IMG/VR virus record: IMGVR_UViG_3300042446_002028
Coordinates: 8,785-72,784 of that record
Length of the DNA: 64,000 bases
Source: a virus
Direction: 5' to 3' (one strand)
The notes under the pieces are model-generated. The model was not told where the DNA came from, searched no databases, and worked only from the letters and a program-made list of their open reading frames with translations. Positions 1 through 64,000 of this stretch are shown piece after piece. How positions within the stretch are numbered: position 1 is the first letter of the stretch; every line of letters begins with the position of its first letter. Both the position numbers and the translations under genes were made by a program.

Positions 1-341
1 TCGCGACCCAAATAACCCATTCTAACTAATTTATTTGTAGAGCAACACCCAACCATACCATCAACATTTAATCCGTTATTTTTTTGGAATATCTTCAACG
101 CAGCAGATGATTTTTCTTTCCAAGCCCCGTCAGCACTAATGATAATAACTGGTGCGTTAGGACTTAATTTAAATTCATAATCAGACCAAACACCTCTAAT
201 ATTCTTTGCTTTAAAATATTTGTTCAATGCTTGTTGAATCCAGTGCATATCTTCTGGTGAATCGGTACCGCTAAATTGTTCGTTGATTAACTGGTCAATT
301 ACTCTTTTAACCTGTGATTCGGTTAATACATATTTTTTCAT
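1..341 (-). CDS. Partial CDS (N-terminal 113 aa within the window) with a peptidoglycan-binding PG_binding_1-like repeat; possible cell-wall hydrolase/endolysin
   Basis: The reverse-strand ORF starts with ATG at 339-341 (MKKYVLTESQ...). It contains the motif SSAALKIFQKNNGLNVDGMVG, which fits the PG-binding consensus (T..AV..FQ...GL..DG.VG). The ORF runs off the window edge. Confidence 0.45.
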   Translation of the reverse strand, partial: MKKYVLTESQVKRVIDQLINEQFSGTDSPEDMHWIQQALNKYFKAKNIRGVWSDYEFKLSPNAPVIIISADGAWKEKSSAALKIFQKNNGLNVDGMVGCCSTNKLVRMGYLGR

Positions 342-344
342 ATA

Positions 345-677
345 TTACTTTGTTTTTGTTGTTGTTCTAGGTGTTCTAGGTTTTCTTTTATTAGCTGCTA
401 AGTCGTCGGTTTCTTTTTGAAAAAAATCAACTTTAACTCTCAATTCTGAAACCTCACTAGTAAGTTTTAAGATTTCTTGTCTCATCTCGTCTTTTTCTTT
501 AGATGATCTTTCTAATAAGACCTCTAATTTAACAATACGCTCTCGACATTCGTCTTTCATGAAATTTTCAGATTTCTCTTTATTTATGGCTCTCTTTTCA
601 TAAAAACGCCAAGCACCAGTTGAACCCAAAACCGTTAATGCTGTTATTAAAACTGTATAAATCGATACGCTATCCAT
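345..677 (-). CDS. Membrane-anchored coiled-coil protein (N-terminal TM helix); possible holin/spanin-like lysis-module partner
   Basis: A 110 aa ORF with a hydrophobic N-terminus (IYTVLITALTVLGSTGAW) followed by a charged coiled-coil. It lies 3 nt upstream of the PG-binding gene on the same strand. Confidence 0.3.
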   Translation of the reverse strand: MDSVSIYTVLITALTVLGSTGAWRFYEKRAINKEKSENFMKDECRERIVKLEVLLERSSKEKDEMRQEILKLTSEVSELRVKVDFFQKETDDLAANKRKPRTPRTTTKTK

Positions 678-758
678 GTGTTATATAAATACAACGTTTA
701 TAATAAAAAAAATTGAGGTGTATTTCTTAAAATCCCGTTTTTTTAGTATATTAGAGGT

Positions 759-1313
759 ATGAGCATAATCGTTAATTTTTTTGGGGGACCAGGTATTGGT
801 AAATCTACACAATCGGCCGGTTTGTTTACCGAGATGAAAAAAAATCATATGGATGTTGAATTGACATATGAATTTCCTAAAATTATGGCTTGGGAGGAAA
901 ACTACTCGGCGGTCAAGGATCAGTTCTACATTACAGCTAATCAACATAGAAACATCAGTCGTTTATATGGTAAAGTAAAATATATCATAGTTGACTCCCC
1001 AATTATTCTTGGAACCGTGTATAAAGAAAGATACAATGACACACCTGAATATCCTGGAATGTTTTACGATGACACCTTCGACTTATTCATTCTAAACCTT
1101 TTTAAAAAATACAATAGTTTAAATGTTTTACTGAAAAGAGATGACGAATCTTATGATGGTAATGGTAGATTTCAAAATCTAAATGAATCTAAAGAAATTG
1201 ACGAGGAGATTAAGAATAAATTAATAACCAATAATATTCCTTTTATTGAATTTGCTATTAGTGACAATACTCCTATGGAGATATTTAACTATATAAAGCA
1301 AAACAATTTATGA
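759..1313 (+). CDS. P-loop NTPase, putative nucleoside/nucleotide kinase
   Basis: Walker A motif GGPGIGKST at the N-terminus, 184 aa. A TATAAATA-like box lies about 70 nt upstream. The stop overlaps the next start (ATGA). Confidence 0.5.
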   Translation: MSIIVNFFGGPGIGKSTQSAGLFTEMKKNHMDVELTYEFPKIMAWEENYSAVKDQFYITANQHRNISRLYGKVKYIIVDSPIILGTVYKERYNDTPEYPGMFYDDTFDLFILNLFKKYNSLNVLLKRDDESYDGNGRFQNLNESKEIDEEIKNKLITNNIPFIEFAISDNTPMEIFNYIKQNNL

Positions 1314-1942
1314 GAAAATTTTTATTATTTATTACATTATTTCTATTCACATTAACAGTTAACGGTCAAGACGTTGTTAAATTAACACATAAAGCATTTA
1401 CCGCACATTATAGTAAATCTAAACATTATCCAGTAATGGTAGAGTGGTGGATTACCAAAGCAGGGTTAACGTGCGCTGTTAAAGTTAAACGTGGAGACAA
1501 GTTTATTCCTGACCCAAAGTTACCTTCTGAGACAAGTTTACAGGCGGATTATACCGGCTCTGGCTTTGATCGTGGACATAATTTCCCAGCGGCTGATGCG
1601 TCTTGTGACAAAGTGGCAAACGAAGAATCTTTCTTCTTTAGTAATATGACAGCTCAGTACCCAGCATTAAATAGAGGTGATTGGAAGGAATTAGAGATGT
1701 GGTCACGTGAAATCGCTATCAAAGAAGATTCAGTTCACATTTGGGCTGGTTCAATTGGTGTTGCAAAGCGTATAGGGACAACAGCGGTTCCAATACAGTG
1801 CTGGAAGGTTGTGTACGCTAAAAAATCAAATGAGTGGATGGCGTTTATTTTTGATAACAACACAGCCAAAGCAGATGGTTTGAATAATAATAAAGTTGAA
1901 CTTGCTGATATTGAGAAACTTACGGGTTTTAAATTTAAATAA
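1310..1942 (+). CDS. Secreted DNA/RNA non-specific endonuclease (Serratia NucA-like, His-Me finger)
   Basis: N-terminal signal peptide (MRKFLLFITLFLFTLTVNGQ). Active-site-like motif FDRGHNFPAAD, comparable to the DRGH motif of the Endonuclease_NS family. Confidence 0.65.
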   Translation: MRKFLLFITLFLFTLTVNGQDVVKLTHKAFTAHYSKSKHYPVMVEWWITKAGLTCAVKVKRGDKFIPDPKLPSETSLQADYTGSGFDRGHNFPAADASCDKVANEESFFFSNMTAQYPALNRGDWKELEMWSREIAIKEDSVHIWAGSIGVAKRIGTTAVPIQCWKVVYAKKSNEWMAFIFDNNTAKADGLNNNKVELADIEKLTGFKFK

Positions 1943-1947
1943 CCTAA

Positions 1948-2148
1948 ATGATACCTAGAGATTTTGTAAAATATCAAGATAGATTATATTGGACATATCG
2001 TAAAGTAAATCAAGGACAAGTTATTGAGGAACGTATTCAGGATTTAAAAGAATTCTGGTATTGTGATATTGTGTTAAAACAAAAAACCCCACAAGGTGAG
2101 GTTTTTTTATTTCTAAGGGAAATAAGTGATGCTGAGGTTATTTGCTAA
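1948..2148 (+). CDS. Small hypothetical protein
   Basis: A 66 aa ORF with no recognisable motif. Confidence 0.25.
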   Translation: MIPRDFVKYQDRLYWTYRKVNQGQVIEERIQDLKEFWYCDIVLKQKTPQGEVFLFLREISDAEVIC

Positions 2149-2659
2149 ATTTAGATTTTAATCTATCCATCATTGAACCAACACTTTTAATACCAGATAA
2201 AACACCTGATAACGATGGCGCGGCTTTTCCGCTTTCTTTAACTTCTTTCTTACTAACTTCGATTGATGGACTAACGGTCTTAATTGATGAATGAGCGGCT
2301 TTTAATTTATCAAACACCTCTCTTAATCTAATTGATACTTTAGGTAGAAATTCCTCTAATACCGCGGTATACCTAACTGTTTCACTTTGGCTACCTGATC
2401 TTGTAACGGATACAATAAATTTCTTAGTTTCAATTGTTTTTTCACCAGTCGCTTTTAATTCCTCCATAATTTCAGTAACTTTTTCTTTACTTGCTTTGTA
2501 TTTTGGGTCATTTTCAAGGGCTTTTACTTGCGCTTTCAATTTAGTTAATTGCTCATGAATTGCTGAGAATTCATCTAAATGTTTAGCAACACTACCTTTG
2601 GCTTCTTTAGCTTCGATTAGGTTTTTTAATTCTCTTTTGATTAAATCTTCTAGTAACAT
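2138..2659 (-). CDS. Hypothetical coiled-coil protein
   Basis: A 173 aa ORF, K/E-rich with heptad-like periodicity. Confidence 0.4.
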   Translation of the reverse strand: MLLEDLIKRELKNLIEAKEAKGSVAKHLDEFSAIHEQLTKLKAQVKALENDPKYKASKEKVTEIMEELKATGEKTIETKKFIVSVTRSGSQSETVRYTAVLEEFLPKVSIRLREVFDKLKAAHSSIKTVSPSIEVSKKEVKESGKAAPSLSGVLSGIKSVGSMMDRLKSKFSK

Positions 2660-2671
2660 GATTTTAGTATT

Positions 2672-3055
2672 TTATAATAAATATCGTCTTATATATCTAA
2701 CGCAACGATTTGTGTATTTTTGTTCGTTTATCCTGGCTTCTTGTTCAAATGGATGACTTTGGTAGTCATAATACTCCATAAACATAAAATAACCTTTATT
2801 TGATTGTAAATAATGGGTGTATTCGTGAATTACCGTTGAAACAATATCTTTGACCGTAAGACAATTCTCATGATATATTATTATCTTATTCTTTTCTGCG
2901 TCGTAAGACCCAAAATTATCTTTATCCTGTTTGATTAATGAGAGTTTGATTGGCTTTTTCTTTCTCAGGTTTGTACCCAAAAATTTTTTACACCATTTGA
3001 AGGTCTGTTGTGCATACCACTTCTTAGATTCGATATCCATTACTCGGCGTGCCAT
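2672..3055 (-). CDS. Zincin-like metallopeptidase-fold protein (HExxH ... E.EA)
   Basis: Contains VIHEYTHYLQ (HExxH) followed by FEQEARINE. A paralog with the same length and motif spacing lies at 12766-13149. Confidence 0.45.
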   Translation of the reverse strand: MARRVMDIESKKWYAQQTFKWCKKFLGTNLRKKKPIKLSLIKQDKDNFGSYDAEKNKIIIYHENCLTVKDIVSTVIHEYTHYLQSNKGYFMFMEYYDYQSHPFEQEARINEQKYTNRCVRYIRRYLL

Positions 3056-3411
3056 TATTCACTTTTTCTCTCTTTTTTTATTTCTTTTTTTACCCTTTTA
3101 GTTGGTTTAGTGATATCATTAATAGAATCAAAGTTATTTGATATGTCCTTTAATATACCAGCAAATTCATAGTTCTCAATTTCCTCATTTTTTTTCCATA
3201 ATGCAACAATAAACGCCCCTAATTCGTCATCGCTTAATTTAACATGAAAAGCGGTGGAAGATTTTATGAGTTTAAAAACCGCATAAAGAACCGCCGTCCG
3301 CTTTTCGTTAGGTAACCCAAAATAATGTTCAACTGAAATATTACCAAGAACATGGTCTGAAACTTCAATTAAAAACCTAATTATTGATGGGTGATTCGTA
3401 TTTAAATTCAT
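3055..3411 (-). CDS. Hypothetical protein
   Basis: A 118 aa ORF whose start overlaps the upstream stop. Confidence 0.4.
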   Translation of the reverse strand: MNLNTNHPSIIRFLIEVSDHVLGNISVEHYFGLPNEKRTAVLYAVFKLIKSSTAFHVKLSDDELGAFIVALWKKNEEIENYEFAGILKDISNNFDSINDITKPTKRVKKEIKKERKSE

Positions 3412-3451
3412 TTGGGAATACGTTTAAGATAAATACCCCAAACCTTGTTTT

Positions 3452-3802
3452 TTACTTAGCCCATTTTCCTCTAATAACAATTTGTGCAATAATGTTATAT
3501 ACAGATAAATCTTGATACGTATCTTCAATTGCTTCACCAACAGTATCTGGTTTACCTAATAAAACTAATTGTTTTAAACGTTGAACCTTATCGTTCATTC
3601 TGAACCAAAGTCCAGTTTGTGATAATTTAACTTCCTCTGGGGTTTCCAATCTTGTACCAACAGATATGTTATCTGGGCCGTAATTTAACTGTTTTCTACA
3701 AAAAATCTCATACTGTTCTTTTAAGATTTTTTTGAACTCTGCGGTGGTTTCTGGGTACTTTTCTTCGCATTGTTTAATGACTGATGGTTTTTCTTCTGAC
3801 AT
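3452..3802 (-). CDS. Hypothetical protein
   Basis: A 116 aa ORF. Confidence 0.4.
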   Translation of the reverse strand: MSEEKPSVIKQCEEKYPETTAEFKKILKEQYEIFCRKQLNYGPDNISVGTRLETPEEVKLSQTGLWFRMNDKVQRLKQLVLLGKPDTVGEAIEDTYQDLSVYNIIAQIVIRGKWAK

Positions 3803-3875
3803 ATATTTGTATTTTTAACTAAAATAAACAAAAAAAAGGAAAATACCAAATATTTATAATAAATCAAGATTTAAA

Positions 3876-4127
3876 ATGGCTTCCAAAAAATATCAAGAAA
3901 TGCAGAAAAACCGAAAAGATAATATCGGTTCGGACAAACCAAAGCACAAGCAATTAATCCAAATGTTATCATTTAGAGTCGTTCCGGCGTATTTTAAGGA
4001 AATTGAGAAGGTTGCAGATAAGAAAGATGTGACAGTGTCTAAGTTAATTAGAGGTTACATTAAAGAGGGTATGAAAAGAGATAAAGAACTTTCAGATCAA
4101 GAATACAAAGATTTTAACATCGAATAG
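3876..4127 (+). CDS. Ribbon-helix-helix (CopG/Arc-like) DNA-binding protein
   Basis: LSFRVVPAYFKEIEKVADKKDVTVSKLIRGYI fits the beta-strand plus two-helix RHH pattern. The N-terminus is basic. Confidence 0.5.
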   Translation: MASKKYQEMQKNRKDNIGSDKPKHKQLIQMLSFRVVPAYFKEIEKVADKKDVTVSKLIRGYIKEGMKRDKELSDQEYKDFNIE

Positions 4128-4157
4128 TTAAAATATGCACAATAGAATAGTTAAAAT

Positions 4158-4484
4158 ATGCACAATATAATTAGCGAAGAAAAAATCAAGGAAATCCTAT
4201 CTAAGATACTAAATGAGGAAAAAGTGTCTAGACAGGAATATAACCGTGTACAATTTAAATTAGATGATCTTAGTAGTTCGTTAAATGAAACTATTAAAGA
4301 ATTGAGAAAAGTTGAGGATTCACTACCAACGGGGCTAAAGGGTTCTATTGGTGGTAAGTTATCCACATTAATGGGTACTTTAACAACCTCACAAAAAACA
4401 ATATCATCAGTTAAAGAAAAAGTTAAAACCTTAAAAAGAGGGGCTTTTGCTCAACAAGTTGATGAAAAGAAAAACAAGAACTAG
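4158..4484 (+). CDS. Hypothetical coiled-coil protein
   Basis: A 108 aa ORF. Its start region is tandemly duplicated (see repeat at 4126-4168). Confidence 0.4.
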   Translation: MHNIISEEKIKEILSKILNEEKVSRQEYNRVQFKLDDLSSSLNETIKELRKVEDSLPTGLKGSIGGKLSTLMGTLTTSQKTISSVKEKVKTLKRGAFAQQVDEKKNKN

Positions 4485-4861
4485 TTAGTTTTTCCACTTA
4501 AAGTATTAATTTCTCCCATCGCTTCTATGTCTTTAACTTGTTTACCAAGTTCAGTTAAAAAAAACACTTCTTCTGTGTTTTCGTCTTCATAAGAAGTGAT
4601 TAATCCTTTCTTTTGTAATTCACGAAGCACGTTTTCAGCTATAATCATTTGGAGCATACCCACAAATTCACCACTTACGAATAAATCCTCATTCTCTAGT
4701 TCACCATTTATGAACTTTTCGGTTAATTTATCCGAAATCGTTTTAATAGCGAAACTAATATCCATTATTTCATTATCCTTAAAAAAATTTGAATATATTA
4801 ATTCATCTATTATTACATTCGCTTTTTCAATTACAATTGGTTGATACGTAATTTTTGACAT
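4481..4861 (-). CDS. Hypothetical protein
   Basis: A 126 aa ORF. Confidence 0.4.
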   Translation of the reverse strand: MSKITYQPIVIEKANVIIDELIYSNFFKDNEIMDISFAIKTISDKLTEKFINGELENEDLFVSGEFVGMLQMIIAENVLRELQKKGLITSYEDENTEEVFFLTELGKQVKDIEAMGEINTLSGKTN

Positions 4862-4954
4862 TCATCTATTTTTTAACAATATAAGTAAAAAAAAGCATAA
4901 TGAAAAGGGTTCAAAAATAAGAATTATTTACTTATATTAGTCAAAAGAAAAAAT

Positions 4955-6208
4955 ATGGCTAATTCAAAGATTTTCATTCAAATTGCGTCGTATCGAGATC
5001 CTCAATTAATTCCAACAATTGAGAATTGTATCGCAAATGCAAAGTACCCTAAAAATTTAGTTTTCTCAATTGCTTGGCAACATTCAAAAGATGATGCCTG
5101 GGACGATTTATCTCTTTATAAGAAAGATAAACGTTTTAAGATAGTAGATATCAATTATGAAGATTCTAGAGGCGCTTGTTGGGCTAGGAATCAGTTACAA
5201 CAACAATATAACGGTGAACAATACACATTACAGTTAGATTCACATCATAGATTTATTAAGGATTGGGACGTTGAGTTGATTTCAATGTATAAGCAACTGC
5301 AAGCTATGGGACACGCAAAACCATTGCTTACTGGTTATGTGTCATCTTTTAATCCAGAAAAAGATCCAGAAGAAAGACATGCGATTCCTTGGAAAATGGA
5401 CTTTGATAGATTTATCCCTGAAGGTGCTATCTTCTTTTTACCAGCATCTATCGATAATTACAAAGAATTAACCGCGCCAGTACCATCTAGATTTTATTCA
5501 GCGCACTTCGCGTTTACTACTGGTGATTTCGTTAAAGAAGTTCCACATGACCCAAATTATTATTTTCATGGTGAGGAAATTTCAATTGCTGTTAGGGCGT
5601 ATACTTGGGGATATGATTTATTTCACCCACACAAAGTAGTTGTTTGGCATGAATACACTAGAAAGGGTAGAAAAAAACAATGGGATGATGATAGAGCATG
5701 GGTAACTAAGAATGTCGAATCACACAAAAGAAATAGAAAGTTATTTGAGATGGACGGTGAAGTGAGAGATATTGATTTTGGTGTTTATGACTTTGGTTCG
5801 GTTAGAACGCTTGAAGATTACGAAAGATATGCTGGTATTTCATTTAAAAAGAGGGCAATACAACAACATACCTTAGATAGAAACTACGCACCTAACCCAA
5901 TTATTGATGACCCTAAAGAGTACGAAGAATCGTTTTTAAGTATATTTAAACATTGTATAGATGTGTTCCCAACTCAAGTACCTTTTGAGGATTATGACTT
6001 CTGGGTAGTTGCGTTTGAAAACAGTAAGGGTGAAACCATTTTTAGACAAGATGCGGATAAAAATGAAATTGCTAGATTAAAAAATGACCCAGATGGTTAT
6101 TATAAAGTATGGAGAACATTTAACATAAAAGAAAAACCTGTAAAATGGGTAATCTGGCCACATTCAGAATCTAAGGATTGGTGTGATAGATTCGAGGGTA
6201 ATTTGTAA
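4955..6208 (+). CDS. Putative glycosyltransferase (GT-A-like)
   Basis: A 417 aa ORF with an N-terminal Rossmann-like region IFIQIASYRDPQLIPT and a LDSHHRF acidic/His motif. It is the first gene of a co-directional sugar-modification cluster. The call is tentative. Confidence 0.4.
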   Translation: MANSKIFIQIASYRDPQLIPTIENCIANAKYPKNLVFSIAWQHSKDDAWDDLSLYKKDKRFKIVDINYEDSRGACWARNQLQQQYNGEQYTLQLDSHHRFIKDWDVELISMYKQLQAMGHAKPLLTGYVSSFNPEKDPEERHAIPWKMDFDRFIPEGAIFFLPASIDNYKELTAPVPSRFYSAHFAFTTGDFVKEVPHDPNYYFHGEEISIAVRAYTWGYDLFHPHKVVVWHEYTRKGRKKQWDDDRAWVTKNVESHKRNRKLFEMDGEVRDIDFGVYDFGSVRTLEDYERYAGISFKKRAIQQHTLDRNYAPNPIIDDPKEYEESFLSIFKHCIDVFPTQVPFEDYDFWVVAFENSKGETIFRQDADKNEIARLKNDPDGYYKVWRTFNIKEKPVKWVIWPHSESKDWCDRFEGNL

Positions 6209-6905
6209 TAACATGGTAATAGGTAACGGAGCAATCGCAAAATCATTTATGGGGTTAAACCATAATGATTTATGCGTATTTGCATCCGGTGTTTCAAATT
6301 CAAAAGAAGAAAATAAAGAATCTTACGATAGAGAATTTGATTTATTAGAAAAAACAATCCGCGAAAATAACGATAAAAAAATAATTTACTTTAGCACAAG
6401 TAGCGTTGACACAAAACCAGTTTCCAGCTACATAAAACATAAAATTAGATTAGAACACTATATCGAATTTAATTGCAAAGATTTTTTAATTCTAAGATTA
6501 CCAAACATCGTTAGTGGGTCGGAAAACAAACATCAGTTGATTGGTTATTTTTATGATTGTTTAATTAACGGTAAGCCAATTAAAATAGTATCACACTATG
6601 AGAGAAATTTAATAGATGTTTGCGATATTCCAAAAATAGTTGACCTATTATTAAAAACCCCAATTAAAAAAATAACTGTTGGTTTTTTAAATCAATTAAC
6701 AATTAAAGAAATTGTTTTGATTTTAGAAGAAATTACAAATAAATCATTTATTGATATTGAGGAGATTGGTGGTGTTAGTGAAAAAAAATTAAACAATGAG
6801 TTGTTTTTGAAACTAATTAACGAAAATGATTTTAACGTAGACCCATTTCAAATAATAAAAAAATACTATTACCATGAAGATATTAGTTCTAGCGTTCACA
6901 TCTAA
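6183..6905 (+). CDS. NAD(P)-binding Rossmann-fold protein, possible sugar reductase/epimerase (RmlD-like, short)
   Basis: Carries VIGNGAIA glycine-rich dinucleotide-binding motif near the N-terminus. Confidence 0.35.
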   Translation: MIDSRVICNNMVIGNGAIAKSFMGLNHNDLCVFASGVSNSKEENKESYDREFDLLEKTIRENNDKKIIYFSTSSVDTKPVSSYIKHKIRLEHYIEFNCKDFLILRLPNIVSGSENKHQLIGYFYDCLINGKPIKIVSHYERNLIDVCDIPKIVDLLLKTPIKKITVGFLNQLTIKEIVLILEEITNKSFIDIEEIGGVSEKKLNNELFLKLINENDFNVDPFQIIKKYYYHEDISSSVHI

Positions 6906-8043
6906 AATTTATAAAAGTGAACCACTTTATACTGGAACCCCAGGTGTTTACACTGATAGGGCGGATTTAACTAGAAAATTGTCTTGCATGGATACTTGGG
7001 TCCCGAGAGTTGAGGATTTAGGTCACGAAGTAATTTTTTTTGATGGGGGAAACGAATCAGTGTCATATGATGAAAAAAACAAATTATTACATTTAACCTC
7101 TTCAGATTCATACGATTATCATTATTTGGCTAATGAGAAAAAACCTTCATTTATGTTAATGCGTTTACAGGAAGCTGTTGCATGGGCGTTAACACACAAA
7201 GATTTTGATTACGTTTTAAGGATTGATGACGGTTCTTATGTTAATGCGTATGCACTACCAGAAATCACAAATGAAATTAACAAATACGATATTGTGTGGA
7301 GTGGTTATGGTGGAGGTGGTGGTATCTTTTTTAGTAGGAAAGCGTGTGAAGAGTTAATAAAAATTGAAAACACAGAACATCATTTAGAAGACATGGCTAT
7401 TTTCAATTCAAGTTTATTTTCTGGTGATTTCACGAAAAGAACATCAAACAGAATGTCGTCAACATATTTTGTTGGTGAGCAGTTTGCTACAATCCATTAC
7501 ACAACTGGAAAAAGAATGTACCTAGTGGATTATATAATGAGTTCATACTATAACAGTATGCCACTAGAACGTAAGGTTATTGTAAACTATCCAATATTAT
7601 CAACCACACCATTAAAAACAAATACAATTGATTGTACCAATTCAAATACCCCATTATGGTATGGTTTGGATAGAGACAAATATAACTGGGAATATTATGG
7701 GGCGTATACTAGATCCTCACCAATGGTGATACCGAACAGTTCAGAACAAATACCATTTGCCACTCATTCAGTGAAAAATTTATTTTTATACAACATGATT
7801 TACGATGTGACGCCACAGCTAGAACAATGTATCATGAAATATTTTAAATCAATACAAATAGGTGGCACAATGAATATATTCTATAGTGAAAAACATAATA
7901 ATTTGACAAATAGAATATGTGACATTTTATCAGCAAATGGGGTTGGATATCGAAAAGAAAATAACACATTAATAAGTGATTTAATAAAAACTGAATACGT
8001 CTCAGGAAATGAAAGTGGCGTAGTGATAACAATTAAAAAATGA
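6874..8043 (+). CDS. Hypothetical protein of the glycan-modification cluster
   Basis: A 389 aa ORF, co-directional with and overlapping its neighbours. No clear motif. Confidence 0.4.
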   Translation: MKILVLAFTSKIYKSEPLYTGTPGVYTDRADLTRKLSCMDTWVPRVEDLGHEVIFFDGGNESVSYDEKNKLLHLTSSDSYDYHYLANEKKPSFMLMRLQEAVAWALTHKDFDYVLRIDDGSYVNAYALPEITNEINKYDIVWSGYGGGGGIFFSRKACEELIKIENTEHHLEDMAIFNSSLFSGDFTKRTSNRMSSTYFVGEQFATIHYTTGKRMYLVDYIMSSYYNSMPLERKVIVNYPILSTTPLKTNTIDCTNSNTPLWYGLDRDKYNWEYYGAYTRSSPMVIPNSSEQIPFATHSVKNLFLYNMIYDVTPQLEQCIMKYFKSIQIGGTMNIFYSEKHNNLTNRICDILSANGVGYRKENNTLISDLIKTEYVSGNESGVVITIKK

Positions 8044-9374
8044 AAATAGTAATAGCACAATATTATACAAAAAATTTAACTCACGGAGTTTATGCTGAAG
8101 CGATAAATAGAAAATATGCTGAAGAAAATGGTTATGTATATTATGTTGATACCGATAATGATAAAATAGTACAAAAATTAAATGGTAGAGCGCCAACATG
8201 GTACAAGTCACATTTAATTTTAGATGTCTTTAAAGAACATAATCCAGATTATGTGTTATTTCTAGATACGGACGCAATTATATCTGACACTAATGGTAGG
8301 GTTGAACAGTTCATTGATGAAAACTATAATTTCATAGCGGCTAGAGATAATAGTGAGCATAGTTTAATGAACGCTGGTGTGTTCTTAATAAAAAATTGTG
8401 AGTGGTCGGTTAATTTTTTAAACGCTTGGTGGGATTTGGGTGCAACGGTTAAACCGTCTGAATCTAGAAATATACCAATTTCAGATCACGATATGGAAAG
8501 TGAGGGGTATTTCTTAAATCGCTTATGGATGGACCAAACATTATTAACAATAATGTATGAGAAATATGAAGAGTATAGAAATTATATGGGTATCATTTCA
8601 AATAGGTCATTTAATTGGATGAAATATGATGACAATAATTTTATTTTTCACGCATATGCGTATGGTGCCGTTAAAAATCGGACAATTGATTTAATACACA
8701 ATGAAATTTTTAATATTATGATTGAAATAGATAAAACAAGTTTAGCTGAATGGGCTACATTATATCATACTGATAAACACCATTCACATGGTTTTTTTGA
8801 TGGAGTATATCAAGATTTATTCTTACCGTTAAAAGATACAACAAATAAATTTGTGGAGCTTGGAGTGCACGAAGGTGGATCAATTAATATTTGGAAAAAC
8901 TTTTTTGAAAATTCACAAATCATTGGTTTGGACTGTTCATTCACATCTAGTAATATTAGAGACATGGATAGAATATCGTTAGTTAAAGTTAATTCCGCAA
9001 TTAAAGAAGAATTGGAAGGTTTTGCCAATCAACATACTGATATTGATGTGTTTATGGATGATGGCTCACATATCATGAGAGACCAACAAATAACATTAGG
9101 TGTCTTATTTAAATCCATAAAATCAGGTGGTATTTTTATATTAGAAGATTTACACACCAGTGTTAGCGTTAAAGAAAATAATGAATCAATATGGGGTAAA
9201 AAAAATGAAACAATAACATTAGATATGTTAGAGCGTTTCAATGAAACAGGTAAAATTGAATCTGATTTTTTAACCGATGACGAAGCGCGTTACTTAGAGG
9301 AAAATATTAAAGAATGTAAAATTTATAAACTTAAAGCAGATTGGAGCTATACGTCTGTTATTATTAAAAAATAA
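8040..9374 (+). CDS. Bifunctional glycosyltransferase / TylF(macrocin)-like SAM-dependent O-methyltransferase
   Basis: The N-terminal half has the nucleotide-diphospho-sugar transferase motif FLDTDAII (DxD). The C-terminal half has VELGVHEGGS (motif I of the TylF/MycF O-methyltransferase family) and DVFMDDGSH. Confidence 0.55.
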   Translation: MKIVIAQYYTKNLTHGVYAEAINRKYAEENGYVYYVDTDNDKIVQKLNGRAPTWYKSHLILDVFKEHNPDYVLFLDTDAIISDTNGRVEQFIDENYNFIAARDNSEHSLMNAGVFLIKNCEWSVNFLNAWWDLGATVKPSESRNIPISDHDMESEGYFLNRLWMDQTLLTIMYEKYEEYRNYMGIISNRSFNWMKYDDNNFIFHAYAYGAVKNRTIDLIHNEIFNIMIEIDKTSLAEWATLYHTDKHHSHGFFDGVYQDLFLPLKDTTNKFVELGVHEGGSINIWKNFFENSQIIGLDCSFTSSNIRDMDRISLVKVNSAIKEELEGFANQHTDIDVFMDDGSHIMRDQQITLGVLFKSIKSGGIFILEDLHTSVSVKENNESIWGKKNETITLDMLERFNETGKIESDFLTDDEARYLEENIKECKIYKLKADWSYTSVIIKK

Positions 9375-9378
9375 AAAC

Positions 9379-11064
9379 ATGAATAGAAGTGTTACTATTG
9401 TTACAGGATTATGGGATTTAGGAAGGGGACAACTTGATGGTTGGGCTAAGAGAGATTTCCAACAGTATAAAACAAAATTTTTTGAATTATTAGAAACAGA
9501 TGCCAATATGGTTATCTGGATACCAAAAGATTTAGAAGAAGATGTCTGGAAAATTAGAAAAAAAGAAAATACGCGAGTTTATATAAAAGAAGTAGAAGAT
9601 TTTAAAACTTGGTTTCCATTTTTTGATGAATTACAAAAAATCAGAACAAACGAAGAGTGGAAAAATTTTGCTGGATGGTTACCAGAATCACCACAAGCGG
9701 CATTGGAGTTTTATAACCCAATGATGATGACAAAAATGTTCATGTTAAATGACACAACAATATTTGACCCATTTGCATCTGATTATTTCTTTTGGATTGA
9801 TGGTGGTTTAACATCAACAGTACCTAAAGGATATTTCACAAAAGATAATGTGTTAGATAATTTAGATTACTATTGTGAGTTAAATGAAAAGTTTGTTCAC
9901 ATAACATACCCGTATACTGCAAACGACGAAATACATGGGTTTGAAAGAAAAAAGATGGCTGAATATTGCGGTGTTGACTTTGTTGATTACGTTGCAAGAG
10001 GTGGTTTCTTTGGGGGTAGAAAGTCCATAATATCCCAAATGAATGGCTTGTATTATAGTGTTTTAGAAACAACCATTAAGTCAGGTTACATGGGCGCTGA
10101 TGAATGTTTATTTACAATACTTTGTCATAGACATCCAGATATAATACATAGGTTTGAAATTGAAGGCAATGGTTTAGTATGGCCATTTTTTGAGAATTTA
10201 AAAACAATTAGAGAAACGGTAAAGAAAACTAAAAGAGGTTTGAAACCATTTTCAGATGTGAAAACAACTCTTTATGTGTTGACATATAATTCACCAAAAC
10301 AATTTGAAACATTAATTAAATCATTTGAGGAAGTTGATCATGATTTTTTGTCTAAACCAAGAAAAGTTTTATTAAATAATTCAATCGATAGAACTACTGA
10401 TGATGATTATAGAATATTATGTGAGAAATATGGGTTTGAAGAAGTTAAAAAAGATAACATAGGCATATGCGGTGGTAGACAATGGGTTGCTGAAGATTTT
10501 GAAGCCAGTGATTCTGATTACTATATATTTTTTGAGGATGATATGAATCTACACCCCAAAACAAATGAAATTTGTGGTTCAGGGTTCTCAAGATATAAAG
10601 AAAATTTATTTAGTAAGTCAGTTAGAATCATATATGAAAATGAATACGATTATTTAAAGTTATCGTTTTCCGAATTCTTTGGTGACAATATGGTTCAATG
10701 GGCATGGTATAATATTCCACAAAATATTAGGGATAAGTATTTTCCGGAGAAAAGAAGATTACCATTGAAGGGTTTTGATCCAGATGCGCCTAGAACCAAT
10801 TTTTCTTTAATGAAAAAATATCAAGACGTTACATATCTGGAAGGTGAGGTCCATTATTGTAATTGGCCACTATGGGTATCTAGAGAGGGTAATAACAAAT
10901 TGTTTTTGGAAACCAAATGGAATCATCCATTTGAACAAACTTGGATGAGTAATGTGTTTCAAATGCAAAAAGATAATAAAATAAAATCCGCGGTTTTACT
11001 GCTTTCACCAATTAAACATGATAGATTTGAATTTTATCCTGGAACAGAAAGAAGAGAGAATTGA
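9379..11064 (+). CDS. Hypothetical protein, N-terminal HtrL/YibB-like (LPS-biosynthesis-associated) domain
   Basis: A 561 aa ORF. The N-terminus VTIVTGLWDLGRG is reminiscent of the HtrL_YibB family. The call is tentative. Confidence 0.35.
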   Translation: MNRSVTIVTGLWDLGRGQLDGWAKRDFQQYKTKFFELLETDANMVIWIPKDLEEDVWKIRKKENTRVYIKEVEDFKTWFPFFDELQKIRTNEEWKNFAGWLPESPQAALEFYNPMMMTKMFMLNDTTIFDPFASDYFFWIDGGLTSTVPKGYFTKDNVLDNLDYYCELNEKFVHITYPYTANDEIHGFERKKMAEYCGVDFVDYVARGGFFGGRKSIISQMNGLYYSVLETTIKSGYMGADECLFTILCHRHPDIIHRFEIEGNGLVWPFFENLKTIRETVKKTKRGLKPFSDVKTTLYVLTYNSPKQFETLIKSFEEVDHDFLSKPRKVLLNNSIDRTTDDDYRILCEKYGFEEVKKDNIGICGGRQWVAEDFEASDSDYYIFFEDDMNLHPKTNEICGSGFSRYKENLFSKSVRIIYENEYDYLKLSFSEFFGDNMVQWAWYNIPQNIRDKYFPEKRRLPLKGFDPDAPRTNFSLMKKYQDVTYLEGEVHYCNWPLWVSREGNNKLFLETKWNHPFEQTWMSNVFQMQKDNKIKSAVLLLSPIKHDRFEFYPGTERREN

Positions 11065-11096
11065 AAATATCGTGATATTTATATGTAAAAAAAACT

Positions 11097-11336
11097 ATGG
11101 CACAATTTAAAGTAATCGGTATTAACGCTTCAGAAGAAAGCGGTTTAACCAAAGAAACAATTGATCAAACATTTGCAACAAGAGATGAAGCTCATACATA
11201 TATAACCACGAATTTTACTTGGGATATGTTTGATAATGAAGAAACTAACGAGCATTATATGGCTTTAAGGTTTCATCACAACGATGTTGCATATGATTTC
11301 TTCCAGGTTCACGAAGTTGCTGAAGTGGTTGAATAA
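11097..11336 (+). CDS. Small acidic hypothetical protein
   Basis: A 79 aa ORF. Confidence 0.4.
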   Translation: MAQFKVIGINASEESGLTKETIDQTFATRDEAHTYITTNFTWDMFDNEETNEHYMALRFHHNDVAYDFFQVHEVAEVVE

Positions 11337-11382
11337 CCATTTTAAAAACATAAACAGATAAACGCGGCATAGATGGACCCTG

Positions 11383-11625
11383 ATGGTGATAAAAAAAATA
11401 AAATCTCTAAGAGAGAAAAACAAAAGAATAGCTTTCTACAAAGATACGTCTCTAATGTTAGCGATGTTCTTTCTCCCATTTGGGTACGACGCCTTATTCA
11501 AATTAATAATGGATTTGAGTGGTTCGTATTGGGTTGCAGATATCGTTTTTTATTCAATTTCCGCTTGTTTTTGGTGTTCTTATATATTACTTACCAAGTA
11601 CTTAAATAAAAAAGAAACCCCATAA
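11383..11625 (+). CDS. Small membrane protein (2 predicted TM helices)
   Basis: An 80 aa ORF, one of two overlapping frames (the other is 11373-11609). It ends at the terminator hairpin. Confidence 0.3.
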   Translation: MVIKKIKSLREKNKRIAFYKDTSLMLAMFFLPFGYDALFKLIMDLSGSYWVADIVFYSISACFWCSYILLTKYLNKKETP

Positions 11626-11641
11626 TTTGGGGTTTTTTTTA
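11615..11641. terminator. Bidirectional rho-independent terminator between convergent genes
   Basis: Hairpin AAACCCC-ataattt-GGGGTTT followed by T8. An A-run on the other side serves the reverse strand. Confidence 0.6.
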
Positions 11642-11791
11642 TTTCTTTTTCTTTTTCGTTAACTTTTCTTCTGGTTTTTGTAAACCTTTCTTGGTTTCAT
11701 CTTTTTTGATGTAGTGACCTTTTGTTGCCTCTTTATGTTTATCGAGGATTCTTTTTTTGTCTTCTTCAGACATGCTAAAAATTGAGTTCAT
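11639..11791 (-). CDS. Small lysine-rich protein (50 aa)
   Basis: ATG at 11789-11791, 2 nt after the stop of the upstream gene. Translation is MNSIFSMSEEDKKRILDKHKEATKGHYIKK...TKKKKK. It ends at the terminator. The ORF is below the 60-aa cutoff of the six-frame listing. Confidence 0.3.
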   Translation of the reverse strand: MNSIFSMSEEDKKRILDKHKEATKGHYIKKDETKKGLQKPEEKLTKKKKK

Positions 11792-11792
11792 T

Positions 11793-12083
11793 TTAAAATG
11801 TTTTTTGTTTTTTTATTCCTTCACATTCCAGTTTTTTAAATTGTAATGCTTGGCATTTTTCATATTCTTCTTTTTCCTCTAATACCTTAATTGCTGTACC
11901 AAGTATTTCAATGAAAAGTTCTAAATCATTGTCATAACTTAAAACGCTACAAGTACAATAATACTCATATAAGGTCTCATTGTCAATGCTTTTGAGATAA
12001 TCATATATCATGTGGACCTCATTGTCATCATAGTTTCCTTTATGTAAAATTCTTGTAGCTTGCAATAAAAAAGAAATAGACAT
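11793..12083 (-). CDS. Hypothetical protein
   Basis: A 96 aa ORF. Confidence 0.4.
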   Translation of the reverse strand: MSISFLLQATRILHKGNYDDNEVHMIYDYLKSIDNETLYEYYCTCSVLSYDNDLELFIEILGTAIKVLEEKEEYEKCQALQFKKLECEGIKKQKTF

Positions 12084-12094
12084 ACTAATAAATA

Positions 12095-12460
12095 CTAAAC
12101 AACAACCTCACCGATTTTTTTATCTAAAAATCTAAAACATTCAATAAAACCATCCGATTCAATTTCTTCTCTGGTTCTTTTAGTTTCTTTAGATGGTCCA
12201 AAACTAAAACCATTACTTAACGAGATACAATAATCCCAGTTACTTTTTGAATACATTTCTATGATTAGGAAAATACCTTCTTTGTCAAAGAAATGGTACA
12301 ACTTTTTAATATCATACAATTCCAATGTGGAAACACTCTCAACGCCAATATTTGGGAACATCACTTCACTAAACCTAGTAAAGGCGGATGGATACAAATA
12401 CTTTATGGTATACCAATCTAACATAACTATAAAATAAAAAATGTTCTTTATTTTATCCAT
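12095..12460 (-). CDS. Hypothetical protein
   Basis: A 121 aa ORF. Confidence 0.4.
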   Translation of the reverse strand: MDKIKNIFYFIVMLDWYTIKYLYPSAFTRFSEVMFPNIGVESVSTLELYDIKKLYHFFDKEGIFLIIEMYSKSNWDYCISLSNGFSFGPSKETKRTREEIESDGFIECFRFLDKKIGEVVV

Positions 12461-12520
12461 AAATAACCTGTTTTTATTAAAAAATAATTAGTTTTTTGAA
12501 AAATATTATAATACTTATAA

Positions 12521-12769
12521 ATGTTTAAAATGATAATACGAAACTTAAATTTTAACGAGAATACTAGGACTTTATATGTTGAATTTTCAACTGATGAGGA
12601 CAGTGATGAATACTATCGAGGACTTTGGCTCTCAATTGAGGAGATTGAATTCTACTCTCCGACAATAATAACTGAGGATGATTTATACACAATTGACGAG
12701 GAATTTACATTAGAAATACTTGTTGAATACTTGAAGGATAATGATTTACCCGAAGAACAAAGTTTGTGA
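12521..12769 (+). CDS. Small acidic hypothetical protein
   Basis: An 82 aa ORF whose stop overlaps the next start. Confidence 0.4.
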   Translation: MFKMIIRNLNFNENTRTLYVEFSTDEDSDEYYRGLWLSIEEIEFYSPTIITEDDLYTIDEEFTLEILVEYLKDNDLPEEQSL

Positions 12770-13149
12770 TATTTATTAATATGAGTTTTTTAACAGACGA
12801 ACAGAAGGAAAAACTTAACAAATTCGTTAAATTTGTTAAGGATGAACTTGAATTAGATCAAGTACCCAAGATTGTTATCCAAAACAATCGTAATGGGCTT
12901 AAAACGACTGCAAATTACAATTATAACTTAGAGGTCAAGGTTATCAAAGTAACGGCTAAAAACAGGTTGTTAGTTGACGTTATGAGAAGTATCGCTCACG
13001 AGTTGGTACATCATAAACAATATGAGCAGGGTCGATTAAAAGTGAAACCACCAGATATCGGTGGTGAGATTGAAGATGAGGCGAATGCTAAAGCCGGTCA
13101 ATTTATCAAGATGTTTTCAAAATTAGACGAAACAATCTACGACGAGTAA
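12766..13149 (+). CDS. Zincin-like metallopeptidase-fold protein (HExxH ... E.EA), paralog of 2672-3055
   Basis: Contains SIAHELVHHKQ followed by EDEANAKAG. Length (127 aa) and motif spacing match the paralog at 2672-3055. Confidence 0.45.
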   Translation: MIFINMSFLTDEQKEKLNKFVKFVKDELELDQVPKIVIQNNRNGLKTTANYNYNLEVKVIKVTAKNRLLVDVMRSIAHELVHHKQYEQGRLKVKPPDIGGEIEDEANAKAGQFIKMFSKLDETIYDE

Positions 13150-13233
13150 TTTACACTTTAAAATGTCCCATAAAAATGGGATATTTTCTTGTTATCGGGT
13201 AAAGAAACCAAAACTTTTTGATATTTATCTATT

Positions 13234-15492
13234 ATGCGGTTATTATTAAAGCAAAGTCAGTTAGAAGGCCTTATCACCAAACTAGCAAAAAACCAAGAAC
13301 TTATGGAGGATGAGCCAGGAACTGGTGCCCCAGAAACTGGTACTAGTGGTGATGGTGAAAAGAAAACTGGAGCAACAAAATGGGAAAGCGGAGTAACTAG
13401 AGGACCGGCTAATCAAATTGGTGTAACCAAATGGTCAGACGTGGTTGGTTCAACCTTAAAGAGAGGTAAAGCAAATCCATTATCGGAGCAATCAGCACCA
13501 CCTATTGGCACTAAGGTCGGTAATACCACATACAAAACATTTTGGGGCGAATCTATTGAAATTCCAAATGAAAATTTTAAAGTAGCATTATGGTCACCTG
13601 TGATTAGTAGAATAGATGCTTTTGGTGGTTTAAATGCGAATGGTAAATGGGAAGTAACTAGAGGTGGCGAAACATACGAGAGAGAAGCCCCACTTGAGGG
13701 TTACTTAAGAAAAGTGTTCCCAGATGATACCATTCAATATATAATAGATTTAAAAACAAACAAAACATATCATTCAATCCTTTCATTGAGAGATTTGAAA
13801 GCTAAGATGGTAAGTAATAATTTAGGTGGTACTAGTGTTGAAAGTAGTAGCCCTGAAAATTATCAATGGATACCAAAATACGCATATCTTAATTATCCAC
13901 AAAAAAATGAGTCCGGGTCACCTATTGGTGAACCAGAATCATTTATGGGTATAACTAGAAGTAAAATTTCTGGTGAATATGATGATTTTGTAAAAACAAA
14001 ATACACGAAAGAGGATGAAGTAAAACGTTATTTCGATAGAATGTCGTACTCAGGTAAGGAAGTTCCTAAGGGAATGAATCCAAATTTATATGATGAATAT
14101 CTTTATAAAAAAGACCGTATTCTCAAGAGCGAAAATCAAGATAACCCAGCATTATTGGTAAATAAACAGTTGGCACAATTGGATGCTCAATATATGAGCC
14201 CATTAGGTGAGGGCGGTGTTCCTGAATTTAGTTATGGTATTGATCCAGCATCAAGAGAGGCGTTCATGAAAATGAAAGCTAAATTTGACCAAAAATATGA
14301 CCCTCAAATTGGAGCGTTGCAAGATAGATTAGCTAATATGGTTAGTTATGATTTATCTGGTATGCCATTGTATGATGCTAATTACGATGAAGTAAGTGAA
14401 CAACTAAATCAATTAACAACCAAAAGGAATCAAGAGTATGAACTACTAAGAACAACTTGGGGTTACGATTATTGGAAACCTAGTGTATTGGGTAAAGCAT
14501 TTGATGAGTGGTGGGATAAATGGGGTACATTAGTTCAAATTGTTGGAAATATAGCATTGGTTGTCGCTAGTGGTGGTATTGCAGGTATATTTAGAGGTGT
14601 AGCAGCGGGCGCTGTTAGAGCATTAGCACCAACGGTGGCTGACGTGACATTTAATGCGTTGGTGGGTGCATATCAGGCAAATAGAGGACAAGATTCTGAA
14701 GCGTTAATATCGTTTATATGTGCATTTTTACCAGTTGCTAAGTATGGTTTTAACGTAGGTAAAGTTAGTCAAGAATCTGCTGTAAAATTAGCTACCAAAA
14801 TACGTAATACTAGTGGTTTATTAACCGATAAACAAAGTTTAAGTAATTTTATTGCGTTATTAAGTGAAGAAGAACGATACATTTTTAGAAACGTTATGTC
14901 TTTACCTAAAGAAGAAATACAAAAAGGTTTTGATTTAATATTAAAGGATATCAACGCTGTTGCTGCTAAAGAGGGTATCGAAATAGCTAAAACATCATTT
15001 AAAACTTGGGGTAAACCATTCTTAAAAGAATTGGGGTTAGAATTTGGTGTACCGGCGGCCGCACAAATTGCAAATACACTTACAGGTTTTATTGTTGATA
15101 GTACACCAATGATTGAGTGGGACGCAGAATCGTTAGACAAAAGTAGAAAAATGGTTGAGGCGCACTTACAAAGTATAAAAGGTAAAACAGACGAGGAAAC
15201 TAAAGTTAAACAAATTGCGGTAGCTAATGCTGTTTTTGATGATGCTCAATTGAAAAATGACCTTAAAAATAAGAAAACATTTGAGGAAGCAACTAATACG
15301 ATTGTTGAATCAATTGATGACCACGCTAGGGAAATTAACGCAAAAACCACAGAAGATGTTAAAAAAGATATAGTAAATGATACTGAATTGGCTAAAAAAG
15401 TTGCAACCTATAATGACATTTTCAAAAAGAATAAAGCAAACCCGAGCACAAATAAACAAACACCATCACAAAATATAGATAATAAAGAATAA
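13234..15492 (+). CDS. Large hypothetical protein (752 aa) with a glycine-zipper-like hydrophobic segment
   Basis: Contains the segment GNIALVVASGGIAGIFRGVAAGAVRALAP. It may be a virion-internal or membrane-interacting protein. No catalytic motif is recognisable. Confidence 0.5.
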   Translation: MRLLLKQSQLEGLITKLAKNQELMEDEPGTGAPETGTSGDGEKKTGATKWESGVTRGPANQIGVTKWSDVVGSTLKRGKANPLSEQSAPPIGTKVGNTTYKTFWGESIEIPNENFKVALWSPVISRIDAFGGLNANGKWEVTRGGETYEREAPLEGYLRKVFPDDTIQYIIDLKTNKTYHSILSLRDLKAKMVSNNLGGTSVESSSPENYQWIPKYAYLNYPQKNESGSPIGEPESFMGITRSKISGEYDDFVKTKYTKEDEVKRYFDRMSYSGKEVPKGMNPNLYDEYLYKKDRILKSENQDNPALLVNKQLAQLDAQYMSPLGEGGVPEFSYGIDPASREAFMKMKAKFDQKYDPQIGALQDRLANMVSYDLSGMPLYDANYDEVSEQLNQLTTKRNQEYELLRTTWGYDYWKPSVLGKAFDEWWDKWGTLVQIVGNIALVVASGGIAGIFRGVAAGAVRALAPTVADVTFNALVGAYQANRGQDSEALISFICAFLPVAKYGFNVGKVSQESAVKLATKIRNTSGLLTDKQSLSNFIALLSEEERYIFRNVMSLPKEEIQKGFDLILKDINAVAAKEGIEIAKTSFKTWGKPFLKELGLEFGVPAAAQIANTLTGFIVDSTPMIEWDAESLDKSRKMVEAHLQSIKGKTDEETKVKQIAVANAVFDDAQLKNDLKNKKTFEEATNTIVESIDDHAREINAKTTEDVKKDIVNDTELAKKVATYNDIFKKNKANPSTNKQTPSQNIDNKE

Positions 15493-15519
15493 CGAAATAT
15501 TTATAAAATAAAAATTACA

Positions 15520-17382
15520 ATGAAAAAAGGATTAATAATTGAAACAAGGGTAATTTCAGAAATTAGAAGACAAAGAGAATTAATGGGATTAAAACCTGTT
15601 GTTTTAAATGAAGCTGCGGAAAGAATACCATTTCTTAACCGTGTGATTAAGTGGATTGTTGGGAATGCGCCTGAAACCAAGTTAAGTGATATGCTTGGTG
15701 GAAACGCACCTCAAATTATGAAGCGTTTACAAAAACTTGGAATTAATTCAATTGAAACATTAGAAAAGAATTTATTTGACGAAGCTGGCACTGCAACACG
15801 TAAAATACCTACCGATGTTGAGAAATCCATTATTAAAGCATTTAGAAAAAAAGTATTTACTGATCCTGATTTAGCTGATTTGGCTAAAGAATCGGTAGTA
15901 GATTATTTTGATAGATTAGGTAATTTATCCAATGGTGTTAGTGTAAGTGAAACGATTGAAAACTTACTTAGCGCAGATTTTACTATTCCGGATGTTAGAA
16001 AAGCGGCTGATGATTTGATTGCTCAATTAGAATTGAGATTTGGTAAAGATAACGAAGCTGTTCAGTATGTTAAGAAAAGTACTGAAATGAAAAAAGTCGA
16101 TAATGCTTTTGATGATGTCGATGTTAACGGACCAAAGGTTGATGATGCAAATACGCCAGAACCTGAACCTATTAATATTAACGGTTCAGATACACCAAAT
16201 CCGGATGATATTAAATTTGATTTTGGTAGTAACACCTACCCAGATCCAGAAAAATTACCAGATTTAGAAATTGATTTCGAGGCAGCATATAGAGCAATGC
16301 AGTTTGAGCCAGAAAAAGTACCAGAAACTCTTGCCAATCAAATTAGAACAATGGCTGATAGAACACCTTTATTTAAAGGTCAATCAGAAGCTAAAAAAAT
16401 AGAAGTTATTGAGGAAATAAAATCAAAATTTGTGATTTTATATAATAAAGAAGTTAAAGATGCTACTGCACAAATTGTGGGTGCGCTAGACGACCCAAAA
16501 GTATTAGCACAAATAGAAAAAGCGTGGAAAAGTATTAGCACATCACCATCGGCTAAACAAGCGTTACTTGATAAAGCACTAAAAGATAGCAATGTTAAAC
16601 TTTCACCACTTTCAAAACAATATTGGAAGAACTACGCTACTGGTAAATCAGCTAGTACTGGTGCTGATATTGGACCAAAACAATGGTTTAAAAACTATGC
16701 CCAAGCAGTGGGGGTATCAACATTTATTACAGTTGGTCAGATTGTATTAAATTCAATTACCAGCAATAAAAACATTGGTTGGGATAATTTACCAGGAGAT
16801 ACTGATGGTGAAAAAATTTATGAATTAATTAAACCAGGCGAGGCGTTCTTTAAAGCGTCTTTACCACCATTTATGGGATCTCTTTTATTAACCATAGGTG
16901 TTGATAGATTATTTATTAACAAATATAGAAAACCTTCGGCTAATGAAATTAGAGAAAAGTTATTAATAAAAAATGAGGCGACAGTTGAAGTTAAAGATGT
17001 GCCGGCTAGTACTTACAAAGACGCTGAATATTCTAGAACTATATTAATTAATGGTATAAATGTTGGTGATTGGACTTTAGAAATTGAAACCAAAAAATTA
17101 GTTGCAATGAAAAAAGGAGATCCAATACCTGAAGACGCTAAAACTGGATCAACTGGTAATACACCAGCACCCGCGCCTGCACCAGTAGTAAAAACAACGA
17201 TGACTAAGGCAGAGGTTGAGGCAAAAGCGGTTAGTAGTACTCATGGCTATGTTGCCCCTATAAGATTTACACCAAATGAAGATAACAAGGATAGTTACGA
17301 CGGCATTGACAAAGATGGTTATAAATTCATCGCAAAATTAGTTAGTGGGGAAATAGCTATAACATCAAATGGAAAAGAATAA
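15520..17382 (+). CDS. Large hypothetical protein (620 aa)
   Basis: Has an acidic and Pro-rich mid region (TPEPEPININGSDTPNPDD) and a PAPAPAP segment near the C-terminus. Confidence 0.5.
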   Translation: MKKGLIIETRVISEIRRQRELMGLKPVVLNEAAERIPFLNRVIKWIVGNAPETKLSDMLGGNAPQIMKRLQKLGINSIETLEKNLFDEAGTATRKIPTDVEKSIIKAFRKKVFTDPDLADLAKESVVDYFDRLGNLSNGVSVSETIENLLSADFTIPDVRKAADDLIAQLELRFGKDNEAVQYVKKSTEMKKVDNAFDDVDVNGPKVDDANTPEPEPININGSDTPNPDDIKFDFGSNTYPDPEKLPDLEIDFEAAYRAMQFEPEKVPETLANQIRTMADRTPLFKGQSEAKKIEVIEEIKSKFVILYNKEVKDATAQIVGALDDPKVLAQIEKAWKSISTSPSAKQALLDKALKDSNVKLSPLSKQYWKNYATGKSASTGADIGPKQWFKNYAQAVGVSTFITVGQIVLNSITSNKNIGWDNLPGDTDGEKIYELIKPGEAFFKASLPPFMGSLLLTIGVDRLFINKYRKPSANEIREKLLIKNEATVEVKDVPASTYKDAEYSRTILINGINVGDWTLEIETKKLVAMKKGDPIPEDAKTGSTGNTPAPAPAPVVKTTMTKAEVEAKAVSSTHGYVAPIRFTPNEDNKDSYDGIDKDGYKFIAKLVSGEIAITSNGKE

Positions 17383-18379
17383 TAACATGAAAATCAAGAA
17401 CTTAATATTAGAACAACTTTCAACTAGGGATAAATCTAAATTAGAAAATTTGAAAACTAATGGTTATGAGGTAATTACCACTAGAAAATACAACTCAGAC
17501 AAAACTAAGTTTGATTACGAAACAGTTGGTTCGGGGTCAAGCATTGTTTATTTAGAGAAAGCAAAAGTTGCAACCAACACCAATACCAACACCAATACCA
17601 ATACCAACACTAATACCAACACCAACCCAGCACCTGTAAGTACCGATTTAAACGATTATATTGGAAAGTATAAAGCAGAAGATGGTGAAGAGTCCGAAGT
17701 AAAAATAGACGGAGGCGTTTTAAAAACAACTGTTAAAGGTATAGCATTTAAATTAACAAAAACCAGCAAAGATCTTTTTGATATTAGTGGGTTTGGTCAA
17801 ACTGGTAGATGTGAATTTTTAAGAGATTCATCTGGCAAAGTTGTTGGCGTTACTGCGGAGATTGGTACACATTCAATTAAAGGTACCAAAGTTGGTGTAA
17901 CCGCAAGTACTAGTGGCGGTAGCAGTAGTTCATCAGTTCCAGCAATTAATCCTCAAGCATCTGGTGGCTCATCTAGTGGTTCACAAATTACTGGATCTAT
18001 AAGTGGATGGCCAACATGTGTACAAAGAACACAACAAAAAAATATATACATCATAACGGATAAAAAAGATATTCCTGTAACATATTTTAAGGATCAAGCA
18101 GGTGCCGATGATTTTTTAACTAAGAATACCGAAAAGGGATATGAAATTAAAAAAGAAGCGTGTGTTTTTAAGTTTGAAGATTGTGACTTAGATTTACAAG
18201 GACCATTTAGTTGTGAAATGTATCTTAGAAAAAATGGTACATTCATTTCTAACGGTGATTATAAAATAGGTCAATGGAAATGTAGCGAAAGAAATAGAGT
18301 ACAATACTTTGATTTACAATTAAGTGAAGAAAAAATTAGAAAAAATATCAAGAAGGGTTTGAATAAACTGATTAAATAA
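17369..18379 (+). CDS. Hypothetical protein with a (TN)9 linker and Ser/Gly-rich linkers
   Basis: A 336 aa ORF with TNTNTNTNTNTNTNTNTN encoded by a hexanucleotide microsatellite at about 17575-17628. Confidence 0.5.
   Translation: MEKNNNMKIKNLILEQLSTRDKSKLENLKTNGYEVITTRKYNSDKTKFDYETVGSGSSIVYLEKAKVATNTNTNTNTNTNTNTNTNPAPVSTDLNDYIGKYKAEDGEESEVKIDGGVLKTTVKGIAFKLTKTSKDLFDISGFGQTGRCEFLRDSSGKVVGVTAEIGTHSIKGTKVGVTASTSGGSSSSSVPAINPQASGGSSSGSQITGSISGWPTCVQRTQQKNIYIITDKKDIPVTYFKDQAGADDFLTKNTEKGYEIKKEACVFKFEDCDLDLQGPFSCEMYLRKNGTFISNGDYKIGQWKCSERNRVQYFDLQLSEEKIRKNIKKGLNKLIK
17575..17628 (+). repeat. Hexanucleotide microsatellite (ACCAAY)x9 inside a CDS
   Basis: The sequence accaacaccaataccaacaccaataccaataccaacactaataccaacaccaac is readable directly in the window. 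Confidence 0.8.
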
Positions 18380-18504
18380 GATATTTATTAATAGAGTTTG
18401 ATGGTTTGGTCGCCATTAAACGATAATGATTACAAAACGAAAAGGAGGTATTTAAATCTCGACAAAGGGGCTCTAAAGGCCTCTTTGCTCGTTTATATAG
18501 GTAC

Positions 18505-18531
18505 CAAAAAAAACCCATCCGAAGATGGGTT
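18505..18531 (-). terminator. Rho-independent terminator of the tmRNA gene
   Basis: The reverse strand reads AACCCATC-TTCG-GATGGGTT followed by a T-run, immediately 3' of the tmRNA acceptor end. Confidence 0.65.
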
Positions 18532-18533
18532 AA

Positions 18534-18944
18534 GGTGGAGGTGACGGGACTCGAACCCGTGTCTTTCCTGCTCAACAATAAATGACTACACGTTTATTCA
18601 ATTAGTTCACAACTGACAAATATTTGGTTCCTATTTTGACATCGTTACCAACAACTGTGTCGAGTTCACTTTTGTTACGGTAGCCCTCTGAACAAGACCG
18701 TTTATTTCTTTTTGGGTAGAAATCACACCTTAAGAGCTTCTGTTCCTAGGTTACATGCTCGTCGACCCGATTGTAGTACCTAACTTGGTTAGGCAGCTAC
18801 TTTGGAAGTTGCAAGTAAACCTGCAATTTCCATGTTGTTGTAAACGTTGCCGTTTGAATTGTTTCACCGTAGATTTAAGTCATAGATGAATTCTGACTAC
18901 GTGCCATTTATTCCCGATACCTGAAATCAATGCCAGGCACCCCC
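18534..18944 (-). ncRNA. ssrA: tmRNA (ssrA), about 411 nt
   Basis: The reverse-strand 5' end is GGGGGUGCC and the 3' end is ...ACGGGUUCGAGUCCCGUCACCUCCACC. These form a 7-bp acceptor stem with a G3-U70 wobble, a T-arm and an encoded -CC. An internal frame GGC AAC GUU UAC AAC AAC AUG GAA AUU GCA GGU UUA CUU GCA ACU UCC AAA GUA GCU GCC UAA ends in ...KVAA-stop, which is tag-peptide-like. A terminator follows. Confidence 0.75.
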
Positions 18945-19024
18945 ATATGATAAAGAACTTAAAACAAATTTAGACAAAAAAAGTGAGAAAATCCCACTTT
19001 TAACATAAAAGAATAAGTTTGTTC

Positions 19025-19219
19025 TTATTTTGTTGGTTTCTTTGTTGCAGATTTCTTTGTAGTTGCTTTTTTAACTTTAGATTTAACTTCAGCAACAACT
19101 TCTTTTACTGCTTCAACTTCTTGTTTCACTTCAACTTCTAATTGTTTCATTTGTACTGCTTTTTGAGCAGCATTACCACCGCTTAAAAGTTGTTTAATAA
19201 GATCAAAAATTTTTTTCAT
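19025..19219 (-). CDS. Small basic protein with a histone-H1-like lysine-rich tail
   Basis: A 64 aa ORF with the C-terminal sequence KKATTKKSATKKPTK. Confidence 0.4.
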   Translation of the reverse strand: MKKIFDLIKQLLSGGNAAQKAVQMKQLEVEVKQEVEAVKEVVAEVKSKVKKATTKKSATKKPTK

Positions 19220-19259
19220 GATAGTCGTTTTTATATAAATATTTGCATTTTTATGAAAA

Positions 19260-19964
19260 TCAGGGAATTGCTACTAGTGGTAGATTCACCCCAAATTTAG
19301 TTTCAAATAATTCTTTATTTTGTTTCCATTGTTCATTTACCATTCCAATTGATTTATGAACAACTGTTATTTTAGTTGTAACACCTATTTTAACACCGGC
19401 CAAATAGTTTGACACACAGAATGGGATGTCGTAAAAGTGAAACCCTGGAAAATCCTCATCAAACCCGTTCGCGATTCGCGATTTGCGAACTGCGAAAAAC
19501 AAACCATCAACAATCACCACTTTTTTCAAATCTTCACCTAATAATCCAGAATAACTGTTCCTATGTATTTTACCTAAATGCTCATGTTTTACTTGACCGA
19601 ACATAGATGCTCTGTCTTGCCACCACATACCACTAATTAGGTTATTAGTACCTGCAATTCCAATGATTCCAAATTCAGGGTTATTATCAAATAACCTAGT
19701 TATTTTTTTTGTAACATTAACCGTTTCAATTGTTAAATCATCATGCATAAAAACAACATCATCATATTGAGAATCTCTTAAACCAACGTTATAAAGTTGA
19801 GGTAAAGAATATTCACCTTCATTTTCATAAACCAAGATTTCTGTTTTTGGATGTGAAAACATCTTACTAACATGTTTAAGATATTCATCATCAATTTTTC
19901 TTGTTGATATAACAACACTTACTGGGTAATTATTCTTCGACATAAGTTGCAACAATTTGACCAT
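19260..19964 (-). CDS. Glycosyltransferase, GT-A fold (family 2-like)
   Basis: N-terminal PVSVVISTRK (Rossmann-like) and FMHDDL (DxD-type). 234 aa. Confidence 0.55.
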   Translation of the reverse strand: MVKLLQLMSKNNYPVSVVISTRKIDDEYLKHVSKMFSHPKTEILVYENEGEYSLPQLYNVGLRDSQYDDVVFMHDDLTIETVNVTKKITRLFDNNPEFGIIGIAGTNNLISGMWWQDRASMFGQVKHEHLGKIHRNSYSGLLGEDLKKVVIVDGLFFAVRKSRIANGFDEDFPGFHFYDIPFCVSNYLAGVKIGVTTKITVVHKSIGMVNEQWKQNKELFETKFGVNLPLVAIP

Positions 19965-20682
19965 CGTATTCGTTTAAATCTACAATGATTGGTTTATTTG
20001 ATGGGTTATATTGTTCGGTACATGTGGATGCATTTACATAAAGAGTTTCTTTATTATACATAGCACCGTATGCTCCGTGAATATGTCCAAATACGTGTAA
20101 TGATGGTTTAATTCTATCATCTAATTGATGTCTTAATAATTCACAGCCCACATTCATATCTCCTTGTCTCCAATTACTCACAAAATCTCTAATTTCATGT
20201 GGCGGTCCATGTGTTATTAAAACGTCAGTATCGTCAGGAATCATATCCCATTTGCTTTTCATTTCCTCACCCATTCTTGGTAGGTTAAAAGCCCAATCAT
20301 AAAAGTTAGGTTGCCAAGGAGATCCATAAATTTTAATTGGACGAGAAAACTCTGGACGTTCAATTATCATAAAATTATCCTCTAAATAATATACATCAGA
20401 TTGTGCTAGATTTTCAGGGCCCATTAGATTGTTTAACCAATTGTAGTCACCTTTATGGTGTGGTTGATTAACTCTCTCAAAACAAAAGTCATGATTACCG
20501 GCGATGAATATTTTAGCATCAAATCCTTGTATGTTTTGAAACCAATATATAAAATTTGTAACATCAACCTCACCACCTTTATTGGAAATATCGCCAGAAT
20601 GGATTAATACATCACCTTTAGGTAACTCATGTTCCATTAGTTTATGTAAACTATGTGTGTCAGATATACAAACTATTCTCAT
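19930..20682 (-). CDS. Calcineurin-like metallophosphoesterase
   Basis: Contains ISDTHS, HSGDISNKG, AGNHDF and GHIH, which form the canonical DxH/GDxxD/GNH(D/E) phosphoesterase signature. Confidence 0.8.
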   Translation of the reverse strand: MRIVCISDTHSLHKLMEHELPKGDVLIHSGDISNKGGEVDVTNFIYWFQNIQGFDAKIFIAGNHDFCFERVNQPHHKGDYNWLNNLMGPENLAQSDVYYLEDNFMIIERPEFSRPIKIYGSPWQPNFYDWAFNLPRMGEEMKSKWDMIPDDTDVLITHGPPHEIRDFVSNWRQGDMNVGCELLRHQLDDRIKPSLHVFGHIHGAYGAMYNKETLYVNASTCTEQYNPSNKPIIVDLNEYDGQIVATYVEE

Positions 20683-20713
20683 TCAACTAATATAAATAAA
20701 TTTATTATAAAAA

Positions 20714-20742
20714 CAAAAAAAAAGTCAGAATTTCTTCTGACT
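20714..20742 (-). terminator. Rho-independent terminator (reverse strand)
   Basis: Hairpin AGTCAGAA-tttc-TTCTGACT. The A9 run on the forward strand is a T-run downstream on the reverse strand. Confidence 0.55.
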
Positions 20743-20744
20743 AA

Positions 20745-21690
20745 GGGGCTCGTTGGTTTTTCAATAAAATTTTTCCGAGATTCCACCACCATGATTTTTT
20801 AAAACCAGGAAACAATGTTTTTAAAAAGGGCTGAGATTACACCATTTAGCGATTGACTTTAGAGACATTATCTTTTCTTCTCTTATCCACTACCTTTTGA
20901 GTAGTACCAATCAGTGACGGTCAATTAGATTAACCAATTCTTTAGTCGTCGAATACTCTTTTAATACTCATTACTCTTCGAGGTTGCCACCCCAACGCAT
21001 CCTTGCGGGATTAGAGAACTTTCTTAAAAATCATGTTGGGCTTGGGACCCTTCATGGCCGAGAACCCCTCTCGACTGTGTAGTCACCTGTCTCCAACGAC
21101 TGATGGGCACTTTTCCTTGTTTTTTAAGTTGTTAAACCTGAATTAACAATTGAGTTGGTTCCGAATTTGGAAAGTAGCGGCCCATCTGCCAGCCAAGTCA
21201 TCTTTTGAACGACCCGATACTAAACTACTCTCTGTAACATCCCTGCTACCATATTTTTGGACCCCTTCAAAACTAAACCCTTGGTAGAGTTTAATTAAGG
21301 ATGATAACGACACCACTCGTACTTCACCATACCTTTCGGTTTTAAGATTCCCATCATATTGAATCACACAATTGTAAGATTGGAAATCCTACTTCTTGTA
21401 ATAACTCTACAGATTATTCTTATTGGTGTTCCCACCTCAACCAAACAACTCGGATTGCTTGATCATCGAACCACTTTCCCTACAGTGTTACCCTCAGTAA
21501 TTAAGGTTCAATGATATTCTGTTTGCCTACTCAAGTTCCATTGCTGAAACCGCAATCTGATTTAACCAAACCAGACCACTTTATCCCACTTTCATGGTTT
21601 ATTTTGTTGACCATAGGCGGCCAATATTTTTAAATCAAAGAACTAATTTATTTCTTTTGCAAAGATAAGTAATGTTTGTCAAAAAATCAA
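20745..21690 (-). ncRNA. Candidate large structured non-coding RNA (about 0.95 kb, ORF-poor, GC-elevated)
   Basis: No ORF longer than 74 aa in any frame. GC content is visibly higher than in flanking DNA (for example cttcatggccgagaacccctctcgactgtgtagtcacctgtctcc). The region is bounded downstream by a reverse-strand terminator and lies about 1.5 kb from the tRNA arrays. Strand is assigned only from the terminator orientation. Confidence 0.3.
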
Positions 21691-21698
21691 GTGTTTTT

Positions 21699-22478
21699 TC
21701 AAACTAAACTTAAATTTATTTTTTCTGGCGGTTTAACAACATCAATATTTGGGTTTTTAATGTCATATCCGTAGAAAAGATATTCTTTTTTAAATATATC
21801 ATTTAATGTCAAAAGATTGGTTTCAGATAATTCTTCACGTTTATTAATGTGATGAAACCCATCTAATAATCGTTTACTATAGTTGTATGAAAAATTAAAT
21901 GCTATCTTTTCTTCATCAGTTAAATCGTAGAACTCGTCAAAGATATGTAACATTTCGTTACAATACAAATTTATTAATCCCTCGCTATTTTCAACGTGCT
22001 TTGATGTTGAACCTAATTCATCTTTTTTTGCCAACAAGTCAATATCCTCAACGTGAATTATTTTGTAATGGTAAAACAATTCATCAAAACTTTTTCTAAA
22101 ATTTAACTCCTGGAAACCTTCAAAATTAATTTCTTCAGTGTTTAGGCCTAATATACCATGCGTTTGTGGTAAGAAATGTGCGTCAGGTAATTTGTCACAA
22201 ATTTCAACATAATTTGTTACATAGTCACTAATTGTCCTTACATTAAAGGTTTTAAAATATTCCAGATATCTTTTATCTAAATTTTTTTTCAACCAAGTAT
22301 ACCCTGAAACAAATCTTTCAATAGGATTGCGCGTTAATATGAAAAATTTTCTTCTTTTATATTTTGTGGTAAATTTAAGTAAATCATTATAATTGATAAA
22401 CTCATATTCCATTTTAATAATATCAAAGAAATATTTTAAAGTGGTAAGCATTAATCGCGAACCACTTCTATGTGTCAT
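21699..22478 (-). CDS. Putative sulfotransferase
   Basis: Contains IMTHRSGS (5'-PSB-like P-loop) and RNPIERFVSGY (3'-PB-like RDP..S.Y motif). ATG at 22476-22478 is the preferred start. The listed start at 22520 is GTG. Confidence 0.5.
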   Translation of the reverse strand: MTHRSGSRLMLTTLKYFFDIIKMEYEFINYNDLLKFTTKYKRRKFFILTRNPIERFVSGYTWLKKNLDKRYLEYFKTFNVRTISDYVTNYVEICDKLPDAHFLPQTHGILGLNTEEINFEGFQELNFRKSFDELFYHYKIIHVEDIDLLAKKDELGSTSKHVENSEGLINLYCNEMLHIFDEFYDLTDEEKIAFNFSYNYSKRLLDGFHHINKREELSETNLLTLNDIFKKEYLFYGYDIKNPNIDVVKPPEKINLSLV

Positions 22479-22524
22479 AATAAACCCAACATTTCTTTTT
22501 GGGAGATATATTCCTAACACAATA

Positions 22525-22746
22525 TTACTTTTTACGTTTTTTCACTTCATAGCTTCCGCCCATGTCGTGACTAACATTAGTGACTTCCGCTTTAGGTTGT
22601 CCATTTTTCCATGATTTATATTCCGTTTTTGGAATATACGCCCATAATCCAGTTTTAACTTTAGATTCGGCATCAACATCGTTTATTCTTGTCATATTAC
22701 CAACCTCAGTGTTTTTGGTTGATTTGATTGCTTTAATACATTTCAT
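22525..22746 (-). CDS. Small hypothetical protein
   Basis: A 73 aa basic ORF. Confidence 0.35.
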   Translation of the reverse strand: MKCIKAIKSTKNTEVGNMTRINDVDAESKVKTGLWAYIPKTEYKSWKNGQPKAEVTNVSHDMGGSYEVKKRKK

Positions 22747-22803
22747 AGTTTACCTCCATGTTTAATTATTATCTAATATAATGAAAAATATCCGAAAAAA
22801 AAA

Positions 22804-23265
22804 CTATAACCTAACTAAATGGTTTGCGGCATAAGTCATTAATGCCCCAACGTGTTTATACCTTACCTTGTAACCCATACCTTCAACCATACCAACAGCT
22901 TGTCTAAGAACTGTGTTTGATTTGTATTTTGGGTCTGGATTAAGATCTATATCAATCCAGGTTGGTTTAGGTAAACCATTTTCTTTTAAAAATTCAGCCA
23001 TCTCTAAAGATTTCCAAACTTCACCTAGTAAACGCGAAGGTGTGTTATGTTCCATAGGTAATGTTTCACGAGTACATAACACGTGAGCACCTTTACCTTT
23101 AGTATATAACGCAACAACAACACCAAAGATTGTTTTTTTATTTCCGTAACATTGTGAGTCAGAACCGATAAGAATTTCCACATTCTCTCTTGTTGAGATG
23201 TACTCTCTGATGTATTCAATAGCATCTGGAATTGGAGTTCCATAGAGAGTTCTAAATTTTTTCAT
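22804..23265 (-). CDS. YkuK/DUF458-like RNase H-fold protein
   Basis: ILIGSDSQCYGNKKTIFGVVVALYTKGKGA matches the IGTDSQ...G.GA core of the YkuK family. Confidence 0.5.
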   Translation of the reverse strand: MKKFRTLYGTPIPDAIEYIREYISTRENVEILIGSDSQCYGNKKTIFGVVVALYTKGKGAHVLCTRETLPMEHNTPSRLLGEVWKSLEMAEFLKENGLPKPTWIDIDLNPDPKYKSNTVLRQAVGMVEGMGYKVRYKHVGALMTYAANHLVRL

Positions 23266-23295
23266 TTCATTTCATTTATTATAATTATTGTTTAG

Positions 23296-23468
23296 CTGTC
23301 AGGGATGGATTCGAACCACCACGGTGAGATTCAGTAATTAACATCTGCCGGCCGGCTTGGTGGTCTACCCCATATTAATTACCTATTTCTTTGTCACCAC
23401 GCTCGAGACAGGAGCGCTTGTCTGCCTAGATTGATACGCGTACCAATCAAATTTCAACACCTGACAAT
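23296..23468 (-). tRNA. Atypical long tRNA-like element (about 173 nt): canonical T-arm and 3' acceptor strand, with the 5' acceptor complement about 165 nt upstream
   Basis: The reverse-strand 3' end is GGUGGUUCGAAUCCAUC-CCUGACA-G. The only UGUCAGG partner is at 23462-23468. The interior contains hairpins (AGACA...UGUCU, GCUCGAGC). This could be an intron-containing or interrupted tRNA, or a tRNA-derived RNA. Confidence 0.25.
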
Positions 23469-23472
23469 TTAT

Positions 23473-24072
23473 TTAGATGTCTTCTTCTCTAAATATTTTT
23501 TCTAATCTAGGCGATAACGTTTTATAATTCATATTGAATTTTGTCGACATCGCAGATTTAACATTTTTATTTTTATATGGGCTATTATTGGGTCTTGACC
23601 ATTTTCTGGTTTTTCTAAGCCAATTATAAAACATCACATACGCGTTCGCTTTTCTCACGTAATTTTCAAGATCCACTTTTAAATTAAATTTCTTAATGAC
23701 TTTTACGGACCTTTTTTCGTTATCCAATTCTAAATCACGCGCTACCGCTATGTGTGTATCAATGTTTCTAACGTTTTTACCATCTAACCATTCCCATACC
23801 TTACCTAATGAGTTTTCCGCGTCTAACCATATTGGTATTTTTTCAACCCATTGAGTTAAATGCGAATATTCGTGCGCTAAAATTTCAACCCAATCTGGTC
23901 GATTCATTGCAACAACTAATACTTTTCCAGTTTCATCAAAATAACCAGAACATTTAACGTTGTCGTCCATTTTAACTGTTTTTGTTTTCTTTAATAGACA
24001 TTTAATTCCATAGATTTTACATGATGTCTTTACATGATTAAGAAAAATCATCTCATTTTTTGTGTGTTTCAT
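23473..24072 (-). CDS. Hypothetical protein with an HExxH motif
   Basis: A 199 aa ORF containing ILAHEYSHLTQW. It sits between tRNA elements. Confidence 0.45.
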   Translation of the reverse strand: MKHTKNEMIFLNHVKTSCKIYGIKCLLKKTKTVKMDDNVKCSGYFDETGKVLVVAMNRPDWVEILAHEYSHLTQWVEKIPIWLDAENSLGKVWEWLDGKNVRNIDTHIAVARDLELDNEKRSVKVIKKFNLKVDLENYVRKANAYVMFYNWLRKTRKWSRPNNSPYKNKNVKSAMSTKFNMNYKTLSPRLEKIFREEDI

Positions 24073-24087
24073 AGGGTACTTTTACTG

Positions 24088-24173
24088 CGGAGAGTAAGGG
24101 ACTCGAACCCTTGCGCCGCAAACGACCTAACAGTTTAGCAAACTGCCCCCTTCACCAACTTGGGTAACTCTCC
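24088..24173 (-). tRNA. tRNA-Ser(GCU), class II
   Basis: Acceptor stem GGAGAGU/ACUCUCC. The anticodon arm GCAGU-UUGCUAA-ACUGU reads GCU, with a long variable arm, in the cloverleaf folded by hand. T-arm AGGGUUCGAGUCCCU. Confidence 0.8.
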
Positions 24174-24177
24174 ATTG

Positions 24178-24248
24178 TTGTCCCTCTAGGATTCGAACCT
24201 AAACAAACTGCACCAAAAACAGTTGTGCTACCGTTACACCAAAGGACA
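24178..24248 (-). tRNA. tRNA-Gln(UUG)
   Basis: Acceptor stem UGUCCUU/AGGGACA. Anticodon loop UUUUGGU reads UUG in the cloverleaf folded by hand. T-loop UUCGAAU. Confidence 0.8.
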
Positions 24249-24311
24249 ATTTAATCATCATTGAGAATGTAGATTTTCACTAACTCGATTTAGCGGTCTC
24301 TTTGATGATTG

Positions 24312-24384
24312 AGCGAGTAGTCAGAATCGAACTGACATATCCTACTTGGAAGGAAGGCATAATAAGCCATTATACTATACTCGC
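24312..24384 (-). tRNA. tRNA-Gly(UCC) (tentative; D-stem register unusual)
   Basis: Acceptor stem GCGAGUA/UACUCGC. Anticodon loop CUUCCAA reads UCC in the cloverleaf folded by hand. T-arm GUCAGUUCGAUUCUGAC. There is a U-U mismatch in the anticodon stem. Confidence 0.6.
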
Positions 24385-24438
24385 TTTGATGGATGAAAAA
24401 CATCTATTCTTCTTGCGGACTTCCATCGGAGTCCCATG

Positions 24439-24510
24439 AGCTCCCACTCGGAATCGAACCAAGTTATCATGATTACAAGTCATGCGCATCGCCTGCAATG
24501 CTTTAGGAGC
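24439..24510 (-). tRNA. tRNA-Thr(UGU)
   Basis: Acceptor stem GCUCCUA/UGGGAGC. D-arm GCAU..AUGC. Anticodon loop CUUGUAA reads UGU in the cloverleaf folded by hand. Confidence 0.8.
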
Positions 24511-24516
24511 TTATTG

Positions 24517-24589
24517 TAGAAGATACCGGAATCGAACCAGTGACATCTTGCATGTAAAACAAGCGCTCTCCCAACTGAGCTAATCTTCT
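24517..24589 (-). tRNA. tRNA-Val(UAC)
   Basis: Acceptor stem AGAAGAU/AUCUUCU. D-arm GCUCAGUUGGGAGAGC. Anticodon loop UUUACAU reads UAC in the cloverleaf folded by hand. Confidence 0.8.
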
Positions 24590-24594
24590 ATGTG

Positions 24595-24668
24595 TGGACC
24601 AAACAGGATTCGAACCTGTGACCTTGTCGTTATGAGCGACCTGCTCTAACCATCTGAGCTATAAGTCC
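24595..24668 (-). tRNA. tRNA-Met(CAU), elongator-like (could be Ile2/lysidine)
   Basis: Acceptor stem GGACUUA/UUGGUCC (G1-C72). Anticodon loop CUCAUAA reads CAU in the cloverleaf folded by hand. The T-arm region GGUCACAGGUUCGAAUCC resembles elongator Met. Confidence 0.7.
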
Positions 24669-24721
24669 ATATCGTTTAATCTAACGATAAAATCTGTTAT
24701 CGTCTATATTGACGATTAATA

Positions 24722-24837
24722 GGTGCCGGAGAAAGGATTGATTACCTCCACGAGGTCCTTTCGGAGTACTCATCTTCTAGAATGCGACACGTCTCAACGT
24801 TACTCGTCAGCATCGTTGTTTATTCCGCCACTCCGGC
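24722..24837 (-). tRNA. Atypical 116-nt tRNA-like element (perfect 7-bp acceptor GCCGGAG/CUCCGGC, discriminator A, encoded CC; degenerate T-arm)
   Basis: The reverse strand reads GCCGGAGUGGCGG...GGAGGUAAUCAAUCCUUU-CUCCGGC-A-CC. There are no canonical D or anticodon arms. It lies inside tRNA array 1. Confidence 0.25.
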
Positions 24838-24961
24838 ATGTATCTTCTTTTACATCTTCCTCTTTTTTTGAATTAAATTCATCTAATGATTGGATGTAAG
24901 TTTTTCCGTCTTTAGTTGGAAAAGTTTCTTGTAAATATTGTTCTCTATTCATATTTTTATG

Positions 24962-25042
24962 TTGGGATAGACGGACTCGAACCGCCGAACTCAAAGAGAG
25001 CTGATTTACAGTCAGCCGCAATTGCCACTATGCGATATCCCA
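24962..25042 (-). tRNA. tRNA-Tyr(GUA), class II
   Basis: Acceptor stem UGGGAUA/UAUCCCA. Anticodon arm GCUGA-CUGUAAA-UCAGC reads GUA, with a long variable arm, in the cloverleaf folded by hand. T-arm GGCGGUUCGAGUCCGUC. Confidence 0.8.
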
Positions 25043-25047
25043 ATATG

Positions 25048-25129
25048 TGACCAAGGAGAGATTCGAACTCTCACGTCTTTCGACACTAGTGCCTAAAACT
25101 AGCGTGGCTCCCATTACACCACTCGGCCA
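25048..25129 (-). tRNA. tRNA-Leu(UAG), class II
   Basis: Acceptor stem GGCCGAG/CUUGGUC. Anticodon arm CUAGU-UUUAGGC-ACUAG reads UAG, with a long variable arm, in the cloverleaf folded by hand. Confidence 0.75.
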
Positions 25130-25135
25130 TTATTG

Positions 25136-25208
25136 CGCTCCCTGAGGGTCACGATCCCCCGACTCCATCATTAACAGTGATGTGCTCTACCAACTGAGCT
25201 AAGAAAGC
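25136..25208 (-). tRNA. tRNA-Asn(GUU)
   Basis: Acceptor stem GCUUUCU/AGGGAGC. Anticodon loop CUGUUAA reads GUU in the cloverleaf folded by hand. The T-loop is the non-canonical AUCGUGA. Confidence 0.75.
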
Positions 25209-25213
25209 GATTG

Positions 25214-25288
25214 TAGGGTAAAGAGGACTCGAACCTCCATGATGCCTTGCTCCCAAAGCAAGTGACTTAGCCATTAGTCCATTACCCT
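25214..25288 (-). tRNA. tRNA-Pro(UGG)
   Basis: Acceptor stem AGGGUAA/UUACCCU. Anticodon loop UUUGGGA reads UGG in the cloverleaf folded by hand. Confidence 0.75.
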
Positions 25289-25296
25289 ATTTATTG

Positions 25297-25370
25297 TGAT
25301 CCCATCAGGGATCGAACCTGAAACCCCAATCTTAGAAGGATTGTGCTCTATCCAATTGAGCTATGGAACC
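25297..25370 (-). tRNA. tRNA-Arg(UCU)
   Basis: Acceptor stem GGUUCCA/UGGGAUC. Anticodon loop CUUCUAA reads UCU in the cloverleaf folded by hand. D-arm GCUCAAUUGGAUAGAGC. Confidence 0.8.
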
Positions 25371-25486
25371 AATTTAATGTAATGTCTGTACGGTTTGTAT
25401 CTAATCAGCACCTTTGTACGCGCTTCAAAAGTTTCCATTTCATACATAGCGTCTGTTCCGTCACCTATTACTAGGTCATTACATTG

Positions 25487-25571
25487 TACTCGAGGCCGGA
25501 CTCGAACCGGCACGGACGTTTCTGTCCAAGGGATTTTAAGTCCCTCGTGGCTACCATTACACCACTCGAGC
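25487..25571 (-). tRNA. tRNA-Leu(UAA), class II
   Basis: Acceptor stem GCUCGAG/CUCGAGU (G1-U72). Anticodon arm AGGGA-CUUAAAA-UCCCU reads UAA, with a long variable arm, in the cloverleaf folded by hand. Confidence 0.75.
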
Positions 25572-25630
25572 ATTTCTTTCTCAATATGTCAAAGAACTCC
25601 TTTTCAAATATAAAGATAATAAATTGTAAA

Positions 25631-25662
25631 ACAAAAAACCCGAACATTTTTAGTTGTTCGGG
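25631..25662 (-). terminator. Rho-independent terminator (reverse strand) downstream of the secreted-protein gene and upstream of tRNA array 1
   Basis: Hairpin CCCGAACA...TGTTCGGG. The A6 run on the forward strand is a T-run downstream on the reverse strand. Confidence 0.5.
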
Positions 25663-25847
25663 TCTCGATATTAGTTTAAAAAATTTATTTATCCTTTATT
25701 GATATCCGAACATATGTAACATAACGGTTGCACACCATACCCATTACCATTATTAAGGGGTCTCGTACTCGTTGATATGTTATTTATATTCTTCATCGTT
25801 TTAATAAGTATATGCAAATATATTAAAATTATCAATAGTTAATAAAA

Positions 25848-26297
25848 TTATTTCACTTTATATGATAATCCAAGCCCTAATGTGAAATCATCACCAATTA
25901 TATTTCCAATTGTCCATAGATTTATAACACTACTTGGTCTAAGTGGATTGTACATTATAAGAAAATTAGGTTTATTTCCATTAAGTGTTGGTTGTAATCC
26001 AAACCCAACAATCGCTTTGTCCTCTTTTACTTGTCTAAGAACGCCAAACTTCATGTTATCGGATACGTTTCCTGTTTTGGTGTTGACACCAGGTGGAATT
26101 ACAATTCCACCGTTTTGACCACCCAATTCGCCATATGGAAGACCAGCATAGAATCCCCAACCTTTCTTCATAAAAGCACCTGTTATATAACCATCTGATG
26201 GACCACCTTTTCGAGTGGCGGTTATAAACCACTCTTGTCCATTTGCCACGACTTCCACTCCCAAAAGTAACGTTAGCATTAAAATAATTTTTTTCAT
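25848..26297 (-). CDS. Secreted hypothetical protein (signal peptide)
   Basis: N-terminus MKKIILMLTLLLGVEVVANGQ. 149 aa, Gly-rich. Confidence 0.5.
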   Translation of the reverse strand: MKKIILMLTLLLGVEVVANGQEWFITATRKGGPSDGYITGAFMKKGWGFYAGLPYGELGGQNGGIVIPPGVNTKTGNVSDNMKFGVLRQVKEDKAIVGFGLQPTLNGNKPNFLIMYNPLRPSSVINLWTIGNIIGDDFTLGLGLSYKVK

Positions 26298-26596
26298 TTT
26301 TTTGATTTGGTTAAGGAATCTTCCTTAGCCCACTTATCTTTTAAAATAACAACCTTCTCAATCTTTACAATTTTACCATTCAATTTGGTAATCTCGTCCG
26401 TGATTTCTTTGGTTTTGACGGCCCTGCTAGCGTAATTATCATCTGTTGCTTCAACCCATTCAATTTTTCTTTCAAGAGCTTTAATCTCTTTTTTAATTTG
26501 ATTGTAGGTCTTTCTTTCGTCGGAAAAACTTGGGTCGATAGAGGATGTTAATGTGTTAAAAAATAACATTAACGATAATGTGATTTTATCTATCAT
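26294..26596 (-). CDS. Membrane-anchored coiled-coil protein
   Basis: A 100 aa ORF with an N-terminal hydrophobic segment. An ATATTTATA box lies immediately upstream of the start. Confidence 0.45.
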   Translation of the reverse strand: MIDKITLSLMLFFNTLTSSIDPSFSDERKTYNQIKKEIKALERKIEWVEATDDNYASRAVKTKEITDEITKLNGKIVKIEKVVILKDKWAKEDSLTKSKK

Positions 26597-26674
26597 ATAT
26601 TATAAATATTAATAATATGGTAAAAATACAAAATAAAATATTGGGAATCAATAGTTTAATATATAAAAAGATTG

Positions 26675-26746
26675 TACTCAGTACGGGATTCGAACCCGTA
26701 TTACCTCCGTGAAAGGGAGGTGACCTAACCCTTAGTCGAACTGAGC
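26675..26746 (-). tRNA. tRNA-Glu(UUC)
   Basis: Acceptor stem GCUCAGU/ACUGAGU. Anticodon arm CCUCC-CUUUCAC-GGAGG reads UUC in the cloverleaf folded by hand. Confidence 0.8.
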
Positions 26747-26947
26747 AAGTGACACCATAATTTATCCAGCTTACAGGTGCCTTAGTTGTCCCCGACAAAT
26801 GTCAGGTTAGGAATAATCATTTCGTCCTCACGAGGTCGGGCTGATAAACCCAGACGTTATTCCTATACGTCTATGTACGTTCCCATACGGTTGTCAAACC
26901 GTTTCTCATCATATTGGGCATATTATTCGACGACTAAACGAATCGTG

Positions 26948-27033
26948 CGGAGAGAGTAGGATTCGAACCCACGGTTCCTTTCAGAACTTCGGTTTTCAAG
27001 ACCGACGCGATAGACCAACTCTGCCATCTCTCC
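26948..27033 (-). tRNA. tRNA-Ser(UGA), class II
   Basis: Acceptor stem GGAGAGA/UCUCUCC. Anticodon arm UCGGU-CUUGAAA-ACCGA reads UGA, with a long variable arm, in the cloverleaf folded by hand. Confidence 0.8.
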
Positions 27034-27132
27034 AAATTATCACATCAAACAGACATTCTACTCCCAGCTCCGAGGAATTGTATCTAACTTAGCCCATCTC
27101 ACCGCTGTATGGGTACCTGAAGATATGATTTG

Positions 27133-27206
27133 CGGACTGTACGGGACTCGAACCCGTGAACTCTACCGTGACAGGGTAGCATGATAACCAACTTCACCAA
27201 CAATCC
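27133..27206 (-). tRNA. tRNA-Asp(GUC)
   Basis: Acceptor stem GGAUUGU/ACAGUCC. Anticodon arm CUACC-CUGUCAC-GGUAG reads GUC in the cloverleaf folded by hand. T-arm ACGGGUUCGAGUCCCGU. Confidence 0.75.
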
Positions 27207-27525
27207 GAAATTGATTCTAACTCACCTTAAGTTGCACCATCCGAGTCATAGCTTTGGTTGACAAAGTCCTCGTTGAGTTAGTATCAAAAAAAAATAACAA
27301 GTTTTTCGCACCCATTCGTACATCATAACCAACATATCCCTACGTTGGTGGCTACACTTTCGTCATTGGGGTAATTATTCCCGACTTGTAGTAACTCTAC
27401 TCTCACCGCTATAATACCGCGAATCAAGGCGGGTGTTGAGATTTATAGACAGTGGGGTTTCACCACCGTCGTCACCTGTTATACAAATATAAATTAAATT
27501 TTTTAAAATTCAAAATACATTTTTG

Positions 27526-27593
27526 TTGCGGGGCCAGGAGTCGAACCTGGAACACTCGGCTTATGAGACCGGTGGGAAACCATTCTCCCCGCA
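27526..27593 (-). tRNA. Short (68 nt) tRNA-like element with a CAU anticodon loop (Met/Ile2/initiator-like; D-arm reduced)
   Basis: Acceptor stem UGCGGGG/CCCCGCA. Loop CUCAUAA. T-arm CCAGGUUCGACUCCUGG. The D region is only about 12 nt. Confidence 0.45.
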
Positions 27594-27595
27594 AT

Positions 27596-27673
27596 ATGGG
27601 GTGATTGACGAGATTCGAACTCGCTTTATTCTAGCGCCACAAGCTAGTGCTCTACCATACGAGCATCAATCAC
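27596..27673 (-). tRNA. tRNA-His(GUG), with CCA encoded
   Basis: Acceptor stem GUGAUUG/CAAUCAC, discriminator C73, then CCA. Anticodon arm CUAGC-UUGUGGC-GCUAG reads GUG in the cloverleaf folded by hand. Confidence 0.8.
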
Positions 27674-27675
27674 AG

Positions 27676-27746
27676 AGTCAGGTATTGGATTCGAACCAAT
27701 GTACGAGGTTTTGCAGACCTCTGCCTAGCCACTCGGCCAACCTGAC
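27676..27746 (-). tRNA. tRNA-Cys(GCA)
   Basis: Acceptor stem GUCAGGU/ACCUGAC, discriminator U73. Anticodon arm GAGGU-CUGCAAA-ACCUC reads GCA in the cloverleaf folded by hand. It lies 2 nt from tRNA-His. Confidence 0.75.
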
Positions 27747-27750
27747 TAAT

Positions 27751-27795
27751 TACTTCCGACTTTGGCGGTGTTTTACTTCCGACTTTGGCGGTGTT
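27751..27795. repeat. Tandem direct repeat, 2 x about 22 bp (tacttccgactttggcggtgtt)
   Basis: The sequence tacttccgactttggcggtgtt-t-tacttccgactttggcggtgtt is readable directly, between tRNA-Cys and tRNA-Arg. Confidence 0.8.
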
Positions 27796-27848
27796 GTTCA
27801 CTTTTGTTCTCTGTTCACGAACCGTGAACAAGCAACTTTTGTGAACAT
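27796..27848. promoter_or_regulatory. Cluster of GTTCAC/GTGAAC half-sites including a perfect palindrome GTTCACGaacCGTGAAC: candidate operator or processing site within tRNA array 2
   Basis: The sequence tgttcacttttgttctctgttcacgaaccgtgaacaagcaacttttgtgaaca carries gttcac twice and gtgaac twice in inverted arrangement. Confidence 0.35.
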
Positions 27849-27850
27849 CG

Positions 27851-27922
27851 AGGTCTCTAAAGGATTCGAACCTTTACCAAAACATCCGTAGTGTTTCATG
27901 CTATCCGTTACACCAAAAGACC
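27851..27922 (-). tRNA. tRNA-Arg(ACG)
   Basis: Acceptor stem GGUCUUU/AGAGACC. Anticodon arm AAACA-CUACGGA-UGUUU reads ACG in the cloverleaf folded by hand. Confidence 0.8.
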
Positions 27923-27929
27923 TTATTTG

Positions 27930-28000
27930 CACGGGTAGAGAGATTCGAACTCCCATCGAGGGTTTTGGAGACCCGTATGCTGCCGTTGCACCATACCCGC
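27930..28000 (-). tRNA. tRNA-Trp(CCA)
   Basis: Acceptor stem GCGGGUA/UACCCGU (G1-U72), discriminator G. Anticodon loop CUCCAAA reads CCA in the cloverleaf folded by hand. Confidence 0.75.
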
Positions 28001-28005
28001 GTGTG

Positions 28006-28079
28006 TGACCCCGAATGGACTCGAACCATTGACTCCCTCATTAAAAGTGAGGTGCTCTAACCAACTGAGCTACGAGGTC
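28006..28079 (-). tRNA. tRNA-Lys(UUU)
   Basis: Acceptor stem GACCUCG/CGGGGUC. D-arm GCUCAGUUGGUUAGAGC. Anticodon arm CCUCA-CUUUUAA-UGAGG reads UUU in the cloverleaf folded by hand. Confidence 0.8.
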
Positions 28080-28084
28080 ATTTG

Positions 28085-28157
28085 TGGAGATAGTTGGTTA
28101 CGATCCAACTCCTCTGGATTTTCAGTCCAGTGCTTCTACCAAGTTAGCTTCATCTCC
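28085..28157 (-). tRNA. tRNA-Phe(GAA)
   Basis: Acceptor stem GGAGAUG/UAUCUCC. Anticodon arm CUGGA-CUGAAAA-UCCAG reads GAA in the cloverleaf folded by hand. The T-loop is AUCGUAA. Confidence 0.75.
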
Positions 28158-28162
28158 TTATG

Positions 28163-28235
28163 TTCTTAGGGGTAGATTCGAACTACCAACCTCCTCGGTA
28201 TCAGCGAGGTACTCTCACCATTGAGTTACCTAAGA
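28163..28235 (-). tRNA. tRNA-Ile(GAU)
   Basis: Acceptor stem UCUUAGG/CCUAAGA. Anticodon arm CCUCG-CUGAUAC-CGAGG reads GAU in the cloverleaf folded by hand. Confidence 0.8.
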
Positions 28236-28240
28236 ATGTG

Positions 28241-28312
28241 TGGACACGTAGGGAATCGAACCCTTTCACTCTGATTGCAAATCAGGTGGTCTGCCATTGA
28301 CATCCGGCCCAT
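28241..28312 (-). tRNA. tRNA-like element, possibly tRNA-Ala(UGC); acceptor pairing not resolved
   Basis: T-arm AAGGGUUCGAUUCCCUA and a hairpin CCUGA-UUUGCAA-UCAGA (anticodon UGC) are present. I could not pair a 7-bp acceptor stem by eye. Confidence 0.3.
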
Positions 28313-28622
28313 TTATATTGTGCCAAATCGTTAATTTTTTGACACTTTTGGCTGAGTATAAAAAATTATAACCAGCCAAAACTCATATAAAACAAAAAAC
28401 CCCGAGATTTTGTCCCGAGGTTTTCTAATATTTTAAGTTAAACTTTTATTTAACCGACATCAGTATCATCGAGACATATGGACATAGCGCGCTCATCCGC
28501 CCATTTTGAGCAGATAATAAACGACATTGTATGTTTTTGTTGTCTCATTGAATTTGTTTAATGTTTAAATCTTTTTGCAAAGATACTAATAAGTATTCGT
28601 AAAATAAAGAAAAGTTTAAAAA

Positions 28623-29405
28623 TTACTCACCCCAGTGGTTTTTTCTTAATTCATACATATCAATTGGTTCGCGTTTCATATGTCCACCTTTTGAGAAATT
28701 AGCGCCTTTTTTAAGATAACCACCTAAGAAGTTTCTTCTCATTCTATTTGAGTTATTTGCTTCTGATCCGTGAACACAATGCGAGTGCAGTAACACCACT
28801 TGACCTTTTCTTAAGTAACCTTCCACCTTACGGAAGTCGTGTCCTTCAGGCATTACACATGGTTTACCTCTTTCATTACTCCAAAACGCTGGGTTTGTTT
28901 TTGTTCGTTCCTCATCCACCTCAATTGGTAATACTGGTAAACGATGAGAACCCTCATAGTTCCACACAGCACCATTTTCTGGGTCATGATTATCTAATGC
29001 TAATGCAGTGTTAATAATTTCGTTATGACCACATTTTGTATAAAACGCATTTTGATGTTGGTCTCTACCTAATTGTCCTGGCGGTTTAAAATAACACCAA
29101 CTTTGCATACCCTGGATTTCACCTTCCATTAAAAACTCCACGGCTTCCAATACTTTAGGGTGCGCAAATAGTTTCGCCAATTTATCTGAAAGTTTATGCG
29201 GATAAGCAAATGGGTCCCACTCGCCCCATGTTTTACCGTCTGGCGCTTCGGTACCGGTTCTTTCGTTTCTTAACCTATTCAATTCCTCGTTTATTTCATC
29301 ACATTCATTCTCGGTTAATAACTCTAAAACAGTAAATCCGCGATGTCTCCAGTCAAATGTAATTTGCTGGACTTCTAAGTCACTAAGATGTTTAAAATTT
29401 GACAT
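28623..29405 (-). CDS. Phytanoyl-CoA dioxygenase (PhyH)-family 2OG-Fe(II) oxygenase
   Basis: A 260 aa ORF starting at ATG 29403-29405 (MSNFKHLSD...). The listed start at 29462 is an upstream alternative start. Confidence 0.5.
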   Translation of the reverse strand: MSNFKHLSDLEVQQITFDWRHRGFTVLELLTENECDEINEELNRLRNERTGTEAPDGKTWGEWDPFAYPHKLSDKLAKLFAHPKVLEAVEFLMEGEIQGMQSWCYFKPPGQLGRDQHQNAFYTKCGHNEIINTALALDNHDPENGAVWNYEGSHRLPVLPIEVDEERTKTNPAFWSNERGKPCVMPEGHDFRKVEGYLRKGQVVLLHSHCVHGSEANNSNRMRRNFLGGYLKKGANFSKGGHMKREPIDMYELRKNHWGE

Positions 29406-29588
29406 ATCTCTATTTTTTATTAAAGGTAAAACGATTTTTATAAAATGTAAAGCAAAAACCAAATAATGTGTAAAGTATTCCCAATAAGGTCTGATAAGGG
29501 GTGTTAAACATATATTATATTATGACATATTTCGGGCAATTTTCCGGCAATATATATACCTAAGTTGCCTTGCCGAGTATTTATTGAT

Positions 29589-30128
29589 ATGAAATATAAT
29601 TCCGGCAGTTTGTATGTATCGATACTACCATTATTGTGCCTTTTTTTGTTATTAATCCCGTTTACGGATAATAGAACGCCACAACAAAAAAATGTATATG
29701 TAGCTAGTGTTGAAAACAAAATTAAAATAGGTCGATTAACGGCTAATAAAAACTTGGCATTTGGATGTAAAAACATTTTCCAAGAAATCTTACAAGATAA
29801 AGATTTTGCGATTGTTGAGTCGTTAGAAAACGCTGATTATGTTTTGAATGTTGAAATTTTGTTTTTTGATGTAAACAGAACAAAAAGAAACATTTCAGTA
29901 TTCCATTCGGACGTTGAGGAAACTCTAGTAACTATGAGGGGTACACTAAGTGATAAAAATGGTAAAAAAATAAAAGAAGCGGTCGCAGAGGAATCTAGCA
30001 CCGAAATATCAACATCAACTTTAATAACTGATGAGGGTAGTGGTAAAATAAATCAACAAGCACTTTCTTCCGCCACTAAGAAAACTTGTGAAACATTAAT
30101 TAATAAATTATTAACAACTAAAAAATGA
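29589..30128 (+). CDS. Secreted/lipoprotein-like hypothetical protein
   Basis: ATG at 29589 gives MKYNSGSLYVSILPLLCLFLLL, a signal-like N-terminus. The listed start at 29565 is an upstream alternative start. Confidence 0.45.
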   Translation: MKYNSGSLYVSILPLLCLFLLLIPFTDNRTPQQKNVYVASVENKIKIGRLTANKNLAFGCKNIFQEILQDKDFAIVESLENADYVLNVEILFFDVNRTKRNISVFHSDVEETLVTMRGTLSDKNGKKIKEAVAEESSTEISTSTLITDEGSGKINQQALSSATKKTCETLINKLLTTKK

Positions 30129-31777
30129 AAAAACTATTATTTATCGGCATTTTCCTATTAGTCGCTATTACATCTTTTGGTCAATTAACAATCAGTCAAT
30201 CATTAACCCCAGCAACAAATTTAAAGGTTGGTGATACTATTACTGTTAAGTATACATTAACAAAGGGAACAGTAATTAAGAACCCTCGTTATCTTTGGTT
30301 TAGATATCAACACAACAATAAAGCATTGACATATGTTTCAACAGTATTTAATCAAGGAACATCGGCACAAACATTCTACACAGGTTGGAATAATTATAAA
30401 TTCACACCAAATAGTGGTGCAAGTGATAACGATTTGAATGTTCAATATGGTTTAACTCCTTGGGGTTATTCAGTAAATGCTGATTGGAACGCTGGGCAGT
30501 TGACAGTTCAAAGAGCTGACCAATCTATTAATGGATTAATTGCAACACAAAAATATGTGTTAAAAGATCAGAACACCTATAATAACATTTTCAGAATAGA
30601 TTTAGCCACAGGTACCGATACCACCGGCGCTAATGTTGGTACAATATATAGTGGTGGTTGGTCATCTTTAACGGGTGTTGTTGGTAACACATCACAATTT
30701 AAGGTTAAAGTATTGTTTCCACAGGGTTACATCATTACTGACCATAACGTTCAGTTAATGAAATTGAAATCAGATGGTAGCGGAGATATTGATTGGACAC
30801 AACAACCTATTGCACAATTACCATTAGATGCTAGTGGTGAAGTGTTATTTACCACACAAGTTAAAGTGGGTGATTCTGTTGGTGTATTTGTTAGCCCCGC
30901 AATGACTAAAGCATGGATGAATAACATTGTAACGGTATCTGATGCTTATAAAGCATTCTTGGGGCATTCACAAACAGATATTAGTGGAACCGCAAATTAT
31001 TTTACATTACCAGCATTAGAAAAGAAAGTTGGTAAGGTTACACTTAACACAAACGCATTTGGTGAAGCAGATTCATACGCTTTATTTGCACATGTAATGG
31101 GACAAAACATGTCAACAACCGCAATGATTCCAACCAATACTTCAACATCCGTAAGGTGGTATAGTGGATTATTAAATCAGAGCTGGTTAGATGGCGTGGT
31201 TAAGAATAGGGTATTAATTGATACTCCAATAAAAGAAGTTCACGCAGTATTTGCCTGGGGTGGCGACTTAAACTGGTCACATTCATCAGATCCGTCGGTG
31301 ATTGCTAGTAGAATAAGTTCTGGAATATACACTAACTCAATAAATGGTGAGGTAAATGCGTTGAAAACCATGAGTATATCAACACAAATGGCATATCAAA
31401 CAGCAGCAGTTGAAACGGCTAAATTGGGAGTATCTTCAGCATTAGAAAATGGTAAAGTTGTATTAACAACCACATTAACAAAAGCAGAATTGGCGGGTTT
31501 ACAGGTAATTATGAATTATGATGAATCTAAATTAACATTAGACAACATAATATTTGATGCGGGCTCTAGTGTTACTAACTTTTCAACACACGAAAATGGT
31601 AGATTAACATTTGGTTCTATGGATCAATTAAAAAGTGCTAGAATTAAAGTTGGTACTCCGTACAAATTAATTTTCACACCAAAAACAACTTTAACAAATA
31701 CCGCCGGTTTATTCTACTTTGTTTTATCTGATGCTGTTGACGCGAAAGGAAATAAAGTTGATTTAATCGTTGAGTAA
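30125..31777 (+). CDS. Secreted beta-rich protein with a C-terminal cohesin-like domain
   Basis: Signal peptide MKKLLFIGIFLLVAITSFGQ. The C-terminus ...LQVIMNYDESKLTLDNIIFDAGSS...RLTFGS...YKLIFTPK resembles a cohesin beta-sandwich (F.L.YD..L motif). It is paralogous to the C-terminus of the next gene. Confidence 0.5.
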   Translation: MKKLLFIGIFLLVAITSFGQLTISQSLTPATNLKVGDTITVKYTLTKGTVIKNPRYLWFRYQHNNKALTYVSTVFNQGTSAQTFYTGWNNYKFTPNSGASDNDLNVQYGLTPWGYSVNADWNAGQLTVQRADQSINGLIATQKYVLKDQNTYNNIFRIDLATGTDTTGANVGTIYSGGWSSLTGVVGNTSQFKVKVLFPQGYIITDHNVQLMKLKSDGSGDIDWTQQPIAQLPLDASGEVLFTTQVKVGDSVGVFVSPAMTKAWMNNIVTVSDAYKAFLGHSQTDISGTANYFTLPALEKKVGKVTLNTNAFGEADSYALFAHVMGQNMSTTAMIPTNTSTSVRWYSGLLNQSWLDGVVKNRVLIDTPIKEVHAVFAWGGDLNWSHSSDPSVIASRISSGIYTNSINGEVNALKTMSISTQMAYQTAAVETAKLGVSSALENGKVVLTTTLTKAELAGLQVIMNYDESKLTLDNIIFDAGSSVTNFSTHENGRLTFGSMDQLKSARIKVGTPYKLIFTPKTTLTNTAGLFYFVLSDAVDAKGNKVDLIVE

Positions 31778-31778
31778 T

Positions 31779-34067
31779 ATGAAAAAATTATTAGTAATAT
31801 ATTTTTTACTAATTTCAGTTTTAGGGTTCGGACAGAGTGTATCTGCTCCGGACTCTAAATCATTTATACCATCCACAACAGCACAAGATGGAAGTGGATT
31901 CCAATTAAGTGGATTTAGTGCAACATCAACTTTGTTAGCATCAATCAGTTTAATAAATCCATCAACAAATACAACATTTTATCTAACCACAACAACAGGT
32001 TTAACCGCCGCAAGTGGATTTACTTTGACGGGTAATAAAACTCGTTTGGTGGTAACGGGAACGATGGTTAATATCAATAGTGCATTAGCGTCTCTAAAAA
32101 TAAACACAGGTTCAGTTGTTGGTAATGTTCAACTATCGGTGGCAGCAACTGTAAATCCAGTTGGATATTTTTACAATGGAGTAAACGGACACTTTTATAG
32201 ACCAATATCAATTGGCACAACATACACTGGAGCAAGAGCTGCGTCATTATTAACCACATTCAAAGGACAGACGGGATATTTGGTAACAATAACATCGGCA
32301 TCAGAAAATGCTTTTATATTTTCTAATGTACCGCAAGCTAATATATGGTTTGCGGCAACCGATGAAGTTAAAGATGGTACTTGGGTAATTGATGCGGGAC
32401 CTGAAAAAGGTACAGTAATGAAAACCTCAAATGGGCAAACTGCGGGAAATATTCCCGGCGTTTATAATAACTGGGCATCAGGTGAACCAAACGGTAATAA
32501 TGGTAGTGAAAACTATGCAGTAACTAACTGGAATAGTCAACCAACTTGGAACGATTTATCAAATAATTGGAATAACCCGTACATAATCGAATACGGAACT
32601 TGGACTAACCCTGATGATGCTACTTTTACTGAATTCTATACAAATAGTGTAACTCACTCAAATGGAGAAGTATTAAGAGCATCGTTCAATATTGATTTTG
32701 GAACTAATATAGATGAAACTAAATTCACCGCAAAAGGATATACATTTACAAATAACAATTGGAATGTAGTAAATGGAACTGCTAGACAATTGAGTGGATT
32801 AGGTAAAGTTGATTTAACAAGTTTGTTGGATACTGCAAAAGTTTCAAATGGTGGGATTAAAGCAACAACATCCGCAGGGCAAGTTGAGTGGGCAATAATA
32901 AATCCATATGATGCAAATTTAGGCGGACATCAATTATTAATAGACGAAAGAGAATTTGATGGGACAGGGGTGTCCCCAAACAATATAACATCAATTAAAT
33001 TATTTGACATATACGATGGACCAGTTAGTATTCATAGTGTAGGTGGTTTTTGGAAAACGTATGTAATGCCGGGTAATTTAACAACCAAAATAACTTCATC
33101 AACATTTCAATCTCAATTAAGATTACAAGATGGTTGGTATGGAACTAAGGCAGAATTTAGTTTCTCACCAGTAATAGTATATAAACCACACGGAATAGAA
33201 CTATCCCATTCAAATCAAACGGAACTAAACACATTATATAGTAATATAGTAGGCGTATCCGATGTATATTTGGCATTTAAAGAATTGGCAGATAAAGGTA
33301 TATTGGGTAATCAAAGTGGATTAGGATTAACAAATGGTATTCAGTATTTGAATGCAGATGTGGATGGTAATGGTATATTCAATGAAGCGGACACATACAA
33401 ACTATTACAACATCTAACTGGGGTTCAATCACTTTCACAATCCACTGCATTAACGTATTTGATGAAATTATATAATAAATCGGATTATGATGCTATAACA
33501 ACAAGCAACTGGGGGACACAATTTAATTCATCTCGTAATTTAATTCCATTTACGCTAGGTAGTTTAAACAACACATACAATATAAGTGTAACTTGGTTGG
33601 GTGATGTAAACCTTTCACATTCTGCACAACAAAGTGTAAGTAGTGTTACAAGTAATTCCATAAGAAGTATGAGTTTGATGACAAATTCAGTTTCGAACCA
33701 AATCAACGCATATCTAATGGGTGAAAATGTTGGTGGTAAGTTAATTGTAACGATTTCGGTAGACCCTTTACAACAAGAATTAGTTGGCACACAATTCAAT
33801 TTAAACTATGATAATACCGCTCTAAAATTTGAAAAGGTAGAATTCACCACAAAGGGAACACCTACCAATTTTGGAACTGATAGAGGTACATATGTAACAT
33901 TGGGTTCATTGATAACTGACGGCTCAACTACATTGGATAAAACAACTGAATATAAAGTAACATTCTTACCATCAATAGGATTAAATGGTATTTTGGGATT
34001 AACATCAATATCAAATACTGATGCTGTTAATAAAAACGGATTTCAATTAAAAGTAAAAATAAACTGA
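31779..34067 (+). CDS. Secreted multidomain protein: C-type-lectin-like domain, dockerin-like Ca-binding repeat and C-terminal cohesin-like domain
   Basis: Signal peptide MKKLLVIYFLLISVLGFGQ. The segment YNNWASGEPNGNNGSENYAVTNWNSQPTWNDLSNNW matches the CTLD WxxGEPN...WND signature. DVDGNGIFNEADTYKLLQHLTG matches the type-I dockerin repeat DxDGNGxxNxxDxxxLxxxLxG. The C-terminus contains FNLNYDNTALKFEKVEF. The listed start at 31770 is a TTG. Confidence 0.55.
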   Translation: MKKLLVIYFLLISVLGFGQSVSAPDSKSFIPSTTAQDGSGFQLSGFSATSTLLASISLINPSTNTTFYLTTTTGLTAASGFTLTGNKTRLVVTGTMVNINSALASLKINTGSVVGNVQLSVAATVNPVGYFYNGVNGHFYRPISIGTTYTGARAASLLTTFKGQTGYLVTITSASENAFIFSNVPQANIWFAATDEVKDGTWVIDAGPEKGTVMKTSNGQTAGNIPGVYNNWASGEPNGNNGSENYAVTNWNSQPTWNDLSNNWNNPYIIEYGTWTNPDDATFTEFYTNSVTHSNGEVLRASFNIDFGTNIDETKFTAKGYTFTNNNWNVVNGTARQLSGLGKVDLTSLLDTAKVSNGGIKATTSAGQVEWAIINPYDANLGGHQLLIDEREFDGTGVSPNNITSIKLFDIYDGPVSIHSVGGFWKTYVMPGNLTTKITSSTFQSQLRLQDGWYGTKAEFSFSPVIVYKPHGIELSHSNQTELNTLYSNIVGVSDVYLAFKELADKGILGNQSGLGLTNGIQYLNADVDGNGIFNEADTYKLLQHLTGVQSLSQSTALTYLMKLYNKSDYDAITTSNWGTQFNSSRNLIPFTLGSLNNTYNISVTWLGDVNLSHSAQQSVSSVTSNSIRSMSLMTNSVSNQINAYLMGENVGGKLIVTISVDPLQQELVGTQFNLNYDNTALKFEKVEFTTKGTPTNFGTDRGTYVTLGSLITDGSTTLDKTTEYKVTFLPSIGLNGILGLTSISNTDAVNKNGFQLKVKIN

Positions 34068-34960
34068 TGAAAAAACTAATAATAATTCTGTCACTAATTT
34101 CGATAACATTTGTTACAAACGCACAAATTGTAAAACCAGATACATTACAACTATCGGCAAAAGAACTATTTGGAGAAAGTGATGATTGGAACGATGTGGG
34201 TATATTACAATCGTATGTTAATTTTTCAAAAGATGTACTTTCGTCGTCAAACCTTTCAGTAGGTGTAATAGGAAAGCAAGTGTCTACTACTCTTAATTTG
34301 GGGTATCATAAATCATCTATGAGCGGACAATGGGGACATACATATGCGGCATCCATAAATCCTATATGGAATTATTATGGCGTGGGATATGGCCTCAGTA
34401 GAAATTCAGAAAAAAGAACAACTACAATACAAACATTTTACTCAACCGATTTTGATTTTCAAAAAGATATCACCCTATCGTTTATTGATGTGTTTAGATC
34501 TAAGAAGTGGGGCACATTTGGTTATAGTTTAACCGCATCAAAATCTTTTTGGGGGACTTACCAAGGTGAGTGGGAAGGGAAATATACGGTTGATGAAAAT
34601 GGCGATTTTAAAGATTTAATATATCCAATGATACCGGCATCAAGTGAAATAAGTTATAGAGGTATGGTGATGTACACATATACATTGAAAACAAAGAGAG
34701 TAAACATTTCACCACAAATATTCGCAATGAGTGATATCTATAAAGTATTTAAAGACGGAACGGCTTCAGATTTAGCATATCTAAATGATTTCAATTTGGA
34801 TTTGTATTATGGAACATCTATTGACTGGAAGATAACTAAAAGATTTGTGTTAAATACTAATATAAGATATAACACAACTTGGGATAAATTAAGTGAATCA
34901 GTTGGTTATAAAAAGAGTAACCCAATAATGTTTATGATAGGAACAAACTTTCAATTCTAA
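34067..34960 (+). CDS. Outer-membrane beta-barrel-like protein (signal peptide, C-terminal Phe)
   Basis: N-terminus MKKLIIILSLISITFVTNAQ. Alternating amphipathic strands. It ends ...MIGTNFQF. Confidence 0.45.
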   Translation: MKKLIIILSLISITFVTNAQIVKPDTLQLSAKELFGESDDWNDVGILQSYVNFSKDVLSSSNLSVGVIGKQVSTTLNLGYHKSSMSGQWGHTYAASINPIWNYYGVGYGLSRNSEKRTTTIQTFYSTDFDFQKDITLSFIDVFRSKKWGTFGYSLTASKSFWGTYQGEWEGKYTVDENGDFKDLIYPMIPASSEISYRGMVMYTYTLKTKRVNISPQIFAMSDIYKVFKDGTASDLAYLNDFNLDLYYGTSIDWKITKRFVLNTNIRYNTTWDKLSESVGYKKSNPIMFMIGTNFQF

Positions 34961-35301
34961 TGAAGAAGATAATATTAATATCATTGATTTTATTAGCTGG
35001 ATGCACAAAAGTGGAGATACCAACACCAGATATTCCGGTTGAAAAGATATTCAATGTGGATGAAAGTAAGGTAACAAATGGTCAATCAATATATTTCGAT
35101 TTACCCTCATCCGGAACCTATATGTTAACCTTAATTGATGCAACAACGAATCAAGTAATTAGCCGAGAAAAATTTATTGGGCAAAATGGTGAAAATATTA
35201 AGAAGATTTACACCAATTCTTTACCTAAAGGATATTTATATCTAGTACTTGAGGATGTAGATAAAAACCAATTAAAAAAGACAAAAATAATTATAAACTA
35301 A
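34960..35301 (+). CDS. Lipoprotein with a T9SS C-terminal-domain-like beta-sandwich
   Basis: Lipobox LLAGC. The C-terminus SGTYMLTLIDATTNQVISREKF...NSLPKGYLYLVLEDVDKNQLKKTKIIIN matches the Por-secretion CTD pattern (..YDv.G..v....g....i...LpkGvY.v.v.....kkiiv). Confidence 0.45.
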   Translation: MKKIILISLILLAGCTKVEIPTPDIPVEKIFNVDESKVTNGQSIYFDLPSSGTYMLTLIDATTNQVISREKFIGQNGENIKKIYTNSLPKGYLYLVLEDVDKNQLKKTKIIIN

Positions 35302-35306
35302 AATTA

Positions 35307-35684
35307 ATGAAAATGAAAAAAATTCTCACAATAGTATTATTATGTGTGGTTTTAACAGGTTGTTATAAAGATGATATTATGCCAACACCACAATCAGTAT
35401 CTGAAGAACTTAAGATGACAAGTTCGGTGGGTATTAAGTTACAAACGGCATTTGTTACCTCGGAAGTGGCAATGAATGTTAAAACTGAAACAGCAGGTTC
35501 GGTTACGGTTAAAATATTCGATATAGGAAATAGGGTTGTTTCAAAAGAAACCTTAAACGTGGTTGCTGGCGACAATCTTTTAAAGGTATACACTAGCGCT
35601 TTACCATCATCGGCATATAGAATTGGATTATTTGATTCTAATGGAAAACAATTAGGAATTACCGATTTTAATAAAATACAATAA
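35307..35684 (+). CDS. Lipoprotein with a T9SS-CTD-like domain (paralog of 34960-35301)
   Basis: Lipobox VLTGC. The C-terminus GSVTVKIFDIGNRVVSKETL...YTSALPSSAYRIGLFDSNGKQL matches the same pattern. Confidence 0.45.
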   Translation: MKMKKILTIVLLCVVLTGCYKDDIMPTPQSVSEELKMTSSVGIKLQTAFVTSEVAMNVKTETAGSVTVKIFDIGNRVVSKETLNVVAGDNLLKVYTSALPSSAYRIGLFDSNGKQLGITDFNKIQ

Positions 35685-35703
35685 TTATATAAAAACAAAT
35701 ATT

Positions 35704-36387
35704 ATGGCAGACAGAAACGGAGACGGAATAGTATATCATCGCTCAGATTGTGGAGATAACTATGTAAGATTTTATGGATTTGGTGGTGATGGTCCTTGTT
35801 CAACATGTGAAACATGGGGACTTACCGATAAAGCAATAAGATACATTCACGACCATCCTGAAATAAATCACAGAATTGAAGATGTCGTGGGTGGAGAGTG
35901 GGATGATAAAGTTGTTCCAATTTTTAAAGAAACTTATGAAGAAGTAAAAGAGGGTGTAATAGATGCGTACAACTGGGCAGATGCAAATGCTTGCAATATA
36001 GCAGTAACGGCAGCAATCTCGGCTGGAATTGTTTACGCATTCACGCCAGAACCAGCAAATCCAACAGCGGTGGCAACATCAACAACTTTATCGGTAATGG
36101 CATCAACCATCACTAGTATGGCGGTTAAAGTTGCGGTAGTGGGAGAAATGAGTGAAATTATAAAAGATGCATTTTTACTAATGCCATATGTTAGTGATAG
36201 TATTGACCACACACTATTAAAAAATATAATTTCAAATTGTTTAGCAAAGAGTTTAGATTCTGCGGCGTTATGGGCAACACCGGCTGGAGTTGGTATTGCA
36301 ATTGGGGCGGCTTTTGCACCTGTTATTGCAGATTTGATATGTAAAAAAACTTGTCCTGAAGGGTTTACTAAGGCGTTTGGGGCATAA
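35704..36387 (+). CDS. Hypothetical protein with a Cys-rich N-terminus and hydrophobic C-terminal half
   Basis: A 227 aa ORF with CGDNYVRFYGFGGDGPCSTCETWG followed by several Ala/Val-rich predicted TM segments. Confidence 0.4.
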   Translation: MADRNGDGIVYHRSDCGDNYVRFYGFGGDGPCSTCETWGLTDKAIRYIHDHPEINHRIEDVVGGEWDDKVVPIFKETYEEVKEGVIDAYNWADANACNIAVTAAISAGIVYAFTPEPANPTAVATSTTLSVMASTITSMAVKVAVVGEMSEIIKDAFLLMPYVSDSIDHTLLKNIISNCLAKSLDSAALWATPAGVGIAIGAAFAPVIADLICKKTCPEGFTKAFGA

Positions 36388-36425
36388 TGTTAACAAAATA
36401 AACTAAAAAACTAAAAACAAATACA

Positions 36426-36734
36426 ATGGCAGAAGAACAAGAACAAGATGGAACCTGGTCAGGTTTAAAAAAGACAATAGTTGGGGTTGCAACTACATTA
36501 GTGACGGCAGGTGGAGTATGGTTATCAACACTTTTAGGTGGTGGTGACAAAGCAGAACCGGCACCCGTACAAGCGGCGCCTGTAATTAACATTACCAACT
36601 CACAAACACAGCAACAAGCAGCGGGTGGTGGTAAAACAGTAATAATTAAAGAAAAAGGGGCAACTTCAGCACCAGCACCTAAACCTAAGAAAAAAGAGGG
36701 TGACGAATTTAAAGAAGAAGCACCTAAGTGGTAA
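36426..36734 (+). CDS. Small membrane protein
   Basis: A 102 aa ORF with one TM segment (IVGVATTLVTAGGVWLSTLLGGG) and a Pro/Ala-rich tail. Confidence 0.4.
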   Translation: MAEEQEQDGTWSGLKKTIVGVATTLVTAGGVWLSTLLGGGDKAEPAPVQAAPVINITNSQTQQQAAGGGKTVIIKEKGATSAPAPKPKKKEGDEFKEEAPKW

Positions 36735-36748
36735 AAACATATTAAAAA

Positions 36749-37378
36749 ATGGTAGAAAACAAGCAACCACCAAGTGGTTTTAAAGATTTATTAAGTAACA
36801 TGATGGCCAGAAGATGGTACATCACAGCATTGGTATTGGGGGGATTTATGTTTATTATAGGTGGAATGTTCTTTGCTATATTAAATAAATCAGCAATCGA
36901 AGGAGAATGGAAAGAACTTTTATTATTATTATTGGGTGCATTTATCGGTAGTTATGGTAAAATAATCGACTATTGGTTTAGTGATACAGATAAGGATAAG
37001 ATGTTAGTTCAAAAAATGGATGAGGAAGATGGTACTGCATTAAGCAATACCGCAGATTTACCTGTAACTCCGCCAAACAACACACCAATCATACCTGAAG
37101 CGTTTCAAAACGCTATTGAAAACTCAAAAATAGAAAAGGTAAACGATACGTTTGAACAAGTACCAACTACACAACCAAGAACAGGTATTGAAGTTGATGA
37201 AGATGGTGATGGTATAATGGATGGTATTGATTTTGATGGTGATGGTAAAATTGATGCGTATTTTGCACATAGACAATGTGAACACGTTTGGGGTGACTTA
37301 GACGGAGACGGTACTGAAGAATGTTTAAAATGTGGTAAAATTCGAGATGATTACGCGGAAATGCCCGCGGAAGGATAA
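36749..37378 (+). CDS. Membrane protein with Ca-binding-like DxDGDG repeats and a Cys cluster
   Basis: TM helix WYITALVLGGFMFIIGGMFFAIL. DEDGDGIMDGIDFDGDGKIDAYF is EF-hand or thrombospondin-type-3-like. CEHVWGDLDGDGTEECLKCGK is present. Confidence 0.4.
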   Translation: MVENKQPPSGFKDLLSNMMARRWYITALVLGGFMFIIGGMFFAILNKSAIEGEWKELLLLLLGAFIGSYGKIIDYWFSDTDKDKMLVQKMDEEDGTALSNTADLPVTPPNNTPIIPEAFQNAIENSKIEKVNDTFEQVPTTQPRTGIEVDEDGDGIMDGIDFDGDGKIDAYFAHRQCEHVWGDLDGDGTEECLKCGKIRDDYAEMPAEG

Positions 37379-37416
37379 AACGACCAAATAAACAATATAA
37401 ACCAAAAACAAAAATT

Positions 37417-37665
37417 ATGAATTTCAAACAATGGGCAATTGAACTCTTCAAAGACGAAAGAGGTTCAATTTCAGTAAAACCAGTTATAGCATTTGTAGGG
37501 GCAATGTTCCTATGTGTAACTATGATCTTAAATTCGTTCTCTCACGCAGAATTTGCTCCATCACCTGAATTGGTGAATGCTGTGATGATTATCACAGGGA
37601 TTGGAATGGGTGCTGATACAATGGATAAATTCTCTCATAAAAAGAAAGAAGAAACAGAAGGTTAA
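37417..37665 (+). CDS. Small membrane protein
   Basis: An 82 aa ORF with two hydrophobic segments. Confidence 0.4.
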   Translation: MNFKQWAIELFKDERGSISVKPVIAFVGAMFLCVTMILNSFSHAEFAPSPELVNAVMIITGIGMGADTMDKFSHKKKEETEG

Positions 37666-37670
37666 TACGA

Positions 37671-37697
37671 AAGGGAGTTTTTAACTCCCTTTTTTTA
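37671..37697 (+). terminator. Rho-independent terminator
   Basis: Hairpin AAGGGAGTT-ttt-AACTCCCTT followed by T7. Confidence 0.65.
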
Positions 37698-37719
37698 TGT
37701 ATTTATAATAAAATAAGAT

Positions 37720-38463
37720 ATGACAAAAAACGAAATACTATACAATGTTGGTTTAACCGAGAAAGTATATTCAGAAGAAAAAGACATTGATTTTAAAGCG
37801 CTAAGATTAAAATTAATTAAATGGATTGAGGATAAAAAATCAGACACACAAGGGTTTGTTGCAACAAAAGACAAATCTATCTATATCGTTTGGAGAGGTA
37901 GTTCATCTAAAAAAGATTTTCAAAACGACGCGTCAATTGATAAAGTACCATTTGTTCAAGATGGTGAAAAAGTTCATATTGGTTTTAAATCGTCTTGGGA
38001 TTCTGTAAAAGACAAAACATACGAAGCATTTGAAAAGGCGTTATCAACGTTAGGTGGTGAAGGTGAGGTCGATAATATTATTGTTTGTGGTCACAGTTTG
38101 GGTGCCGCGGTTTCTACCTTATGCGCATATGAGATTTATTCAATTTATAAATCAAATAAGATTATATGTTGTACTATCGGTAGTCCAAGAGTTGGAAATA
38201 AAATATTCAAACAAAACTTTGATAAATCATCAATTGAATCTTTAAGAATCGTCCATAATTTAGATTTGGTTACCCGCGCACCAAATATTGGATACTATCA
38301 CGTTAATACCGAATTAAGGATTGATGATGAGGGTAAAATTAAAAAATGGATGATTGATACGAAAAGAGTAACTGAATATCTTAAAGCAGTTTTTACAGGT
38401 CAGACCGTTAAAGACCATATGACAAGTAATTACATAAGTGCATTAAATAAATGGAATCCTTAA
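37720..38463 (+). CDS. Class-3 lipase / alpha-beta hydrolase
   Basis: Nucleophile elbow IVCGHSLGAAVSTL (GHSLG), the lipase_3 hallmark. 247 aa. Confidence 0.7.
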   Translation: MTKNEILYNVGLTEKVYSEEKDIDFKALRLKLIKWIEDKKSDTQGFVATKDKSIYIVWRGSSSKKDFQNDASIDKVPFVQDGEKVHIGFKSSWDSVKDKTYEAFEKALSTLGGEGEVDNIIVCGHSLGAAVSTLCAYEIYSIYKSNKIICCTIGSPRVGNKIFKQNFDKSSIESLRIVHNLDLVTRAPNIGYYHVNTELRIDDEGKIKKWMIDTKRVTEYLKAVFTGQTVKDHMTSNYISALNKWNP

Positions 38464-38535
38464 TATTATGTTTTTTTACCATTTATAGATATGGCAGTTG
38501 TATATCAACATGGAAGAAAAATAAGGTTAATTTAA

Positions 38536-38563
38536 AGGGGAGTTTTACTCCTCTTTTTTTTTT
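38536..38563 (+). terminator. Rho-independent terminator
   Basis: Hairpin AGGGGAGT-ttt-ACTCCTCT followed by T10. Confidence 0.6.
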
Positions 38564-38597
38564 ATTAAAAAGGCAATATTTATAATAAAAGTAAGTT

Positions 38598-38828
38598 ATG
38601 GTTATATCATTAAAAAAGGCAGGAGAAAAGATTTTTGCCGGATACCTGATGTTAGCGGGTTTATTCATATTTACCGCGCTAGCAGTTCAATTATTTTTTG
38701 TCTACTTAATGTTAAGCGGGCAAGAAGATAGGGCAAGTCGAATAAGTCAAGAAGTTGACTGGAAAATTGATGGAACATTTAAAAATAATCCTGATAATAT
38801 TTGGTACGAAGGTCCAGTAAAAAAATAA
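38598..38828 (+). CDS. Small membrane protein
   Basis: A 76 aa ORF with the hydrophobic segment FAGYLMLAGLFIFTALAVQLFFVYLML. Confidence 0.4.
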   Translation: MVISLKKAGEKIFAGYLMLAGLFIFTALAVQLFFVYLMLSGQEDRASRISQEVDWKIDGTFKNNPDNIWYEGPVKK

Positions 38829-38832
38829 TAAA

Positions 38833-38952
38833 ATGAAAAAATTTCAAGACATTTTCGAATTCTCATTATTATGTGGTGCCATGAGTTTCGGTTTCTTCAT
38901 ATTATATTGTGGGTTTACATTATTAACAGCAGCAATTACGGCAATTATTTAA
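38833..38952 (+). CDS. Very small hydrophobic peptide (39 aa)
   Basis: Translation is MKKFQDIFEFSLLCGAMSFGFFILYCGFTLLTAAITAII. It was not in the six-frame track because it is under 60 aa. Confidence 0.25.
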   Translation: MKKFQDIFEFSLLCGAMSFGFFILYCGFTLLTAAITAII

Positions 38953-38954
38953 AC

Positions 38955-39671
38955 ATGAAACTAATATTAACAATTTTAGCAGTTTTAGTGTCTATAACGG
39001 CATTTAGTCAAACAATAGGCACAACTAAAACGGAAAATTATAAAGCGTCTTTTGAAACAAAAATAGACATAAGTCAATTTTTGGACTACGACGGTCCGCA
39101 AATTCCAATACAAATTCTTAAAGCGGGTATCAGTGACGAAATGTACGAAATGTACCCAGAACTTAAAGAAAAAAGAGTTGGTTTGGGCGTTGCCAATATA
39201 ACAATGGAATACCTTGAAAACTTAAATAGATTCAAATTTACTGAGGATAAAACCGAAATAAAGAATCGTATGGTAAAACAATTCCAGGCATCTCAATCTG
39301 GGATATCGGAAAACAAACTAGATGGCAGGGGTAAAATTAATCTAGCGAAGTATTTTGTAACAGTAGAATGTTATGATTATTCGATTTCTGAAGATGAAAC
39401 GGTTAATTTAAAGGATGGTGTTAAAGACAATATGGTTACACGTATTGGTTTACAGGTAAGATTCACTGACGCTGAAACTGGAGTATTATTCGGGGCGTCT
39501 GGTTTGGGTGAGGCGGTAACAAATAGACAATTAACGTTATTATCTGACGCAACAGTAGATCCGATTAAATTTAATCAGTCAACTATCTCAATTGCAACAA
39601 AAAAAGCGTTAGACATTGCTTGTGCAAGAATTCTAGATAGAATGATTAAAAAGGGGATTTTTACCGAATAA
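38955..39671 (+). CDS. Secreted hypothetical protein
   Basis: ATG at 38955 gives MKLILTILAVLVSITAFSQ, a signal peptide. The listed start at 38871 is an upstream alternative start. Confidence 0.5.
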   Translation: MKLILTILAVLVSITAFSQTIGTTKTENYKASFETKIDISQFLDYDGPQIPIQILKAGISDEMYEMYPELKEKRVGLGVANITMEYLENLNRFKFTEDKTEIKNRMVKQFQASQSGISENKLDGRGKINLAKYFVTVECYDYSISEDETVNLKDGVKDNMVTRIGLQVRFTDAETGVLFGASGLGEAVTNRQLTLLSDATVDPIKFNQSTISIATKKALDIACARILDRMIKKGIFTE

Positions 39672-39701
39672 GTTAAAATAAAAGAAATTAACAATAAATT
39701 A

Positions 39702-39728
39702 AAAGGGGTCCACAACCCCTTTTTTTTA
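39702..39728 (+). terminator. Rho-independent terminator
   Basis: Hairpin AAGGGGT-ccaca-ACCCCTT followed by T8. Confidence 0.65.
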
Positions 39729-39739
39729 TATTTATAAGT

Positions 39740-39976
39740 ATGAGAGTGTGTGAAGTTATAGATGTACCACAAAAAGTTGATTGTGAAAATTGCGTCCCTT
39801 GTTTGAGGTTAAAAATGATGGAGATGGGCTTTATATGTGGGCAACAAATTGAAATAAGTGAAAAAAAGTTAGGATTATACTTGGTTAATATTCTATCTGG
39901 AAGTGGTCACGTAGAATCAACTTTAGCATTAAGACCTGAAGAATTGGATAGAGTTATTTTAAAAAATATATTATGA
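39740..39976 (+). CDS. FeoA-like (SH3-like) small protein
   Basis: RLKMMEMGFICGQQIEISEKKLGLYLVNILSGSGHVESTLALRPEELDRVIL matches the FeoA consensus (r.LldlGl.pGe.ievv...p.g.pi.v.v.g..lalr..eA..I.V). Confidence 0.5.
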   Translation: MRVCEVIDVPQKVDCENCVPCLRLKMMEMGFICGQQIEISEKKLGLYLVNILSGSGHVESTLALRPEELDRVILKNIL

Positions 39977-40824
39977 AAAAATTTAAAAAAAACAGTATGA
40001 AAACAATTTTATTTTTAGTTTTATTATTCCCAACTTTAATGTTCGGACAGGTATCAACATGGAGAACTAATCCACCGCAACAATCAACACCACAACCGAG
40101 AGTTGAAACACCAAAAACACAACAATCAGCCCCACAAAGAAATGATGTGAGTAATTGGAGAAATAATCCACCACAACAACAATTACAACCTAATCCAGAC
40201 CCGCGTGGTAGAATACGTGTTCAAAATTGGAACAGGCAAAATCAATTTGGGTATTATTGGGGTAATTGGGGGTGGTATCAACCATTACCATATATTTGGT
40301 ATGATGATTTAGGGTGGAGACAAAGAAGTGTAATTCACATATATGAAAGTGGTAAAAGAGACACGATTAGAAAGGAATCGCCATATACCACTTTTGGTTT
40401 TGGACATACCAATAATAAGCAAGTGTCTTATTGGGGAGCAGTCGGAGGTAAAAAGGGATATTTTATTTTAGATTATGTGATGACATATGAGATTGATCAA
40501 AATAAATATTACCCATATGGCAACATTGCTATAGCTGACTTCCCAATTAGTGATAATGATTTTAAAAAAGAGTCAGCAATTTATTTGGGCGCGGGTAAAA
40601 GAATTAACAAATTGGGAATTCACGGTATGATTGGTTTTGGGCGTGAAATTTTGAGATATCAAGGTAGAGATGCTATTGGTGGAATATCTTTTCCAAAGTC
40701 GAATACAAACTTTACAACATTCAAGATTGGTGTTATTAGAGATTTTAATTTTTTAACTATCAAATTTGACGTCGACCCAATAAGAAAATACACTCAAATA
40801 GCGATTGGTCTTAATAATAAGTAA
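39973..40824 (+). CDS. Secreted protein with a Gln/Pro-rich N-terminal region and beta-barrel-like C-terminal half
   Basis: Signal peptide MKKFKKNSMKTILFLVLLFPTLMFGQ. Q/P-rich repeats (WRTNPPQQSTPQP..., WRNNPPQQQLQP). Confidence 0.4.
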   Translation: MKKFKKNSMKTILFLVLLFPTLMFGQVSTWRTNPPQQSTPQPRVETPKTQQSAPQRNDVSNWRNNPPQQQLQPNPDPRGRIRVQNWNRQNQFGYYWGNWGWYQPLPYIWYDDLGWRQRSVIHIYESGKRDTIRKESPYTTFGFGHTNNKQVSYWGAVGGKKGYFILDYVMTYEIDQNKYYPYGNIAIADFPISDNDFKKESAIYLGAGKRINKLGIHGMIGFGREILRYQGRDAIGGISFPKSNTNFTTFKIGVIRDFNFLTIKFDVDPIRKYTQIAIGLNNK

Positions 40825-40827
40825 TTA

Positions 40828-42225
40828 ATGAAAAAAATTATTTTTTTATTTATTATTCTTTGTTTTGCCTCAATATCGTATGGGCAAACATACAGTCAAA
40901 CATTTATCGATAAATGTAGTGGTGAAAAAAAAATAGCCACAACAACAATGATAAATGGTTATGCTACAGTGTCTTTTTACAATCAAGTTAGAACCTTTTC
41001 ACCATTAGAAGTACAAACAGGTGTTGTGCAAACGTGGTTATTAACAACAAAAACCACATATGAAGCATTAACATGTCCGGTTATTAATAACCCTGTTGTT
41101 CAACAAGCTGTAGCAAACGCCGCGGCTTCGGCAGCGTCCGCCGCCGCTAGTTCAGCCGCTAGTTCAGCCGCGAGTTCTGCTGCTAGTAGTTCTGCAAGTT
41201 CCGCAGCTAGTAGTTCCGCAAGTTCTGCCGCGGCTAGTTCTGCGTCAACCCCACCGCCAGTGACACCACCACCATCAAGCGGAAGTTCATCATCAACACC
41301 ACCTGCAACGAGTGGTGGATCATCATCCTCTAGTAGTTCATCTTCTAGTAGTTCATCGTCATCATCATCGGAAAGTAAAACAGAAACTAAAACCGAAGCA
41401 AAGACGGAAAGTAAAAGTGAATCAAAATCGGAAACTAAATCTGAAGAGAAAAAAGAAGAAGCTAAATCAGAAACTAAAGAAGAAAAGAAAGAAGAGAGTA
41501 AATCAGAGGAGAAAAAAGAGGAAAAGAAAGAAGAAAAAAAGGAAGAAAAGAAAAAGGAAAAAGCGGCGGTAACTAATCCAATGTTATTGTCATCAGATTT
41601 GTCAACAATTGAATCGCCTGACGGTAGATGGTTACAATCAGCAACTATTGGTGTTTCTAAATCATCGTTAGGTGGCGATAAAAGTTATTCTGCAAATACG
41701 GTCATTATGAGCGATTTAAAGACGTTTATTGTTAGTGGTGGATATACTAAGATGGACTTTAATGGAGGCAAATTAAACGCAATACATTCGTATTCAAGCG
41801 CATTTGCTTATTTGAATGGTAATTACATGAATTTATTGGGGTATACGTGGATTAAACCAACCCCAAAACATGGTGTTTTTGGTTATAACTTAGGTTTGAT
41901 TAATTTATTTTTGAAATCGACAGATACCACATATGACTATAACATGTCAACCTCTGTTGTGGCATTTTGGACCAAGCCATATCAGTATAGTAAAAAATTA
42001 ACCATTTCACCTCAGTTATTTACGATGTTTGCACCAATATCTTGGAATAGTGTTGCTGGAACAACTACGGTAAATAGACATATGGGCTTTTTGGTAGGTG
42101 CTTCCTTTGATTATAAAATTAGTAAGAGGTTTGGATTTAGTTTTAACTATAAACTAAGTGGAAATACCGCTTCAGGAACACCATTCTTAAGTAATTTCTT
42201 AATCGGTACTAGAGCTATATTATAA
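40828..42225 (+). CDS. Secreted protein with Ala/Ser and Lys/Glu low-complexity regions and an OMP-like C-terminal domain
   Basis: Signal peptide MKKIIFLFIILCFASISYGQ. The SAAASSAASSAASS and ...KSETKEEKKEESKSEEKKEEKKEEKK low-complexity regions are followed by a beta-rich C-terminus. Confidence 0.45.
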   Translation: MKKIIFLFIILCFASISYGQTYSQTFIDKCSGEKKIATTTMINGYATVSFYNQVRTFSPLEVQTGVVQTWLLTTKTTYEALTCPVINNPVVQQAVANAAASAASAAASSAASSAASSAASSSASSAASSSASSAAASSASTPPPVTPPPSSGSSSSTPPATSGGSSSSSSSSSSSSSSSSSESKTETKTEAKTESKSESKSETKSEEKKEEAKSETKEEKKEESKSEEKKEEKKEEKKEEKKKEKAAVTNPMLLSSDLSTIESPDGRWLQSATIGVSKSSLGGDKSYSANTVIMSDLKTFIVSGGYTKMDFNGGKLNAIHSYSSAFAYLNGNYMNLLGYTWIKPTPKHGVFGYNLGLINLFLKSTDTTYDYNMSTSVVAFWTKPYQYSKKLTISPQLFTMFAPISWNSVAGTTTVNRHMGFLVGASFDYKISKRFGFSFNYKLSGNTASGTPFLSNFLIGTRAIL

Positions 42226-42282
42226 CGCTATTTTAATCTAAAACAATTCACTTTTTTGTGTTTTTTTAATATTATTATTAAT

Positions 42283-43020
42283 ATGAAAATATTAGTAATC
42301 GGAGACGTTTGTGATGACGTTTTTATTTACGGAGTGTGCGAAAGATTATGCCCTGAAGCACCCGTTCCGGTTTTTAAACCGACAAAAGTAACTAGAAATT
42401 TAGGGATGGCTGGTAATGTCTATGATAATTTATTATCATTGGATGTTGAGGTAGTTGATTTACTATCAAATAAAGAAAAAATAACGAAAACTAGATATGT
42501 TGATGAAAAATCAAATCAAATGTTAATTCGTGTAGACGATAATGATGTTATTGAAAACACATTTAAGTTTGAATCTATCGATTTTGAAAAATATGATGCA
42601 GTTATTGTTTCAGATTATGATAAGGGGTTTTTAACAACTAAAGATTTGGAATTAATATCTAATTCACATAATTTAACATTTTTAGATACGAAAAAAATAT
42701 TAGGTCCTTGGGCAATAAAATATTCATACATAAAAATAAATGAAACTGAGTGGCAAAACTGTGAAAAAGGAGGATTAGATTATAACTACTGGAAAGAAAA
42801 ACTAATTATTACTAAATCTAGTAAAGGTTGTTTTTTTAATGGTAAAACATACCCAACTGAAAACGAATTAGTTATAATGGATGTTAGTGGTGCGGGAGAT
42901 ACCTTTATGGCATCATTTGTTGTTTCATATGTGAAAAATAAAGACGTAGATGTTTCAATTAGATTTGCTAATCATTGTTCTGGTATCGTAATTCAAAAAA
43001 GAGGGGTTAGTACTTTATGA
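42283..43020 (+). CDS. hldE: D-glycero-beta-D-manno-heptose-7-phosphate kinase (HldE/RfaE domain I; PfkB family)
   Basis: MKILVIGDVCDDVFIYGVCERLCPEAPVPVF matches the HldE N-terminus (ILVVGDVMLDRY...RISPEAPVPV). The PfkB GAGDTF signature is near the C-terminus. The listed start at 42256 is TTG, and ATG at 42283 is preferred. Confidence 0.7.
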   Translation: MKILVIGDVCDDVFIYGVCERLCPEAPVPVFKPTKVTRNLGMAGNVYDNLLSLDVEVVDLLSNKEKITKTRYVDEKSNQMLIRVDDNDVIENTFKFESIDFEKYDAVIVSDYDKGFLTTKDLELISNSHNLTFLDTKKILGPWAIKYSYIKINETEWQNCEKGGLDYNYWKEKLIITKSSKGCFFNGKTYPTENELVIMDVSGAGDTFMASFVVSYVKNKDVDVSIRFANHCSGIVIQKRGVSTL

Positions 43021-43433
43021 AAAAAGTTTGGATAAATGGGTCATTTGATATTTTACATATTGGCCACATACGTCTTATAAATTTTGGGAAATCCTTTGGT
43101 TCTATAAGAGTGGGTTTGGACACAGACAAAAGAATTAATGAAAAAAAAGGGTTATTTAGACCATTTAACACACTATCGGATAGAATGGAGTTTATATCTA
43201 ATATCAATGGAGTAGATTCGGTAGTATCTTTTAATTCAGACATTGAATTATCTGAATTAATTATGGATTATAACCCAGATTATTTTATTATTGGTGATGA
43301 TTATCTGAATAAACCAATAATTGGTTCACAATATGCAAAAGAAATTGTATATTTTAATAAAATTAACGGGTACTCAACCACTAATTTAATTTATAAATGT
43401 AAAAACGATGTTACCAGAACCACAAATTACTGA
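43017..43433 (+). CDS. D-beta-D-heptose-1-phosphate adenylyltransferase (HldE/RfaE domain II; cytidylyltransferase fold)
   Basis: WINGSFDILHIGHIRLI gives the nucleotidyltransferase motif (G.FD..H.GH). It follows the kinase gene with an ATGA overlap. Confidence 0.7.
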   Translation: MKKVWINGSFDILHIGHIRLINFGKSFGSIRVGLDTDKRINEKKGLFRPFNTLSDRMEFISNINGVDSVVSFNSDIELSELIMDYNPDYFIIGDDYLNKPIIGSQYAKEIVYFNKINGYSTTNLIYKCKNDVTRTTNY

Positions 43434-43779
43434 TTGTTGTAAAATACCAAAAGGATGGGGGCACGAACTAATTATTGAGAATAATGAACTTTACTGCGGT
43501 AAAATTTTAGTTTTCAATAGCGGTTGTAGATTCTCAATGCATTATCATTTATTAAAGGATGAAACTTGGTATGTTAATTCAGGGGAATTTATCTATAAAT
43601 TTATCGATACTGAAAAAGGATTAACAAAAGAAATAAATTTAAAAAAAGGTGACGTTGTTAGACAAAGACCAGGACAACCGCACCAATTAATAGCACTAAC
43701 AGATGGTGAGATTTTTGAAGTATCAACAACTCATTTCGATAGTGATAGTTATAGAATAGAAAAAGGAAATACATTATGA
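43408..43779 (+). CDS. Cupin-fold protein, possible sugar keto-isomerase/epimerase
   Basis: RFSMHYHLLKDETWYV...GDVVRQRPGQPHQLIAL fits the cupin motifs (G(x)5HxH...G...P.G..H). It sits in a sugar-nucleotide pathway context. Confidence 0.45.
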   Translation: MLPEPQITDCCKIPKGWGHELIIENNELYCGKILVFNSGCRFSMHYHLLKDETWYVNSGEFIYKFIDTEKGLTKEINLKKGDVVRQRPGQPHQLIALTDGEIFEVSTTHFDSDSYRIEKGNTL

Positions 43780-44180
43780 CAGAAAGAAAATATTTACCAA
43801 CCTTAGCAGAATTAGTTGATAGATTATCAATATCACAATTAAAAGAGGTGTTTATAGCTGAACACAAAGTGGAATACTCACAAGAAATAAAGGATATTGT
43901 TCATGATATTCAGTTGTGTTTAAATGATACGGATCAACCGATAACCGCAGAAACAATTAGGGCGATTGTTGTTTTATCTCAAATGAATTTACACATTTGG
44001 CATAATGAATCAAATTACCGTAAAGGTATTAAAGACGGTAATAACCTAGAATTAACCCACGGAATTAATGGTATTAGAAATACCGCTAAAAATAAAATAC
44101 AAGAGATTGTTGGCGGTAGAAAAGATTACAAAATAGATTGTTTAGCTGCCGATTTCAAAGATTGGGAAATTAGCTGGTAA
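43776..44180 (+). CDS. Hypothetical protein
   Basis: A 134 aa ORF. Confidence 0.4.
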   Translation: MTERKYLPTLAELVDRLSISQLKEVFIAEHKVEYSQEIKDIVHDIQLCLNDTDQPITAETIRAIVVLSQMNLHIWHNESNYRKGIKDGNNLELTHGINGIRNTAKNKIQEIVGGRKDYKIDCLAADFKDWEISW

Positions 44181-44940
44181 TATTTTTTAATATAATATTA
44201 GCAATCGTCTTATGACCAGTTAAACCCATATGGTGATCTGGCATTGTTTTACCTTCACCAAAAAATTCATAATCTTTATGTATTGTCATATATGGGTACA
44301 TGCTAAAAAGCGTGTCAAAACAACTAAATGTATATCCACCATATTCTAAATTTAAAAATTTTTTAGATAACAATTCATCATTTTTAATTAAATTAAGATA
44401 ATCATTTGTCCAAGAAATAATATTGAATTTTATATTTCTATTGTCTAGATATATTGCCAAATCTTTTATATTTAAAACTATTTGTTTTTTAAGATCATAA
44501 AGCCAGTCATCAATGTTTATTTTTTCTTCAATTAGATATTCTTTAAACTCTTTTAATTTATGATTATTATCGTGTAAATTAGACCCGTCTAACCATTTTT
44601 CTTCACCTTTATAAAAATAACGATATGGGGATCTAAATGGTTGTGTTGTTTGAAGTAATACATATTCAACATTTTCATCTATATTGTTTTTTATAAACTC
44701 AATACTTTCGAAATCTGAACCACCATTCTCATCTTTAACAATGTCCACTTTATTTAAGTGATTAGCTACAATTTTAGAATATCGATTTTTCTTTATAAAA
44801 TCCACATGTTCATCGGTTAAAAATTCTTTAACATAATGATTTGACGGCATGATTTTAATATCGTTAAATTCACCATAGTATTGTAATCCTTGTCCCCAAG
44901 TAAATGAATCACCAGCAAAAATAAATTTTTTATTTAACAT
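44170..44940 (-). CDS. SGNH/GDSL-family hydrolase-like protein
   Basis: N-terminal block I FIFAGDSFTWGQG (GDSxxxG). 256 aa. Confidence 0.55.
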   Translation of the reverse strand: MLNKKFIFAGDSFTWGQGLQYYGEFNDIKIMPSNHYVKEFLTDEHVDFIKKNRYSKIVANHLNKVDIVKDENGGSDFESIEFIKNNIDENVEYVLLQTTQPFRSPYRYFYKGEEKWLDGSNLHDNNHKLKEFKEYLIEEKINIDDWLYDLKKQIVLNIKDLAIYLDNRNIKFNIISWTNDYLNLIKNDELLSKKFLNLEYGGYTFSCFDTLFSMYPYMTIHKDYEFFGEGKTMPDHHMGLTGHKTIANIILKNITS

Positions 44941-45685
44941 AGATAAAGTTGTGTAATTCTTTAGCGATATGCTTCATACCCGAAACCGAAAGATGAGAGT
45001 CAGTGGGTAAGCAATAGTTATTTTTAATAGTATGTTTAAGCATTGAATAATCCCCATTAATATTGAAAAACCCTCGTTTTTTTAATTCGGATAATTCTTT
45101 ATTTTTATTTATTTCTGGCCAATATATAAAAATAATTTTAGAATTAAATTTCTCAGCATATGCATTTAACACATCGATTTGATACATTAGATACATGAAA
45201 GATTCGTGTTCATTAAAAACATATTTAAGGTATGTTTCATATGATACTTTTAATTCATTAAGTATGTCATCTGGTATATTGTTATCAATTTTACCATAAC
45301 TTGATTGTATAACATTTTTAATAAAATCAATATGAAAAGGAAATTTTAATTCATCGCTTGATTCGTTAATCATTGGGATTGAATTTATAAATTCTGGCTG
45401 ATAATCAACCCAAGAATTTATGATGTCATGATATCCACCTGTTCTATGTAAAAAAGTTAATTGACAAATAAATAACGAATTATTATAATCTTCTTGATTA
45501 ATTGCGTCATATATTTTTTTTAATATTAAATTATTACTTTGTCCTGGATATGCATAAGATTTAACCTTAGAATGATCACCTAAGGTCTTGTCATAAACAA
45601 GTAATGAAAATTCATGTGGAAAACTAGGATTTCCGCATGAATATGAACAACCAGTAAAAAGTATTTTATTCTGCAATGAATTCAA
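44930..45685 (-). CDS. SGNH-like paralog with Cys replacing Asp in block I
   Basis: ILFTGCSYSCG sits at the position of GDS(L). It is adjacent to, and similar in size with, the neighbouring SGNH-like gene. Confidence 0.4.
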   Translation of the reverse strand: MNSLQNKILFTGCSYSCGNPSFPHEFSLLVYDKTLGDHSKVKSYAYPGQSNNLILKKIYDAINQEDYNNSLFICQLTFLHRTGGYHDIINSWVDYQPEFINSIPMINESSDELKFPFHIDFIKNVIQSSYGKIDNNIPDDILNELKVSYETYLKYVFNEHESFMYLMYQIDVLNAYAEKFNSKIIFIYWPEINKNKELSELKKRGFFNINGDYSMLKHTIKNNYCLPTDSHLSVSGMKHIAKELHNFIYVK

Positions 45686-46952
45686 ATGGTTTTAATGTCA
45701 TGGTTGGAACAAACCTATGGTGATAGTGTTCTGTATTATGTGATGTTTCTTTAAAATTTGAAAAATACATACCATGCATTTCATCATCAGTTAACTCACA
45801 TAATTTTTTTATGTGATTCATAAATGAATATAACACATATTCTTTTTCAACATATGGATCAACATGTTTAATTTTATTTTCATAATCCTTAAAATATATT
45901 GGGTTATCAAAACTAAATCCAGATTCTTTAAGAAATGGATAATATTTTTCACTATTAATTCCACAAAAAGGTGTGAATGACGCAAGTGGTTTCCAGGTCT
46001 TTTCACTAACCCAAGTTCTATCTTTTACCCCAAAAAAGGTTTCAATAAAAATCTCAAAATAAGTGGATATTTGCAACGGAAGATTTGATGTGTGAAAACC
46101 AACTTGTCTTAATGTAAAAATTTGTTTATTTTCTACCCTTTCTCGCATCATTCCAATAAAATCGGTGTCAGATTTTTCAACTACGTCATCTGCCATTGAA
46201 TCAATTAATAATGGAAACTTTTTAGAAAATGGGTGATTGTACATATATTCAACCTCATAATCCGAGTTGTACATTTTTGCTGTTTCGTTTACTGGAAAAA
46301 TATTTAAATCCGGAAAAGAAATCTTACCCAAATTTTCAAAACCGTTTTCGTGTATAAACTTAACAACTCTCCATCTTGTTAATTTGGGGTGATGGTTAAA
46401 AAATATAAATCTATTTTGTTTTTTAAATTGAGTTGTTGACACCATAGATTGTATGAAATTTAAATTGTCTGGTGTTAGGCAGTATGAATGTGGTTTATCA
46501 TCCCAAAAGAAAACTCTATGTGGGTAATCACAAATTAATTGAGCATTACAACTAAAAACAATCCATCTGATATTTGGATATTTTTCCATTATTTTAGTCA
46601 ATATTCCATGATATACATGATTGTAATATTCAATATATGAAAATTCAAAAATAATTTTATTTACATCTGGAACTTCACTTATGAGTTTTTCTATAGCCAC
46701 TTCCATATTTGTTGACCTTTCTGGAGGGGTGATATCATTATCTGTAAACATTGTAGCAATCATTAGATTATAGATAATAACAGTGTCATTTGATTTATCC
46801 AAATAACTTGCAATGTTTCGATTTTTAATTAAACCCAATTCTATTAAACGATTGAATTTCCCAACAAATTTATGGGAATTAATATTGTATTTTGCTTTTT
46901 CAATAAATCTATTATGCCCTTCGGTTTCATAGAAGTGTAACTTTGCCGCCAT
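45666..46952 (-). CDS. Hypothetical protein (428 aa) within the SGNH/sugar cluster
   Basis: No clear motif. Confidence 0.4.
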   Translation of the reverse strand: MAAKLHFYETEGHNRFIEKAKYNINSHKFVGKFNRLIELGLIKNRNIASYLDKSNDTVIIYNLMIATMFTDNDITPPERSTNMEVAIEKLISEVPDVNKIIFEFSYIEYYNHVYHGILTKIMEKYPNIRWIVFSCNAQLICDYPHRVFFWDDKPHSYCLTPDNLNFIQSMVSTTQFKKQNRFIFFNHHPKLTRWRVVKFIHENGFENLGKISFPDLNIFPVNETAKMYNSDYEVEYMYNHPFSKKFPLLIDSMADDVVEKSDTDFIGMMRERVENKQIFTLRQVGFHTSNLPLQISTYFEIFIETFFGVKDRTWVSEKTWKPLASFTPFCGINSEKYYPFLKESGFSFDNPIYFKDYENKIKHVDPYVEKEYVLYSFMNHIKKLCELTDDEMHGMYFSNFKETSHNTEHYHHRFVPTMTLKPFEFIAE

Positions 46953-47973
46953 ATTCTTTTAAGTTTTTATAATTATCAATTGTTATTTCTTTAAAATTAT
47001 TGTTTTTATAATCCCAATCCTTTATGAATTCATTATTGACTTGGTCTATTAAACCAGAGTCCACAGCATATCTAAAGTCACCATATTGGTTTAAATGATC
47101 TCCGAAGGATACTGGTTTAACACCATGTGTTAAGTACCCGATTGTGCCGATATTTTCTAACGCAAATTCATCAATCCCACCATACTCAATTCTATCATTA
47201 TTATATAGAATAAAATTACCCCAATCAATTAGATTGCGATATTTTGACCACTTTTTATCGTTGTACAAAATAGAATCTTTCCATTTTTTAGGTAATATAT
47301 ATTTGGTGTTATCTACTTCTTCAATTTTCTCAACCCCTTCAATTTTTTCAACCGTTTTGATTTCAAACTCATTTAAGGGAGTACTTGTCCTATCGAAATT
47401 AAAACCAGTTAATGAGGCATTAAAGAATAAAAATCGATATTTAATATCGTTTATTTTTAAAAAATTTTGCAAGTTAGTAATGTCAAAATGATACCTTATT
47501 GCTCTTTCGGTTGGAGAATTGGTTGGTTGAGATTTTAATAGAAATTCTTTGAATTCTTTATATTCTTTTTTCTTTTCACGATAAATTGTACCAAGTTGAT
47601 TTTCAATATTAATAAAACCAATATTGTCTATTCCTTGACTATATATTTCACAATCATTTCGTAGTTTCCAAGTACTAGCATCAAACGATGTTGTAAATAT
47701 TTTAACCTCTTCGAATTCAGTAATATCATAAGATGTTGTTTCTCTAAACATACTTGACCATTGACAAATAACAAATATATTTTTTGGTTGAACTCCTTTA
47801 TCCAATAATTTTTGAACAAACATCATTGCCGAATATAACTGATACTGACTACCTAAAGAACTACCTTGTAAGTTATATACTTTTATATCACCAAAGTAAC
47901 CAATGTTTATTAAGTCCCGAAAAGCTCTTGCTTGTTGACCATATGAACATCCAGTAAATACTAAGTGTTTCAT
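46927..47973 (-). CDS. SGNH-like paralog (GCSY variant)
   Basis: LVFTGCSYGQQA at the N-terminus. 348 aa. Confidence 0.4.
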   Translation of the reverse strand: MKHLVFTGCSYGQQARAFRDLINIGYFGDIKVYNLQGSSLGSQYQLYSAMMFVQKLLDKGVQPKNIFVICQWSSMFRETTSYDITEFEEVKIFTTSFDASTWKLRNDCEIYSQGIDNIGFINIENQLGTIYREKKKEYKEFKEFLLKSQPTNSPTERAIRYHFDITNLQNFLKINDIKYRFLFFNASLTGFNFDRTSTPLNEFEIKTVEKIEGVEKIEEVDNTKYILPKKWKDSILYNDKKWSKYRNLIDWGNFILYNNDRIEYGGIDEFALENIGTIGYLTHGVKPVSFGDHLNQYGDFRYAVDSGLIDQVNNEFIKDWDYKNNNFKEITIDNYKNLKEYGGKVTLL

Positions 47974-48515
47974 CTATCTCTTTTTTGTAGTGTTGGGTTA
48001 GTTGTTGGCCATTCCATTTGATATTCTGGGTCGTTCCATTTAACAACACCTTGTTCGTTTGCATCAACGTAACCATCTTTATAAAATAAATTATAATGAA
48101 ACATACAATCAGTTAATGCATAATGGCCGTTAGCAAAACCTGGAGGTATTAAAACTTGATTTCTATCTTTTTCAGTTATCATAAATGATTCCCAGTCACC
48201 AAAAGTATCTGAATTTGGTCTCATATCTAAAACCACTAGATAGATATCACCTACCGCCGCCTGAACTAATTTCCAGGTTTTATTGTCATAATGTAGTCCC
48301 CTTAATACACCTTTATATGATTTAGAAAAACGACCATGAATACTAATCTCATTTTTTTCATAATGAATATGTCTCATTACTGGATGTTCTTCACTATGAA
48401 ATGTTGTAAAAATTTCACCCCTATATTCTCTGTATATTGAGGGTGTAAAAGTAGGTACCTGATACCCGAATTTTTTTGATGGTGTTTCTATGAACTCATC
48501 CCATTTATTACTCAT
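47970..48515 (-). CDS. rmlC: dTDP-4-dehydrorhamnose 3,5-epimerase (RmlC-like cupin)
   Basis: KGVLRGLHYD (RGLH signature), IPPGFANGHYAL, 181 aa. It is co-oriented with the upstream SDR. Confidence 0.75.
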   Translation of the reverse strand: MSNKWDEFIETPSKKFGYQVPTFTPSIYREYRGEIFTTFHSEEHPVMRHIHYEKNEISIHGRFSKSYKGVLRGLHYDNKTWKLVQAAVGDIYLVVLDMRPNSDTFGDWESFMITEKDRNQVLIPPGFANGHYALTDCMFHYNLFYKDGYVDANEQGVVKWNDPEYQMEWPTTNPTLQKRDR

Positions 48516-48516
48516 A

Positions 48517-49485
48517 CTATGTGTTGTTTGCGTATCCTAAAGGAAAACCATTTCTAAATTCAGATGTCATTCTTGGTATGAGGACTTGATATGTTTTCAT
48601 CAATTCAACAATACCGTCATCTAAACCATAATTAGGTTTCCATCCAATAGATTCTATTTTATTGTTTGATACAATATAATCTCGTTTATCCGGATCTTCG
48701 TAAAAATCAGAATATGATATGGCAAAGTCAGGAATGTATTGTTTTATCTTGGTTAAAAGTTCTTCCTTATTTAAATTGGCATCACTTAAACCAACATTAT
48801 ACACATTATTTTTCATTGTGTCATAGTTCTCAATGGCGAATGTAAAAACGTTTGCAACGTCTTGTATGTGTATGAAATTACGTTTAAAATGTTTTTCAAA
48901 AACGACAATATACTTGTCTGTCATCGCTTTATAAACAAACTCATTAACTAATAAATCGGTTCTCATTCTTGGGGAACTACCAAATACTGTCGCCAATCTA
49001 AAACAAACTGCGGATGTACTAAACATCAATAAATTTTCAGCAGCACATTTACTTTCACCATAAACAGATATCGGTTTTAATGGGGATTCTTCAGTACATT
49101 CAGTTTGATTCTCACCAATACCATATCCACTATTTGTGTTCGGATAGAGGATTAGTTGATTTTTAGACAGATGAGGTACTATATTTTTTACTTGTTCAAA
49201 ATTAACATCCCAAGATAGTTTAGGATCGGCTTTACATGCTGGAAATCCAACAATGGCGGCTAAAGGAATAATCACATCGTGTGTTTTAACCAGCTTTTCT
49301 AATAAACTTTCATTACGCACGTCACCATAAATAAAATTATATTTTGGGTTATAAGTGAATTGTAGCGGGGATATTTGTTTGAACATTAGGTTATCTAGTA
49401 CGGTAACTTGATGACCTAAATCTAGCATGTTTTTAGTGATGACGGAACCAAGATAACCAGCACCACCTGTTATAAGAATTTTCAT
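48517..49485 (-). CDS. NAD-dependent sugar epimerase/dehydratase (extended SDR)
   Basis: MKILITGGAGYLGS (GxxGxxG) and SVYGESKCAAE (YxxxK). 322 aa. Confidence 0.75.
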   Translation of the reverse strand: MKILITGGAGYLGSVITKNMLDLGHQVTVLDNLMFKQISPLQFTYNPKYNFIYGDVRNESLLEKLVKTHDVIIPLAAIVGFPACKADPKLSWDVNFEQVKNIVPHLSKNQLILYPNTNSGYGIGENQTECTEESPLKPISVYGESKCAAENLLMFSTSAVCFRLATVFGSSPRMRTDLLVNEFVYKAMTDKYIVVFEKHFKRNFIHIQDVANVFTFAIENYDTMKNNVYNVGLSDANLNKEELLTKIKQYIPDFAISYSDFYEDPDKRDYIVSNNKIESIGWKPNYGLDDGIVELMKTYQVLIPRMTSEFRNGFPLGYANNT

Positions 49486-49526
49486 AGGGAAATGTACTAA
49501 AAAAAAATAAAAAAGTGAATATACGA

Positions 49527-49859
49527 TTAGTTAATATTTGCAAAATAATCGTGCAGATTTTTAATTTCAGCACATTTCTCATAGTCCTCATTATCTTCGT
49601 AATATGGTAATATTTGCTTAATTAAAATTTCGTAATCCAACTTCTTAAAACTAAATTCGGTATCCCATGACAACACACCCATATCCGTTGACACCAATAA
49701 GGTTAAAACACGTTTTCTGGAATTGTTTTTAAATTCGGTGTAAATGTCTAAAACACCGCGATAAATTCCGTCTCGATTTGTGTTATACAAATCCTTAAAA
49801 TCGTTGTACATTCTTTTTTCAATCTCAACAACGATGAATGGTTCTTTTTTTCTAGTCAT
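49527..49859 (-). CDS. Hypothetical protein
   Basis: A 110 aa ORF. Confidence 0.4.
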   Translation of the reverse strand: MTRKKEPFIVVEIEKRMYNDFKDLYNTNRDGIYRGVLDIYTEFKNNSRKRVLTLLVSTDMGVLSWDTEFSFKKLDYEILIKQILPYYEDNEDYEKCAEIKNLHDYFANIN

Positions 49860-51060
49860 TTTTAAAAGGTTTTGAGTGTGATGGGTATATTGAGTTCCAG
49901 ATCATTTCGTTTAATTGATTTGAGTATGAATCTAATCTTTTAAAAAGAAATGACCTATTGGGGTTGTCTTTTATTTTTTCAGCAAATTCTTTTTTATCTA
50001 TCAACTCTTTAAATTGATTTTCCACATCGGTTTTAATGGTGTCAAATTGATTTTGTAAATCTAGAATTGTGGTTTTAACCCAATTGTTAAATTCATCTGG
50101 GACTTTTTCAAGTAGTTCATCAAACGGTCTGTTATCTTTCAAATATTCCCAAATATCTCTATTTGATATGTTGGTTAAAATCCTATGAAGTCGTACATAT
50201 TCGTCGCCTTTGATTTTCATTCGAAAACCATTTTTAAAACGAATTACATATCCTTCTCTATCTTTCGATATTTCTTCTTTTAACAAGTCATACGATTCCC
50301 CCCATGTTTTGTATGTCATAACAACTTCAAATCCAGAATCTTGCGTCCAAAACAAACTACTATCGGGTATTTCTTCACCTGTTTCTGTATGGATACCACC
50401 GAGAACAACTAATTTTTCTTCACCTTTATAATCAACAACAATTCTATTTTCGGGATAGATAATTTCAAACAAATATGTATTGTCTTTTCTCCATGCGCTG
50501 ATGTCATGCCTATCAAGAATTTCTTTTCCTTTAATTGCTTGTGGTGAGGTAAATGATCCGCGAGTTGCTAATATCCACTCACCCTTTCTTTTTGGTGTTG
50601 GTTCGTAATATGGGTTATCGAAATCAGGTAAGTCATTCGGGTTAAAGAATTTTTCCATACCCGTTTCATAATTGTTATTAAACCAAATATTGTATCTTCT
50701 TTCATCCGTTAATTCTTCTTCATAATAAAAAAGAATACCTAAAGATCCATCCATCTTTTCATAAACAACATAATCTTCATTTGGTATGTCTTCAGGTTTA
50801 TGTTCTTCGTAATTAAAAAATTTCTTAAATGGTCTAGCGATTATCTCACCTTTTGAGTTGGTGACTAACCCGCGACATTGTATTGTAATATCATCCCATA
50901 ACCTATCATATTGAACCTTTGGAGTATAATTCCAAATGAACAAATCATATTTTGGGTGTTTTTGCTTTGAAAGCAAACCATTTTGAAAGTATGTCTCTAA
51001 TTTTTCTAACACTAAGTTTTTTTGTTTTGGGGTTAACTGCTTTTGTAAACGATACAACAA
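49852..51060 (-). CDS. ATP-dependent RNA ligase (Rnl family, KxDG nucleotidyltransferase motif I)
   Basis: VVYEKMDGSLGILFY gives motif I K-x-D-G. At 402 aa the size is comparable to T4 RnlA. It is adjacent to the kinase. Confidence 0.55.
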   Translation of the reverse strand: MLYRLQKQLTPKQKNLVLEKLETYFQNGLLSKQKHPKYDLFIWNYTPKVQYDRLWDDITIQCRGLVTNSKGEIIARPFKKFFNYEEHKPEDIPNEDYVVYEKMDGSLGILFYYEEELTDERRYNIWFNNNYETGMEKFFNPNDLPDFDNPYYEPTPKRKGEWILATRGSFTSPQAIKGKEILDRHDISAWRKDNTYLFEIIYPENRIVVDYKGEEKLVVLGGIHTETGEEIPDSSLFWTQDSGFEVVMTYKTWGESYDLLKEEISKDREGYVIRFKNGFRMKIKGDEYVRLHRILTNISNRDIWEYLKDNRPFDELLEKVPDEFNNWVKTTILDLQNQFDTIKTDVENQFKELIDKKEFAEKIKDNPNRSFLFKRLDSYSNQLNEMIWNSIYPSHSKPFKND

Positions 51061-51071
51061 ACTTACTCATG

Positions 51072-51500
51072 TCATAATTGAATATCAAATCTACTTATCA
51101 TTGATTGTAGTTTATTTTCTGGAACATTGTGAATATTAGAACTACCATGCCTATTTTCCACAATTAATGTGTGAACACGATAACGATATCTCTCAGCCAT
51201 CTCAAAATACATCTTCATTTCCCATTCTTCTGTGAAAGTATTTGCAACAACAATTTTAGAAAATTCCATCCTCATTCTTTCAGCACATTTTAACTGGCAA
51301 TCATTATGTGCTTCTTTTAATTTTGTTGCGTCAAAATTATAGTTACCCTTATCATCGATAAAGAAATTATCGGCAGATAACACATCCTGAATATTGGATT
51401 GATTGGTATGTAGTATTACATCCCCTAATGTCGATTTACCGCTACCAGGAATGCCTCTAAGTAGGATTAAATCACCAATATATTTTTCTTCCATATCCAT
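51072..51500 (-). CDS. Polynucleotide 5'-kinase-like P-loop kinase (kinase domain only)
   Basis: LLRGIPGSGKSTLGD resembles the T4 Pnk N-terminus (IGCPGSGKSTWA). At 142 aa there is no phosphatase domain. Confidence 0.5.
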   Translation of the reverse strand: MDMEEKYIGDLILLRGIPGSGKSTLGDVILHTNQSNIQDVLSADNFFIDDKGNYNFDATKLKEAHNDCQLKCAERMRMEFSKIVVANTFTEEWEMKMYFEMAERYRYRVHTLIVENRHGSSNIHNVPENKLQSMISRFDIQL

Positions 51501-51564
51501 TATTCTAAATTTTACACTAAAATAAATATTTTGTTCAAAAAAAACAAAATATTATCCATATAAA

Positions 51565-51592
51565 TATAAAATGGGGGCAAAAAACCCCCATA
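51565..51592 (-). terminator. Rho-independent terminator after the SPFH gene (reverse strand)
   Basis: The reverse strand reads TGGGGG-ttttttg-CCCCCA followed by TTTTATATTT. Confidence 0.5.
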
Positions 51593-51616
51593 TTATGAAA
51601 TATTAATATTTTAACA

Positions 51617-52537
51617 CTATTGAATGTTTTTAAACATTTGGGGTACAGTACCATAAACTGGTAACTTACCATCCCATTTGTTGATGTATTCCAATTGTAA
51701 TAATAACGGCGTCAAGGTTACTTGCTTCATTCTATTTGATTCAGCTTCTGCTTTTGCTGACGTTAACATAGCTTGGGCATTACCCTCAGCAGTTGCCACT
51801 TTAATCTTAGCTTGTGCTTCCGCTGTTTTAACTTCATTCTCGGCTCTTAACGCCGCTTGAACCGCATTGTTCTTAGCTTCGATTGAACGCTTGAATGTTT
51901 CAGGGTAAATTAAATTTGACGTGAACTGATTAATTGTAAATCCCTCTTTTAATAATTGCCCATCCAATAATCTACGAACTTCGATTTCAAATATTGCTCT
52001 ATTAGAGATTAACTCATCCGCTGTGTATTTGTTAGTGGCTAATCTGAACGCATCATAGACCGCTGTCTTTAAAAATCCCTCTTCAATGTCTTCTAGGGGT
52101 CTACGATATTTGGCGAAAATCGCCGGTACTTTATCTCTTTGTACTGAATAGTTCATAATGGGCGACACATTAAATTCCGAACCATCCTTACTATTTACAA
52201 TGAATGAATTCTCACCTTTATATTCTTTGTGTTGAATGAAAGTAGGAAACTCATAGATACGAGTGGTAATTGGATTATAGAATACCATACCTGTAACTGC
52301 GGTTACGTCATCCACACCTTTATTATCCCCATACTGATTAACTTTAACACCAACATGTCCAGCATCAATTCTCTCACATGAATTAAATAATACTACCAAT
52401 AGGATAAATCCTAACACACCTGCACTAATTGCTTTTATCATTTTTTTAATTTTTAATTGTTTTTGTAATCTTAATTCTTCTCTTTCTTTTTCTTGACGAG
52501 CATAACGGTCCTCAAAACTTTCATTATAAATTGCCAT
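51617..52537 (-). CDS. SPFH/band-7 (prohibitin/stomatin/HflC-like) membrane protein
   Basis: N-terminal TM (VLGFILLVVLF), a central SPFH-like region, and a C-terminal Ala/Glu coiled-coil (AEAQAKIKVATAEGNAQAMLTSAKAEAE). Confidence 0.65.
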   Translation of the reverse strand: MAIYNESFEDRYARQEKEREELRLQKQLKIKKMIKAISAGVLGFILLVVLFNSCERIDAGHVGVKVNQYGDNKGVDDVTAVTGMVFYNPITTRIYEFPTFIQHKEYKGENSFIVNSKDGSEFNVSPIMNYSVQRDKVPAIFAKYRRPLEDIEEGFLKTAVYDAFRLATNKYTADELISNRAIFEIEVRRLLDGQLLKEGFTINQFTSNLIYPETFKRSIEAKNNAVQAALRAENEVKTAEAQAKIKVATAEGNAQAMLTSAKAEAESNRMKQVTLTPLLLQLEYINKWDGKLPVYGTVPQMFKNIQ

Positions 52538-52538
52538 A

Positions 52539-52889
52539 TTATTTGTTTTTTATTTTTTTTCTTGTTTTTACAAATTTCTCTTCTGTTTTAACATCTGAAA
52601 ATTGCTTTGGGTTTCGTTTCTTTTTAATCACCTCTTCTTTTGGTATGTAATCTAGTTCAGTTTCTCCTGGTTCTAAATGCTCTGAATTAAAAAGGTTTTC
52701 AACTTTTAGTAGGTGAAAAAGTAAGACAAATACAAATACTGCAATTAAAAATGATAATACATTAAAAAATGTATTTGCGGCGGTTAGTCCTGGGTAGATG
52801 ATATATTCGAATATTGCAACAACCCCTATACCGCTAACAATAGGGATAACAATTTTCTTGTCGAATACTTTCTTTAATAGTTCTTTCAT
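52539..52889 (-). CDS. Membrane protein (2 TM), possible NfeD-like partner of the SPFH protein
   Basis: A 116 aa ORF immediately upstream of, and co-oriented with, the SPFH gene. Confidence 0.35.
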   Translation of the reverse strand: MKELLKKVFDKKIVIPIVSGIGVVAIFEYIIYPGLTAANTFFNVLSFLIAVFVFVLLFHLLKVENLFNSEHLEPGETELDYIPKEEVIKKKRNPKQFSDVKTEEKFVKTRKKIKNK

Positions 52890-52907
52890 ATGACTAATAT
52901 AATAAAA

Positions 52908-52936
52908 GAAAGTTGTAAAAAAAAATAAGGGCTACT
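52908..52936 (-). terminator. Rho-independent terminator (reverse strand; hairpin AAGGGCT-actag-AGCCCTT)
   Basis: The A-run on the forward strand is a T-run after the hairpin on the reverse strand. It lies downstream of the lipoprotein gene. Confidence 0.55.
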
Positions 52937-52949
52937 AGAGCCCTTAAAT

Positions 52950-53132
52950 TTATTTAACAGTTGTTACAGAATCTTTTCCAATTTCTGCTGTTGTTGAATC
53001 TGTTGCAGATACTGCTGTAGAATCTAGATTAACCGACGTAGAGTCGGTTGTTTCAGTTGTGGTTGACCCTGAACCACATGCCGTTAATGCTAACATAGCA
53101 CCAATAGCTAAAATCATTGTATATTTTTTCAT
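52950..53132 (-). CDS. Small lipoprotein (Ser/Thr-rich)
   Basis: MKKYTMILAIGAMLALTACGSGSTT carries the lipobox LTAC. Confidence 0.5.
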   Translation of the reverse strand: MKKYTMILAIGAMLALTACGSGSTTTETTDSTSVNLDSTAVSATDSTTAEIGKDSVTTVK

Positions 53133-53363
53133 AACAGTAAATATATGTAATTAATATCATAAAACAAAATAGAAATAAAAAACCCCAACTGGATGTCGGG
53201 GTTTAAGGTCGTTGCGTGGGTTCAACCCCACTATTAAAAAAACGAAAAGGTAATCGACAAAGAGTACCTCGAGAATATAAATATATAAAAAAACAGAAAA
53301 AGTCCACTTTTTTTTATTAATTTCAAGAAAAAAGTTTATTTTTGTGTTCTAAAAATAATAAAA

Positions 53364-54161
53364 ATGGAAAATCTGGTAAATATCGAGCGTCTAAGTGATT
53401 TATTATCAATACCTTCGGTAACATATGACGAATGGGACATGGTTGAGTACCTATCAGAGTATTTTGATAAAAAGGGTTATGAGTATGGTGTGGATTCATA
53501 TGGTAACATTTTTGTTACCAAGGGGACCGATGTAATAAAACCGTTGATTTGTGCTCACATAGACACCGTCCATAAAAAAACAAAAATCAACATAAAAGAA
53601 GAATGGTTACCTAGATTAAGTTGTTATGGTCAAGTATACCCATACGATGAAAACGTTTTATGTTTAAAGGGTTATGATGATAATGGTGAAGAAACTGGTT
53701 GTGGTGGTGATGATAAGTGTGGTGTATATGTTTGTTTAGAAATATTGGATCGTGTTGATAATATCAAACTAGCGTTCTTTGTTTCAGAAGAAACAGGTTG
53801 TATTGGTTCTAGTAATTGTGAACCAGAGTTTTTTGAAAATACAAAGTTCGTATTATCCTACGATGCTCCCGGAAATCAATTGGTTACCGAAATTTGTAAC
53901 GGTGTTAGAATATTTGATAGGGAAAGTGATTTCTTTAAAGTTGTTTCAAAAACATTTGAGGAGATTGATTATAAACCATTATATGGTAGTCATCCCTACA
54001 CAGACATTTATATGATGAAAAAACGATTTGATATTGATGGGGTAAATTTATCTTGTGGATATTATAATATGCACAGAAAATCAGAATATGTCTGTGTCGA
54101 CGACGTTGCTAAAGCCATCGACACAGGGCTTAAATTACTCACTAACCTTTCCAACAACTAA
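53364..54161 (+). CDS. M42/M20-like metallopeptidase (aminopeptidase/deacylase family)
   Basis: LICAHIDTVH (H.D metal ligand) and GGDDKCGVYVCLE (DDxxG metal ligand). 265 aa. Confidence 0.5.
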   Translation: MENLVNIERLSDLLSIPSVTYDEWDMVEYLSEYFDKKGYEYGVDSYGNIFVTKGTDVIKPLICAHIDTVHKKTKINIKEEWLPRLSCYGQVYPYDENVLCLKGYDDNGEETGCGGDDKCGVYVCLEILDRVDNIKLAFFVSEETGCIGSSNCEPEFFENTKFVLSYDAPGNQLVTEICNGVRIFDRESDFFKVVSKTFEEIDYKPLYGSHPYTDIYMMKKRFDIDGVNLSCGYYNMHRKSEYVCVDDVAKAIDTGLKLLTNLSNN

Positions 54162-56165
54162 TTTAAGAATTAGTTTATCTTCTTTGAATATTATTTTGTA
54201 ATTTTTATTCTCTTTAATGGTGCCTTTTAATATTTCATCACTAAGGAAATCTTCACATAGTGATTGAATTATTCTTTTGATTGGTCTAGCACCATATTCT
54301 TGTTGTTTATTTCTGTTGAAAATTTCATCAATAACAGTTGAATCAAATTTAATTGAATAACTTTTCTCAATTAATCTTTTTGTCAACTTTTCCATTTCTA
54401 ATGTAATAATTGATTTAAGTGCTGTTTCATCTAACGGATTAAATAAAACAATATCATCAATTCTATTTAGGAATTCTGGGTTAAATTGTTGTTTCAATGA
54501 TTTTTGAATCATAGTTCTTTTAACCTCATATGATTGTTGTTCGCTAGATGCTGTAGAGAATCCAATTCCTGCACCAAATTCGGAAACTCTTTTAGCCCCA
54601 ATATTTGAGGTCATAATAATCAACGTGTTGGTAAAATTTATTTTTCTACCAAAAGAATCTGTAACGTGTCCTTCATCCAATATTTGAAGTAAAATGTTAA
54701 ACACATCTTTGTGTGCTTTTTCAATTTCATCAAATAGAATCACCGAGAATGGATTGTTTTTAACCTTTTCAGTTAATTGCCCACCCTCATCATAACCAAC
54801 ATATCCTGGAGGCGCACCAACTAATCTTGATACTGTGTGTTTTTCCATAAACTCACTCATATCAATTCTAATAACATTGTCCGCTGAACCAAATATTAAT
54901 TCAGCCAAAGTTTTGGCTAGATATGTTTTACCCACACCAGTTGATCCCATAAAAATGAATGAACCAATAGGTTTTTGTGTTTCTTTAATCCCAACACGAT
55001 TTCTTCTAATGGCTTTGGATATACTAGCTAGAGCTTCTGATTGACCAATAACTTTTTCACCTAATCTTTTTTCAAGGTTAATTAAATTTTCAGTTTCTTT
55101 GCGGTCTAATCTAGTAATTGGAACACCGGCCATTGATGTGATCATTTCATAAACATCATCAATACTAATCGGTATTTTATTATTTTTTTCGTTGTCTGCC
55201 CATATTGCTTTTTCGCTATTTAAACGATTAATAACTTTTCTTTCTTCATCTCTTAGTTTTGCGGCTTGCTCATAATTTTGAGTACGAACAACTTCGAGTT
55301 TTTTTTCTTTAATAACTTCGGCATCCTTTTTTAATTTCTCAATAATTTCTGGAACCTCAATTACTACTCTTTTTTCCGAACCTAATTCATCTAGAACGTC
55401 AATTGCTTTGTCTGGGAATTGTCTATCTGTCATATAACGACCAGCAAGTTTGACCGCAATTTCAATCACACCTTCACCATAAGAAACTCTGTGATAGTCC
55501 TCATATGATTGCTTTAGATTTTTTAAAATCTCTATTGTTTCCGTTTCTGTTGGTTCTTTTAATATGATTTTCTGGAATCTTCTAACCAAAGCACCATCCT
55601 TTTCAATGTGTTTTTTAAACTCATCAAAAGTTGTGGCACCAATACATTGAATTTCACCTCTAGCTAATGCTGGCTTTAAGATATTTGCAGCATCCATTGC
55701 TCCAGAAGCGTTACCAGCACCAACCATTGTATGTAATTCATCTATGAAAAGAATTACGTTGGGGTTTTCGGCTAATTCGTGTATAATAGCTTTAATCCTT
55801 TCTTCAAATTGACCTCGATATTTTGTACCAGCAACTAATGAAGTTAAATCTAAGGAAACCAGTCGTTTATCCAATAAATTGGTTGGACAATTACCTTTAA
55901 CAATCATTAACGCTAATTTCTCAACAAGTGCAGATTTTCCAACACCCGCATCACCAACAATGACCGCGTTGTTTTTTTTCTTTCTCGAAAGAATTTGTGC
56001 AATTCTTTTTACTTCCTTGTCTCTACCAACGACCGGATCTATTTTATTATCCTCGGCTAGTTTGTTTAGATCCCTTGAAAAATTATCAAGAATTGGCGTT
56101 GTGGAGGAACTTTTTCTGTTCCTAGGGTTGGTTTTTGGACCGTCTTCAAAAAAATCTACTGACAT
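54135..56165 (-). CDS. ClpC/ClpA-like double-AAA+ unfoldase with a ClpP-docking IGF loop
   Basis: Walker A motifs GDAGVGKSAL (D1) and GSTGVGKTYLAKTLAE (D2), Walker B FIDELH and ILFDEIEKAH, and an IGF tripeptide (FGAGIGFSTA). At 676 aa it has no long N-domain or M-domain. Confidence 0.8.
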   Translation of the reverse strand: MSVDFFEDGPKTNPRNRKSSSTTPILDNFSRDLNKLAEDNKIDPVVGRDKEVKRIAQILSRKKKNNAVIVGDAGVGKSALVEKLALMIVKGNCPTNLLDKRLVSLDLTSLVAGTKYRGQFEERIKAIIHELAENPNVILFIDELHTMVGAGNASGAMDAANILKPALARGEIQCIGATTFDEFKKHIEKDGALVRRFQKIILKEPTETETIEILKNLKQSYEDYHRVSYGEGVIEIAVKLAGRYMTDRQFPDKAIDVLDELGSEKRVVIEVPEIIEKLKKDAEVIKEKKLEVVRTQNYEQAAKLRDEERKVINRLNSEKAIWADNEKNNKIPISIDDVYEMITSMAGVPITRLDRKETENLINLEKRLGEKVIGQSEALASISKAIRRNRVGIKETQKPIGSFIFMGSTGVGKTYLAKTLAELIFGSADNVIRIDMSEFMEKHTVSRLVGAPPGYVGYDEGGQLTEKVKNNPFSVILFDEIEKAHKDVFNILLQILDEGHVTDSFGRKINFTNTLIIMTSNIGAKRVSEFGAGIGFSTASSEQQSYEVKRTMIQKSLKQQFNPEFLNRIDDIVLFNPLDETALKSIITLEMEKLTKRLIEKSYSIKFDSTVIDEIFNRNKQQEYGARPIKRIIQSLCEDFLSDEILKGTIKENKNYKIIFKEDKLILKLVVGKVSE

Positions 56166-56322
56166 ATGCTAATTGTTCTTTTAACAAACATAACATATTT
56201 CATCGTAAAAAAAAAATAAACGTCAAAATGTCTAAAAAAATGTCTAACCAAGAAGGGACTATTTTCCTAGATTAGGATTTTGTTTTATGGATTTTTATAT
56301 TTAAATTATAGGAAAAAACATT

Positions 56323-56568
56323 ATGGCTATAATTTCAGAAAGAATTGAAGGTAAAATCATCACTGTTGACATTAATTCAACAAATATAAAATCCGCAAGT
56401 TATGATACCGAAAGTCAGGTATTAATAGTTAATTTTAATAATGGAGGTATTTATGAATACCAAAGCGTTCCTTGGGAATTGTTTGCGAAATTTCGTATGT
56501 CAGATTCTCAGGGGAAGTATCTTAACCAGCATGTTAAGGGGAAATATTCACATACTAAAATTAAATGA
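56323..56568 (+). CDS. KTSC-domain protein
   Basis: SSNIKSASYDTESQVLIVNFNNGGIYEYQSVPWELF matches the KTSC pattern (...YD....L.V.F.nG..Y.Y..VP...). Confidence 0.5.
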   Translation: MAIISERIEGKIITVDINSTNIKSASYDTESQVLIVNFNNGGIYEYQSVPWELFAKFRMSDSQGKYLNQHVKGKYSHTKIK

Positions 56569-57362
56569 GAAAGAAAACATTAATTGAAGAACTGATTGAG
56601 GTTTCAGACCCAGAACTTGATGATAAGATTGTAAAATCGTTTCATAAGAAAACTGAACTATCTTCAGATATTTTTGAGAAAAATGATTATGGTTATACCA
56701 TGAATAAAGGTGTTAGAGAAAAACTAATGTTAATTTCTGATGCCTTTTTAGATTTTGTGAAGATTAATTTTTTTGTTCATGACGTTGTTTTGACCGGCTC
56801 GTTGGCAAATTATAACTGGTCAGAGTTTTCTGACATTGATTTACACATTGTAGTTGATTTCGATGAATTGGGTAAAGATGCTGAAAAAACATCTGATTCA
56901 TTAAAAGATATTGTAAAAGAATTTTTTGACGCTAAAGAAAGGGTTTGGAACAACAGACACGATATTAAAATTAAAGGTTACGATGTTGAAATCTATGTTC
57001 AAGAAATTAATCAGGAGCACGTATCCTCTGGGGTATATTCTATATTAAATAATAAATGGATTGTCGAACCAGAATATGGGAAAGAATCTATTGATGAAGA
57101 TAAAATACTAAAAAAAGCAGAATATTTTGTAAGTACCATCGATAAACTAGTCGAAAATGCAAATAATGGCGAAGACGTTGAAAGCCAAGTTGAGAAGTTA
57201 AGATTAAAATTGAAACGTTTTAGACAAAGTGGCTTAGATGATGGTGGTGAGTACTCATACGAGAACCTTACTTTCAAATTATTAAGAAGAAATGGGTACA
57301 TTGAAAAACTATTGGGACTTAAAAAGAAACTTATAGATAAGAAATTATCTGTGGAGTATTAA
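56565..57362 (+). CDS. Pol-beta-fold nucleotidyltransferase-like protein
   Basis: VVLTGSLANYNWSEFSDIDLHIV gives G-S-x9-SD-x-D, the minimal nucleotidyltransferase motif. 265 aa with a helical C-terminus. Confidence 0.45.
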   Translation: MRKKTLIEELIEVSDPELDDKIVKSFHKKTELSSDIFEKNDYGYTMNKGVREKLMLISDAFLDFVKINFFVHDVVLTGSLANYNWSEFSDIDLHIVVDFDELGKDAEKTSDSLKDIVKEFFDAKERVWNNRHDIKIKGYDVEIYVQEINQEHVSSGVYSILNNKWIVEPEYGKESIDEDKILKKAEYFVSTIDKLVENANNGEDVESQVEKLRLKLKRFRQSGLDDGGEYSYENLTFKLLRRNGYIEKLLGLKKKLIDKKLSVEY

Positions 57363-57432
57363 TAACCTCAATTTTTTTCCATTTCTTTTGTATTTATAGG
57401 ATAAGAATAAGATTATATATAATTTATAAAAA

Positions 57433-58758
57433 ATGGGAGATATAAAACCTCTAGGTAGCGAAAAGTTGCAAGGTTCTGACAAAATGAAAAGAATTCTTGA
57501 ACTTACATATTACCACGAAAACAAGAATAACCCCAAGTCAACCACTAAATCGGAACTTGTTAAGGAAAGCACTAATGGTGTTTACGGTATCATCAAAGAA
57601 AGAGATGGTTACTACGTAAAGAAAGGTCTAACTGAATCTACCCTTGATTATATTGGTGGTATGTTCATGAAGAATAAAAATAGATTTAATTCATATGCTG
57701 AAGCATTGAAAAGATTGGAATTATTAAGTTCACAAGAGATTCAAGAAGAAGCAACAAAATATGTATTAAAACAAAATACACAAAAAACTGAGGCACCTAA
57801 ACCAGCTCCAACATTCCCAGAACCAGCATCATCTGCACCGGCTCCAGCACCTGCTCCTGCACCATCTGCTGCGCCAGAAGATATGGGTGGGGCGCCAGAG
57901 GACATGGGTGGAATGCCAGAAGATATGGACGCAGCGCCAGAAGATATGGGTGGTGAAGAACCAACAGATACACCAGAAGGTGGTGACGGCGGTCCTGAAC
58001 ACATGAAAGAAGTACAGAGATTAAGTGGTAAACTTGGACAAGCAATTAGAGAAATCGAAGATGAAATGGAGAGTGATGACGTAAAATACGTTATTAATAT
58101 GATTTTGTCTGCTGTTGATATTGAAAAATTATCTGAAGAAGATAAAGAAGCAATAATTGATAGATTTGAGCCAGAAGAAAGTTTTGATGATGCTTATACC
58201 CCAGAAGAACCAGAAAGTGGGGAAGATGCTGGTGCGGAACCAAGCGCTGAAGATGAACCAACTGATGAATTAGCTGAAACAATGAAAAAATTGGAAGAGT
58301 TAATTAACACTAAGATTGGTGGTAAAAAAACACCAGAAAAAGCTATAGAAAGTGAAATTGATGAGATGTTTTTCTTTGACGACGAAGAATCATCAAATGA
58401 AATGCCAGGTGAAGAATCTTCAAGATCTGGTTTCCACGCGTCAAAACAAGTTGAAAGACCATCTAGATTAGCTAAAAGCATGAAAACTGGTATTGGTTGG
58501 TTAGATGACAAAGCAAAACATTATAAAGAAGATGATTTCAATTCGGATGATTATGATGAAGAAGATTTTGATGATTATGAAAGTTTTTCAGCAAAGCATG
58601 GCGACACATCATTAGATATACGTGATAAAAAATATTTTAATCACTATAAACCAATGAAAATTAAAACATTGAGAAAATATGATCAAACAGATATTACACC
58701 AGAATTAGGTGACATAAATGAAGCGATCAACACGACATTAAGCAAATACTTTGAATAA
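57433..58758 (+). CDS. Highly acidic repeat protein (possible prohead scaffold/core or internal protein)
   Basis: PAPAPAPAPAPS followed by four APEDMGG repeats, then long D/E-rich tracts. It is the first gene of the co-directional block leading to terminase. Confidence 0.45.
   Translation: MGDIKPLGSEKLQGSDKMKRILELTYYHENKNNPKSTTKSELVKESTNGVYGIIKERDGYYVKKGLTESTLDYIGGMFMKNKNRFNSYAEALKRLELLSSQEIQEEATKYVLKQNTQKTEAPKPAPTFPEPASSAPAPAPAPAPSAAPEDMGGAPEDMGGMPEDMDAAPEDMGGEEPTDTPEGGDGGPEHMKEVQRLSGKLGQAIREIEDEMESDDVKYVINMILSAVDIEKLSEEDKEAIIDRFEPEESFDDAYTPEEPESGEDAGAEPSAEDEPTDELAETMKKLEELINTKIGGKKTPEKAIESEIDEMFFFDDEESSNEMPGEESSRSGFHASKQVERPSRLAKSMKTGIGWLDDKAKHYKEDDFNSDDYDEEDFDDYESFSAKHGDTSLDIRDKKYFNHYKPMKIKTLRKYDQTDITPELGDINEAINTTLSKYFE
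57835..57960 (+). repeat. Four imperfect tandem repeats of about 24 bp (gcgccagaagatatgggtgg) encoding APEDMGG
   Basis: The repeats are readable directly in the sequence. Confidence 0.7.
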
Positions 58759-58761
58759 ACG

Positions 58762-59163
58762 ATGTATCTACTCTATATTAATGAACTAGGTCAAGATTAC
58801 AAAGGGCAAAGACAATATGAATTTATCTTTGGCGAAGACCCAAGTGTGTTAGTTGAAGAGTGGTTCATAATTCCATCAGCAGGTAGAGCAATACCTCCAG
58901 AAGTAGAATCAATCGATTTGGTTGGTTTATTAAAAAATTCAGATTTAAAACTAGATTTAGTTCAAAATTCTGATTACTTTGGAGTGATTGACGCGGTTGA
59001 TGGAATTATTGCTTTAGGATGGGAATCATTTGATTTTGAATCGGAAGAAAGACCTGTTAGGGTTTCTTTTCATTTTGGTGAACAAATTGATTCTGTAACT
59101 AATAAGCTAGCGTCAAAGGGTTTAAGGTTGATAAACGAAGAAATAAAATACAAATTAAAGTAA
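58762..59163 (+). CDS. Hypothetical protein
   Basis: A 133 aa ORF. Confidence 0.45.
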   Translation: MYLLYINELGQDYKGQRQYEFIFGEDPSVLVEEWFIIPSAGRAIPPEVESIDLVGLLKNSDLKLDLVQNSDYFGVIDAVDGIIALGWESFDFESEERPVRVSFHFGEQIDSVTNKLASKGLRLINEEIKYKLK

Positions 59164-59164
59164 A

Positions 59165-59860
59165 ATGAATAGAAAAGATTTAGTTGAAAAACTTATTAAC
59201 GAAGGATTTAGTGAGAAAACATTAGTTAGTTTTAGTGACAAGAAACTTAAAATGTTATCAGAAAAATTAACAGTTAGCGCTGAAAAATTAAAAGACCCAA
59301 AAATTAAATCTGTTATTGATGCTAATCCAGCTATGGATATTGAAGTTAACGAAACTGCTCCATGGTCATATTATTTTGCAGCTGTTAAAAGATTACAAAA
59401 AGAATTAGGTAAAGAGCCAACTAAAAGCCAGATTGATGCTGAAATGAAAAAATTAGCAAAACCAGTGGCAAAAAAAGACGATAAAAAATCTGAAATGAAT
59501 GAGTGGGTTAATTCTTTAGTTGAAAATGGATATCATCCTTTAACAACTAAAGGTGATATGATAGAAACAATAACTAAAAAAATTAACGAATCAGGTAATG
59601 CACCTGCAACAAAGCCAGCGCCAAGAGAAGCACCGGTAAAGGACCCTGGAACAAAAGAACCACCTAAAAGAAGAGATGATCCTAGAAGAACACCTTTTAG
59701 AAATCCAAATGAAAATCCTAAGGTGAATCCAAATCCAAAAGCAGAAACTGGTAAAGTTGTTCCAATGCCTAACAAAGCAAAAAAGGGACACAATGGAATA
59801 CCAGAATTTATGACTTATGACGCAATAACTGGAAACAAATTTAAAATGGCTGCGGAGTAA
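59165..59860 (+). CDS. Lys/Pro-rich basic protein (disordered C-terminal half)
   Basis: A 231 aa ORF with KPAPREAPVKDPGTKEPPKRRDDPRRTPFRNPNENPKVNPNPK. Confidence 0.45.
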   Translation: MNRKDLVEKLINEGFSEKTLVSFSDKKLKMLSEKLTVSAEKLKDPKIKSVIDANPAMDIEVNETAPWSYYFAAVKRLQKELGKEPTKSQIDAEMKKLAKPVAKKDDKKSEMNEWVNSLVENGYHPLTTKGDMIETITKKINESGNAPATKPAPREAPVKDPGTKEPPKRRDDPRRTPFRNPNENPKVNPNPKAETGKVVPMPNKAKKGHNGIPEFMTYDAITGNKFKMAAE

Positions 59861-59868
59861 TTAAACAT

Positions 59869-61182
59869 ATGAAACTAACTAAAAAATCATTACTATTGGC
59901 ATTAAAAGAAAATCTTACTGAAATGCCAATGACATTTGACACAGACGATAGACCGGCCGACGACGTTACTCGTGACCTAGCTAATCGTGAAACAAATCTT
60001 AAGAAAGTCCCTTTACCTAAAGATGTTGAAGCACCAAACTCGAATTTTGAGGAGATGTTAGCATCTGCTAGATATAAACAAATAGTCGCAAATCTTAGTA
60101 GATATGCGGGGATTAATGCTGGAACGGGTGAACGTAATCTTCATCGAATTATGGGTTTGATGACACAAACTCAAGCGCAAATAGCACAAATTGAGAGTAC
60201 ACATAAACCAGAATTAGAAAGATTGGCGGTAGAACTAGCAATGGGTCAATTAGGCGTTATTGAAGGTGATATTGAATATGACGCTAAAATAACATCTGGA
60301 ATGAGTGGTGTTGACCCTGAGGGTTTTAAAAAGACACCAAGCAATGAACCAAACATTGAAGAAGTTGAAATTGAAACTGAATTATTTGATGAATTATCAC
60401 ATTTAAATTTAGAAAGAGCGAAAAGAAGATTAATCAACGCAATGATGCAAGGTGCTTCTGAAAGAGGTCATTACATGTATCATTTGGTTGAGGAAAGAAT
60501 TAGAGAAATAACTGGATCAGACCGTTTATTATCGTTATACGGGATTGTTATGTCAACTGCTGACACAATGTATTGGCAGATGTCAAATAATACCTTACAA
60601 ATGCTTACAGGCGGTAGTGATGGTGAACCACAAGCGGGTGGTAAAGAATCTGTTGATTTAAATTCAAACCCACCAAAGGTTACCGCTAGAGCAATAAATT
60701 TTCCAATATTAGTTCACGAATTGGTGAAAGGTACAATGGAAGTTGTTGCAGGTCTTTATGGTCAACCTGAAGATGCAGATGCTGCTGAAAAGGTACGTGA
60801 TTTAGAAGACACTGTGGATAAAGAAATTTGGGATTTAAGATTAGGACCAGCAATATGGGACATTATGCGTTCGCAATTCCCTGAAGATGTTTTAACAGAT
60901 GAAGATAAAGTTGGGTTACAATTAGTTTTATTTCAACATATTGTTAAAAAACCAGCTAGAGAATTTTTAATTTTTATGAAAGAGGTTATTTCTGGAAGTG
61001 AAAATGGTAAAAGGTTAATGAGTCAATTAATGGATGGTATTAATCAAATGGTTAATGACTACGATTACGAAGAAGCTATGTCCGCTTTTGACGAGGATTT
61101 AAGTGACACATCTGAAGGTATAGATGATGACGATTTAGATGACTGGTTAGGGTCCATAGGGATCACTAGAAGTGATGACTAA
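59869..61182 (+). CDS. Hypothetical protein (437 aa) immediately upstream of terminase
   Basis: No recognisable motif and an acidic C-terminus. It occupies the position where a neck or small-terminase gene would be expected in T4-like order. Confidence 0.45.
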   Translation: MKLTKKSLLLALKENLTEMPMTFDTDDRPADDVTRDLANRETNLKKVPLPKDVEAPNSNFEEMLASARYKQIVANLSRYAGINAGTGERNLHRIMGLMTQTQAQIAQIESTHKPELERLAVELAMGQLGVIEGDIEYDAKITSGMSGVDPEGFKKTPSNEPNIEEVEIETELFDELSHLNLERAKRRLINAMMQGASERGHYMYHLVEERIREITGSDRLLSLYGIVMSTADTMYWQMSNNTLQMLTGGSDGEPQAGGKESVDLNSNPPKVTARAINFPILVHELVKGTMEVVAGLYGQPEDADAAEKVRDLEDTVDKEIWDLRLGPAIWDIMRSQFPEDVLTDEDKVGLQLVLFQHIVKKPAREFLIFMKEVISGSENGKRLMSQLMDGINQMVNDYDYEEAMSAFDEDLSDTSEGIDDDDLDDWLGSIGITRSDD

Positions 61183-61192
61183 AAATAATAAA

Positions 61193-61216
61193 AAGGTGGT
61201 TATCCACCTTTTTTTG
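61193..61216 (+). terminator. Rho-independent terminator between the 437-aa gene and terminase
   Basis: Hairpin AGGTGG-ttat-CCACCT followed by T7. Confidence 0.55.
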
Positions 61217-61227
61217 TATTTATACAT

Positions 61228-63006
61228 ATGAATAATAAATTAGAACAATTAAAAGAATATGCTAAAATTATTAAAGATGCTCCGTATGCTTTAAAAACAT
61301 ACTTAACAACTTATGATAATACGCAAAAGAAATATGTTCCTCTAGAATTATTTCCTGACCAAATTCAATTAATACAGGATTACGAAACATACAACGAAAA
61401 CATTACAAGAAAGTATAGACAGGCGGGTGTTACAACAGTAACCGCTGCGTGGATTTCAAAAAAATTACAGACAGCAAAAGAAAGTGAACCTGAAAGAGTT
61501 CTTCTTATTGCGAACAAAAGAGACACCGCGGTAGAAATGGCTAATAAAGTTAGACACTTTATTGAGCAATGGCCGGATTGGATAAATGTGGGATTTTCAC
61601 CCGATAAGAACTCAGAAAGTAGATTTAGATTAAACAATGGTTGTGAGGTTAAGGCGGTAGCTACATCTGCGGATGCGTTACGTGGATATACCCCAACCAT
61701 ACTTGTATTTGATGAGGCAGCATATATTGAAGCAGGTGACGATTTTTGGGCGGCATCTATGGCGTCCCTATCAACAGGTGGTAAGATTATTCTTATCTCC
61801 ACACCAAATGGTTATGACCCCATCTATTATGGTGTTTATGACCAAGCATTACGTGGAATTAATGATTTCCATATAACGGATTTAAGATGGTTTAAAGACC
61901 CGCGTTACACTAGAGACCTATGTTGGGTAAAATGTCCTGATATATGCCATTACATGTTAAATAGGGAGCAATATAACGACGATGAAGTTGTTTTACATGA
62001 CTTTGATATTGAAAAATATCAAGAACTCGTTGAACAAGGATATAAACCATTTTCATCTTGGTTTGAATCTATGTCTAAGAAATTTAAATATGATAGACGT
62101 AAGATTGCGCAGGAATTAGAATGTGACTTCTTAGGTTCAGGAGATGGTGTTATTTCGGGAGATGTTCAAGAGAATATTGCAAAAAATATGATTAAAGTAC
62201 CTAAAGAAAAATACATGCAAGGTACTTTTTGGATATGGAATGAACCAGTACAAGGTCATAGATATATTATGGGCGTGGACGTTAGTAGAGGTGATAGTGA
62301 TGACTATTCAGCTATTAGCATTATTGACTTTGATGAAAGGGAACAAGTTGCTGAATATGTTGGTAAAATGCCACCAGATGATTTAGCGGCAGTTGCATAT
62401 AAATGGGGTATATTATACGAAGCGTTTATAGTTGTCGATATTACTGGTGGTATGGGCGTGGCTACATCAAGAAAATTACAGGAATTAAATTATAAGAGTT
62501 TATTCATTGACGGAGTTAACACAATGAATCCATGGGAATATAATAAAAAAGCCATGGAAAAAATACCGGGAATAAACTTCAATAATAAAAGAACCCAGAT
62601 TGTAGCCGCATTTGAGGAGCAATTAAGGAAAGGTTTTGCTATCAGGTCAAATAGATTATTAAACGAATTAAACACCTTTGTGTATATTAATGGTAGACCA
62701 GACCACATGAAGGGCGCTCACGATGATGCTATTATGAGCATGAGTATCGCATTATATGCTGGGGATATATGTTTCACACAACTTAAACGAAATGAACAGC
62801 AATCAAAAGCTATGGTTGATTCTTGGATGATTGCGGAAAGAACATATGAAACTGGTAAGAATTTTTATTCATATGGAACATCCCTAGATGCAATCGGTTC
62901 AATGCAAATGGATGGTTCACAATATAATAATACACAATCACAACCTGCAAAACAACAATACCAAGAATATGGCTGGTTATTTGGGGCTAATAAAAAGCAT
63001 TTATAA
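61228..63006 (+). CDS. Terminase large subunit (T4 gp17-like)
   Basis: Deviant Walker A YRQAGVTTV (compare T4 SRQLGKT), Walker B ILVFDEAAYIE, and nuclease-domain acidic cluster MGVDVSRGDSDDYSAISIIDF. 592 aa. Confidence 0.85.
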   Translation: MNNKLEQLKEYAKIIKDAPYALKTYLTTYDNTQKKYVPLELFPDQIQLIQDYETYNENITRKYRQAGVTTVTAAWISKKLQTAKESEPERVLLIANKRDTAVEMANKVRHFIEQWPDWINVGFSPDKNSESRFRLNNGCEVKAVATSADALRGYTPTILVFDEAAYIEAGDDFWAASMASLSTGGKIILISTPNGYDPIYYGVYDQALRGINDFHITDLRWFKDPRYTRDLCWVKCPDICHYMLNREQYNDDEVVLHDFDIEKYQELVEQGYKPFSSWFESMSKKFKYDRRKIAQELECDFLGSGDGVISGDVQENIAKNMIKVPKEKYMQGTFWIWNEPVQGHRYIMGVDVSRGDSDDYSAISIIDFDEREQVAEYVGKMPPDDLAAVAYKWGILYEAFIVVDITGGMGVATSRKLQELNYKSLFIDGVNTMNPWEYNKKAMEKIPGINFNNKRTQIVAAFEEQLRKGFAIRSNRLLNELNTFVYINGRPDHMKGAHDDAIMSMSIALYAGDICFTQLKRNEQQSKAMVDSWMIAERTYETGKNFYSYGTSLDAIGSMQMDGSQYNNTQSQPAKQQYQEYGWLFGANKKHL

Positions 63007-63054
63007 TCTGTCGGTTTTTGTGTACATTAAGAAAGAAAAAGTATTTATATAGAT

Positions 63055-64000
63055 ATGGCAGACCAAAATTTAACAATATTTCAAAGATTAACCAAAATCT
63101 TTGGCTATCAGGGACAAACACCACAACCGCCATCGTTTAATTTTTCTAAGGAAGAACTCCTTACGACTAGTGACCCGATGGAATATGAGCGTGAAAGATT
63201 GAAACTACAACAAAGCCAATATCTTTTTGATAAATGGGCTAAGGTTGATAATTCAATGTACAATCAATCGGTTTATTATGAGCCAAATAGAATAGCTGCA
63301 TATTATGATTTCGAATCAATGGAGTTTACACCAGAGGTATCAGCAGCATTAGACATTTATGCTGAGGAATCAACTACAATGTCTGAAAAAGGATTTATTT
63401 TAAACGTTTATTCAGAATCAAAAAGAGTTAAGAACATTTTAATTGATTTGTTTGAAAACAAATTAGATATCAACACAAATTTACAAATGTGGGCTAGAGG
63501 TATGTGTAAGTACGGTGATGATTTTGTTTATTTAAAAGTTGATCCAGAAAAAGGAATTATCGGTTGTCAACAATTGCCAAATATTGAAATAGAAAGAGTT
63601 GAAGGTTCTTTAGGTTTAACACCATCACAAAGAGATAGCAAATTACCGACTAAAGAATTAATGTTTAGATGGAAAAATCGTGACATGGAATTCCAAGCAT
63701 GGGAAATTGCTCACTTTAGAATTTTAGGTGATGATAGAAAACTACCTTATGGGACATCTATGTTGGATAAGATTAGAAGAATCTGGAAACAATTATTACT
63801 TGCTGAAGATGCTATGTTAATTTATAGAACATCTAGAGCCCCTGAAAGAAGGGTATTCAAAGTGTTCGTTGGTAATATGGATGACAAAGATATTGAACCA
63901 TACGTACAACGTGTTGCGAATAAATTCAAGAGAGACCAATCAGTAGATGCTAGAAACGGTCAAGTGGATATGAGATATAATCAAATGGCTGTTGACCAAG
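63055..64000 (+). CDS. Portal protein (T4 gp20-like), partial; continues beyond the window
   Basis: LLAEDAMLIYRTSRAPERRVFKVFVGNMDDKDIEPYVQRVANKFKR aligns by eye to T4 gp20 [46 protein letters not shown]. Confidence 0.8.
   Translation, partial: MADQNLTIFQRLTKIFGYQGQTPQPPSFNFSKEELLTTSDPMEYERERLKLQQSQYLFDKWAKVDNSMYNQSVYYEPNRIAAYYDFESMEFTPEVSAALDIYAEESTTMSEKGFILNVYSESKRVKNILIDLFENKLDINTNLQMWARGMCKYGDDFVYLKVDPEKGIIGCQQLPNIEIERVEGSLGLTPSQRDSKLPTKELMFRWKNRDMEFQAWEIAHFRILGDDRKLPYGTSMLDKIRRIWKQLLLAEDAMLIYRTSRAPERRVFKVFVGNMDDKDIEPYVQRVANKFKRDQSVDARNGQVDMRYNQMAVDQ

Follow-up and report, generated by a model that had tools for sequence, protein, structure and literature searches.

GOLLD RNAs have been known since 2009, and the work of Weinberg and colleagues in 2009 and of Morgado and colleagues in 2020 is said to have placed members in a Lactobacillus brevis prophage and in Mycobacterium tRNA arrays. 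Members of the family are carried by phages and prophages, lie near tRNA islands, rise in level during lysis and have been seen to bind ribosomes in pull-downs; no function has been assigned to any of them (PMC12286853, PMC6582537). In the Mycobacterium and L. brevis members a tRNA or pseudo-tRNA lies inside the gene, which sits within the array (PMC6582537). The member env-38 (JCVI_SCAF_1096627009515/1239-410; 833 nt) was solved by cryo-EM at 3.0 Å as a closed D7 homo-14-mer nanocage, with residues 1-420 forming the caps, 421-833 the rings and 497-538 a disordered interior linker; the cage is empty and might hold cargo (Kretsch et al., Nature 2025, PMC12286853). The linker of GOLLD sometimes holds a tRNA, a tRNA-free linker being allowed in the family, and conservation among members is lower in the 5' domain (PMC12286853). 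Another large RNA, ROOL (RF03087), forms an RNA-only 8-mer nanocage, likewise with no function assigned (PMC12286853).

The locus described here lies in the window, i.e., the whole 64,000-nt stretch of viral DNA that was analysed (IMG/VR record IMGVR_UViG_3300042446_002028, positions 8,785 to 72,784), in which the terminase large subunit and further phage protein families are encoded. A preliminary description, made from the letters alone, had singled out positions 20745-21690 as a candidate large structured non-coding RNA like the ornate phage RNAs GOLLD and ROOL, without choosing between the two, and had proposed an Infernal search against Rfam and a search for covariation in relatives as checks. 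The first of these returned GOLLD at full length and no other family. The covariance model RF02032 (Rfam 15, cmscan) matches the window at 21232..20828 on the minus strand with 317.2 bits (E 5.4e-90), more than twice the gathering score of 150 bits; the match spans model positions 1-416 of 416, is not truncated, has no non-canonical pair flagged, and recurs when the sub-region alone is scanned. The minimum free energy of the conserved RNA core (21624..20828, 797 nt) has a z of -3.07 against dinucleotide shuffles (only 20 shuffles), and with these values of E and z the GOLLD signal is far beyond chance. All GOLLD-defining features that can be tested from sequence were found in the window RNA. 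The gene-free stretch is best explained, and almost certainly correctly, as a GOLLD RNA gene (Rfam RF02032), complete and canonical, that lies on the minus strand. As a canonical member of the family, close to the structurally solved one, it is of a kind already known; any Rfam scan would annotate the locus, and identification alone matters little. That a reading of the bare sequence recognised a giant structured RNA makes the locus a clean positive control.

A member of another large RNA class (ROOL, a group I or II intron, RNase P, OLE, HEARO or raiA) would have in its favour a general resemblance to ROOL only, namely to a large, structured, phage-borne RNA near tRNA genes. None of these classes matches at E<=1 within 20650-21750, where the sole Rfam match besides GOLLD is PreQ1 at 18 bits, a chance match; we count such a reading as refuted, with a probability close to nil. 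The RNase P signature that had been reported as missing is thus missing at the level of the Rfam model too, and of the two families first named only GOLLD stands. ROOL shares with the window RNA that it is a large ornate phage or prophage RNA near tRNA islands, but its sequence and secondary structure are unrelated and the window RNA is not a member; the two probably work in a similar way.

No open reading frame longer than 74 aa is present in 20683..21698 on either strand, as first observed. The G+C content is 0.384 for 20745-21690 and 0.407 for the core vs. 0.33 for the window and 0.25-0.30 for the immediate flanks, which agrees with the GC enrichment noted earlier. The 74-aa frame (21143..21367, minus strand) lies on the RNA's own strand, as a small protein-coding gene or pseudogene would require, but among the 52 relatives aligned below it is frameshifted in 45 and stopped in two (in-frame test, used instead of an any-frame stop count, which is crude and uninformative here). 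Substitutions at codon positions 1-3 (0.35/0.27/0.28) show no third-position excess, no Pfam match exceeds the threshold (best E 0.088), and the longest open frames of the relatives fall in different frames and strands. A conserved protein, which would have told against the preliminary description, was thus not found: there is no protein family match and the 74-aa frame is not conserved. The coding reading has a negligible probability; the GOLLD locus does not code for protein. The claim that this was the only long stretch without a plausible open reading frame does not hold strictly, as the tRNA and tmRNA regions are also without a large one. Another stretch of about 1 kb without an open reading frame of at least 100 aa, at 11065-12094, is packed with small ones (79, 80, 50, and 96 aa), gives no Rfam signal, and is probably a set of small phage genes.

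RF02032 models only the universally conserved 3' half of GOLLD, and separate evidence was therefore needed for the 5' half (21624..21233). With a conserved motif of the 3' domain, 101 loci were retrieved from IMG/VR, 85 of which match the window region by blastn. Fifty-two distinct IMG/VR relatives, 65-85% identical, align over window positions ~21644..20821 (query 57 to ~880) and were combined with the window sequence in an alignment of 53 full-length sequences (hereafter A1), in which conservation starts at window position 21624 and ends at 20828. All ten relatives checked are Rfam GOLLD, at 280-323 bits. A1 covers the 5' domain, which Rfam does not model, and shows that in this lake clade it is conserved no less than the 3' domain. 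Over the whole length, RNAalifold gave a structure of 189 pairs, with compensatory double changes at 115, and recovered the long-range helix of the 3' domain (A1 columns 625-635 with 775-784, many double changes). The 5' domain comprises 19 helices with 100 pairs; 98.0% of its cells are paired vs. 87.2% in shuffles, and both sides have changed in 64 of the 100 pairs, where shuffles give 38.7 and slid controls (partners moved by 1-3 columns) give 13-27. The covariation score reaches 0.407, with 0.06-0.11 for the slid controls, and none of 500 shuffles reaches any observed measure; the structure had been predicted on the same alignment that was used for scoring, which favours it somewhat, but the margin is large. 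The covariation proposed as a check is strongly positive over the whole length, 5' half included, and structure is conserved in the relatives. Both domains are homologous to known GOLLD RNAs, and their helices have been kept by compensatory substitutions.

The 3' domain contains a variable linker with a small local hairpin (UUGUUAA/UUAACAA). ARAGORN found no tRNA in this linker, neither in the window nor in any of 69 distinct related GOLLD loci (among L001-L139 and L194; median 10.6 kb of DNA each).

For comparison with the solved cage, we used the env-38 sequence given in Supplementary Table 4 of PMC12286853, in a machine-read copy of 816 nt that is 17 short of the full 833; its last bases were repaired from the reverse primer, and bridge residues were mapped with piecewise offsets. 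Aligned end to end, env-38 and the window RNA are identical at 277 of 369 positions in the 5' domain and 277 of 375 in the 3' domain, or about 75% over both domains, the core having 797 nt here vs. 833 nt in env-38, and the first and last nucleotides of env-38 corresponding to window ~21623 and 20828. Both RNAs are phage-borne and lie near tRNA genes, and the variable linker is in the same place, the window linker being the counterpart of residues 497-538. The window RNA differs from env-38 in having no tRNA immediately adjacent or in the linker, in a tail of about 85 nt with an invariant UGGUGGAAY on its 3' side, absent from the env-38 construct and from the Rfam model, and in one B4 contact, where C257 of env-38 is an A.

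The key residues of all ten intermolecular bridges of env-38 (B1-B10) are either kept or compensated in the window RNA (Table 1). The helix pairs that receive the A-minor contacts of B1 and B6 have changed on both sides, from A-U to C-G and from U-A to G-C. At B7, C21045-G21115 of the window takes the place of the intermolecular pair U617-A547 of env-38; in A1 (columns 611/683) 40 sequences have C-G there and 13 have G-C, the same 13 changing both columns. Covariation at this contact has already been reported (PMC12286853), and A1 independently recovers it on other sequences. This covariation is good indirect evidence that the clade would form a quaternary structure of the env-38 type.

Table 1 Features of the GOLLD locus and its surroundings. 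Positions are those of the window; B1-B10 are the intermolecular bridges of env-38; A1, alignment of the window RNA with 52 relatives.
Feature	Position	Strand	Basis or remark
Sulfotransferase-like protein gene	21699..22520	-	Upstream neighbour of the gene-free stretch
Promoter-like motif TTG-N20-TATCTTTG	21660..21690	-	Putative; ~36 nt upstream of the first GOLLD helix
Presumed 5' leader	21625..21659	-	Contains GTTCTTTGATTTAAAAATAT, kept only in the closest subclade (upstream alignment)
GOLLD 5' domain	21233..21624	-	Aligned relatives and env-38; beyond the Rfam model
B1-B5 bridge nucleotides	in 5' domain, 21233..21624	-	Conserved
B1			GAAA loop adenines kept
B2			GAGGGUAAC kept
B3			All residues kept
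B4			GGGA with UCC kept; peripheral pair G410-C257 lost (C257 to A)
B5			GGU with A-C-A kept
GOLLD 3' domain	20828..21232	-	RF02032 match; includes the long-range helix written [[[ ]]] in the model
Variable linker within 3' domain	21118..21170	-	Least conserved A1 columns, ~545-606
B6-B10 bridge nucleotides	in 3' domain, 20828..21232	-	Conserved or compensated
B6			AA of UUCAAAAG kept
B8, B9			Self-complementary GC dinucleotides kept
B10			AA kept
Subclade-specific 3' tail	20743..20827	-	~85 nt between the canonical GOLLD end and the terminator
Tail, A/U-rich hairpin	20809..20789	-	
Tail, invariant UGGUGGAAU	20788..20780	-	UGGUGGAAY in the subclade
Tail, second weak hairpin	20779..20749	-	
Tail, CCCC	20748..20745	-	RCCC in the subclade
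Intrinsic terminator, AGUCAGAAGAAAUUCUGACU then U9	20714..20742	-	Terminator scan
Metallophosphoesterase gene	19930..20682	-	Downstream neighbour of the gene-free stretch
Phage tmRNA	18533-18944	-	Rfam 83.9 bits vs. gathering score 47
tRNA array, 22-24 genes	24087-28310	same strand as GOLLD	ARAGORN 22, Rfam 24

By homology to env-38, the window RNA is predicted to have a 'cap' domain on the 5' side and a 'ring' domain on the 3' side. It would assemble by itself, with no need of protein, into a closed homo-14-mer nanocage whose subunits are joined by kissing loops and A-minor contacts, and the variable linker (~21170..21118) would face the cage interior. We infer this 14-mer assembly from the identity of about 75% and the conserved contact nucleotides. 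A separate observation concerns four relatives (L004, L078, L079, and L092) without the hairpin that bears the CGCAAG loop (A1 columns 715-730), which makes the self-complementary GC contact, bridge B8, of the env-38 cage; in these the half-cages would be joined differently or more weakly.

The same comparisons bear on whether the locus is a decayed, non-functional GOLLD remnant. Nothing specific speaks for decay, apart from a thermodynamically unremarkable tail and the one B4 contact pair lost, whereas RF02032 is matched at full length without flagged non-canonical pairs, all 5'-domain helices are intact in the window (98% paired in the alignment), nearly all bridge nucleotides are kept, and at 317 bits the locus scores no lower than its relatives (280-323). 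Decay is extremely improbable, and the locus is taken in what follows as a complete GOLLD gene.

The RNA had been placed before a clean reverse-strand rho-independent terminator, and the sequence agrees: the GOLLD match is on the minus strand and is followed by the terminator at 20742..20714, with its stem at 20742..20723 and the U-run extending to ~20714. All close relatives have a terminator hairpin with a U-run here. Those of the window are also present in L098, L104, L135, L120, and L137; L004, L078, and L079 have an unrelated stem, GGGAUGGAGAAAUCUAUCCC, with U7 at the same place. At the other end, TTG...TAnnTTTG is the -33/-7 promoter consensus of Bacteroidota, and four distinct relatives (L098, L092/L004, L078/L079, and L058) have (T/C)TTG-N19-20-TAnnTTTG in the corresponding position ahead of GOLLD. 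In the window neither TAnnTTTG (94 vs. 106 expected) nor TTG-N18-21-TAnnTTTG (seven vs. ten expected) is enriched, and a sigma-70 scan gave no promoter at the GOLLD 5' end. The promoter call is based on positional conservation and on the Bacteroidota consensus, and it is tentative because the motif is not enriched in the window. From promoter-like motif to terminator, GOLLD appears to be a transcription unit of its own, which, if the promoter call is right, would run from ~21654 to ~20714. Its predicted length of ~0.94 kb is close to the ~0.95 kb of the preliminary description; the limits given there, 21690 and 20745, lie outside the core and correspond to the upstream end of the promoter-like motif and the end of the 3' tail.

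The region lies immediately upstream of the metallophosphoesterase gene (19930..20682, minus strand) on the same strand, and the order GOLLD then phosphoesterase is kept in 11 related loci, as would be expected of a structured 5' leader or cis-regulatory element of that gene. A strong intrinsic terminator stands between the two, however, and relatives keep one there, built on either of two stem sequences; the phosphoesterase gene has a TAnnTT(T/A)G-like motif of its own ~10 nt ahead of its ATG, both in the window and in relatives; the phosphoesterase gene is downstream in only 11 of 91 GOLLD loci of the larger clade; and GOLLD is a free-standing RNA in the literature (PMC12286853). A leader of the phosphoesterase gene is therefore very improbable, and a free-standing GOLLD RNA is the preferred reading.

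The layout of the 3' tail, i.e., hairpin, UGGUGGAAY, hairpin, RCCC, and terminator, was found in nine distinct sequences (the window and eight others: L098, L104, L135, L120, L137, L004, L078, and L079), in which the stem sequences of both hairpins differ strongly between members; the tail gives no thermodynamic signal in the window (z = -0.44). A scan of IMG/VR with the tail motif gave 44 loci, 38 of them new, of which five are real; the other 33 of the 38 are chance matches. The invariant UGGUGGAAY repeats or resembles the GUGGUG loop of bridge B5, whose partner is the UACCAA loop, and for this reason the tail could compete for the B5 contact or add to it. That in the freshwater subclade it does so, and thereby gates cage closure or tethers cargo, so that together with the surrounding RNA island GOLLD would be a regulated container for the phage's own translation RNAs, is an unlikely proposal built on sequence resemblance and linkage. 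The conserved tail and the neighbourhood of phosphoesterase and glycosyltransferase genes offer further handles on the function of GOLLD.

The tRNA array and the tmRNA lie within 2.4 kb of GOLLD and form with it a phage RNA island. The proximity of both to the RNA had been recognised correctly; the distances and numbers need adjustment, the nearest tRNA gene (24087) being 2.4 kb away and not ~1.5 kb, the array holding 22 (ARAGORN) to 24 (Rfam) genes and not ~25, and the tmRNA being at 1.8 kb vs. the ~2 kb claimed. Two borderline tRNAs at the array edges, 27526-27593 and 28241-28310 (both on the minus strand), were found by Rfam only (33.4 and 29.7 bits vs. a gathering score of 29) and may represent tRNA genes that are degenerate or unusual. 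The tmRNA at 18533-18944 was not called by ARAGORN; its tag, read from the expected resume codon, is GNVYNNMEIAGLLATSKVAA followed by a stop, and a TAAATTTG motif lies 21 nt upstream (18972..18965).

Among the 69 related loci, a tmRNA lies near GOLLD in 33 (median distance 1.16 kb, minimum 69 nt, on either strand) and at least one tRNA gene is present in 30. In part, the linkage of GOLLD and tmRNA may be inherited synteny, since the loci come from related phages. The conserved gene order of the subclade is RNaseH-like protein, 73-aa protein, GOLLD, phosphoesterase, glycosyltransferase, and tmRNA. In the accessible portions of the literature that mentions both RNAs, no description of their adjacency was found. 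Compared by description, the window GOLLD belongs to the same family as the members in Mycobacterium arrays and the L. brevis prophage, which are likewise associated with horizontally mobile tRNA clusters of phage origin, but it lies 2.4 kb outside the array and has no internal tRNA, whereas those members lie within the array; unlike them, it has protein genes and a phage tmRNA as neighbours.

GOLLD is persistently linked with tRNA arrays and, within this clade, also with a phage tmRNA, and for this reason a role in connection with the translation apparatus is considered. The cage might be made during lytic growth and might sequester or scaffold parts of that apparatus, i.e., tRNAs, tmRNA or ribosomal particles. 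Of the mechanisms considered this is the likeliest; it is a speculative possibility drawn from correlation, and we hold it as tentative. The phage tmRNA beside GOLLD in about half of the related loci provides a handle on function.

A BLAST search of 50,697 deposited phage genomes with the region gave two weak partial matches only, neither covering most of the query, in the uncultured huge phages LR745206.1 (635 kb) and LR756502.1 (642 kb), and a megablast of the 24 kb around the region against deposited phage genomes gave nothing but a tRNA; the phage is therefore absent from this collection. The GOLLD of LR745206.1, one of the ten relatives checked above, scores 287 bits (L260 = 418953-422172; locus 1923-2328); two tRNA genes lie just upstream of it, and the record is without annotation. 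Bacterial genome contigs were scanned with the GOLLD motif as well, a pattern too short for 596 Gb, and gave at least 120 matches; 119 of the 120 matches listed are chance (nhmmer). The only bacterial contig with a real GOLLD among those listed is NZ_JBJTND010000053.1 (L194), binned as a Flavobacterium sp. MAG. Its order of GOLLD, phosphoesterase (82% amino acid identity), glycosyltransferase, and tmRNA is that of the window.

In the window a Shine-Dalgarno-like core precedes only two of 43 large open reading frames, and motifs of the TAnnTTTG type are found ahead of GOLLD, of the tmRNA, and of a tRNA block, with a TATATTAG variant before the phosphoesterase gene. The scarcity of Shine-Dalgarno cores, the promoter-like motifs, and the Flavobacterium-binned contig together weakly suggest a Bacteroidota host, probably in a phage-host system of the Flavobacterium type. 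Elsewhere in the window, at 54135-56165 on the minus strand, lies a gene for a ClpB/Hsp104-like double AAA+ ATPase (phrog_4871, 777 bits; Pfam AAA_2, AAA_lid_9, and ClpB_D2-small).

What the first reader, a model, noticed from the sequence alone, without database searches (positions are those of the whole stretch)
23296..24837. Two atypical, over-long tRNA-like elements embedded in the tRNA array
At 23296-23468 a perfect tRNA 3' half (T-arm GGUGGUUCGAAUCCAUC plus acceptor strand CCUGACA plus G) finds its only 5' partner UGUCAGG about 165 nt upstream. The interior contains stable hairpins. At 24722-24837 a 116-nt element has a perfect 7-bp acceptor stem (GCCGGAG/CUCCGGC), discriminator A and encoded CC. 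Its T-arm is degenerate and it has no canonical D or anticodon arms. The explanations I can see are tRNAs interrupted by small introns or insertions, tRNA-derived regulatory RNAs, or recombination scars. With the canonical genes and the two tentative ones the array already covers all 20 amino acids, so these extras are not needed for decoding.
Basis: seen in the sequence. Interest (0 to 1): 0.6.

Follow-up and report, generated by a model that had tools for sequence, protein, structure and literature searches.

The report
Two tRNA-derived RNAs with palindromic loops
Both flagged elements are real members of two conserved, apparently undescribed families of phage RNAs built on a tRNA scaffold, which have lost the features needed to read codons and gained extra domains tipped with self-complementary sequences that probably let them pair with copies of themselves.

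Summary
Both elements lie on the minus strand, inside or at the end of a 22-24-gene tRNA array of an uncultured 33% G+C jumbo phage that also carries GOLLD RNA and a tmRNA.

E1 (23466->23296, 171 nt) is a complete cloverleaf. It has anticodon GUC, a 20-nt hairpin inserted in the D loop, and a 76-nt branched domain in place of the variable loop. With both inserts deleted in silico, ARAGORN calls the core tRNA-Asp.

E2 (24837->24722, 116 nt) derives from tRNA-Leu. It has a D-loop hairpin insert, a palindromic loop where the anticodon should be, an 8-nt T loop and an encoded ACC end.

Neither is a scar or pseudogene. I found about 120 distinct E1 and about 50 distinct E2 sequences in viral metagenome contigs, with compensatory changes in every stem. 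Neither looks like a decoding tRNA. In E1, GUC, C38 and G73 are invariant, but U33 is lost in 45% of sequences and position 37 is a pyrimidine in 99%.

The apical loops are perfect palindromes whose sequence varies while self-complementarity is kept, which suggests homodimers or oligomers. This is inferred, not shown. No Rfam family, cultured phage or paper matched. The closest analogues are T4 RNAs C and D. Function is unknown; my best guess is a multivalent tRNA mimic.

The parts
23296..23466 (-). E1: 171-nt tRNA-like RNA. It is a full cloverleaf with anticodon GUC plus two inserted domains, ending in discriminator G23296.
   Evidence: R1 covariance model scores 158.8 bits. The alignment of 23 homologues is 89.5% paired, with 30 pairs changed on both sides. 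RNAalifold independently predicts the cloverleaf. After in-silico removal of the inserts, ARAGORN calls the core tRNA-Asp(gtc).
23460..23466 (-). E1 acceptor 5' strand UGUCAGG. It pairs with 23297-23303. U1-A72, G2-C71 and U3-A70 are near-invariant.
   Evidence: 100% paired, with 4 of 7 pairs covarying. There are 28 distinct acceptor sequences.
23429..23448 (-). E1 D-loop insert hairpin, optional within the family. Its apex UACGCGUA (23435-23442) is a perfect palindrome.
   Evidence: It is present in about 70% of homologues and palindromic at the apex in many of them.
23400..23416 (-). E1 anticodon arm: a 5-bp stem and the 7-nt loop CUGUCUC. The anticodon GUC is at 23407-23409.
   Evidence: The stem is 100% paired and all 5 pairs covary. 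G34, U35 and C36 are invariant in 122 of 122 sequences. Position 33 is U 55%, C 35%, A 9%. Position 37 is a pyrimidine in 121 of 122. C38 is present in 94%.
23323..23398 (-). E1 variable-arm domain (76 nt). It comprises a base stem, a conserved internal loop AAUA/GAA, a long covarying stem, and an apical junction carrying hairpin GGGGUAGACCACC (23359-23371).
   Evidence: Pairs in the base stem and long stem covary. The sequence motifs are invariant in the alignment.
23347..23356 (-). E1 apical palindrome GCCGGCCGGC, a self-complementary 10-mer and the proposed homodimerisation site.
   Evidence: 23 of 25 distinct variants at this site are perfect palindromes of 6-12 nt, with 9 different central tetranucleotides. 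Only 4% of random 16-nt windows reach 8 nt or more. The isolated segment favours the dimer over two hairpins by about -19 kcal/mol.
23297..23320 (-). E1 canonical T arm (GGUGG UUCGAAU CCAUC) and acceptor 3' strand CCUGACA.
   Evidence: The T loop is UUCGANY in all homologues. Sequence read.
24722..24837 (-). E2: 116-nt RNA derived from tRNA-Leu, ending in A-CC.
   Evidence: R2 model scores 83.8 bits. The 47-sequence alignment is 92.3% paired, with 17 pairs changed on both sides. It aligns module by module with a canonical tRNA-Leu(UAA) of a related phage. R2's best hit in T4 is tRNA-Leu.
24795..24818 (-). E2 D-loop insert hairpin (CAACG...CGUUG), replacing the G18G19 region.
   Evidence: Read from the alignment. 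In most other members the loop is palindromic (GUAC, UGUACA, UUCGAA, GGCC). In the window's subfamily it is the conserved non-palindromic CUGACGAGUA.
24773..24787 (-). E2 anticodon-position arm: a weak 2-3-bp stem closing a loop that carries the palindrome UUCUAGAA (24775-24782).
   Evidence: 46 of 50 members have a palindrome of at least 6 nt here (UCUAGA, UUCGAA, CCUAGG, ACUAGU, UCCGGA and longer forms). They are linked by symmetric double changes.
24752..24771 (-). E2 class-II type variable arm capped by CCGAAAGG.
   Evidence: All 4 stem pairs covary. It is equivalent to the GAAA-containing variable arm of tRNA-Leu.
24725..24749 (-). E2 T arm (5-bp stem and non-canonical 8-nt loop UAAUCAAU) and acceptor 3' strand CUCCGGC.
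   Evidence: All 5 T-stem pairs covary and the acceptor is 100% paired.

Best explanation
E1 and E2 are two families of stable, non-decoding RNAs that evolved from tRNA genes inside phage tRNA arrays.

Shown:
- Both keep a covarying 7-bp acceptor stem and a T stem. Both have U at -1 and C after the discriminator, like every tRNA gene of this array.
- E1 also keeps all universal elbow nucleotides: U8, A14, the GG of the D loop, and the UUCGA T loop.
- E1 is a cloverleaf whose anticodon loop copies that of the phage's own tRNA-Asp except at position 37. It carries a 76-nt structured domain in the variable region.
- E2 is a tRNA-Leu derivative whose anticodon loop has been replaced.

Inferred, step 1: both are transcribed with the array or with neighbouring genes, then cut out by RNase P and the 3' tRNA-processing enzymes.

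Inferred, step 2: they do not decode. In E1, U33 and purine-37 are not maintained. E2 has no anticodon loop.

Inferred, step 3: they self-associate.
- The apical loops (E1 variable-arm tip and D insert; E2 anticodon-position loop and D insert) are perfect palindromes.
- Their sequence changes between phages while self-complementarity is kept.
- This includes the central dinucleotide, which cannot pair within a hairpin.
- Within one phage the palindromes at the different sites all differ, so each site would pair only with itself.

Inferred, step 4 (least certain): as dimers or oligomers they act as multivalent tRNA mimics that engage a protein which reads tRNA identity.
- For E1 this would be a reader of the Asp set (GUC, C38, G73), such as the dimeric AspRS or a tRNA-Asp-directed host nuclease.
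- For E2 it would be a reader that ignores the anticodon, as LeuRS does.

My confidence by layer:
- Genuine conserved tRNA-derived RNA families: about 0.9.
- Non-decoding: about 0.8.
- Self-association: about 0.5.
- Decoy, sponge or scaffold for a tRNA-binding protein: about 0.25.
For: Family and structure:
- E1 homologues occur in 161 loci, about 120 distinct; E2 homologues in 66 loci, about 50 distinct.
- Covariation is strong in every stem.
- The retrieval patterns contained neither the anticodon nor the palindromes, so their conservation is not a search artefact.

tRNA ancestry:
- The E1 core is called tRNA-Asp(gtc) once the inserts are removed.
- The E1 loop CUGUCUC differs from the phage tRNA-Asp loop CUGUCAC only at position 37.
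- R1 and R2 find class-II tRNAs as their next-best hits.
- E2 aligns module by module with tRNA-Leu(UAA).

Processing context:
- U at -1 in 84% of E1 and 98% of E2.
- C74 in 99% of E1; ACC invariant in E2.
- E2 sits 4-15 nt after a tRNA in relatives, and E1 sits directly after tRNA-Ser in 33 loci.

Non-decoding:
- Statistics for positions 33 and 37.
- A canonical tRNA-Asp is present at 27132-27206.

Self-complementarity.
Against: - There are no expression, processing, aminoacylation or dimerisation data. No cultured phage carries either element.
- The palindromes could in principle be read at the DNA level, or arise from template-switch mutation.
- Some copies lack a palindrome: 2 of 25 E1-tip variants, 4 of 50 E2 loops, and the window's own E2 D insert.
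- E1's body is class-II-like with U1-A72, which is not typical of tRNA-Asp, so AspRS recognition is uncertain.
- No protein gene is consistently linked to E1. The best candidates are found in only 48, 38 and 21 of 136 loci.
- E1 is missing from close relatives, so it is dispensable.
Confidence: 0.5

Rival explanations
1. They are working tRNAs (Asp and Leu) interrupted by introns or insertions that are removed or tolerated, and they serve in translation.
For: The E1 core is called tRNA-Asp(gtc) after in-silico excision. E1 keeps a canonical elbow and T loop. E2 keeps tRNA-Leu acceptor and D-stem sequence and an ACC end.
Against: - ARAGORN finds nothing in the native sequences, even with its intron options; only at a relaxed score threshold does it report a spurious partial tRNA-Asn inside E1.
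- No group I/II intron or ribozyme family matches.
- The inserts lie in the D loop and the variable region, not the anticodon loop, and they are conserved with covariation.
- U33 is absent in 45% of E1 and position 37 is a pyrimidine in 99%.
- E2 has no 7-nt anticodon loop, and its 'anticodon' would differ between phages.
- Canonical tRNA-Asp and two tRNA-Leu genes already exist in the array.
Confidence: 0.05
2. They are decayed tRNA pseudogenes or recombination scars with no function.
For: They are not detected by tRNA finders. E1 is absent from some close relatives.
Against: There are about 120 and about 50 distinct variants with compensatory changes in every helix. Non-helical motifs are invariant: GUC, GGGGUAGACCACC, and the loop AAUA/GAA in E1; GUGGCGGAA, AGACG and ACC in E2.
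Confidence: 0.02
3. They are cis-acting processing signals ('tRNA punctuation'). RNase P and the 3' tRNA-processing enzymes cut at them to separate or stabilise flanking mRNAs, and the excised RNA itself has no further role.
For: E1 lies between two same-strand ORFs. It is 6 nt after the stop of ORF 23473-24072 and 30 nt before the start of the RNaseH-like ORF, and I saw no terminator hairpin in the 30-nt gap (by eye; no terminator scan was run). The same 28-38-nt spacing to that ORF recurs in 15 loci.
Against: A plain tRNA or an acceptor-T minihelix would suffice for cutting. This idea does not explain the invariant GUC, C38 and G73, the 76-nt conserved domain, or the palindromes. Flanking genes differ among loci. 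E2 usually sits between tRNAs.
Confidence: 0.1
4. The palindromes act at the DNA level, as binding sites for dimeric proteins or as cruciforms, and are not an RNA-RNA interface.
For: Perfect inverted repeats are equally symmetric in DNA. Template-switch mutation can create perfect palindromes (general knowledge).
Against: At least 23 different sequences occupy the same position of one RNA structure, and up to four different palindromes coexist per phage. That would require many co-evolving DNA-binding specificities. They always sit at hairpin tips of a covarying RNA fold.
Confidence: 0.07
5. E2 is a diverged manA-type cis-regulatory RNA (riboswitch candidate).
For: There is a weak match to RF01745 over 24722-24856: 21.8 bits, E = 0.0056 in a 1.8-kb search. 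It shares GGAGUG-C-GAAUAAAC and the 3' hairpin with the manA consensus.
Against: The score is far below the 55.2-bit gathering threshold, and the central half of the model is missing. Eleven other loci that each carry an E2 copy give no manA match. The match depends on an upstream hairpin that is not part of the family. E2 is followed by a tRNA, not by a regulated gene.
Confidence: 0.03
6. They are partners or cargo of the neighbouring GOLLD RNA nanocage.
For: GOLLD lies 2 kb away. It occurs together with E1 in 32 fetched loci and with E2 in 28. GOLLD forms 14-mer cages that have been proposed to hold phage tRNAs (PMC12286853).
Against: Co-occurrence may only reflect shared phage lineage. No complementarity to GOLLD was tested. 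Most E1 loci (129 of 161) show no GOLLD in the DNA fetched.
Confidence: 0.08

Closest known systems
Bacteriophage T4 RNA C and RNA D (species 1 and species 2 stable RNAs; rnaC, rnaD)
   Same: They are small stable RNAs of 139 and 119 nt encoded at the downstream end of the phage tRNA cluster, on the same strand as the tRNAs. Their role is still unknown (PMC3014915; annotation). rnaC ends in a canonical T arm, CCGGGUUCGAAUCCCGG. Size and order resemble E2 (116 nt) followed by E1 (171 nt).
   Different: There is no detectable homology. R1 gives 12.6 bits on part of rnaC, and R2 gives no hit on rnaC or rnaD. E1 is a complete cloverleaf with a conserved anticodon and a branched variable domain. 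I did not analyse the T4 RNAs for palindromic tips.
Class-II tRNAs (Leu, Ser, Tyr; also tRNA-Sec) with long variable arms
   Same: Both elements have a 3-bp D stem and a helical arm emerging between the anticodon and T arms. E2 aligns module by module with tRNA-Leu(UAA). R1 and R2 score class-II tRNAs as next-best hits.
   Different: E1's arm is 76 nt and branched, against roughly 13-21 nt in known tRNAs (from memory). E1 has lost U33 and R37. E2 lacks the anticodon loop, G18G19 and the UUC T loop. Neither reaches the Rfam tRNA threshold.
Retroviral dimerisation initiation sites (for example HIV-1 DIS) and other palindromic kissing loops
   Same: A 6-nt or longer self-complementary sequence is displayed in a hairpin loop. 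Its sequence varies between strains while its symmetry is kept (general knowledge; review PMC7357161 listed).
   Different: The setting here is a phage-encoded small tRNA-shaped RNA, not a genomic RNA. Dimerisation is not demonstrated.
tmRNA, bacterial Y-RNA-like YrlA, plant-virus tRNA-like structures
   Same: These are RNAs that reuse tRNA acceptor/T-arm architecture for non-decoding purposes. A tmRNA is present in the same window.
   Different: ARAGORN's tmRNA mode finds nothing in E1 or E2. No Rfam tmRNA, YrlA or TLS match overlaps them. In YrlA the 5'/3' ends form the Ro-binding stem rather than the acceptor stem (from memory). E1 keeps an anticodon arm, which tmRNA lacks.
GOLLD and ROOL phage RNAs (homo-oligomeric nanocages)
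   Same: They are phage-encoded, located near tRNA islands, of unknown function, and self-associate through RNA-RNA contacts (PMC12286853). GOLLD is 2 kb from E1.
   Different: They have unrelated sequence and fold and are much larger. For E1 and E2, self-association is only inferred from palindromes.

Membership tests
Canonical tRNA (Rfam RF00005 / ARAGORN) | 7-bp acceptor stem with an unpaired discriminator | tested here: met
   E1 is 100% paired in 23 aligned sequences and 7 of 7 in 117 of 119. E2 is 100% paired in 47 sequences.
Canonical tRNA (Rfam RF00005 / ARAGORN) | D arm with A14, G18G19 and A21, and a T loop UUCRANY forming the elbow | tested here: inconclusive
   Met for E1: A14 and the GG are 100% conserved and the T loop is UUCGANY in all. 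Not met for E2: a hairpin replaces the GG region, and the T loop is UAAYCAAU or UGAAAAU.
Canonical tRNA (Rfam RF00005 / ARAGORN) | 5-bp anticodon stem with a 7-nt loop carrying U33 and purine-37 | tested here: not met
   E1 has the stem and the loop size, but U33 is present in only 55% and purine-37 in 1 of 122. E2 has a 2-4-bp stem and a 9-12-nt palindromic loop.
Canonical tRNA (Rfam RF00005 / ARAGORN) | Detected by the family model (at least 29 bits) or by ARAGORN | tested here: not met
   There is no RF00005 match over either element, even at E <= 10. ARAGORN finds no tRNA spanning either element in any mode, intron and pseudogene settings included; its one relaxed-threshold call is a partial tRNA-Asn inside E1.
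tRNA with group I or other self-splicing intron | Insert in the anticodon loop that matches an intron or ribozyme family | tested here: not met
   The inserts are in the D loop and the variable region. No intron or ribozyme family was found at E <= 10.
manA RNA (RF01745) | Score at or above the 55.2-bit gathering threshold with both multi-stem junctions present | tested here: not met
   The score is 21.8 bits with the central model positions missing. Eleven other loci that carry an E2 copy give no match.
tmRNA | tRNA-Ala-like domain (G3-U70), pseudoknots and a tag reading frame | tested here: not met
   ARAGORN -m finds none. There is no Rfam tmRNA hit on E1 or E2. The acceptor has U3-A70 in E1 and C3-G70 in E2.
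T4 RNA C / RNA D | Small stable non-tRNA RNA encoded within or at the end of a phage tRNA cluster, on the same strand | tested here: met
   Positions are given. Stability and expression of E1 and E2 cannot be tested here.
T4 RNA C / RNA D | Sequence or structure homology to rnaC or rnaD | tested here: not met
   With filters off on the T4 locus, R1 gives 12.6 bits on part of rnaC and R2 gives no hit on either RNA.
YrlA (RF02553) | Match to the family model and the Ro-binding stem formed by the 5'/3' ends | tested here: not met
   The only sub-threshold YrlA hits overlap ordinary tRNAs, not E1 or E2.
Substrate of AspRS (E. coli identity set G73, G2-C71, G10, G34, U35, C36, C38; from memory) | Presence of the identity nucleotides | tested here: met
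   G73 100%, G2 98%, G34/U35/C36 100%, C38 94%, G10 66%. Aminoacylation itself cannot be tested with these tools.
Kissing-loop or palindrome-mediated RNA homodimers | Self-complementary sequence of at least 6 nt exposed at a hairpin tip, kept through symmetric substitutions | tested here: met
   The central 4 nt are predicted unpaired in the monomer ensemble.
Kissing-loop or palindrome-mediated RNA homodimers | Physical dimer formation | not testable with these tools
   This needs native PAGE, SEC-MALS or cryo-EM. RNAcofold cannot model loop-loop contacts inside a folded RNA.

The most novel reading that the evidence does not exclude
E1 and E2 are naturally occurring self-assembling tRNA-shaped building blocks.
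- Each carries one or two mutually orthogonal self-complementary tips: elbow insert plus variable-arm tip in E1, elbow insert plus anticodon tip in E2.
- They would therefore form defined homodimers, or with two sites, chains or rings.
- These RNA-only assemblies would present several tRNA identity surfaces at once.
- The phage would use them to trap or organise tRNA-reading proteins (AspRS, LeuRS, or host anticodon nucleases), possibly together with the GOLLD nanocage encoded 2 kb away.
- This would be a new class of oligomeric tRNA mimic.
Probability: 0.25. Interest if true: 0.85.

Novelty: new variant of a known kind. Interest (0 to 1): 0.72.

Why it matters
Phage tRNA arrays are usually read as codon-usage or anti-defence toolkits made of ordinary tRNAs. 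The only long-known exceptions, T4 RNAs C and D, have had no assigned function for fifty years.

Here there are two large, well-defined families with rich comparative data:
- They show which tRNA features are kept: processing signals, the acceptor/T module and, in E1, the complete Asp identity set.
- They show which are discarded: U33, purine-37 and, in E2, the whole anticodon.
- They show what was added: a 76-nt domain and self-complementary tips.

That pattern turns 'what are the extra RNAs in phage tRNA clusters for?' into direct experiments on dimerisation, aminoacylation and protein pull-down.

If self-association is real, these would join GOLLD, ROOL and OLE as natural homo-oligomeric RNAs, in the same phages. 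They would also be a natural counterpart of engineered tRNA-based nano-assemblies.

There is a practical consequence too. tRNA finders and Rfam miss both families, so they are currently unannotated in hundreds of viral contigs.

Tried and rejected
- Rfam at gathering and at permissive thresholds gave nothing on E1 and only a sub-threshold manA match on E2. That match was not reproduced in eleven other loci carrying an E2 copy, so manA was rejected.
- ARAGORN in tRNA, intron, pseudogene and tmRNA modes on the native sequences found no gene spanning either element; its only call, at a relaxed threshold, was a spurious partial tRNA-Asn inside E1.
- I considered a pseudoknot between the E1 D loop (AGAC) and the anticodon loop (GUCU). 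I rejected it because positions 45 and 46 vary while GUCU does not.
- I considered pairing of the E1 loop GUCUC with E2 GAGAC or with the E1 UAGAC hairpin. I dropped it because there is no covariation.
- I tested T4 rnaC and rnaD for homology with both covariance models and found none.
- I looked for a consistently linked protein gene around E1. None is universal; the best are in 48, 38 and 21 of 136 loci.
- megablast and blastn against about 50,000 cultured-phage genomes found no E1 or E2 homologue and no close relative of the region.
- The genome-collection scan returned mostly chance pattern matches. Only two short contigs binned with Bacteroidota MAGs carry true E1.
- Seven literature searches found no description of either family.
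- RNAcofold on full-length molecules was not used, because loop-loop contacts are pseudoknotted in that model. Only isolated segments were compared.
- I did not run a promoter/terminator scan, because the host is probably Bacteroidota and its promoters are not covered by the sigma-70 consensus.


Full report
**Setting**

The window is a 33% G+C stretch of an uncultured jumbo phage. It carries a large terminase subunit, a ClpB-like ATPase and many glycosyltransferases. On the minus strand it holds:
- 22 ARAGORN tRNA genes between 24087 and 28235, plus two weak Rfam-only tRNAs;
- a tmRNA at 18533-18944;
- a GOLLD RNA at 20828-21232, scoring 317 bits.

No cultured phage is related at the DNA level.

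Both flagged elements are on the minus strand. E2 lies between tRNA-Tyr and tRNA-Met. E1 lies at the downstream end of the array, between an ORF with a weak, below-threshold match to Pfam DUF6782 (a putative metallopeptidase family) at 23473-24072 and an RNaseH-like (PF04308) ORF at 22804-23265.

**Checking the observation**

Single-sequence folding gives modest z-scores of -2.2 and -2.6. On its own, that would not be convincing. The decisive evidence is comparative.

**Finding relatives**

- Searching IMG/VR with the two flanking proteins gave 81 loci. BLAST found E1 in 25 of them and E2 in a handful.
These patterns contained neither the anticodon nor any palindrome.
- After nhmmer filtering there are 161 loci with E1 (about 120 distinct full-length sequences) and 66 with E2 (about 50 distinct).
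- Each locus has one copy of each.
- Where both are present (32 loci), they are on the same strand, with E2 0.6-10 kb upstream of E1.

**Anatomy of E1 (23466->23296, 171 nt)**

Alignment of 23 diverse homologues (A1), pair counting on my hand-drawn structure, and an independent RNAalifold prediction all give the same fold.

- *Acceptor stem:* 7 bp, 100% paired, 4 pairs covarying, 28 different sequences overall.
- *Positions 8-9:* U8 and G9.
- *D stem:* 3 bp and covarying (UUG/CAA, GUG/CAC, GCG/CGC, ACG/CGU).
- *D loop:* keeps A14, A15 and the GG. In about 70% of members it has an inserted hairpin.
- *Anticodon arm:* 5-bp stem, 100% paired with all five pairs covarying, closing a 7-nt loop.
- *Variable region:* a 76-nt domain.
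- *T arm and 3' end:* a canonical T arm (GG-UUCGAAU-CC), discriminator G, then C.

The variable domain has a 4-5-bp base stem, three further pairs, a conserved 4x3 internal loop (AAUA/GAA) and an 11-12-bp covarying stem. Its apical junction carries the invariant hairpin GGGGUAGACCACC and a second short element.

ARAGORN does not recognise native E1 as a tRNA in any mode; its only call, at a relaxed score threshold, is a spurious partial tRNA-Asn inside E1. When I delete the D insert and the variable domain in silico, it calls the 74-nt core tRNA-Asp(gtc). The E1 covariance model (R1) scores E1 at 158.8 bits. Its next-best hits in the window are real class-II tRNAs.

**What is and is not conserved in the E1 core (122 distinct sequences)**

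- G34, U35, C36: 100%.
- C38: 94%.
- G73: 100%; C74: 99%.
- U8, G9, G12, A14, A15 and the D-loop GG: 100%.
- U at -1: 84%.
- Position 33: U 55%, C 35%, A 9%, G 1%.
- Position 37: U 89%, C 10%, A 1%.

The window's loop, CUGUCUC, differs from that of the phage's own tRNA-Asp (CUGUCAC) only at position 37.

U33 and a purine at 37 are almost universal in decoding tRNAs (established knowledge), and here both are unconstrained or lost. From memory, the retained set (G34, U35, C36, C38, G73, G2-C71) is the identity set of E. coli tRNA-Asp for AspRS.

My reading is that selection acts on recognition of the Asp anticodon by something other than the ribosome. That is an inference. The class-II-like body and the invariant U1-A72 pair are not Asp-like, and I cannot test aminoacylation.

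**Anatomy of E2 (24837->24722, 116 nt)**

Alignment of 47 distinct sequences (A2) and pair counts give 92.3% pairing, with 17 pairs changed on both sides. No shuffle (0 of 500) reaches the observed score.

- *Acceptor stem:* 7 bp, 100% paired.
- *D stem:* 3 bp (G10-U25, C11-G24, G12-C23).
- *Variable arm:* 4-bp stem, all pairs covarying, capped by CCGAAAGG.
- *T stem:* 5 bp, all pairs covarying.
- *D loop:* the G18G19 region is replaced by a hairpin.
- *T loop:* 8 nt (UAAYCAAU), or 7 nt (UGAAAAU).
- *Anticodon position:* a 2-4-bp stem closing a 9-12-nt loop.
- *3' end:* A-C-C, invariant.

E2 aligns module by module with a canonical tRNA-Leu(UAA) gene of a related phage (L054). That includes the first 9 nt, the UAGAC of the D arm, the GAAA-containing variable arm and the CGUGUGGGU junction. 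The E2 model's best hit in phage T4 is tRNA-Leu. E2 is therefore a tRNA-Leu derivative. From memory, LeuRS does not read the anticodon, which fits the anticodon loop being the part that was remodelled.

**The palindromes**

*At the tip of the E1 variable domain:*
- 23 of 25 distinct sequence variants are perfect Watson-Crick palindromes of 6-12 nt.
- Examples are GCCGGCCGGC, GCUUGCAAGC, AGCCGGCU, GCAUGCAUGC, GCUAGCUAGC, GCUCGAGC, GCUGGCCAGC, GCUCGCGAGC and GCUUCCGGAAGC.
- They have nine different central tetranucleotides.
- Among random 16-nt windows from the same loci, 4% contain a palindrome of at least 8 nt and 15% one of at least 6 nt.

*In the E2 anticodon-position loop:*
- 46 of 50 sequences carry a palindrome of at least 6 nt (UCUAGA, UUCUAGAA, UUCGAA, CCUAGG, ACUAGU, UCCGGA).
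- These are related to each other by symmetric double substitutions.

*In the D-loop insert hairpins:*
- Both families often have palindromic apexes.
- E1 examples are UACGCGUA, GCGUACGC, GGAUAUAUCC and UGUGCACA. E2 examples are GUAC, UGUACA, UUCGAA and UGGCCA.
- This is not universal. The window's E2 insert has the conserved non-palindromic loop CUGACGAGUA.

*Why this points to pairing between molecules:*
- Within one phage, the palindromes at the different sites are all different.
- The central two to four nucleotides of a hairpin cannot pair within that hairpin. Their conserved self-complementarity therefore points to pairing between two copies of the RNA.
- In the monomer ensemble these central nucleotides are predicted unpaired.
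- Isolated segments prefer the homodimer by 11-19 kcal/mol.

This is the basis for proposing homodimers and, where two sites exist, chains or rings. It is an inference from sequence symmetry. Readout at the DNA level, or a mutational bias toward perfect inverted repeats, is less parsimonious but not excluded.

**Processing context**

Every tRNA gene of the array, plus E1 and E2, has U at -1 and C after the discriminator. U at -1 is the preferred RNase P context (from memory).

In relatives, E2 starts 4-15 nt after a tRNA. E1 is within 300 nt of a tRNA in 83 of 136 distinct loci and directly after tRNA-Ser in 33.

In the window, E1 begins 6 nt after the stop of the upstream ORF and ends 30 nt before the next start codon. 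I saw no terminator hairpin in that 30-nt gap by eye; no terminator scan was run. I infer co-transcription followed by tRNA-type excision.

**Against the trivial explanations**

- *Scar or pseudogene:* excluded by the covariation.
- *Intron-containing working tRNA:* unlikely, for four reasons.
  - No intron or ribozyme family matches.
  - The insert positions are wrong for known bacterial tRNA introns.
  - The inserts are themselves conserved.
  - The decoding nucleotides are lost.
Relatives that lack E1 lack it entirely, with tRNA-Ser(gct) 27-48 nt from the RNaseH-like gene. None has a plain tRNA in its place.
- *manA:* the window copy scores 21.8 bits against a 55.2-bit threshold, with half of the model missing. 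Eleven other loci that carry an E2 copy give nothing.
- *tmRNA and YrlA:* excluded.

**Comparison with what is known**

The closest known things are T4 RNAs C and D. They are 139 and 119 nt, lie at the downstream end of the T4 tRNA cluster, and their 'biological roles are unknown' (PMC3014915; annotation). rnaC also ends in a canonical T arm. Neither of my covariance models detects them as homologues, so the relation is one of kind, not of family.

GOLLD is encoded 2 kb from E1 and is present in 32 E1 loci. It forms 14-mer nanocages that have been proposed to hold phage tRNAs (PMC12286853). A functional link with E1 or E2 is possible but untested.

Seven literature searches found no description of either family. 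Rfam 15 has no model for them, and no cultured phage carries them.

The only host hint is that two short E1-bearing contigs are binned with Cytophagales and Bacteroidia MAGs.

**Verdict**

It uncovers two widespread, unannotated families of tRNA-derived, apparently non-decoding RNAs with added domains and conserved self-complementary tips.

I rate them a new variant of a known kind: non-tRNA RNAs of phage tRNA clusters, or tRNA mimics. Structure and family status are well supported. Self-association is a reasoned inference. The biological role (multivalent tRNA mimic engaging AspRS-like or LeuRS-like readers, or host tRNA nucleases) is a hypothesis.

Noticed in passing
window 20828-21232 (-): A full-length GOLLD RNA (317 bits) lies 2 kb downstream of E1. 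GOLLD co-occurs with E1 in 32 fetched loci and with E2 in 28.
   Followed up: partly
window 18533-18944 (-): A phage-encoded tmRNA (83.9 bits). Relatives carry one too, for example L013 7506-7902.
   Followed up: no
window 27526-27593 (-) and 28241-28310 (-): Two weak tRNA candidates found only by Rfam (33.4 and 29.7 bits). The first has a CAU anticodon. The second has UGC (Ala) with G3-U70 but two acceptor mismatches. Coverage of all 20 amino acids depends on the second.
   Followed up: partly
window 27207-27525, 26747-26946, 25371-25485, 25572-25847, 28311-28622 (-): Non-tRNA spacers inside the array. Most are conserved in many related loci (82-96% identity over 115-319 nt). Some fold strongly: 26747-26946 gives -54.8 kcal/mol for 200 nt, though only two loci matched it. 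They may hold further unannotated RNAs or mini-ORFs.
   Followed up: no
window 24801-24953 (-) and 24838-24856 (-): A 50-codon ORF runs from the tRNA-Tyr/E2 spacer into the first 37 nt of E2 and is probably spurious. A small hairpin just upstream of E2 is what produced the manA-like score, and it is not part of the E2 family.
   Followed up: partly
all tRNA genes of the array, 24087-28235 (-): Nearly every tRNA gene is followed by C after the discriminator without a full encoded CCA (tRNA-His is the exception). The one tRNA 5' flank I read (tRNA-Met) has U at -1, as do most E1 and E2 copies. This suggests a uniform processing context and dependence on a CCA-adding enzyme.
   Followed up: partly
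L058 about 1855-2450 and 11 other loci: A 2H-phosphoesterase-like protein (HVTLLYGL ... HMTVAYL; LigT-like by my reading of the two HxT motifs, from memory) is encoded directly downstream of E1 in 12 related loci. An RNaseH-like PF04308 protein is within 600 nt downstream in 25, and a 92-aa protein lies upstream in 48 of 136.
   Followed up: partly
Both are on 2-3-kb contigs binned with Bacteroidota, which hints at the host phylum.
   Followed up: partly
L415 (phage T4) 2909-3172 (-): T4 rnaC ends in a canonical T arm (CCGGGUUCGAAUCCCGG). With rnaD, it occupies the same relative position (downstream end of the tRNA cluster) as E2 and E1 do here.
   Followed up: partly
E1 positions 80-83/135-137 and 96-108 (window 23384-23387, 23330-23332, 23359-23371): Two invariant motifs sit in the E1 variable domain: a 4x3 internal loop AAUA/GAA and the hairpin GGGGUAGACCACC. 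Neither has an obvious known counterpart. They are candidate protein-contact or tertiary-contact sites.
   Followed up: no

Follow-up and report, generated by a model that had tools for sequence, protein, structure and literature searches.

Do some phages encode proteins that could assemble through cohesin and dockerin modules, and what might such proteins do in an infected cell? This question is raised by a group of genes in a 64,000-nt stretch of viral DNA (IMGVR_UViG_3300042446_002028:8785-72784), hereafter the window, within which all positions are counted. A first-pass annotation had described there two secreted proteins with cohesin-like C-terminal domains, one of them also carrying a dockerin repeat and a C-type lectin-like domain (CTLD), and had noted that no description of such a pairing in a T4-like phage was known. 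Our literature search agrees, since we found no published description of a cohesin–dockerin pair in a phage or any other virus. The six proteins encoded by genes A to F are all annotated "hypothetical" in the public sources examined.

Extent and conservation of the operon

The genes are arranged as follows:

29589-30128, + strand: gene A, first of the unit, a 179-aa exported or membrane-anchored protein (hydrophobic N-terminus)
30125-31777, + strand: gene B, a 550-aa secreted protein (signal peptide ...SFGQ) with a C-terminal module in common with C
31779-34067, + strand: gene C, a 762-aa secreted lectin (profile searches and AlphaFold/Foldseek)
34067-34960, + strand: gene D, a 297-aa outer-membrane beta-barrel
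34960-35301, + strand: gene E, a 113-aa lipoprotein (lipobox LLAGC)
35307-35684, + strand: gene F, a 125-aa lipoprotein and paralogue of E (lipobox LTGC, then K-D-D)
35704-36387, 36426-36734, 36749-37378, and 37417-37665, + strand: genes G227, H102, I209, and J82, tightly spaced
37669-37693, + strand: an intrinsic-terminator-like hairpin closing the unit (11-bp stem, then a T-run)

The operon spans 29589-37693, with ~10 envelope-targeted genes, all on the + strand. While the coordinates and reading frames originally given for the B/C region are correct, the unit had been delimited to 29589-35684, which is too short, since four more genes precede the terminator at 37669-37693. No strong terminator was seen between F and J82, which places the genes at 35704-37665 in the same unit, and the hairpin is the first strong + strand terminator downstream of 29589. 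Hydrophobic, probably transmembrane, segments are present in H102, I209, and J82.

Gene order, A-B-C-(D)-E-F-H-I-(J), is kept across 80 viral loci. Wherever a related IMG/VR locus is long enough to show it, A precedes B (70/80) and E lies behind C or, if present, D (76/80). H102 and I209 follow F in nearly all sufficiently long loci and J82 in about half of them, while the position of G227 varies. The operon, with its products directed to the envelope, is conserved within a clade of widespread freshwater jumbo phages, whose contigs reach about 330 kb. The terminase (61228-63006) is related to that of T4, as the label "T4-like" had implied, but only distantly (25-28% identity).

Q is the last residue of the signal peptide in nearly all of the 80 B/C-family members scanned, and also in at least seven other proteins of the window. 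This is the Bacteroidetes Q-rule (PMC5837995), from which a Bacteroidota host can be deduced. The same host had been named earlier from a resemblance to type IX secretion system (T9SS) domains; the assignment was right, but it is the Q-rule signal peptides that justify it. GTDB gave a single match, to a contig of 3.4 kb assigned to a Schleiferiaceae MAG from Lake Mendota. By this indirect evidence, the host is a member of the Bacteroidota, probably of the Flavobacteriales.

B and C share a C-terminal module

Both B and C carry Sec signal peptides ending in ...FGQ, and BLASTP aligns their C-terminal ~290 residues with 28% identity (E=7e-18), just as expected from the initial description of two consecutive signal-peptide proteins with a common C-terminal domain. 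C consists of a signal peptide, an N-domain, a CTLD, a middle region, a dockerin-like segment, a linker, and a cohesin-like domain; the N-domain and the middle region have no assigned fold. The same is true of the ~260 aa that precede the dockerin-like/cohesin-like module in B, a protein with no Pfam, NCBIfam, or PHROG match. The module is found at the extreme C-terminus in about 200 clusters, in proteins of 500-880 aa, and is ordered as a dockerin-like two-helix segment, a GDVNLSHS motif, a Ser/Thr-rich linker, and a terminal beta-sandwich with the cohesin-type fold. Its parts in B and C are:

30911-31120, + strand: dockerin-like segment of B, residues 263-332, fully degenerate (local HMM, E=1.8e-22)
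31394-31774, + strand: cohesin-like domain of B, residues 424-550, at the extreme C-terminus (local HMM, E=5.5e-44)
33231-33443, + strand: dockerin-like segment of C, residues 485-555 (PDB profile matches to dockerins)
33357-33392, + strand: canonical EF-hand/dockerin-type Ca loop of C, D527-V-D-G-N-G-I-F-N-E-A-D538 (sequence)
33600-33623, + strand: GDVNLSHS motif between the dockerin-like and cohesin-like parts of C (conservation)
33681-34064, + strand: cohesin-like beta-sandwich of C, residues 635-762, at the extreme C-terminus (AlphaFold, Foldseek, and PDB profile)

Across 60 C-type and 63 B-type sequences, the G, D, S, H, and S of the GDVNLSHS motif never vary; in the model of C, the region has low pLDDT. 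B and C each consist of a variable N-terminal head and a constant ~280-residue C-terminal module.

The terminal domain has a predicted cohesin fold

The AlphaFold (AF2) model of the beta domain of C, with a pLDDT of ~90, matches the nine-stranded jelly-roll beta-sandwich fold of solved cohesins. Almost all of the best 50 PDB matches found by Foldseek are cohesins (probability 1.0), the others being CBM2-type sandwiches. The best match is the Clostridium perfringens cohesin 2jh2 (E=5e-8), and TM-scores against cohesins are 0.64-0.68 when normalised to target length. A PDB sequence-profile search also matched this domain to 3l8q (E=2.2e-5). The profile of the whole module, built from 40 sequences and searched against 177,635 PDB sequences (E<10), gave 20 matches: 9 cohesins, 8 dockerin-bearing chains, and 3 others, which are two "serine protease" chains aligning to the dockerin-like segment and one unrelated enzyme. 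Even a profile from B and C alone picked up a genuine five-cohesin protein. With Pfam Cohesin (PF00963), C itself stays below the gathering cutoff (20.7 vs. 24.1 bits), but some relatives exceed it (P0255, 27.1 bits; P0163, 24.4 bits), and matches are found for 32/49 close homologues at E<0.1 and for 40/80 family members at E<0.01. The cohesin-like domain of B is homologous to the modelled domain of C. Together, the structure prediction, Foldseek, and the 3l8q profile match bear out the proposed cohesin-like C-terminal domains and show that the last ~125 residues of B and C have a predicted cohesin fold.

The dockerin-like segment is degenerate

The string DVDGNGIFNEADTYKLLQHLTG (C residues 527-548) had been taken for a textbook type-I dockerin, which is overstated because only the second of two F-hand repeats is canonical in C and none is in B. 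The first repeat of C (IVGVSD plus helix) keeps only positions 5, 9, and 12. A loop predicted to bind Ca is present once in C but is absent from B: in 63 B-type sequences, positions 1 and 3 of the second loop are not acidic but K/N/L and T/S. A type I dockerin has a tandem pair of F-hand repeats of ~22 residues, both comprising a Ca-binding loop and a helix, and neither protein shows this arrangement. Pfam Dockerin_1 (PF00404) gives no match in C at E<=1, and its matches in 3/49 homologues (best E=0.06) and in 2/80 family members (0.0078) are not significant. A type I dockerin sensu stricto is ruled out by the single Ca loop in C, the lack of one in B, and these Dockerin_1 results.

Within the canonical loop of C, D527, G532, F534, and D538 are invariant among 60 C-type sequences, and D529, N531, and N535 are retained in 58/60. 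The eight dockerin-bearing PDB chains all align to the same ~40 positions of the module, each match being weak singly (3ul4_B, 0.0078; 4uyp_B, 0.063; 5m2s_B, 0.11, over both repeats; also 8ajy_B and 1daq). Helices are predicted in the model of C at residues 493-504 and 536-547 (pLDDT about 55-85), where they are expected for a dockerin. Given the degenerate dockerin, canonical cohesin–dockerin binding may not occur, and the pTM of 0.73 for the two-part model could reflect packing of the helical segment on its own cohesin in cis. Apart from those in B and C, no cohesin or dockerin segment was found in the 64-kb window.

A C-type lectin domain and swapped heads

The head of C contains a C-type lectin domain:

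32187-32588, + strand: C-type lectin domain, residues ~137-270 (Pfam Lectin_C)
32484-32555, + strand: predicted Ca2+/sugar site E236-P-N238, E244, W257-N-D259 (aligned to surfactant protein D)

Pfam Lectin_C (PF00059) matches C with 26.6 bits, above its gathering cutoff of 22.6, and matches 49/49 close homologues. All 54 PDB matches of a CTLD profile are CTLDs, the best being CEL-I (E=1.2e-4, residues 137-270). The EPN...E...WND site aligns with that of surfactant protein D, and none of its residues varies among 60 unique C-type sequences, which are 58-100% identical. The CTLD signature first noted in C (WASGEPNGNNGSENY...WNDLSNNW, residues 232-264) is thus confirmed. The disulfide cysteines of animal CTLDs are absent, as there is no cysteine in C residues 133-275.

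Other heads are found on the same module. Among 80 family members, 19 have PA14/GLEYA, 5 Lectin_C, and 2 LCCL heads, and the slot of C is taken by a PA14-type protein in two loci (L088 and L089). In sister phages, then, the module is joined to PA14/GLEYA or LCCL heads, which at least once occupy the corresponding genomic slot.

The genes flanking B and C

Homologues of A in sister phages have cleavable signal peptides ending in ...AQ/GQ. One of them matches Pfam Lipoprotein_16 (PF03923) with 25.5 bits (cutoff 25) and others reach 22-25 bits; the window's own copy has no Pfam match. JGI labels some members of the A cluster "lipoprotein YajG," and one homologue has a weak TraT match (E=7.5e-4). 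A is probably an exported protein with a distant YajG/Lipoprotein_16-like domain.

Downstream of C, the predicted OMP-like barrel is indeed an outer-membrane barrel, since D has a signal peptide, an all-beta antiparallel barrel, and a C-terminal aromatic beta-signal, but it is not constant in the cassette. It is found in 35/76 related loci and is an accessory insertion outside the constant core. D has no Pfam or NCBIfam match at E<=1, and so none to PorP/SprF (PF11751 / TIGR03519).

E and F had been described as lipoproteins resembling T9SS C-terminal domains (CTDs). Their lipoboxes support the first part, making them outer-membrane lipoproteins, but the second part fails, the CTD similarity being below threshold. 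E scores 16.1 bits with Por_Secre_tail (cutoff 27) and 16.7 bits with TIGR04183 (cutoff 23), and F scores 14.3 and 12.9 bits, also below cutoffs; matches of F to DUF3244, FlgD_ig, and Por_Secre_tail are all below threshold. In the E/F family, 4/6 members match T9SS CTD models (best E=0.0057). We rejected E and F as T9SS sorting domains because of these sub-cutoff scores and because each is a whole mature lipoprotein (SPII) rather than the tail of an SPI cargo. The mature part of E is a single small domain, presumably a beta-sandwich. In Bacteroidota, K-(D/E)2 is a lipoprotein export signal (PMC5080379), and the sequence C-Y-K-D-D of F fits this signal for export to the surface. PHROG Cor and Rz matches to E cover the signal peptide only.

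Proposed function and alternative explanations

We give even chances to the possibility that the operon encodes a self-associating lectin complex in the envelope of the infected cell, perhaps a glycan-masking one. B and C would enter the envelope during infection and bind glycans in a Ca-dependent manner, the EPN motif predicting mannose/GlcNAc/glucose-type sugars. The dockerin-like and cohesin modules would serve protein–protein assembly, and since B and C are the sole carriers of such modules in the 64-kb window, their partners would most likely be each other. Pairing could be B-C, C-C, or in head-to-tail chains, or the dockerin could fold back on its own cohesin. The resulting multivalent lectin complex would be anchored to the outer membrane through E and F. 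In the most speculative step, the complex would coat surface glycans of the infected cell or of its debris, and other phages, or the progeny of the phage itself, could then no longer adsorb (receptor masking or superinfection exclusion, the latter suggested only by operon location and architecture). If true, head swapping would follow host glycan diversity. However, B and C have neither a T9SS CTD nor a lipobox, and no recognisable route across the outer membrane. They may be periplasmic until lysis, a location that would weaken the surface-coating idea.

The lectins could instead serve auxiliary adhesion or nutrient capture, by tethering the cell to particles, algae, mucus, or other cells, or by capturing polysaccharide for uptake. 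The gain would then be more resources or host encounters rather than blocked phage adsorption. CTLD, PA14/GLEYA, and LCCL heads are classic adhesin or carbohydrate-binding domains, and the nearest cohesin structures are those of carbohydrate-active but non-cellulosomal assemblies, the glycoside-hydrolase complexes of C. perfringens. Moreover, sugar-related genes occur elsewhere in the phage (a glycosyltransferase gene, and PfkB together with a cytidylyltransferase-like gene), and particles and polysaccharides are the habitat of freshwater Flavobacteriales. Nevertheless, we consider this explanation unlikely: neither an enzyme nor a SusC/D-like transporter is encoded in the cassette, new adhesion would bring little within a short lytic cycle, and the proteins may not be exposed at the surface. 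Somewhat less probable still is that the terminal domain in B and C acts as a divergent T9SS-type sorting/anchoring signal, which would make them surface-displayed T9SS cargo, with E and F interacting with the machinery or competing for it. The module is always at the extreme C-terminus like sorting domains, while scaffoldin cohesins are usually internal and repeated, T9SS is in use in the host phylum, BFVD lists a structural homologue (A0A6J5M064) under the name "Secretion system C-terminal sorting domain," and the E/F matches to Por_Secre_tail or TIGR04183 are weak but repeated (4/6 members). Yet TIGR04183, TIGR04131, and Pfam Por_Secre_tail (PF18962) match none of 80 B/C-family sequences (B, C, and 78 relatives), no T9SS CTD structure is among the best 50 Foldseek matches, and E and F consist of the domain alone, without cargo. 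The ~125-residue domain of B and C is also longer than type A CTDs, which have about 70-80 residues.

It is highly improbable that B and C are virion decoration, as had been suggested, or receptor-binding proteins fixed to capsid or tail via the cohesin–dockerin module. Ig-like and lectin-fold domains are often displayed on phage virions (PMC9853417), and the module could in principle dock on a structural protein encoded beyond the window. But cleavable Sec signal peptides on B, C, and nearly all of 80 family sequences imply that these proteins leave the cytoplasm, where tailed-phage virions assemble. Furthermore, their operon of lipoproteins and membrane proteins is far from the terminase (61228-63006), and no other ORF of the window offers a cohesin or dockerin partner. 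Finally, chance motif matches in low-complexity secreted proteins, which might be invoked because Cohesin in C (20.7 bits) and Dockerin_1 remain under curated cutoffs, have next to no probability. This explanation is effectively refuted already by the unanimous Lectin_C (above the cutoff in 49/49 homologues) and CTLD (54/54 PDB matches) results, by a module profile whose PDB matches are essentially only cohesins and dockerins, by a Foldseek probability of 1.0 for cohesins on a pLDDT-90 domain, and by functional residues invariant over 58-100% identity.

Comparison with known systems

The proposed envelope lectin complex can be compared with several known systems. T5 Llp, Cor, T4 Imm/Sp, and plasmid TraT, small exported proteins or lipoproteins altering the surface during infection, offer a functional analogy only, since no sequence homology is established and none is known to use lectins or cohesin/dockerin modules. 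T9SS type A CTDs (PF18962 / TIGR04183) are weakly but repeatedly similar to E and F over most of the mature length, with a strand pattern alike by eye, but E and F carry SPII rather than SPI signals and match DUF3244 and FlgD_ig about equally. With collectin/CEL-I C-type lectins (PF00059), C shares above-cutoff homology and the full EPN...E...WND site known from surfactant protein D and mannose-binding protein. Unlike animal CTLDs, its domain is cysteine-free, and so without their typical disulfides, and forms part of a secreted multidomain protein of bacterial type; it also differs from the Mtd/DGR-type lectin fold usually discussed for phages.

Cellulosomal type I/II cohesins have a similar beta-sandwich fold, and ScaB and CipA-type cohesins align with the phage domain at the F.L.YD..L strand motif, while the phage loop D-x-D/N-x-D/N-G-x-F/I-D/N-x-x-D plus helix aligns to the repeats of cellulosomal dockerins. 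However, the phage Pfam scores are at or under the gathering cutoffs (PF00963 and PF00404), each phage protein has one C-terminal cohesin instead of internal repeats, the dockerin has a degenerate first repeat, and there is no cellulolytic context around the genes. The best structural matches are to non-cellulosomal cohesin–dockerin systems, which likewise link secreted carbohydrate-binding or carbohydrate-active proteins, not cellulases: the cohesins of C. perfringens GH84C/NagJ and GH33/NanJ (2jh2, 2vo8, 2w1n, and 2o4e) and of Archaeoglobus fulgidus (2xdh), with Foldseek E-values of 5e-8 to 8e-7, although the phage domain is only 10-20% identical to any solved cohesin. Some non-cellulosomal proteins (e.g., in Archaeoglobus) carry cohesin and dockerin on one polypeptide. 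Unlike these systems, the phage proteins lack catalytic domains, and their dockerin keeps at most one Ca loop; a single C-terminal unit always joins dockerin, conserved GDVNLSHS motif, and cohesin in that order; and the module is carried by a phage, with a Gram-negative Bacteroidota as target cell.

Gene organization of the cassette

The 29589-35684 region of the window contains six closely spaced genes on the + strand, A to F, each of whose products is named "hypothetical protein" in NCBI, JGI, and ENA.

Genes of the cassette
29589-30128, + strand, A, 179 aa
30125-31777, + strand, B, 550 aa
31779-34067, + strand, C, 762 aa
34067-34960, + strand, D, 297 aa
34960-35301, + strand, E, 113 aa
35307-35684, + strand, F, 125 aa

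All six proteins have hydrophobic N termini. The Sec signal peptides of B, C, and D end in ...FGQ or ...NAQ, and E and F display lipoboxes (LLAGC and LTGC, respectively). The gene order A-B-C-(D)-E-F-H102-I209-(J82), where the last three are downstream genes, is kept across 80 IMG/VR loci taken from 277 matching contigs. Since there is no strong terminator between 29589 and a hairpin at 37669-37693, the predicted transcription unit consists of about ten genes, nearly all of which are envelope-targeted. Promoter scans, using either sigma-70 type models or the Bacteroidota -7 motif TAnnTTTG, performed no better than on shuffled sequence. A Lipase_3/esterase gene (37720-38463) directly follows the operon terminator, and a gene for a PhyH-family (phytanoyl-CoA dioxygenase-like) 2OG-Fe(II) oxygenase (28623-29405, - strand; Pfam E=8e-22) is divergent from A.

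The phage and its host

The window is phage DNA, with a terminase large subunit (61228-63006) showing 25-28% identity to T4-like phages of Microcystis, Flavobacterium, and Synechococcus. It also carries an array of 22 tRNA genes (24087-28235, - strand) directly upstream of the cassette region and encodes a Lon-like ATP-dependent protease (54135-56165; PHROG 4871, E=6e-233). When the cassette was compared to 50,697 GenBank phage records by blastn and tblastn, no nucleotide or protein similarity was found. Identical or near-identical copies are present on 270-330 kb metagenome contigs from freshwater samples, and the clade is abundant, with thousands of metagenome proteins in addition to the 277 IMG/VR contigs.

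In the B/C family we scanned 80 sequences (B, C, and 78 relatives); almost all have a signal peptide cleaved before Q, as do at least seven other proteins of the window, in keeping with the Bacteroidetes Q-rule (PMC5837995). These predicted signal peptides are the best evidence for a host in the phylum Bacteroidota. A scan of 185,579 GTDB species genomes returned as its sole match a 3.4-kb contig (JBIPMA010000251.1, 3368 bp) binned in a Lake Mendota Schleiferiaceae MAG, with B- and C-like genes at about 70% identity. This contig is probably a mis-binned phage fragment and, as the only pointer to a host family, at best a hint.

B and C share a C-terminal module with a cohesin-like domain

The last ~290 residues of B and C are 28% identical (E=7e-18), and the ~280-residue C-terminal part common to both is called the module here. 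A two-sequence profile of this region, run against 1.84 billion representative proteins, matched only 200 clusters at E<=0.001, and in nearly all of them the match reaches the final residue of a 500-880-aa protein. A genuine five-cohesin protein is among the matches (Pfam Cohesin 170.8 bits). The Pfam Cohesin model itself reaches E<0.01 in 40 of the 80 family members, with scores that straddle the cutoff of 24.1 bits (20.7 for C, up to 27.1 elsewhere). Searching all PDB sequences with a 40-sequence module profile gave 20 matches at E<10, in which cohesins align with profile positions ~150-250 (3l8q, E=2.2e-5; 2y3n and 1tyj, about 1.6e-3) and dockerins with positions ~27-71 (3ul4_B, 0.0078; also 4uyp_B, 5m2s_B, 8ajy_B, 1daq, and 2mte). 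The remaining matches are one unrelated enzyme and two "serine protease" chains, which align with the dockerin-like segment.

Residues 470-762 of C were modeled with AlphaFold2 at a mean pLDDT of 70.6, which rises to about 90 in the beta domain. When this model was compared to the PDB with Foldseek, cohesins made up almost all of the top 50, the best being non-cellulosomal Clostridium perfringens cohesins (2jh2, E=5e-8), with the Archaeoglobus fulgidus cohesin 2xdh also present. Because these structural matches stand against Pfam scores on both sides of the cutoff, we consider the predicted cohesin assignment, which had been made in the first-pass annotation, sound at the level of the fold and borderline at the level of Pfam.

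The dockerin-like segment is degenerate

Upstream of the cohesin-like domain, the family consensus reads IVTVSD-helix ... DVNxDGxFDxxDxYxLLxH ... GDVNLSHS. What had been described in C as a textbook type-I dockerin has to be downgraded. The second Ca loop alone is canonical, and it is essentially invariant (D527, D529, N531, G532, F534, N535, and D538) in 60 unique C-type proteins with 58-100% identity. The first repeat retains loop positions 5, 9, and 12 only, and B-type proteins have no acidic residue at position 1 or 3 of their second loop either. Pfam Dockerin_1 never reached significance in C, its close homologues, or the family members scanned. In the AlphaFold2 model, helices are found at the places expected for a dockerin, with pLDDT of about 55-85. 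We conclude that the segment is a degenerate element, either dockerin-derived or dockerin-like.

The pTM of the model (0.73) suggests a defined arrangement of the dockerin-like and cohesin parts, and the dockerin-like helices may bind in cis. The modules, if they pair at all, would be expected to do so with each other or in cis, since all ORFs of the window were searched with a local HMM and none showed a further segment of the dockerin-like or cohesin-like type. Between the two parts lies an invariant GD(V/L)N.SHS motif (33600-33623 in C, 31262-31285 in B), followed by a variable Ser/Thr-rich linker modeled with low confidence; this region could provide a third metal site, serve for processing, or be glycosylated.

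C carries a C-type lectin head that is swapped in related proteins

The C-type lectin domain (CTLD) noticed in C in the first pass is borne out. Residues ~137-270 match Pfam Lectin_C above its cutoff (26.6 versus 22.6 bits), as do all 49 close homologues of C, and a family profile of this domain against the PDB returned C-type lectins in 54 of 54 matches, including CEL-I, surfactant protein D, mincle, and mannose-binding protein. The predicted Ca2+/sugar site (E236-P-N238, E244, and W257-N-D259) aligns with that of surfactant protein D and is invariant in 60/60 sequences; the domain contains no cysteines. From what is established for CTLDs, we take the EPN motif to predict mannose/GlcNAc/glucose-type ligands.

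Other heads found on the module are PA14/GLEYA (19 of 80), LCCL (2 of 80), and domains of no assigned family, and in two loci (L088 and L089) a PA14-type protein occupies the exact slot of C. Since different heads are borne by the same module, and one replaces C in place, the design is one of exchangeable glycan-binding heads mounted on a connector that stays the same. In a profile search, B's N-terminal domain (30125-30900; residues ~45-107) gave only weak matches, dozens of them (E 0.06-1), to antibody VH/nanobody sequences, with WLRYQ...YVS...FY...F..S...SLY.QY aligned to WVRQ...WVS...YY...RFTISRD...LYLQMN. It may be an Ig V-set-like sandwich, a likeness that is non-significant alone and that we do not use as evidence.

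The remaining cassette proteins

E and F are a conserved paralogous lipoprotein pair, whose C termini had been thought to resemble the type IX secretion (T9SS) sorting domain. That likeness, to the T9SS type A domain, is real but weak, at 14-17 bits for cutoffs of 23-27, with DUF3244 and FlgD_ig scoring about equally. Since the domain is the entire mature protein rather than a tail, E and F are not T9SS cargo. In F, C-Y-K-D-D fits the K-(D/E)2 export signal of Bacteroidota surface lipoproteins (PMC5080379); the two acidic residues are not kept among homologues. PHROG matches of E and F to Cor and Rz-like spanins are at the level of the signal peptide only, and we took them as lipobox artefacts.

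D, an outer-membrane barrel as originally read, is missing from about half of the related loci, which excludes it as a core component, and a role as PorP/SprF-type partner of type-B T9SS cargo has no Pfam or NCBIfam support. Its presence between C and E is polymorphic (35 of 76 loci among L010-L089), and its mean identity is 88%, compared to 67-77% for the flanking genes; D thus looks like a recently spreading accessory cassette. A appears to be a distant YajG/Lipoprotein_16-like exported protein, with short C-terminal similarity only (E=0.027) to a secreted protein encoded at 38955-39671. PHROGs has no family for A-D, and PDB sequence searches with D, the E/F profile, and the A profile returned nothing usable.

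Neighboring genes

G227 (35704-36387) encodes a 227-aa protein without a signal peptide or family match, with an EF-hand/dockerin-like loop (ADRNGDGIVYHRSD) at its start and a hydrophobic C-terminal half. Its position varies among related phages (after F, before D, or after I209), and a G227-like ORF lies directly upstream of D in L051, L065, L081, and L083. I209 (36749-37378) is a conserved two-TM protein, the C terminus of which has three DxDGDG-type Ca-loop-like repeats (DEDGDGIMD, DFDGDGKID, and DLDGDGTEE) and a Cys cluster (C..C..C). The topology would place this C terminus in the cytoplasm, and I209 is therefore probably not a cohesin partner.

Five more Q-rule signal-peptide proteins without a family are encoded at 1310-1942, 25848-26297, 38955-39671, 39973-40824, and 40828-42225. 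The set of proteins predicted to be exported by this phage into the host envelope is unusually large. Genes for a PfkB-family kinase, a cytidylyltransferase-like protein, and a cupin follow one another at 42256-43779, going by the Pfam labels of the identical locus L001. The first two we take to be reminiscent of HldE-type ADP-heptose synthesis. Together with a glycosyltransferase (4955-6208), these genes suggest that the phage also modifies surface glycans.

Discussion

Our analysis shows Sec export signals, a lectin head, a cohesin fold, a conserved Ca loop, modular head swapping, and a conserved operon. From these we infer that B and C would be Ca-dependent glycan binders in the envelope, which would oligomerize or be tethered via the dockerin-like/cohesin module, E and F serving as putative outer-membrane anchors of the complex. 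More speculatively, such a complex might coat surface glycans and thereby mask receptors on infected cells or debris. Problems for this picture are that B and C show no recognizable route across the outer membrane and that the dockerin is degenerate. In its fullest form, this would be the phage clade's own cellulosome-style system, in which CTLD, PA14, and LCCL heads on a dockerin-cohesin connector would polymerize once exported. The resulting lattice, multivalent and glycan-binding, would lie on the infected Bacteroidota cell or around it, held there by lipoproteins that the phage supplies for this purpose. We regard this full version as rather unlikely. The structural finding is robust and abundant; the proposed function is attractive but hypothetical.

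Other explanations were considered. The C-terminal domain of the module might be a divergent T9SS sorting domain, and one UniProt homologue does bear the label "Secretion system C-terminal sorting domain," but T9SS CTD models match none of the 80 B/C-family sequences. That B and C decorate the virion is unlikely because both carry signal peptides. Alternatively, the cassette might serve adhesion or nutrient capture, a rival to receptor masking.

With a conserved, fused dockerin-like/cohesin connector that bears swappable lectin heads, a known assembly principle would be extended to viruses as well as the Gram-negative envelope. If the lattice did form, it would be the first cohesin-dockerin system in either setting, and a virus-built extracellular scaffold re-engineering the host surface, for example by receptor masking, competitor exclusion, or cell gluing. 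Should the lectins bind surface glycans of the host itself, this would be a new way of masking receptors or excluding superinfecting phages, and head swapping would reflect how diverse the glycans of uncultured freshwater Bacteroidota are. More generally, the cassette points to a large set of phage genes, none of them annotated, that work at the host surface instead of in replication or the virion, with about ten such envelope-targeted genes in each genome. The compact ~280-residue module may also serve as a protein-engineering part.

Cohesin-dockerin pairing is the textbook case of programmable extracellular protein assembly, known from cellulosomes and a few non-cellulosomal bacterial and archaeal proteins. 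In agreement with the initial statement that none is known to have been described in a T4-like phage, we found no description of phage-encoded cohesin-dockerin modules in full-text literature (about 8 million papers), and they go unmentioned both in a 2025 cellulosome review and in a review of phage carbohydrate-binding proteins. Non-cellulosomal cohesins and dockerins, like bacterial CTLDs, are of kinds already known; what sets this case apart is that the carrier is a phage, that the connector is fused and C-terminal, and that heads are swapped.
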